Positions 1 through 20,000 of a stretch of DNA of 20,000 nucleotides are shown piece after piece. Positions within the stretch are counted from its first letter, which is position 1, and every line of letters starts with the position of its first letter. The position numbers and the translations under genes are program-made. A model generated the notes under the pieces. The model was not told the DNA's origin. It ran no database searches and worked only from the letters and a program-made list of their open reading frames with translations. Source of the stretch: an uncultured virus (IMG/VR IMGVR_UViG_3300027782_003691) (Duplodnaviria; Heunggongvirae; Uroviricota; Caudoviricetes); the IMG/VR virus record IMGVR_UViG_3300027782_003691, one strand, 5' to 3'.

Positions 1-307
1 CAAATAGCCAATCGGCGGTTGCCTGCGCCGCCAGCCCATTGTAGTAACGATTTAGACCGTTATATCCCATGGGTTCAAAAACCATTACCGTATAGTTGAT
101 TCCTTTTTCTTCCATCCAGGGTTGAATATCTGTGGAGAAATAACCTAACCCAACTTCGTCATCATTATCGAATCCCAGTAATAGTTGGACTCCATCTAGG
201 TCAAGTACACGGTTAAAAATACTAATAATACTGAGCTTTAGTGCTGTAGTTCTACCTCTGGTGGGTAATAATACTGCTATTTTATATTCATTTGTGGACT
301 TGGCCAT
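1..307 (-). CDS. Glycosyltransferase family 2 (GT-A), 5' part; runs off the window's left edge
   Basis: Not in the ORF track. Manual translation from ATG at 307 (SD AGAAAGGA) gives MAKSTNEYKIAVLLPTRGRTTALKLSIISIF...QLLLGFDNDD...YYNGLAAQATADWLF. This is the typical GT2 N-terminus: hydrophobic strand-P-T-R, an acidic D-x-D region, and N-x-L-x-x-x-A-x-x-D-W before the expected DxD. Confidence 0.8.
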   Translation of the reverse strand, partial: MAKSTNEYKIAVLLPTRGRTTALKLSIISIFNRVLDLDGVQLLLGFDNDDEVGLGYFSTDIQPWMEEKGINYTVMVFEPMGYNGLNRYYNGLAAQATADWLF

Positions 308-364
308 TGATATCCTTTCTGTAATTGAACTATTTACTGTTTAATATATGCACTTAACAATTTT

Positions 365-673
365 CTAATCTTCAAAGATCTTGGACCATCGTTTAAGTTT
401 TTCTCTTTTACGTTCCCTGGCCAGAATCAGTTCAGCTCTATCAATTACACCCTGCTCAACCAATATATCCACCATGCACATTACATCGCCGATCTCCTGT
501 GCTAGCATATCTTTGTGCAGTTCTTTGGTAGTATAATGTTCACTGTCGATTCCAAATCTCCGACATTTACTAACTTCAACTATAACCTCAGCACACTCCT
601 CTTGCAGTATGCCCAGAGCTTCCATTACCCTACGATCGAGTTGTAGGGTTTCGTCATATTCTTTGGAACTCAT
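365..673 (-). CDS. MazG-like nucleotide pyrophosphohydrolase
   Basis: Single helical domain with EExxE (LQEECAEV) and ExxD (QEIGDV) metal-binding motifs. ATG overlaps the upstream stop. Confidence 0.8.
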   Translation of the reverse strand: MSSKEYDETLQLDRRVMEALGILQEECAEVIVEVSKCRRFGIDSEHYTTKELHKDMLAQEIGDVMCMVDILVEQGVIDRAELILARERKREKLKRWSKIFED

Positions 674-1314
674 ATTAATAAATCCTCATGCCATTCTCTA
701 TGTCCTTCTCTGTAAGCCATATTGCTTTGTGTTTCGCGTACTTCTACACGATAGCACCAAAGTCTATCTGCTTCTGCCGTTCCCCACATGTCAGGAATAT
801 AAACGCCATTAACATACCGGTACAGCATGTCAGCTAATCCTTCACAACCTAAACGTGGCAAAATAGTCAGCTTGGCCATGTTCTTAGATTGCAGCAGTTT
901 AAATGTCTCCAGTTCTGGATCATCTTCTGCTACTAGCAATGTATGATCAAACTGATCTTCTAGTGTGTCTTTTAGCTCTTTGAGTCCACCGTAGTCTGCT
1001 GCCCAGTTGCGTACATCCAGGTCGTTGGTGCCAAAGTAAAACTTCATACTAAAGCTGTAGCCATGTATTAAATTACAGTGGCTATCTGCTCGCCACTGTC
1101 TGTAGGCGCAGGGAAAAGCGTCGTGATATTCTTTTGTACTGGTGTACTTGTATTGCACAGTTGATGGCACGCTACTCAATGCCTGCTCTACGTTATCTGC
1201 TAGACTTTTTTGCAAGACTGGCCCTACTGTGTTACCAGATTTTGTGTGATGATAATGATTGATGCGAGCATCGAAGTAATCACTTAGTGCTTGCTGGTGG
1301 GGGTTATTTGCCAT
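670..1314 (-). CDS. queD: QueD/6-pyruvoyl-tetrahydropterin synthase family (T-fold) protein with ~50-aa N-terminal extension
   Basis: Motifs C-x3-HGY (SHCNLIHGYS), DYGGLK, FDHTLL, GCEGLA and VRET. Strong SD TAGGAG before the ATG. Confidence 0.85.
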   Translation of the reverse strand: MANNPHQQALSDYFDARINHYHHTKSGNTVGPVLQKSLADNVEQALSSVPSTVQYKYTSTKEYHDAFPCAYRQWRADSHCNLIHGYSFSMKFYFGTNDLDVRNWAADYGGLKELKDTLEDQFDHTLLVAEDDPELETFKLLQSKNMAKLTILPRLGCEGLADMLYRYVNGVYIPDMWGTAEADRLWCYRVEVRETQSNMAYREGHREWHEDLLI

Positions 1315-1321
1315 TATTGAT

Positions 1322-1394
1322 CTCCTATGATATATTATAGCATAGGCAGCAGAGTTTGTATAGCGGGGGTGATGCCAAAAGGCCGCTTTGCTGC
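1322..1394 (-). ncRNA. Candidate cis-regulatory structured RNA in the queD leader
   Basis: Nested stems GCAGCA/TGCTGC, AGCG/CGCT and GCC-TTTT-GGC, followed by hairpin CCTATG/CATAGG overlapping the SD. Confidence 0.4.
1334..1362 (-). promoter_or_regulatory. Sigma70-type promoter upstream of queD (TATACA-N17-TATAAT, extended -10 TG)
   Basis: Minus strand reads TATACA aactctgctgcctatgc TATAAT, with a TGn immediately before the -10 hexamer, upstream of the SD. Confidence 0.55.
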
Positions 1395-1395
1395 A

Positions 1396-1734
1396 TTATT
1401 TACTTTTACCTGCAATTGCAATGATAACTTTAAACTTATCACATGCTTCCAACCATGTCGCCAATGCGTCATTAATAGTCACATTACCTGCGTGTTCGTT
1501 ATTGATATGTTCTGTAACGCTTGTCTTAGCTTGTTCAAGGAAATCCTCAATTGCGGTTGCGGTAGCTAACGCAGGTTGCCAATAAGTACCATCATACAGT
1601 TCAAATGAGCTAATGGTAGTATTGTATCGTATTTGACCCAACGCTGGACTGACGGGACCAACATTGATAGTAGTATTATTTGTATACCCACTACCACTAT
1701 TTGTCAGTACAGGATTAACGGCGTACAAAGTCAT
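1396..1734 (-). CDS. Hypothetical phage protein (G-x-IRYN...FE-x-YDG-x-x-W motif plus C-terminal helix)
   Basis: ORF in operon orientation with ATGA overlap. Resembles 2182..2538. Confidence 0.7.
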   Translation of the reverse strand: MTLYAVNPVLTNSGSGYTNNTTINVGPVSPALGQIRYNTTISSFELYDGTYWQPALATATAIEDFLEQAKTSVTEHINNEHAGNVTINDALATWLEACDKFKVIIAIAGKSK

Positions 1735-2039
1735 CGACGTAAAAATTCCATAGATACCAATTGGCCAACACGATGAGCGATATCTTCACCTTCAGGAATA
1801 ATATGTGCTACAATATCCCATTCGTGGTCTTTTTGGTTCCAGGATTTAATTTCGATTACACATCCACCTCTTGCGGGTAGCACGGAAAATCTAACTGATT
1901 TACCCATGTCAATTTTATGCCCGCTGTCATCCTCAACAGAATCCATGTCGACCAAGCGAGAATTTAACGGTTCATCATTTAACTGTTCCATTTGCGCTTC
2001 CTGCAACCATTGTAGTATCTTTCGTTTAAACCATTTCAT
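1731..2039 (-). CDS. Hypothetical phage protein
   Basis: 102-aa ORF with overlapping start/stop at both ends and SD GGAG upstream. Confidence 0.7.
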   Translation of the reverse strand: MKWFKRKILQWLQEAQMEQLNDEPLNSRLVDMDSVEDDSGHKIDMGKSVRFSVLPARGGCVIEIKSWNQKDHEWDIVAHIIPEGEDIAHRVGQLVSMEFLRR

Positions 2040-2185
2040 TCTTCATCTCCCCAATCAATATCTTCATTTTTCTGCAGTTCTGCATATTCCTCTTCTGATA
2101 GTGCGTGGCTACTATCGCAATAGCCTTCTAGGTCTCTGGTACGACCACATCCGCACTTGGCAAAGTTTTTAACCATTGGTGTCAT
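2036..2185 (-). CDS. CDGSH-type iron-sulfur miniprotein (49 aa)
   Basis: Not in the ORF track. Translation is MTPMVKNFAKCGCGRTRDLEGYCDSSHALSEEEYAELQKNEDIDWGDEE. It has C-x-C-x2-T...C-D-S-S-H (3Cys-1His), SD GAGG, and exactly fills the gap with overlaps on both sides. Confidence 0.8.
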   Translation of the reverse strand: MTPMVKNFAKCGCGRTRDLEGYCDSSHALSEEEYAELQKNEDIDWGDEE

Positions 2186-2538
2186 TTATTTTCCTCTGTT
2201 AATAGTAATATAATATTAAGTTGCTCTTGTGCGTGTTTAGCCGCAGCAAGGGCATCTGCTACTGCAGGTTTAGTTTTGGCCAATTCTTCTGCCCTATGTT
2301 CTTGTGTCATTTTCTTGTCGGCCCATGCCATTATTGCTTCTGCATGTTTAGTTAAATTAATTGTTGCACTATTACCGTACATGGCCATCCAAGTGGTGCC
2401 ATTCCAAACTTCTTGTTGTCCATTTATAACTCTAACTGCACCCTGCATGGGGTTAGGGCCGGATGGAACATATGGTATAGTACCGCCAGAAGTTGTAATT
2501 TCTATCCACGGGCCGCCTACTTTAACATGATCAATCAT
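2182..2538 (-). CDS. Hypothetical phage protein (likely start MIDHVKVGG, 118 aa)
   Basis: Start moved from 2667 to ATG 2538 to avoid a long overlap with 2531..2758. Has a G-x-VR...E-x-WNG-x-x-W motif and a helical C-terminus. Confidence 0.7.
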   Translation of the reverse strand: MIDHVKVGGPWIEITTSGGTIPYVPSGPNPMQGAVRVINGQQEVWNGTTWMAMYGNSATINLTKHAEAIMAWADKKMTQEHRAEELAKTKPAVADALAAAKHAQEQLNIILLLTEENK

Positions 2539-2758
2539 CTTTTTCCATATCAGCAGCTTGCTGTACCAAGGATACCAATTGATCCATATTTTGACAAAGA
2601 ATTTTAACAGTTTTATAATCGCCAGCACGGTTTCGTCCTGCAATTTCAAACATAAATCCGTTGTCATACATGTAGACAGTAAAGTTTTCGTTTACTTTTT
2701 CTAGTTTGTGTTTGATTTCGCTGATTTCAGTTGTTGGTAAAAACGTTTTAGTTGCCAT
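2531..2758 (-). CDS. Hypothetical phage protein (75 aa)
   Basis: Strong SD TAGGAG; lies immediately downstream of folE. Confidence 0.75.
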   Translation of the reverse strand: MATKTFLPTTEISEIKHKLEKVNENFTVYMYDNGFMFEIAGRNRAGDYKTVKILCQNMDQLVSLVQQAADMEKDD

Positions 2759-2767
2759 TATGATCTC

Positions 2768-3460
2768 CTATCGTGGGGCAAAGTCTTGTTGTAGTTTAAT
2801 ATTATCAAAGAATTCCTTCTTTGTATCCATGTGTTCCTTGAACGCACCTTTCAATACTGTAGTCTGTGTTAAACTACTGTGTGCCATAATTCCGCGATTT
2901 TCGCAGCAGCCGTGTATGGCTTGAATATAAACACCCACATCCTCACTGTCGGTTGCTCGCATTATTTCTCGGGCGATGTCGTTACAGAGCTCTTCCTGCA
3001 GAGTACCACGGCGAGCACACCACTGAGCAATCCTAGTATACTTAGATAGCCCGATAAGTTTATTTGCGGCAAGGATTCCAATGTAGGCAACACCAGTAAC
3101 AGGCTGATGGTGGTGACTGCACATACTACGCAACTCACTGCGCACGACCAACATACCTTCATATCTATTCTCCGAATCATTTGGAAACGCTGTACAATCT
3201 GGGGCAGGCTCATATCTGCCTGCCATAATTTCGTTAAAATACATTTTGGCCAATCTATGCGCTGTGCCTTGACTATTGGGATCAGCGTCAATGTCGATCA
3301 ATAGACTTTCTAGTACAGTTTCGAACGCCTCTGTGGCTTCGTTAATTAGAATCCTTTTATCTTCTTCAGTAACGTAGTCACTGATGTTGTCGCCGGCCCA
3401 AAATCTCTTACCATCTGCTTGCATTCTGCGACGAATGCTGTCACCTAAGTATCCCGCCAT
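2768..3460 (-). CDS. folE: GTP cyclohydrolase I (type IA)
   Basis: TAHRLAKMY, SMCSHHHQP (Zn Cys/His), GLSKYTRI, LQEEL, HGCCENRG and EFF motifs. Confidence 0.95.
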   Translation of the reverse strand: MAGYLGDSIRRRMQADGKRFWAGDNISDYVTEEDKRILINEATEAFETVLESLLIDIDADPNSQGTAHRLAKMYFNEIMAGRYEPAPDCTAFPNDSENRYEGMLVVRSELRSMCSHHHQPVTGVAYIGILAANKLIGLSKYTRIAQWCARRGTLQEELCNDIAREIMRATDSEDVGVYIQAIHGCCENRGIMAHSSLTQTTVLKGAFKEHMDTKKEFFDNIKLQQDFAPR

Positions 3461-3859
3461 TTATTCATCTTCCTGTTTAAGTATATCTACCATCTCTTGC
3501 TTCTCTTTTTCTTTGAGATCATTGATATCGTATTTCTCAAATCTATAGCCATACTTCATGGAAGGCATAAGTGCTACCTTTTCAAATAGATCCATTTGCT
3601 CTTTGCTGACACTGAAGATATGTCCCTGTACCGGACCGTCAGTAGTATCATTTTGAAGTTTAGATTTACTTTTTGCCTCACCCACTAATGACTGTCGCCA
3701 AGTGTAACTCTCGGGATCTATGGCGTCGGCAAATACCGCTATTTTTTTATCTTCTCTTGAGTTGGCCCAAGCAACATATAGGTTGTCAGATTCATAGAGT
3801 CGATCATACTCTTCGGGAGTAGATGATCTTTGCGTAAACATTTCATTTAAAAATGGCAT
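3461..3859 (-). CDS. Hypothetical protein
   Basis: 132-aa ORF with SD AAGGA, directly after a promoter. Its stop abuts the folE ATG. Confidence 0.7.
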   Translation of the reverse strand: MPFLNEMFTQRSSTPEEYDRLYESDNLYVAWANSREDKKIAVFADAIDPESYTWRQSLVGEAKSKSKLQNDTTDGPVQGHIFSVSKEQMDLFEKVALMPSMKYGYRFEKYDINDLKEKEKQEMVDILKQEDE

Positions 3860-3878
3860 ATTGCTTCCTTGTTGTTAT

Positions 3879-3907
3879 ATTATATAGACTATTTAGGCCT
3901 GAGTCAA
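3879..3907 (-). promoter_or_regulatory. Sigma70-type promoter TTGACT-N17-TATAAT with embedded CTAAATA
   Basis: Minus strand reads TTGACT caggcctaaatagtcta TATAAT. Near-consensus; positioned to drive the folE sub-operon. Confidence 0.75.
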
Positions 3908-3979
3908 AGTTTATGGTAATTTCATTTGTCATTCACTATTATAACTTAACCATAAATTGATACGCTACCATTATGGCTA

Positions 3980-3987
3980 TATAAATA
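3980..3987 (+). promoter_or_regulatory. T4-type late promoter TATAAATA
   Basis: Exact match to the T4 gp55 late consensus, 5 nt before ATG 3993, with no SD (near-leaderless transcript). Confidence 0.6.
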
Positions 3988-3992
3988 TCTGC

Positions 3993-5072
3993 ATGAAACG
4001 TGCCGTCTTATGTGTGGACAATCCACAAGATTTTATTCCCCAGTTAAAAGATCATTCGATAATGATCATAAATCCTAATGCCCCTGAGGCTAGGAACCGA
4101 TACCTATTGGAAAATTCCGACTGGAGTTTATACATCACTCGAGATCAAGAAAAAGTTAGAAATGGTAATGACTATCCTAACGAAAGAGTACTTTGGTATA
4201 CATCAGGCACCACAGGAGATAGTAAGTTTTGTAGCTTTACACAAGCACATCTAAACAACATGGCTGCTACTATTGTTAGATCATACAACTTGACAGCTAA
4301 CGATAGATATACCAGCATCATGAGCTTATGGCATGCGCATGGGCAGGGTTTTTACTGGGCGGCGCAATTAGCAGGATGCGAAACTACCTACGTTACTATG
4401 AAAGACATTAAAACCTTTCCCTCTACTAAGCCAACTTTTATAACTGCCATTCCTGATGTACTAAGAGTTATTGCTGAATTAAATTTTGACAATTTAAGAT
4501 TTATACGTTCTGCCAGTGCTCCTATGTCACACGATTTATATCACAAATTAAGCGCAAAGTTTAATGTTCCTATAGTAGAAGCGTTTGGTATGACAGAAGC
4601 AATGAGTCACTGTTTCACTAATCCACTTGCCGGCCCACAACGAGTTGGCACAGTAGGATTGCCTGATGGCATAGAAGCTAAAATTGAAAATGGTCATTTG
4701 ATGATCAAGGGTTTTAATATTTGTCATGGTGATTGGTACGATACAGGAGACCTAGCTGACCAAGATGAAATGGGTTACTATCGTATACTGGGTCGTAGTC
4801 GTGATCAAATTAACGTCAAGGGTTCTAAAATTAATCCTGTGAGTATCGAACGACAGTTACTACAGAACATTCCGGGTATGCAGGAATGTGTGGTATTTGG
4901 TACAGATCATGTTAAGTGTCTATATGTAGGTACATGCGATGAAGATACTATCAAGAACTTTTTGATCAGCCTTGGTAAACATTGCAAACCAGCAGTACTC
5001 AAGTGTGTTGATAGTATTCCACTTAGCCCAGCAGGAAAAATATCTAGGGCTTTATTAGATTCCTGTCATTAA
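3993..5072 (+). CDS. AMP-dependent synthetase/ligase (ANL superfamily), compact form
   Basis: YTSGTTGDSK P-loop, FGMTE, YDTGD, GRSRDQINVKG and C-terminal GKI lysine. Start adjusted to ATG 3993 (MKRAVL). It is the only long plus-strand gene. Confidence 0.9.
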   Translation: MKRAVLCVDNPQDFIPQLKDHSIMIINPNAPEARNRYLLENSDWSLYITRDQEKVRNGNDYPNERVLWYTSGTTGDSKFCSFTQAHLNNMAATIVRSYNLTANDRYTSIMSLWHAHGQGFYWAAQLAGCETTYVTMKDIKTFPSTKPTFITAIPDVLRVIAELNFDNLRFIRSASAPMSHDLYHKLSAKFNVPIVEAFGMTEAMSHCFTNPLAGPQRVGTVGLPDGIEAKIENGHLMIKGFNICHGDWYDTGDLADQDEMGYYRILGRSRDQINVKGSKINPVSIERQLLQNIPGMQECVVFGTDHVKCLYVGTCDEDTIKNFLISLGKHCKPAVLKCVDSIPLSPAGKISRALLDSCH

Positions 5073-5754
5073 GGAACTTGTACATCTCATCGGCATACCA
5101 TCTATACGCTTCATCAGTAGGATGTAGAGATTTGTCATCCCACATCTTCTTGTTTTTGGCCTGTCTAAAAAGACTATCAGGATGCACGAAATTCCAGTCA
5201 ATTTTATTGTAATAATTTTTAAACTGTTTGAGCCGTAACAGCGTTCGGTACCAGACAAAGGTATATGGTATACCGTAGGATTTAAGTGTAGACTGAAGTG
5301 ACAATGCTTGGGTTAACATTATCTGATGATTGATTTCATAGGTTGGAATAGTGAGAAATCGACGTCGGAATAATTCATTTTTATTTTCCGCCGCTTCTTC
5401 AGAAGGCATTATATTGTCAGCAGTATGTGGCCATATCCATTCTGACTGCATATATTCGGTGTGTGGATTAGTATTTTTTCCTTTTCTAATCCAGTCTGTT
5501 ATTGGTAGTTTTTGATGAGTTCTAAATTCTACTCGATTTGCAATATTCCAAGATACTAAAACTAAATCATATGGCCTTTCAGTAACCTCTGCGATTACTG
5601 CATCGTGAATATACTGGTTTCCACATCCTGCTCGTGCTATATTTACGATCTCACAGTTTAATTTTTGTTGTAAATAATGTACCCAAGTGCGTTGAGTCCA
5701 TGAGGCTGACAGGTCAGGCATTACTACTGAGGCACCACATACTAAAATTTTCAT
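5044..5754 (-). CDS. SGNH/GDSL-like hydrolase or acyltransferase domain protein
   Basis: Block I-like ILVCGAS, W-x-x-x-L, N-x-A-x-x-G-x-GN and C-terminal LHP (DDKSLHP). Confidence 0.65.
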   Translation of the reverse strand: MKILVCGASVVMPDLSASWTQRTWVHYLQQKLNCEIVNIARAGCGNQYIHDAVIAEVTERPYDLVLVSWNIANRVEFRTHQKLPITDWIRKGKNTNPHTEYMQSEWIWPHTADNIMPSEEAAENKNELFRRRFLTIPTYEINHQIMLTQALSLQSTLKSYGIPYTFVWYRTLLRLKQFKNYYNKIDWNFVHPDSLFRQAKNKKMWDDKSLHPTDEAYRWYADEMYKFLNDRNLIKP

Positions 5755-6806
5755 CTTATATTTAATAGTAAATTACCGGCCGAAAAGAAATCCTTGGACA
5801 ATTTGGCTGCTTGTTGTTCCAGTAAAGGCAGCAATGATTCATAGTTGCTCATGTATGACATGAGTTTTTTAGCTAGATACGGTCTGCTTTTTTCATAAAA
5901 TTTATAATTTTGAGTAAATGTAGAATCATATCTAAATTCATCATAATACATTTCTCTATAACTAAGTCTATCAGGTACCATGGGGATAGCATTAACAACT
6001 GCACCCTCGTAACAACTGATACCCAGTGTTTCCTGTAGGTTAGCACTGAATACTACTTTTGCTTCACCTAATAACGTATGGTATTCATGTTTAGTTAGTT
6101 CTTGATCCTGACACACAATGAATTCATACTGTGGTAATTTAGATGCTAGATCCCGAAATATTTCCACTTGTTTTTCCTGGGCAATGCGATGTGGAAATAA
6201 TACAAGATTACGCTTCTTTAGATTCTTGTATGGGGTAAGTAGTTCATCCATATATTCCATGGGCCACCCAGTTCGTGTTACGTAAGGGTTTGCACCATTG
6301 TCCACTGCATCAAATAAGTTCTTGGCAAACATCTTGATATGAAAATCAGTGGCAAAATAGTTATGATCAAACGCAAAAAAGAAACTTTTTTCCGCATGCC
6401 TAACCCAGGGTTTATCGCCGATTAACCGACCTAGAAAATCTTCAGGATCATAGCTACCTGCATGCCATAGACCGTGTGTAGTTACTGGAATTTTCAGTAA
6501 CTCACTCATGTATCTAAGGTTAATAATACCAGGATGCCAAGCGTCTGTAAAGATAAAATGATCGCCAGGCTTAACTTCACCCTGGGTGAAGAGTCTACCC
6601 ATAGCTTCAACTTGTGCAGCTTTGTAAATGTTGGTGCCCCCAAAATTAAGAAAAGCACCAGGAGTTGTAGCATTAGGGATATCAGTAGGTCCGTCAATAA
6701 TATGGACATTATGTCCTTCCTTTTCAAGTAACAGTGGAAGATGAGTCTTCCACTGCCCGGTATACCGGGTTGAGACTGCTTCTAGATCAACTAAAAAAAC
6801 TGTCAA
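5751..6806 (-). CDS. GT-B fold (GT4-like) glycosyltransferase
   Basis: Likely TTG start at 6806 (TVFLVDLE) overlapping the upstream TGA. Has FPHRIAQEKQ and the E-x7-E motif (ETLGISCYE) typical of retaining GT-B enzymes. Confidence 0.8.
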   Translation of the reverse strand: MTVFLVDLEAVSTRYTGQWKTHLPLLLEKEGHNVHIIDGPTDIPNATTPGAFLNFGGTNIYKAAQVEAMGRLFTQGEVKPGDHFIFTDAWHPGIINLRYMSELLKIPVTTHGLWHAGSYDPEDFLGRLIGDKPWVRHAEKSFFFAFDHNYFATDFHIKMFAKNLFDAVDNGANPYVTRTGWPMEYMDELLTPYKNLKKRNLVLFPHRIAQEKQVEIFRDLASKLPQYEFIVCQDQELTKHEYHTLLGEAKVVFSANLQETLGISCYEGAVVNAIPMVPDRLSYREMYYDEFRYDSTFTQNYKFYEKSRPYLAKKLMSYMSNYESLLPLLEQQAAKLSKDFFSAGNLLLNIR

Positions 6807-7024
6807 TTTATTTTCCCAAATCTGCGTGCATCTTCGGCCCACATGTTCTTGGCATTTTTACCCTGAACAAATTTGTTGTATTGTTGCCAAGCATACGCTT
6901 TAAAATTATATAAATCGTTCTCGTTGTAGCGATACCCATAATCTCTACAGAATTCTAAAAACTTCTCGAGATCGTCTAGAGTTTGATTTGCACGTTCGTT
7001 AGGCTTGAAAGACAACTTTGCCAT
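6803..7024 (-). CDS. Hypothetical phage protein (73 aa)
   Basis: SD AAGGA; translationally coupled to the glycosyltransferase. Confidence 0.75.
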   Translation of the reverse strand: MAKLSFKPNERANQTLDDLEKFLEFCRDYGYRYNENDLYNFKAYAWQQYNKFVQGKNAKNMWAEDARRFGKIN

Positions 7025-7034
7025 TTTAATTCCT

Positions 7035-7493
7035 TTAAATTAATACTGTTTGTGAAGGGCGAGAAAGTTCGTATTTAATGAGGCATCCGTTCTCACCATC
7101 TTCGGAGACCTCAATCCACACCGCACGTTTAGGATAACGTGCAGAAATGTTAATATATAAATCATCTGCGATCATTTCGCATGATTTATAATCTAATGAT
7201 AGAATACCATCTTTGTAAAGATTTTCTAACCATCGTTTAAACTGAATAAACTCAATATCACGATCGTTATGAAATACATCAATCCAAACACGGAAGTGGA
7301 AAATATGTCTATGCTCATTAGCTAGAAATGACACATCATATTCATCACCTGTTGCTAGTAAGGGATCTGTTGCTGCTGCGGGATACTTGTGAATACCTTC
7401 TTTGCGAAAGGTTACCCATACTTTACGTTCTGCTTTATACATAATACGGATAGCTTCTTCTGCTAATGCTTGTTGTCGTTGTTGATTAATCAT
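7035..7493 (-). CDS. Divergent QueD/PTPS-like T-fold protein
   Basis: The pattern EGIH...HRH-x-F-x-F-x-V...IEF-x-x-x-K...SCE-x-IA...IEVSE parallels QueD's H...HGH...DF..K...TxE..A...vxE. Confidence 0.65.
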   Translation of the reverse strand: MINQQRQQALAEEAIRIMYKAERKVWVTFRKEGIHKYPAAATDPLLATGDEYDVSFLANEHRHIFHFRVWIDVFHNDRDIEFIQFKRWLENLYKDGILSLDYKSCEMIADDLYINISARYPKRAVWIEVSEDGENGCLIKYELSRPSQTVLI

Positions 7494-8395
7494 TTGTTAT
7501 CCTGCCATACAATATAACCACGGCTATAATTTTTGGGACGATTTAAGCCATCGTCAAAAGCCTGTTGCCACTCACTATCTCTAGTATACGCTTGCGTCCA
7601 GAAGTAGTCAACATCTAAGTTACCTTTACTTACCCAAAACTCCGCACGAGCCATGACTAAATGGAATCTCGGATTGCGGGGACTGGGAAATACCATGGTA
7701 CATGCTTTCCATAGCAGTTGACTAAAATCAGTTGTGACTTGTTTCTGTGTGCCCATGACTACTAATGCACCAAGATTCAATATATCGCTATCAAATACAG
7801 TAGTCTTATCACTTAGGTCAATAACAACATCGTACTGCCCTACGGGTTTATCCTGTAATCGATCTTTCCATATTGCGGTGTTGCTACTGCCCACAACATC
7901 TACCTCAAATCGCAATCCTTCTATGATTAATGAGTTATATGCTACCCAAGCCAAAAATCCACTGCCCAGGATTAACAATCGACTGCCATCGCCATGTCGT
8001 GCCAGCAGTTCGTCATATGTCTGCATGATGAGGTTATACCCACAGGCCACTGGCTCAATAATGTATCGAGGATGTGCCTCGGGTACCGATACATACTCTC
8101 CCTGCCGAACATTGTAGTAGTCGGAATATGCTGGCTCGCCGCGAGTGGAGACTAGGTCGCCTACCCGTACGTCCAGTACATTTGCCCCAACACGAGTAAC
8201 CTTGCCCAGACCTTCGTGCCCACTCATTTCCAAGGGTAATGGACCAAAGCCCCCAGTCATCATGTCAATGTCGCTGCGGCATACTCCGGTCATAACGGCT
8301 TTGACTTCAATCTCATCTGCGGTGGGATCGGGTTTATTCCAACCTGTTTCCGTAAACTTACCCTTCCCATCTGTATATAAAATTCTTGTTCTCAT
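7490..8395 (-). CDS. Zn-dependent medium-chain dehydrogenase (sugar-alcohol/threonine dehydrogenase-like)
   Basis: GVCRSD, GHEGLGKV, VGDLV, EPVAC and Rossmann ILGSGFLA. Lacks the four-Cys structural Zn lobe. Confidence 0.85.
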   Translation of the reverse strand: MRTRILYTDGKGKFTETGWNKPDPTADEIEVKAVMTGVCRSDIDMMTGGFGPLPLEMSGHEGLGKVTRVGANVLDVRVGDLVSTRGEPAYSDYYNVRQGEYVSVPEAHPRYIIEPVACGYNLIMQTYDELLARHGDGSRLLILGSGFLAWVAYNSLIIEGLRFEVDVVGSSNTAIWKDRLQDKPVGQYDVVIDLSDKTTVFDSDILNLGALVVMGTQKQVTTDFSQLLWKACTMVFPSPRNPRFHLVMARAEFWVSKGNLDVDYFWTQAYTRDSEWQQAFDDGLNRPKNYSRGYIVWQDNK

Positions 8396-9303
8396 GTTGC
8401 CCCCACTAAATCAAGCGATTCAATTGTTTTATGTATCCACATATCCAACTCATATTGATGTTGCCAGTATGCGTCGACGTCCGTCATTTTAACAGCAGTA
8501 TCAATCATACGCTTATACGCATCTTCAGGACACAAGCCTAATTCATAATAATAACGAGACCCATCCGCAAATATCATTAGAATACTGCGATCGTCACCAT
8601 TTAGTGTACGCCAGTCACTTTCAATAAACCACTTACGGCCTTGTGCGTCATTAAAATGCAATTCTATATGATCTTCGACATCATATACTCCATTAGGATT
8701 TACAATGCCATAGTCAGTTTTGATTAAGTCTTTTAATTGCCAACGTTGATCCACTGTTTCGTAATCTAGTTTAGCTTGATCATGAGTAAAGCCTGACAGC
8801 GATTGGAATAAACTTAATAAGTGTGGAATTAAATCTCTACTTACTCCACCAAACGATAAATCATACGTGGTAAACCAAGTGCCAGGGTTAGGAACACGAT
8901 CGTTGTTGTTCCATGTTAGATTAATAATCGTTGCCTTATGTGCTAGTTGTGCTAATACATTAATATTATCACGATATTGATTATTCTTAACCATCATAAA
9001 ACGTGTGTCGGGAAACTCATTACATAGATGTTTCCATTGTGCTGAAGTTTCTAACCCTGGTTTTTCAATGAACACGATCCTGGCATGTTTAGCTACAGCC
9101 CTTGCTATCTCCAAATGAGTAAAGTTAGGAGTACAAATGTTTACTGTATCAAAATATGCGTGTTCCTGTAATGCTGATTTTACGTTAGTATAATCGGCTG
9201 ATTTAGCAGCATCACTATCAACAGTAACAACTTCGTGACCTAACTCAACTAATACATGAAGATATAACTGGCCGATGCCCATACCTATAACAAGACTCTT
9301 CAT
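8392..9303 (-). CDS. Gfo/Idh/MocA family NAD(P) oxidoreductase
   Basis: IGMGIG, ICTPNFTH, IEKP and GGVSRDLIPH (GG-x3-D-x3-H). Confidence 0.9.
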   Translation of the reverse strand: MKSLVIGMGIGQLYLHVLVELGHEVVTVDSDAAKSADYTNVKSALQEHAYFDTVNICTPNFTHLEIARAVAKHARIVFIEKPGLETSAQWKHLCNEFPDTRFMMVKNNQYRDNINVLAQLAHKATIINLTWNNNDRVPNPGTWFTTYDLSFGGVSRDLIPHLLSLFQSLSGFTHDQAKLDYETVDQRWQLKDLIKTDYGIVNPNGVYDVEDHIELHFNDAQGRKWFIESDWRTLNGDDRSILMIFADGSRYYYELGLCPEDAYKRMIDTAVKMTDVDAYWQHQYELDMWIHKTIESLDLVGAT

Positions 9304-10898
9304 GCGGATTTTTCCAGATCTTCAAGTTTAGACTCATCCAGTTCAGATTCATCTACTTGCGTATAATCGGGGATTTCAAATAACGCATCAAACATAGTAC
9401 GTGAATTAACAGTTTTCTTTCCAGTAGCGCCTTTAGTGCCAACGAACCGTTGCCAAAATTTATCATGATAGTCAATGAAAGCAAGAGCATCTTCTAAATT
9501 GTCAATAGAAAATATGGCATCTACTAAATCTCTGAAATATAGCTGTTCAAACTTTTCTTCTACCAGCATAGTGGGACAAATTCCAGCATCATACTCACGA
9601 TTGGAACGCTGCACAGATTCAATATGAGTCCAGACATTGTGTCCCATTAGCAATGCATAGCTAAACGAGTCCCAACTTGTTCTACCTATCTTGCCTATTT
9701 TATTTAGATCAGGCATCACTGTGTAATGTGCTGGATTAGCTGGATCAAAAGTTTCCGTTCCCAATTCAGCCGGAGTTTTAGGAACTCCATCTTTATAGTA
9801 ACAGATATCTTTAACCAGGAAGTTTGCACTCATTGGGCTCTCGTCAAAGTGTTTTATTAGGCCATCTTGTAGCACCGCATCACGATATGTGCGTGTGTCA
9901 GTCGCGTACTTTTTATTGTCAACAATAGGACTCATGCGATAGCACCACTTCTTCCTATCCTGAATATCAATTTGATGATATACTTGTCCATTGGCAGTAG
10001 CCAAGAATGGACTTGCACAGTCAAAGCTAACAGTAAAGTTTGGATTGTGATATTTACGAACAGCACGTTGAATGTCGGTCAACATCAACGCCCACTCAAG
10101 TCTACCAATACCCAGGAAGTGCATCCAGTCATGTAGACCTTCTTCAAGCAATCCTTCAAACCTAAGTGTAACTATTCTTTTTAATACCAGTTCAATATCA
10201 GACGTATGTTGTCCGCCCAGTGCCCAGCCATTAAAATGTTTGCCGGGATATTGTTTTGGATCACAATACTTCTTCATGGTGTTATACCACTTGTGTGCGT
10301 CTGTTTGATTGCCACCCTGTAGTACATTTAAAAATTTACATTTGCCCGAACGATTGGCAATAAAATATTCATTATTAATATACGTAGCATCAACAGCGTC
10401 TTGATATGTATTGATACCAGTGACCTTGCGACTATTGGGAAAGTTGGTAATCCATGTAGGCACATCCAGTACCATGCCATAGTCCATATACGCATCCATC
10501 CAGGCAAGAACTTGCTCACGTTTTTGTTTTGCTTTGGGACATGCAGGATTTTTCCAGTCACCTTCCCATCGACCTTTGCCGATCTGGAACCCGCCTGAAT
10601 CACCCAACAGGAATGTATTGGGATCACGATTACGCACCATGTCTTCGGCCCAGTCCTGTTTATTGATATCTAAATTGGCATGCCCCGCGGAGTACAGACT
10701 CCATTTATATGGGAACAATGCCTTTTGGTCGTTGAGCCAATTAAGCATCTCCATATCCTGGATATTGGCGGGCATACGAGCAGGTTCAACGTGAACGCCG
10801 CCACGTTGTTTGCCTATATAGCTGGAGTAAAAACCCGACAATGCAGGAAGAAAAATCGCATAGTCCAGTTGTTTGGCGGTAAGGTTATCTTGAGTCAT
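9300..10898 (-). CDS. dpdA: tRNA-guanine transglycosylase-fold protein; probable DNA 7-deazaguanine transglycosylase (DpdA-like)
   Basis: Ordered TGT motifs GDSGGFQ, LDVP, VLQGG, ALGG, HFLG, FDCASP and GHN. No CxCxxC Zn motif. Adjacent to the clamp, with folE/queD in the same cluster. The TGT fold is confident; a DNA substrate is inferred. Confidence 0.75.
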   Translation of the reverse strand: MTQDNLTAKQLDYAIFLPALSGFYSSYIGKQRGGVHVEPARMPANIQDMEMLNWLNDQKALFPYKWSLYSAGHANLDINKQDWAEDMVRNRDPNTFLLGDSGGFQIGKGRWEGDWKNPACPKAKQKREQVLAWMDAYMDYGMVLDVPTWITNFPNSRKVTGINTYQDAVDATYINNEYFIANRSGKCKFLNVLQGGNQTDAHKWYNTMKKYCDPKQYPGKHFNGWALGGQHTSDIELVLKRIVTLRFEGLLEEGLHDWMHFLGIGRLEWALMLTDIQRAVRKYHNPNFTVSFDCASPFLATANGQVYHQIDIQDRKKWCYRMSPIVDNKKYATDTRTYRDAVLQDGLIKHFDESPMSANFLVKDICYYKDGVPKTPAELGTETFDPANPAHYTVMPDLNKIGKIGRTSWDSFSYALLMGHNVWTHIESVQRSNREYDAGICPTMLVEEKFEQLYFRDLVDAIFSIDNLEDALAFIDYHDKFWQRFVGTKGATGKKTVNSRTMFDALFEIPDYTQVDESELDESKLEDLEKSA

Positions 10899-10901
10899 TG
10901 A

Positions 10902-11624
10902 TTACTTTGTCTGCGCTGGAATAATGAAAGTATAGATTGCCAAACCAGAGTTAACAATGATTTGTGTAGCACCGCCATCGCTAATACGCATAATTTTGTC
11001 ACCAGCTAAATCCAAAATGCCAATAACTGTCTTAACGGGCCATTGCCATGCACGTTTGATATCACCACCTACATCAGGTTGGAATACAAAGTTACCAGCG
11101 TGTGAGCTATGGTCACCAAAGTAAAACTTCAGATCCCCATCTTCAACTTTAGCTTGGAATGTATTTTCTTCTTCGTTAGCTGACGCTTGCATCTTTAAAC
11201 GCAGAATAGCAGCAGCACTAGGTTCAAATTCAACGTTCCAGGTAACGTCTTTAAACTTGGGAGGTTTGATCTTTTCATTAGCCAGGGCTTCTGCCATAAA
11301 ACGATAGCTGTTTTTAAAGTCACCGTTGGTGTTTACAAAAGTCAGTTGATCCGGGGCTCCGGTATCTTTGCGGCTCATAGTTAACTTAGCACCTTCTTGG
11401 TATTCTTTTAAGTTCAATAGAATACTAAGTTTCTTCAAATTGGGCATACCAAATGTGCCCATGAAGTCTGCTACGGGATTAATAAACATACCGTCAATTA
11501 CCACCGAACGATCGTCAGCAATAGCGTTGAAATTTGTTTCTGTGTCTGTACCTGAAATTCTTAGCTGGTCGATGCCGCCCAATGCATGAATGTGACTGAT
11601 TAAATCTAATAGATGATCTCGCAT
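10902..11624 (-). CDS. DNA polymerase sliding clamp (gp45/PCNA-like)
   Basis: Start adjusted to ATG 11624 (SD AAGGA), 240 aa. Size, FGMPNL..L..LL, beta-rich pattern, C-terminal YTFIIPA and position near the polymerase fit a two-domain clamp. Confidence 0.65.
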   Translation of the reverse strand: MRDHLLDLISHIHALGGIDQLRISGTDTETNFNAIADDRSVVIDGMFINPVADFMGTFGMPNLKKLSILLNLKEYQEGAKLTMSRKDTGAPDQLTFVNTNGDFKNSYRFMAEALANEKIKPPKFKDVTWNVEFEPSAAAILRLKMQASANEEENTFQAKVEDGDLKFYFGDHSSHAGNFVFQPDVGGDIKRAWQWPVKTVIGILDLAGDKIMRISDGGATQIIVNSGLAIYTFIIPAQTK

Positions 11625-11648
11625 TTTATTTCCTTTTATAATAAATGT

Positions 11649-11678
11649 AGTATAACAGATTGTATTTAGACCTTGCAA
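11649..11678 (-). promoter_or_regulatory. Sigma70-type promoter TTGCAA-N18-TATACT (extended -10) with embedded CTAAATA
   Basis: Minus strand reads TTGCAA ggtctaaatacaatctgt TATACT, upstream of the clamp-dpdA operon. Confidence 0.6.
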
Positions 11679-12605
11679 CTATTTTGAAATTATTTTTGCC
11701 AAAGTCTGTCCGCCTCTCAGCGATGATAACATACCGGGTTTGCGTAATTCAAGCCAGGTCTGTGGACCTTCATCATGCCAGCAATAATCTATAGTATACC
11801 CCATGGATTTTGCCAATTCAAAAACTAAACTACCGGGTGTATAACTGCCGTCTTTCTTTTCTTCCACTAATTTTACTGCTGGCCAACGATCGCAGTCATT
11901 GAACGTCAGCATAAACACACCACCTGGTCTTAATTTGGTATAAATTTCCGACAGGTATTTCTTAATCACTTCCAGGGGCCTAAAGTTAAAAAAGTGACAC
12001 CCTACAATTACACCAAACTGTTCGTTGGGCAATCGGTCTAGCAGCGGATCGTCAGTGTGTTCTTTAATAATATATGGACGCAGTCTTCTCTGATATTGCG
12101 GGTTAAATTTCGTTAATACTGGTTCTAAAAATTGATGGCTAACTTCAACGAGATATAAGGGATCGTATCCCACCATATCATCAATGAAGTTGGCAAATCC
12201 CGGGCGGAAAATCATAGCGGGATAATGCCAATCCACTGTTTTCTTAACTCTAGAATAAAACAATTCAAGATTAATATCGGGTTGCCAACGCCTACCTAGA
12301 ATATGGTGCGCATCGTAGATACTTTCATCATGGTATGCTCTATAGCTTTGTTGAAATAATACTCGTTCCGCTTCTTCAATGTTGCTTTTTAAGTTGCGTT
12401 TAATCTCAGCTAATTCATTGTCAAAAGAATTAAATGCTTCTTTGATAGCTGCATGGCTGTTGATAATCTTATCGACATCAGTAGACGAATGCACGGACAT
12501 TACATGAGAAAATTCTTGTAAAGCGATATCCGCCTTCTCTAGTATAGGCGGAACCGACAGCTTATCCAGTTGATTTTTAAAATGTACTAATTCCGTTACT
12601 GTCAT
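11679..12605 (-). CDS. Class I SAM-dependent methyltransferase-like protein with N-terminal coiled coil
   Basis: LPNEQFGVI...FFNF, YL-x-EIY-x-x-LRPGG-x-F-x-LTF. Motif I is degenerate (IFRPG). Confidence 0.65.
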   Translation of the reverse strand: MTVTELVHFKNQLDKLSVPPILEKADIALQEFSHVMSVHSSTDVDKIINSHAAIKEAFNSFDNELAEIKRNLKSNIEEAERVLFQQSYRAYHDESIYDAHHILGRRWQPDINLELFYSRVKKTVDWHYPAMIFRPGFANFIDDMVGYDPLYLVEVSHQFLEPVLTKFNPQYQRRLRPYIIKEHTDDPLLDRLPNEQFGVIVGCHFFNFRPLEVIKKYLSEIYTKLRPGGVFMLTFNDCDRWPAVKLVEEKKDGSYTPGSLVFELAKSMGYTIDYCWHDEGPQTWLELRKPGMLSSLRGGQTLAKIISK

Positions 12606-15266
12606 TTAAAACTCAAATAGTGATTGGAAAGTATTTTCTGTGTTAGTGGCACTTGCTAGATCCCAGTTTAGTACACTTAGCAGGTTATCGATCTTTTGAT
12701 CTACAATTGTGGCTTCCATTAAACTGTGGTCAAATGGCAATTCCTTAAACCATTCGGGCAAGCGTTGTTCATCTGTAGGATAACCAATACTAGTCCAACC
12801 TAGTGGATTAGCCTTTAGTTTGCACACCACAGTTTTCATACCATCAACGATCTGCATACTATATTTGTCGCTGTTCATTCTGCGCAGATTATTCCAATTT
12901 AATGCTGCACGAACATGACCGGGAAGATTAGCCTTACCCGCAGCTTCTTCTTTCTTGGTGTATGTAGTTAGATTGTTAACACGTTTAGGAGTGCCTTTTT
13001 CCCAAGCTGGTCTATCTTTAAACGCATATTTAAATTCTCGTATTCTTTCAATAATATCATCACGTGATGTACCCGTCAAGACCTTTTCCAGAATCTCATA
13101 CAAGAACTCCTGCACCACTTTAGGAGTATCTGATCTTTTTAGATCCAATCCCATGGCCTTAATCTTTCCAGGATTACCATCGGTATCCAATCGTTTACCT
13201 TCAAGGTCATAGATCAACACAGCATAGCGTTTCTTGGTAATAAACAAACTGTTAGATGCCACCAGCTCGCGCCCTGCTTTGATCAGTTCGCCCATCTCTC
13301 GCGGGCAGTGGAATGCCTGTTCCATAAATGCTGGAAATGATTCGTTAACTTGATCAGCAATATTATCATATAACTGTATACACATGTCCTTGTTCCAGGT
13401 CATTGCGCCCTTAGCTACGTCGTCTTTAATCGCGGGCCAAGCAGTAAAGTAACATGAGTCTGTATCACCATATACGATGGCTTCGCCTACATGATCCTTA
13501 ACACCCATGATACATTCATTGATATGACCGGCCATATGACGAGCAATACTACGACCAGTCAGCGTAGTTGACTGTCCAATACGCTTGTCAAAGAACCGAC
13601 AATGTTGATTAAGAATAGCACCATATAAGCTGTTTAGGTTAATTTTCTTAACCAACTGACGCTTATCCCAAAATGCTATTTCTTTTGGATCGGTAGCTGC
13701 TTTCTTCTTGGCCTGTAGTTCTTTACGTTCAGCATACCACCGCTCCAGCAGTCCCGGGACAACACCCTTGCGCTCATAAGTGACAATGGTACCATTAGCA
13801 GTCAGTATCCAGGGTTGGTTACTGTTAAACACCATGTTCCAGATCTCAGCAGCCGAGTGTACGGACTTCTCACCATTCTGCCAGTCTACAGTGATCTCAG
13901 TACCGCGTTGCTGTTCCATCACCGCAGTATATTCTAACGATGCAAATATACCTTCCCATGCTGCTGTTGCAGATTTTCCCTGACTGATAAGATCATCAAG
14001 ATATCGATCGGTCATTACCGGACGTAATTGACCAATTACCGTTTCCATTCCCATATTCAACGCACGAATAGCTGATGGATACAGACTGTTAATATCCACA
14101 GCACCAATCCATTCGTGTATACCTTTTTTAGGATACGCAACATAAGCACCTGCCGCCGCGGCAGTATCCTCATCGTGTAATCGTTGTTTCTTATTGGGAA
14201 CGACCAATCCACGCTCATGTGCTTCATTGATAATAGCCTGTTCCGTCACCGCCACTGCACTCATGGTCTTCTGCAGAGTTACTGTGTTAGCGTGTGCTAG
14301 TTCATTGGCTAGGTCCAAGAAGCGTAACTTGGTGTCAAGTTTATTCAGGATCATTGTATCCTGTCTGTTATATTCAATAAACTTTTTAAAGTTTTGATTA
14401 TACAGTTGATCCAGTGTTCCTTCGTATTGTGTCTTGTGTTCGTTTAACTCATACTCAGCAATAGCATCCAGACTATAACTATGTCGTTCCTCATATGTAT
14501 ATTGTATATACAACTGCATATAATCCAAATGTACCCGCCCAATTAAATCATATGTTGTGCTGGTAGTGCCATAGCGTTCGTAGTCGCGTGGCTTGGGATA
14601 TTGTCCCCAAAGACAGAACCTACGAGTGTCGTCCTTACTCAACACACGAGTAATACGATTCACTGTGTAGGGAATATCATAGCCCTCGCTATTCCAACCT
14701 GACAGTACATCTGCATCTTCAATTAGATCCAGGAAAGTTTTTAGCATCTCCTCCTCACTATCAAATACAATAGTGTTTTCAAATTCCGATGCTATCTCCT
14801 GTGCTGTCTCCATGCTCATGTGTTTTGGTGGAATAACCAAGGTGACCAATTGATCTATCCATTGCAGATAGACTGATATTGCGGTAATAGCATTAAATGG
14901 ATCTGACGTAGGACTGTATCCTCGTTCTTTGTGGAAGTCTACCTCAATATCGAAAAACGCTGCGTGTAGTGTTGGCGCATCTTTGTCTTTATAGTTTTCT
15001 TCCAGACAACGGAACACGGGGTTAATATCGGATTCGTAAAGTTGCCGACCTTTTTGCACCGCCACTTCCCTACGAAACTCTTTTAAGTTCCGGCTGGAGA
15101 AACGAGCCACAGAAGTTCCATATATTGACTGGAACTTACCACGGGGATCATCATAATAAAATATGTGATTGGCTGGATATTCTTTGTATACTCTTTTACC
15201 ATCAACACGTTCTACAATATGTATACGATCCGCGTCGCGGGAATATAATGCGTCTACATAACTCAC
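12606..15266 (-). CDS. Family B DNA polymerase (gp43-like) with 3'-5' exonuclease
   Basis: ExoI FDIEV, ExoII WNSEGYDIPY, ExoIII YNRQD; polymerase motifs DINSLYPS, KINLNSLYG, YGDTDS and KKRYA. GTG start abuts the upstream TAA. Confidence 0.97.
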   Translation of the reverse strand: MSYVDALYSRDADRIHIVERVDGKRVYKEYPANHIFYYDDPRGKFQSIYGTSVARFSSRNLKEFRREVAVQKGRQLYESDINPVFRCLEENYKDKDAPTLHAAFFDIEVDFHKERGYSPTSDPFNAITAISVYLQWIDQLVTLVIPPKHMSMETAQEIASEFENTIVFDSEEEMLKTFLDLIEDADVLSGWNSEGYDIPYTVNRITRVLSKDDTRRFCLWGQYPKPRDYERYGTTSTTYDLIGRVHLDYMQLYIQYTYEERHSYSLDAIAEYELNEHKTQYEGTLDQLYNQNFKKFIEYNRQDTMILNKLDTKLRFLDLANELAHANTVTLQKTMSAVAVTEQAIINEAHERGLVVPNKKQRLHDEDTAAAAGAYVAYPKKGIHEWIGAVDINSLYPSAIRALNMGMETVIGQLRPVMTDRYLDDLISQGKSATAAWEGIFASLEYTAVMEQQRGTEITVDWQNGEKSVHSAAEIWNMVFNSNQPWILTANGTIVTYERKGVVPGLLERWYAERKELQAKKKAATDPKEIAFWDKRQLVKKINLNSLYGAILNQHCRFFDKRIGQSTTLTGRSIARHMAGHINECIMGVKDHVGEAIVYGDTDSCYFTAWPAIKDDVAKGAMTWNKDMCIQLYDNIADQVNESFPAFMEQAFHCPREMGELIKAGRELVASNSLFITKKRYAVLIYDLEGKRLDTDGNPGKIKAMGLDLKRSDTPKVVQEFLYEILEKVLTGTSRDDIIERIREFKYAFKDRPAWEKGTPKRVNNLTTYTKKEEAAGKANLPGHVRAALNWNNLRRMNSDKYSMQIVDGMKTVVCKLKANPLGWTSIGYPTDEQRLPEWFKELPFDHSLMEATIVDQKIDNLLSVLNWDLASATNTENTFQSLFEF

Positions 15267-15527
15267 TTAAAGAGTTTTCCCGACCTGTGTTAGGATAGTT
15301 TCCAACAATTCATGATCCTGCTGTTCGCGGCCAAATTCAGATTTGTGTGCTAACCGAATTGCCTTTTTAAGGATACCGGGTTTAATTTCCAATTCTTCTG
15401 CTACGGCTTTAATGGTGTCATTCAATCCACCGGTAAGTGTTTCGATTTCCTGCATAACTGCCATACCCTCGTTAATCATTGATTCGAGTTTTTTAGTAGC
15501 TTCGCCTGAAAAGATTCTGTCTGACAT
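15267..15527 (-). CDS. Small helical dsDNA-binding protein (T4 DsbA / GapR-like)
   Basis: 86 aa with pattern I...I..L...L.D.IK...EEL.I.P..L.K.I.LAHK and an acidic C-terminal helix, as in DsbA-type proteins. SD AAGGA. Confidence 0.6.
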   Translation of the reverse strand: MSDRIFSGEATKKLESMINEGMAVMQEIETLTGGLNDTIKAVAEELEIKPGILKKAIRLAHKSEFGREQQDHELLETILTQVGKTL

Positions 15528-15549
15528 AATAGTTCCTTGTTAAAAATAT

Positions 15550-15577
15550 ATTATACATTAATCGCTATATTAAACAA
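15550..15577 (-). promoter_or_regulatory. Possible sigma70 promoter TTGTTT-N16-TATAAT for the replication operon
   Basis: Perfect -10 hexamer in an AT-rich spacer upstream of the SD; the -35 is weak. Confidence 0.5.
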
Positions 15578-15590
15578 GAGTAATGGTAAA

Positions 15591-15683
15591 ATGGGGGTTA
15601 CTTTATCCCCCGCCCACTACGCGGGGCAGTTCAATTGCACGGACGCCTTTACCGCAGCATCAAACGGTCCCTAAGGCAGGGTC
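15591..15683. ncRNA. Candidate structured RNA/DNA element of four back-to-back hairpins
   Basis: On the plus strand: GGGGG/CCCCC, GCCC/GGGC, GTTC/GGAC, and GCCTT..ACCG/CGGT..AAGGC. GC-rich island next to an AT-rich promoter region. Confidence 0.45.
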
Positions 15684-16214
15684 TTTAACCCCCAAATACT
15701 TAATAGCGTATTCTCGGGCTTTTTGTTTATTTTCGGGGGTGTATACTTTATCAAGAGCGTCCCACCCACGTAGTATAATCCACTCTTCTTTTTGCTCGTC
15801 CCACTCCATATGGGTACTGACTCTTACCAAGTCTACACTCTCTGCAGGAAATTTATTGTGCCGTGTGGCATTAAATCCATATCCAATATCAGGGGGATTT
15901 TTGTGTCGCCCTGTTGCATCTATGTACTCCCCTGTTCGAGAATCCATTACATAAGCGTGAGTCAACGCCCAATGTCGATCATCGGTTTTTATACTTTGTT
16001 GCATATGTGGATCTAATGCTGCAAATTCGTCAGGATCTAAGTATATGTCTGGCATCTCATCAAAGAATTCGTAAATAAATCCCAATTGATACCTCCAGAA
16101 ATCAATGTTATGTATCGTGAGGGCTAATACAGCACATTGCCCTTGCATAAACTGTGCTTGGGTTAATTGTCGACTGATATCTTCTGTTTCTGTAATAATT
16201 TCGTGTATATGCAT
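15660..16214 (-). CDS. Hypothetical protein with putative Cys-His-Asp triad; possible head-packaged protein
   Basis: GQCAVLA...THAYV...YIDATG; N-terminus MHIHEIITE. Confidence 0.65.
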   Translation of the reverse strand: MHIHEIITETEDISRQLTQAQFMQGQCAVLALTIHNIDFWRYQLGFIYEFFDEMPDIYLDPDEFAALDPHMQQSIKTDDRHWALTHAYVMDSRTGEYIDATGRHKNPPDIGYGFNATRHNKFPAESVDLVRVSTHMEWDEQKEEWIILRGWDALDKVYTPENKQKAREYAIKYLGVKDPALGTV

Positions 16215-16244
16215 AGGTTATTTGTCGCCGTAACGTCTGTCTAT

Positions 16245-16334
16245 TCAGGTAGGTGCGTATGGATTACGCTTGTAATCACTGTCGTCACCTTCCTGTTGTT
16301 CGGGATATACTGGATACTCGTTATCAAACTGCAT
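16245..16334 (-). CDS. Small 29-aa peptide MQFDNEYPVYPEQQEGDDSDYKRNPYAPT
   Basis: Not in the ORF track. SD GAGG about 8 nt upstream; overlaps the end of the 1121-aa gene and fills the intergenic gap. Confidence 0.55.
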   Translation of the reverse strand: MQFDNEYPVYPEQQEGDDSDYKRNPYAPT

Positions 16335-19300
16335 TAGCTTTACCTCTAGGTTTCCAATTGTAATCTACATTAATCACTGATATATTTTTATCAGCATAAT
16401 ATTTATTTACATCAAACTTGGGATCTGTAATCTTCATACGTGTTTTGGTACCATCATCAAAATATACACGCCAAACAAAATATTGTCCCGGCTTTAGGTC
16501 GGGAATATTGTCGTCGGGTGTAGGCGGCGGCGGAGCAGGAGGTGCAGCAGGCGCAGCGGCTGGTGCTGCTGCGTTGGGATCTACAGCTTCTTTAACTTTT
16601 TTTTTTACTTCTGCTAATAGCATATTGTATTCGTACTTGGCAGATTCATATACTGCTGGATTGCCAATAACGTTATACCCAGATGCCATGGCCCAGGCTA
16701 AAAAGTTAGTTGATTCTGAAAAATCAAAAGAACCTTTGTGCTTCATTTTACGGAAGTCACCTTTCTTAACATCCAGAGCTTTATTTGTATGAGCCCCTGT
16801 TCCTGGACCAGCTGTCTGAGCACCCTTGGCCACAAGGTTTCTTGCTTGTGCGCTTACCAATGCATTACGGTTAGGATTTCCTTTAAGTGGATCCGCCGTC
16901 TTCATGGTCAAATCTTCAGGTTTCTTTAAATTGGTCAGTGTATCAGAACGAACTGTCATGTTGCCGGCGATACCTTCTTCCATGGAGCCAAAACCTTGTC
17001 CTGGTCGTGGCGCACCTTTTTGTGTACCTTTATAGTATCCACCAAACTTGGCACCTGTTGCGTCATTGGCTGCACGTTTCATACTCTTGGGCTTGGAGTT
17101 ATTCTTTGACTCAGTTTGTGGTGGGTAATTTTGGGGATTTAATTGTCGCATTTGGCGTTCGTATTCTTTGGGATCTGTTTGGCTGAGGTTTTGGAGGTAC
17201 ATATAGCGTTCGTATCCTTTGGGATCTGTTCGGCGGTAGTATTCGAGTTTCGACTCAGGTGGTGCTTTTTTCCTAGGTGCAGGCTCTTCGTACCCCGGCG
17301 CAGGCATCGCTTGCCCCATTTCAGGGCTAGGCTGTGCCTTTACTGGTGGCGCAGGTTGTGCTTGCTGTGGGGCAGGGCTAGGGCGTACTGGTGCGGGTTG
17401 TGCCGGCTGTGGAGCAGGTGCCGGCCGTGCCGGCGCAGGCTTAGGACGTACTGGTGCAGGTTGTACTTTTTCAGTACCGTCCGGATTATAGTGTTGATTA
17501 AAATAGTCCTCAGCGCCACTTTTTGGTGCCATGACACCGCCTTCGCGTCTACGTCTTTCAGCTTCGTCTGAACTGATTGTTGTAGTAACTGGTCCAGTTT
17601 GTTGCGCAGGTTCTTCAGGTGCAGTTGTTTTTGGTTGTGCTGGTTGTTGACGCGGCACGGGTTGAGCTGGCATTGGTTTAGCTGTCTCCGGCGGCTTAAT
17701 GTCAGGTTGTCGTTTTGCTTCGGCATCTGTACCAGGACCCCATAGTCCGTCTGCAACGAGTGCTGGATTCTTCTTTCTTAATTCTTGTTGCCAATCATAA
17801 ACCTGCGGATCAGCACCTGGTGCCAACCCTGGGCGTGATTTTTGTGGTGCAGGAGCAGCACTCTGTGGTGCCGGAGCAGCACTCTGTGGTGCCGGAGCAG
17901 CACTCTGTGGTGCCGGAGCAGCACTCTGTGGCGCAGGAGTTGGTACGCTAGGAGGAGCAGCATATTGTGAATTATTTGGTGCTAATGGATTAGTAGTATC
18001 TACTGGGCTACTGGGCATATTAGGAACAGCATATTGTGAATTATTTTTTGCTAATGGATCAGAAGTGTCAGTTGGTGCCTTTTTCCCAGGTGCAGGTTGT
18101 TCGTACCCCGGCGCAGAAGTAGTACCACCCAGTTGAGGGCCGAACTTCTGCTGCCATTGCTGCGTCCTCTGGTTGAACTGATCTTTAGTTTCTACGTCAG
18201 GCAAATAGGCCGGAGGATTATCTCTAAAGGTTTGATCTATTTTCGGCTCGGGCGGTGCAGCCTTTTTCTTCGGGACTATTGTAGTGTTATCAGGGCCATA
18301 TTCGTAATCGCTGAAATTAAATGGAGTTTTGCTGGCAGGAGCCGGACCTTTTTGATATTGCATTTCAGGGGGATTAGCTGGCGCAGGACCTTTTTGATAT
18401 TGCATTGCAGGTGGCGGGGTGCCTTGGATCGACCATGTCGGCCGGCGCTGTTGACTTCTATATCCACTAAATGCTCCGCCGCCAGTGTCGGATCCAACAA
18501 ATCCATTAGCAGTATAATTGTTTGATTCTCCTGCTTCCGAAATTCTTTTTCCAGATGTGGATTTCATCCATTTACCTAATTCTTTGGATAATCCTTCCTG
18601 AATATTTCCCTGTTGGATCATTTGTTTGATTGCATCTACGGCAGCTTGTCGTCCTTGCTCTTGATTGTTAGGATATTTTTTAAGCATAGCCTGTATAGTT
18701 TCTCGCCATTTGGGATGACCATATATTTGAGAAGGTTTGATTTCTCCAGGTGCAAACTCCTGGGGCTTCATTTGTCCAGATTGGAATGCCTGCATCATAG
18801 TCTGTGTATCTCTAGCTGCTTGATCAGCTATGCTATCTTCTTTAACTTTTTTTTTATTCTTGTTATCCAGCATACCACGTTTGTTGGCTGTGGCCCAAGC
18901 AATGCTTTCGGCATCTTTCTTTGACTTGCCGGCCTTTTCCTCGCTCTTTTCAACATACCCAACAAAACGATCTACCTTTTTGCCTTCCGACACACCTTTC
19001 TCTTTTGGTTTAGCAGACTGATGACGCTTGACTTCCTTGCGACACTTGGTGCAATGTAGCACCCCATCCATGTCGTCGTGCTGACTAGTTTCTTGATAAG
19101 TGCCTTTTTTACAAGCAGTACATTTCTTACCCGTCATATCAACTGTCCCACTGTCGCTTTCCGACATTATGGGTGTTAAGAAATGACTTGCAGGATCAAC
19201 TTCCGTAGTATCGTCAACCATACCAGAAACATTTTTCCAATTAGGAACACGTATAGTGGCTGCTGTTCCATCTACCTCAATAACCTCGGCCGAATGCCCT

Positions 19301-19689
19301 TTAAACAGTACATGATCACCAACATCAAATACACCAGCACCTTCTGATTCAGATGCATCGCCTTCTCCAAAACTATGTCTTTTAAATTTGGTGATAAGAG
19401 CGTGTGCTTGACGACGATTAACCAACTGTGAGCCCAGCTTTTCATCTAACTCCATGCCATCTTCGCCATGCCAATAGTCGCTTAATTTATGTGACAATCT
19501 TTCAACTTGACTGGGGTCTACAATATCCTGTAAGAAACTTGCTGCTTTACGTATAACTTCATTATGGTCACCGGAATCACTATTGAAAGGTGCGTATTCA
19601 CTGTTAGTCCATCTGTCGAATAGATCTCTGATAGTACGTGCCTTATTTCTTCTCGAACGGTCATTTTCAAACAGGTTAAACAAATTCAT
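16324..19689 (-). CDS. Large modular low-complexity protein, probably virion/head-associated (KOW-like, Zn ribbon, peptidoglycan-binding and Pro/Ala/Gln repeat modules)
   Basis: 1121-aa ORF with SD GAGG. Contains FDVGDHV..G...EV (KOW/SH3-like), CTAC-x19-CTKC, and WQQEL...LVADGLWGPGT (PG-binding-1-like). Confidence 0.8.
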   Translation of the reverse strand: MNLFNLFENDRSRRNKARTIRDLFDRWTNSEYAPFNSDSGDHNEVIRKAASFLQDIVDPSQVERLSHKLSDYWHGEDGMELDEKLGSQLVNRRQAHALITKFKRHSFGEGDASESEGAGVFDVGDHVLFKGHSAEVIEVDGTAATIRVPNWKNVSGMVDDTTEVDPASHFLTPIMSESDSGTVDMTGKKCTACKKGTYQETSQHDDMDGVLHCTKCRKEVKRHQSAKPKEKGVSEGKKVDRFVGYVEKSEEKAGKSKKDAESIAWATANKRGMLDNKNKKKVKEDSIADQAARDTQTMMQAFQSGQMKPQEFAPGEIKPSQIYGHPKWRETIQAMLKKYPNNQEQGRQAAVDAIKQMIQQGNIQEGLSKELGKWMKSTSGKRISEAGESNNYTANGFVGSDTGGGAFSGYRSQQRRPTWSIQGTPPPAMQYQKGPAPANPPEMQYQKGPAPASKTPFNFSDYEYGPDNTTIVPKKKAAPPEPKIDQTFRDNPPAYLPDVETKDQFNQRTQQWQQKFGPQLGGTTSAPGYEQPAPGKKAPTDTSDPLAKNNSQYAVPNMPSSPVDTTNPLAPNNSQYAAPPSVPTPAPQSAAPAPQSAAPAPQSAAPAPQSAAPAPQKSRPGLAPGADPQVYDWQQELRKKNPALVADGLWGPGTDAEAKRQPDIKPPETAKPMPAQPVPRQQPAQPKTTAPEEPAQQTGPVTTTISSDEAERRRREGGVMAPKSGAEDYFNQHYNPDGTEKVQPAPVRPKPAPARPAPAPQPAQPAPVRPSPAPQQAQPAPPVKAQPSPEMGQAMPAPGYEEPAPRKKAPPESKLEYYRRTDPKGYERYMYLQNLSQTDPKEYERQMRQLNPQNYPPQTESKNNSKPKSMKRAANDATGAKFGGYYKGTQKGAPRPGQGFGSMEEGIAGNMTVRSDTLTNLKKPEDLTMKTADPLKGNPNRNALVSAQARNLVAKGAQTAGPGTGAHTNKALDVKKGDFRKMKHKGSFDFSESTNFLAWAMASGYNVIGNPAVYESAKYEYNMLLAEVKKKVKEAVDPNAAAPAAAPAAPPAPPPPTPDDNIPDLKPGQYFVWRVYFDDGTKTRMKITDPKFDVNKYYADKNISVINVDYNWKPRGKANAV
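17843..17939. repeat. 21-bp tandem repeat, about 4.6 copies (TGTGGTGCCGGAGCAGCACTC), encoding (APAPQSA)n
   Basis: Near-perfect in-frame direct repeats read from the sequence. Confidence 0.95.
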
Positions 19690-20000
19690 TATGCTTCCTC
19701 AATATAATCATCAGTGCCACCGCTTTCGTGTTTGGCTCTACGGTGTGCCATATACATTTCCAATGCTATTTGGCATTCATCCAGGGTCTTAAATCGAGAC
19801 CGCATTTCTTTACCAGCACATTTAATACAGAACCCATCGCGCTCATCGCCATGTATTTCCACTAGCGTACTACCACCACCGCCACTCAGTCCAACTTCTT
19901 CACCTACCGGAATATGTATAGTCTTAACAGGTGCAGTTTCACGGCTTTCACGTGCATATGTGGGGTTTGATCCGCCGCCCGATGCTGATGAATGTGGACC
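19689..20000 (-). CDS. Hypothetical phage protein, C-terminal 103 aa (gene starts beyond the window)
   Basis: Open frame from the edge: ...PVKTIHIP...EIHGDERDGFCIK...RFKTLDECQIALEMY...DDYIEEA*. TAATG overlap with the next gene. Confidence 0.75.
   Translation of the reverse strand, partial: GPHSSASGGGSNPTYARESRETAPVKTIHIPVGEEVGLSGGGGSTLVEIHGDERDGFCIKCAGKEMRSRFKTLDECQIALEMYMAHRRAKHESGGTDDYIEEA

Follow-up and report, generated by a model that had tools for sequence, protein, structure and literature searches.

The question raised by this locus is whether a base-modifying enzyme of a phage is held at the replication fork by the same type of peptide that ends the phage's own DNA polymerase. The window analysed, a stretch of 20,000 nucleotides from an uncultured virus (IMG/VR record IMGVR_UViG_3300027782_003691), encodes on its minus strand, in this order, a gp43-type polymerase, a 308-aa protein, a PCNA-fold clamp and a TGT-fold enzyme, followed by DpdL-like, FolE and QueD genes. 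The first-pass annotation had reported a motif shared by the enzyme and the polymerase, and the translations place it exactly where it had been put, at 9372-9407 in the enzyme and at 12609-12644 at the polymerase end. The four genes that concern the replication part of the question are as follows.

12606..15266, minus strand: family B DNA polymerase of the T4/RB69 gp43 type (PF00136, 6.9e-36; phrog_262, 3.6e-190)
11679..12605, minus strand: conserved 308-aa protein between polymerase and clamp, without a family match, in the same position in 57 of 80 related loci
10902..11624, minus strand: sliding clamp of 240 aa, counted from the ATG at 11624, a PCNA-type two-domain protomer by fold comparison, phrog_12062
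9300..10898, minus strand: TGT-fold (DpdA-like) enzyme by fold comparison, 532 aa, with a globular catalytic body from residue 1 to about 485

The description of the enzyme as DpdA/TGT-like holds at the level of the fold. Its predicted structure (pLDDT 93.2) retrieved TGT or ArcTGT proteins as all of the best 50 Foldseek matches, and VIA aligned it to 2ash_B with a Z of 20.1 and an rmsd of 4.2 over 302 residues, all 50 matches listed again being TGT or ArcTGT. No match to the enzyme was detected in Pfam (E up to 0.01), PHROG, NCBIfam or the PDB (phmmer), and a profile built from 99 family members found no TGT in the PDB; two of these 99 members match PF01702, at an E-value of 0.043. In contrast to canonical TGTs and bacterial DpdA, the enzyme has neither a Pfam PF01702 match nor a CxCxxC motif. 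This zinc site, which has been described as conserved in DpdA and TGT (PMC10164549), is present in 0 of the 99 family members, the window enzyme included. What the enzyme has in common with bDpdA and DpdA1-4, as these are described (PMC6884629, PMC10516641, PMC10164549), is a TGT-type TIM barrel, with conserved aspartates that are candidates for the active-site ones. Of the catalytic-type residues, D100 (in GDSGGFQ), H260 and D293 do not vary among 99 sequences of 27-76% identity, and D145 reaches at least 90% conservation. In bDpdA, Asp95 is the general acid/base, Phe99, four residues on, stacks against the base, Asp130 binds the base and Asp256 is the nucleophile (PMC10164549). With the aspartates mapped by order and spacing, the interval from D100 to F104 equals that from Asp95 to Phe99, and D100 and F104 would form the acid/base pair of the enzyme. 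As far as the structural models go, the enzyme is TGT/DpdA-like in its fold, and base exchange on DNA is its predicted activity.

The family to which the enzyme belongs comprises 6,616 homologues among 8,000 candidates scored in metagenomes, which form 947 representative clusters at 50% identity and lie on contigs of up to 371 kb. By Foldseek E-value, the TGT of Achromobacter phage Motura and a protein of Vibrio phage nt-1 are nearer viral neighbours than the protein of Cellulophaga phage phiST (E 4.8e-3, rank 28). An hhalign comparison of the family profile with the latter (CGPG_00065, DpdA3) gave a probability of 89% and an E-value of 2.4e-6 over only 82 columns, and in the genome of the DpdA3-bearing Campylobacter phage CP220 the profile had no match at E up to 10. 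The phiST DpdA3 differs from the enzyme in being 259 aa long, against 532 aa, and in having no tail of the kind described below.

This tail and the end of the polymerase contain the following features.

9303..9449, minus strand: flexible C-terminal tail of the enzyme, residues 484-532, consisting of a G/K-rich linker, the clamp motif, an acidic stretch and a terminal helix
9372..9407, minus strand: putative clamp-binding peptide N498-I509 (NSRTMFDALFEI) of the enzyme, from the translation, with F503, L506 and F507 as its core
9312..9341, minus strand: second motif conserved in the tail, L520-E529 (LDESKLEDLE), forming an acidic amphipathic helix, from conservation and the predicted helix
12609..12644, minus strand: polymerase C-terminal tail NTENTFQSLFEF, presumed clamp-binding peptide, from the translation and the analogy with RB69 gp43

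The enzyme peptide reads N498-S-R-T-M-F503-D-A-L506-F507-E-I509, so that MFDALFEI is followed by a 23-residue acidic tail that runs to the end of the protein. In the predicted structure, most of the body (residues 1-485) exceeds a pLDDT of 90, while values below 50 are found at residues 491-502 and 510-517; a short helix is predicted at 502-506, with stretches below 50 on either side, and another, at 522-531, covers the second motif. Among 50 homologues, F503, L506 and F507 of the first motif and L525, L528 and E529 of the second are at least 90% conserved, and a regular expression for the second motif matches 85 of 120 close homologues. These two motifs excepted, the tails differ in length and sequence from one homologue to another. 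The model places the clamp-type motif in a disordered, exposed tail and not buried in the enzyme fold, both of its flanks being below a pLDDT of 50, and this point of the earlier proposal is thereby answered in its favour.

The motif, in which the first-pass annotation had seen a putative clamp tether, is conserved among the homologues of the enzyme. A six-frame scan of the window, using stop-to-stop frames of at least 40 aa, found F-x-x-[LMIF]-F 14 times. Only two of these matches lie in long conserved minus-strand genes, namely those of the polymerase (2 residues from the C-terminus) and the TGT-like protein (25 residues from it); the other 12 all lie in short alternative-frame ORFs. F-x-x-[LM]-F is present in the last 75 residues of 114 of 120 close homologues of the enzyme (60-96% identity), and the looser [FY]-x-x-[LMF]-F in those of 119. 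Among 111 full-length distant representatives, whose tails are otherwise unalignable, the strict motif was found in 21, against 2.9 on average and 9 at most in 200 shuffles and against 5 of 521 body windows used as a control; it is missing from the remaining 90, some of which have endings with L-F only. One distant homologue without a tail, P0198, has no relative among the viral contigs searched, and two bacterial homologues of it have different neighbours and no ORF ending in such a motif.

The distribution of the motif over gene families was analysed in 80 related IMG/VR loci. Of the 71 polymerases, 67 have the motif, as do 67 of the 76 TGT-like homologues, but it was found in 0 of 362 ORFs of eleven other conserved families (clamp, p86, p152, p363, p308, FolE, GFO, ADH and three of one or two members); it was also found in 29 of 1365 unassigned ORFs, most of them antisense. 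All 71 polymerase homologues have an ending like T-F-x-x-[LIF]-F-x-F, in 67 cases with the strict F-x-x-[LM]-F. The pattern originally proposed for the two proteins, N-[TS]-x3-F-x-x-L-F-E-hydrophobic, stands in its core and falls in its leading N-[TS]-x3, the polymerases mostly having I-x-T-T-F there. As judged from the sequences, the core common to both tails is only [ST]-x-F-x-x-L-F-acidic-hydrophobic.

In related loci, small unrelated proteins likewise have this motif at their C-terminus, in the manner of a portable peptide. Family searches with the extra motif-bearing small proteins of these loci gave no match, and the term 'nuclease-like' for L027:12473-13066 is a reading of a D...E-x-K pattern only. 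The DNA pattern 'F-x-x-h-F-x-x-stop' was tried as a genome-wide list of clients and was dropped, as it showed no excess over a reversed-pattern control (65 versus 67 matches in the AT-rich genome of PA5oct, and 24 versus 29 in that of phage Phosso). Among 30 of its matches extracted as loci, 16 consist of the uninterrupted motif with a stop, and two of these 16 close open frames longer than 50 aa, one being that of the Phosso polymerase and the other an ORF of roughly 200 aa.

In several deep lineages the two tails have changed in concert, as in the following pairs.

Related loci L020 and L031: polymerase F-x-N-F-F, enzyme Y-N-x-F-F-E-stop
Vibrio phage 2.275.O: polymerase NNTDLFDW-stop, enzyme NNNDLFGW-stop
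Related locus L118: polymerase KAMKLFNY-stop, enzyme KAKSLFEF-stop
PA5oct: polymerase HFDSLFGW-stop, enzyme SFNSLFDV

These endings indicate that the polymerase and enzyme tails co-vary across the lineages. Phage Phosso counts against the proposal: its enzyme ends only in ...VEGLF, and the enzyme gene does not adjoin the clamp gene. The best solved relative of the window polymerase is the family B DNA polymerase of 1clq (E 7e-61), and the tail of RB69 gp43 bound to gp45 is represented by PDB 1b8h (PMC3012046); by this analogy, the polymerase tail is presumed to bind the clamp.

The gene immediately upstream of the enzyme gene had been taken for a clamp gene, and the structure prediction agrees. 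The model (pLDDT 91.1) has a PCNA fold and, in Foldseek, an E-value of about 2e-11 and a TMq of 0.6-0.73; nearly all matches listed are PCNA or other sliding clamps, and they include the E. coli beta clamp, the African swine fever virus clamp and a 9-1-1 chain. In public annotation, the clamps of phrog_12062 are called 'hypothetical' or 'structural protein'. In 77 of the 80 related loci the clamp gene is the one directly upstream of that for the enzyme; in the remaining three, the contig stops within 260 nt of the enzyme gene. The arrangement is the same in PA5oct, Vibrio phage 2.275.O and L118.

Modelling of the clamp with the enzyme peptide, which the first-pass annotation had suggested, docked the tail in the canonical pocket. 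A clamp trimer with tail residues 484-532 gave an ipSAE of 0.68 (median of three runs), against 0.01 for the best control, on a scale where 116 of 157 complexes with solved structures reach the mark of the tool, as do 2 of 215 mismatched pairs; the trimer was modelled with custom alignments, under conditions that differ from those of the calibration. The three runs share at least 54% of their contacts, with a partner pLDDT of at least 51. Contacts are made between tail residues 495-510 and clamp residues 35-42, 114-127, 194-196, 218-219 and 234-240, those of F503, L506 and F507 having the lowest error; the second tail motif, L520-E529, lies outside the confident interface. The model puts F503, L506 and F507 into the peptide pocket of the clamp; it shows likeness to solved complexes rather than binding, and its pass may reflect just this likeness, because PCNA-peptide and gp45-peptide complexes have already been solved. 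A specially conserved pocket on the clamp was considered and rejected: invariance or conservation of at least 90% applies to 9 of the 28 residues in the interface, compared with 67 of 240 overall.

Downstream of the enzyme gene, three further minus-strand genes connect the locus with 7-deazaguanine synthesis.

7035..7493, minus strand: DpdL-like small protein, phrog_17812
2768..3460, minus strand: GTP cyclohydrolase I, FolE (PF01227, 1.1e-38)
670..1314, minus strand: QueD-like 6-pyruvoyl-tetrahydropterin synthase (PF01242, 2.5e-15; phrog_2389)

The product of 7035..7493 shows 35% identity (E 2e-8) to a site of phiST that coincides with CGPG_00067, described by Cui et al. as QueD-like (PMC10516641), and we infer from this similarity that it is the decarboxylase DpdL of Cui et al. 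The phiST DpdA3 system and the window have in common a 7-deazaguanine synthesis gene context that includes a CGPG_00067 homologue. Neither QueE nor QueC was identified within the 20-kb window; in cultured relatives, the enzyme gene is accompanied by QueE or QueF genes, and one bacterial homologue adjoins a Vut_1 transporter gene. Replication and DNA modification are combined in the window as one module, and the phage it comes from is an uncultured jumbo phage with PA5oct-like and Rak2-like relatives. The same module is carried by the cultured phage PA5oct, where EST35_0314 and EST35_0316 are the clamp and enzyme genes; PA5oct DNA withstands enzymes whose sites contain G, and its authors proposed a modified G (PMC12191111).

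The precedent on which the proposal was built is sound, the tails of gp43, gp55 and gp33 of T4/RB69 binding gp45 as had been said (PMC2988020, PMC3012046). As these clients are described there, they resemble the enzyme in several respects: a short hydrophobic and acidic peptide stands at or near the C-terminus, it is carried on a variable, unstructured linker, and it is common to the polymerase and to non-polymerase proteins within one phage. The gp45 clamp likewise offers a hydrophobic patch on that face of it from which the C-terminus protrudes, which is the site predicted here. The window differs in that its client is a TGT-fold base-modifying enzyme, not a polymerase or a transcription factor, in that the enzyme motif often lies inside the protein, an acidic tail with another conserved motif coming after it, and in that the clamp forms a sequence family of its own, phrog_12062, with PCNAs as the nearest folds.

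In eukaryotes, DNMT1 and UNG2, among others, act on new DNA as PCNA clients with a PIP box. They resemble the present proposal in that a DNA-modifying or base-excising enzyme is brought to the fork by a short clamp-binding peptide, whereas the enzymes, their chemistry and the motif consensus all differ. The consensus given for the PIP box is Q-x-x-h-x-x-a-a (PMC3012046). The nearest precedent for DNA modification tied to the clamp in a phage is the proposed link between T4 alpha-glucosyltransferase and gp45, by which the enzyme would glucosylate DNA in the course of replication. This link came from in vitro data and, according to a 2025 preprint, was not reproduced in vitro or in vivo (10.64898/2025.12.06.692756). 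No polymerase-like tail of that enzyme is described in the accessible part of the preprint, whereas the case of the window rests on a conserved, co-varying peptide of the polymerase type. Our literature search found no paper describing clamp tethering of an enzyme such as this one, and 'clamp' occurs 0 times in the accessible text of Cui et al. 2023 (PMC10516641).

Taken together, we propose, with a probability of about 0.68, that the enzyme is tethered to the phage clamp via its polymerase-type tail peptide and exchanges guanine on fresh duplex. The tail peptide would put F503, L506 and F507 into a hydrophobic pocket on the C-face of the clamp, between the interdomain connector and the clamp C-terminal residues, the site used by polymerases. 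The enzyme would thereby be kept on clamps loaded at the fork or left behind it, and would then swap guanine for a 7-deazaguanine on the newly made duplex. The folds, the place of the motif in a flexible tail, its conservation, its co-variation with the polymerase ending and the gene linkage support the tethering well, and the docking comes from a model; binding in the cell, the coupling of modification to replication and the identity of the inserted base, for which 7-carboxy-7-deazaguanine, 7-deazaguanine and preQ0 are candidates, are what we infer.

Other explanations were weighed against this one. Conservation and co-variation show no more than that both tails have a partner in common, without telling which, and a real docking motif might address another replisome protein, such as the clamp loader, SSB, the helicase or the 308-aa protein, which lies between polymerase and clamp in 57 of the 80 loci; the lack of special conservation in the clamp interface would fit such a partner as well. 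We nevertheless consider this improbable: the polymerase is of the gp43 type, and the hydrophobic-acidic C-terminus of T4/RB69 gp43 binds the clamp (PMC2988020, PMC3012046), the enzyme peptide is modelled in the canonical clamp pocket (0.68 versus 0.01 for controls), and adjacency to the clamp gene is stricter than that to the 308-aa gene (77 versus 57 of 80 loci). A chance or compositional likeness of two acidic-hydrophobic C-termini, without shared function, was already disfavoured and is highly improbable. The motif is short, and in PA5oct its DNA pattern with a stop is no commoner than the reversed control (65 versus 67), but it has been kept across hundreds of homologues while the flanks diverged, is not found in the other conserved gene families and has changed in parallel in several deep lineages.

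The chemistry or the timing may also be other than proposed. With conserved aspartates in TGT-like order and spacing, with the gene lying among those for DpdL-like, FolE and QueD proteins here and with QueE or QueF genes in cultured relatives, with a bacterial homologue beside a Vut_1 transporter gene and with the profile matching phiST DpdA3 at 89% probability, we regard it as unlikely that the clamp-riding protein is a TGT-fold glycosylase, an AP-processing enzyme or another DNA enzyme, or that it acts post-replication, on left-behind clamps, in repair or before packaging. In favour of such readings, the enzyme falls in no sequence family and the zinc motif is found in 0 of 99 members; the bDpdA fold resembles Endo IV (PMC10164549), deazaguanine insertion is regarded as post-replicative by Cui et al. 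(PMC10516641), and clamps also serve outside replication, the T4 late RNA polymerase being one such client (PMC2988020).

Tethering of the enzyme to the clamp would bear on how and when phage DpdA enzymes get to every target guanine. Cui et al. classed all 7-deazaguanine insertion as post-replicative, with efficiencies from <0.1% to 100% between subfamilies (PMC10516641). If the proposal is true, a clamp tether of the polymerase type is a testable mechanism that couples base exchange to replication, and far less ambiguous than the disputed link between T4 glucosyltransferase and gp45. It also defines a predicted clamp-binding motif for the clamp family phrog_12062, and the abundant enzyme family includes the cultured PA5oct, which brings bench work within reach. 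We add, as a tentative and rather doubtful extension, that the clamp may act as a tool-belt in a very large group of jumbo phages. The base-exchange enzyme would then travel behind the polymerase and replace guanines of nascent duplex by a 7-deazaguanine, possibly decorated further, within seconds of synthesis; the peptide would also bring small nuclease-like or selfish-gene proteins to the fork; and LDExKLDxLE would bind a further part of the replisome, which would make the enzyme a two-handed subunit. If true, such rapid exchange would account for the very high levels of substitution that these phages could attain.

Translation of both reading frames bore out the first-pass annotation that the DpdA-like enzyme carries, near its C-terminus, the peptide that ends the gp43-type DNA polymerase. 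The features concerned are as follows.

9300-10898, minus strand: ORF of the enzyme (532 aa)
9372-9407, minus strand: peptide NSRTMFDALFEI, enzyme residues 498-509
9312-9341, minus strand: second tail motif, LDExKLDxLE, residues 520-529, at the very C-terminal end of the enzyme, forming an acidic amphipathic helix
12606-15266: ORF of the family B polymerase, ending NTENTFQSLFEF
ATG at 11624, between polymerase and enzyme: clamp ORF (240 aa; phrog_12062, a PHROG without a name)

The enzyme tail after the peptide reads PDYTQVDESELDESKLEDLEKSA. A six-frame scan of the window found 14 occurrences of F-x-x-[LMIF]-F, and only those of the polymerase and the enzyme, both at most 25 residues from the C-terminus, fall in long conserved genes.

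In the model of the enzyme, the body ends near residue 485, and the motif lies outside the fold as a one-turn helix (502-506) with flanks of pLDDT <50 (residues 491-502 and 510-517). The strict motif, F-x-x-[LM]-F, is kept within the last 75 residues of 114 of the 120 closest homologues and a looser form, [FY]-x-x-[LMF]-F, in 119, the sole exception being MFDQLY. The only near-invariant tail positions among 50 aligned homologues are G487, T488, G490, G493, K494, K495, F503, L506, F507, L525, L528 and E529. Among 111 full-length distant representatives (50% clustering), the strict motif occurs in 21, in tails that are otherwise unalignable, and is absent from 90; in 200 shuffles the motif came up 2.9 times on average and 9 times at most, and 5 of 521 body windows contain it. 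Some distant tails close on variants with L-F alone, for instance ...SLFEF. Of the 71 polymerases in 80 related IMG/VR loci, 67 carry the strict motif in their last 45 residues, as do 67 of the 76 enzyme ORFs. Eleven further conserved families, 362 ORFs in all, are without it (clamp, 77; p86, 66; 152-aa protein, 59; 308-aa protein, 57; 363-aa protein, 46; FolE, 30; GFO, 12; ADH, 11; and three families of 1-2 members), and it is present in 29 of 1,365 unassigned ORFs of at least 80 aa, mostly antisense.

The polymerase and enzyme tails change together, as a shared binding pocket would predict.

Table. C-terminal peptides of polymerase and enzyme in related phages and contigs
Window's clade: polymerase T-F-x-x-L-F-x-F; enzyme [TM]-F-x-x-L-F-E
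Loci L020 and L031: polymerase A-F-x-N-F-F-x-F-E; enzyme S-Y-N-x-F-F-E, at the very end
Pseudomonas phage PA5oct: polymerase HFDSLFGW; enzyme SFNSLFDV
Vibrio phage 2.275.O: polymerase NNTDLFDW; enzyme NNNDLFGW
Contig L118 (31% identity to the window's enzyme): polymerase KAMKLFNY; enzyme KAKSLFEF
Sinorhizobium phage Phosso (a weak case): polymerase TFNDLFTF; enzyme VEGLF

A complex of the clamp trimer with enzyme residues 484-532, modelled with alignments for both, gave ipSAE values of 0.70, 0.67 and 0.68 (median 0.68) versus 0.01 for the best of three controls. Among solved complexes the tool's mark for this score is passed by 116 of 157, among mismatched pairs by 2 of 215, a calibration from which the trimer-plus-tail setup differs, and the pass may reflect likeness, because similar complexes have already been solved. 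Contact agreement between runs was at least 54%, and partner pLDDT at least 51. Tail residues 495-503 and 505-510 make confident contacts with clamp residues 35, 38-40, 42, 114, 118-125, 127, 154-155, 194, 196, 218-219 and 234-240, which we read, on the model, as the interdomain connector and the C-terminal residues of the clamp. F503 and L506 are placed against residues 234-237, 218-219 and 39-42, and F507 against residue 42. The modelled site is of the kind described for gp45 and other clamps (PMC3012046, PMC2988020). This interface is no more conserved than the whole clamp (9 of 28 versus 67 of 240 residues). The LDExKLDxLE motif lies outside the confident interface; its regular expression matches 85 of the 120 close homologues. 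Similar endings are seen in distant homologues, such as ...EKLTELEQGL in PA5oct.

The polymerase matches PF00136 and phrog_262, and its best solved relative, entry 1clq (E 7e-61), is a family B DNA polymerase. The Foldseek matches listed for the clamp model (pLDDT 91.1; alignment with 33 homologues) are nearly all PCNA (E about 2e-11), with the beta clamp of E. coli, the clamp of African swine fever virus and a 9-1-1 chain also among them, and its predicted fold is that of a two-domain PCNA-type protomer. The clamp family was found in 36 phage records, all of jumbo phages, Rak2-like ones included. A 308-aa protein without family match (11679-12605, minus strand) lies between polymerase and clamp in 57 of the 80 loci and is absent from PA5oct, Vibrio phage 2.275.O and L118. 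In PA5oct (L081:605-5831) and L118 (L118:3955-8154), an inserted gene, annotated in PA5oct as a Hef-like homing endonuclease, divides the polymerase gene in two, and the C-terminal half keeps the clamp-type tail.

No match to the enzyme was found in Pfam, PHROGs, NCBIfam or PDB sequences, even with a 99-sequence profile. Its model (pLDDT 93.2) gave tRNA-guanine or archaeosine transglycosylases as all of the best 50 Foldseek matches, and tRNA-guanine transglycosylases (TGTs) were all 50 among the matches listed by VIA-align (2ash_B: Z 20.1, rmsd 4.2, 302 residues). Named viral models near it in fold include the TGT of Achromobacter phage Motura (E 1.2e-11), a protein of Vibrio phage nt-1 (E 5.4e-10) and, at rank 28, a Cellulophaga phage phiST protein (E 4.8e-3). 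S70, D100, S101, G103, P147, H260 and D293 are invariant in 99 family members (27-76% identity), and D145 is conserved in at least 90% of them. Three aspartates, numbered as in bacterial DpdA, are described as invariant in TGT and DpdA (PMC10164549): Asp95, which lies four residues ahead of the Phe99 that stacks on the base, Asp130, and Asp256, the nucleophile. By order and spacing, their counterparts here would be D100 (with F104), D145 and D293. The same source describes a conserved CxCxxC...H zinc site in TGT/DpdA, and CxCxxC occurs in none of the 99 members. The family profile aligned with DpdA3 of phiST (CGPG_00065, 259 aa) at 89% probability over just 82 columns and found no match in the DpdA3-bearing phage CP220. 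Because the TGT fold comes without a family match, with a partial phiST alignment and none in CP220, we place the enzyme, by its fold, in the TGT/DpdA superfamily; it falls outside PF01702 and may or may not belong to DpdA3.

The conserved gene order in the 80 loci is p86, polymerase, (308-aa protein), clamp, enzyme, (GFO, ADH), 152-aa protein, 363-aa protein and FolE. In 77 loci the enzyme gene has the clamp gene immediately upstream of it, and in the other 3 the contig stops <260 nt from the enzyme gene. Two oxidoreductases (GFO/IDH/MocA and ADH-like) lie downstream of the enzyme in the window, as does a 152-aa protein that matches phiST (35% identity, E 2e-8) at the position of CGPG_00067, a protein termed QueD-like by Cui et al. 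(PMC10516641); we infer that it is their decarboxylase DpdL. Beyond it lie the 363-aa protein, whose sole match, to a glycosyltransferase family, is below threshold (Glyco_transf_61; 'glycosyltransferase' in the Phosso annotation), FolE and QueD. The same module is present in PA5oct, with QueE close by, and in Vibrio phage 2.275.O, with QueF, a Vut_1 transporter and FolE; in Phosso it is partial, with the enzyme gene elsewhere in the genome. PA5oct is described as having a deazaguanine synthesis and incorporation system (Iyer et al., PMC7824862). The deazaguanine cluster of the window (3957-5072, plus strand; 5044-6842 and 7490-9303, minus strand) also includes an AMP-binding enzyme, encoded on the opposite strand, and a 236-aa protein of unassigned function; these two, the 363-aa protein and both oxidoreductases could decorate the base further. 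Upstream of the replication module, a 1121-aa ORF (16324-19689, minus strand), present in only 2 of the 80 loci, has no family match save a sub-threshold ephrin-receptor-like repeat.

In related loci, three unrelated small-protein families encoded downstream of the enzyme end in the same peptide, F-x-x-[LI]-F-E-x, and none of these families has a match in Pfam or PHROG.

Family 1: L016:14134-14697, ...RFSKLFEEVE; L034:12259-12768, ...QFNELFEIAQ
Family 2: L027:12473-13066, ...TFQNLFEYDR; L035:7993-8643, ...NFKNIFEYGV
Family 3: L077:11484-11762, ...VFAKLFEIK

These proteins may be additional clients of the clamp, or clamp-using mobile genes, and a D...E-x-K pattern in one pair may mark a nuclease. 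In Phosso (L117, which is Phosso 160444-163467, minus strand), the sequence ...FASFAEVFSE closes an ORF of about 200-240 aa; among 30 pattern matches taken as loci, this one and that of the polymerase are the only 2 that end open frames >50 aa.

The T4 proteins gp43, gp55 and gp33 bind gp45 through interchangeable hydrophobic-acidic C-termini on a flexible linker (PMC2988020, PMC3012046). The tail of the enzyme would likewise hold it on clamps located at the fork or behind it, and the tethered enzyme would swap guanine for a 7-deazaguanine on the new duplex. The tether, proposed in the first-pass annotation, has good support and is modelled; co-replicative timing and base-exchange chemistry are what we infer. 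Cui et al., who define DpdA3 and DpdA4, view insertion as post-replicative, and their paper nowhere uses the word 'clamp' (PMC10516641). Clamp clients and DpdA-type enzymes are kinds already known; among the titles and abstracts listed on sliding clamps with phage transglycosylase, DNA modification or deazaguanine, none describes a clamp-tethered DpdA. The sole related idea, binding of T4 alpha-glucosyltransferase to gp45, failed to reproduce in a 2025 preprint (10.64898/2025.12.06.692756).

Two homologues on alphaproteobacterial chromosomes (L120:6986-8932 and L119:7001-8296) share 63% and 59% identity with a tail-less representative of the family. Before each of them, in the same orientation, lies an ORF of about 545-636 aa without confident family match. 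Neither locus has an ORF that ends in a clamp-type motif, and those examined beside the homologues gave no clamp or polymerase family. The L120 homologue is followed by a gene for a transporter of the Vut_1 family (PF02592), also present in the Vibrio phage 2.275.O cluster, which we take to be a queuosine-precursor transporter family. Since these bacterial homologues are without the motif and one lies beside Vut_1, the findings fit a deazaguanine role for the whole enzyme family, with a clamp-type tail specific to the phages.
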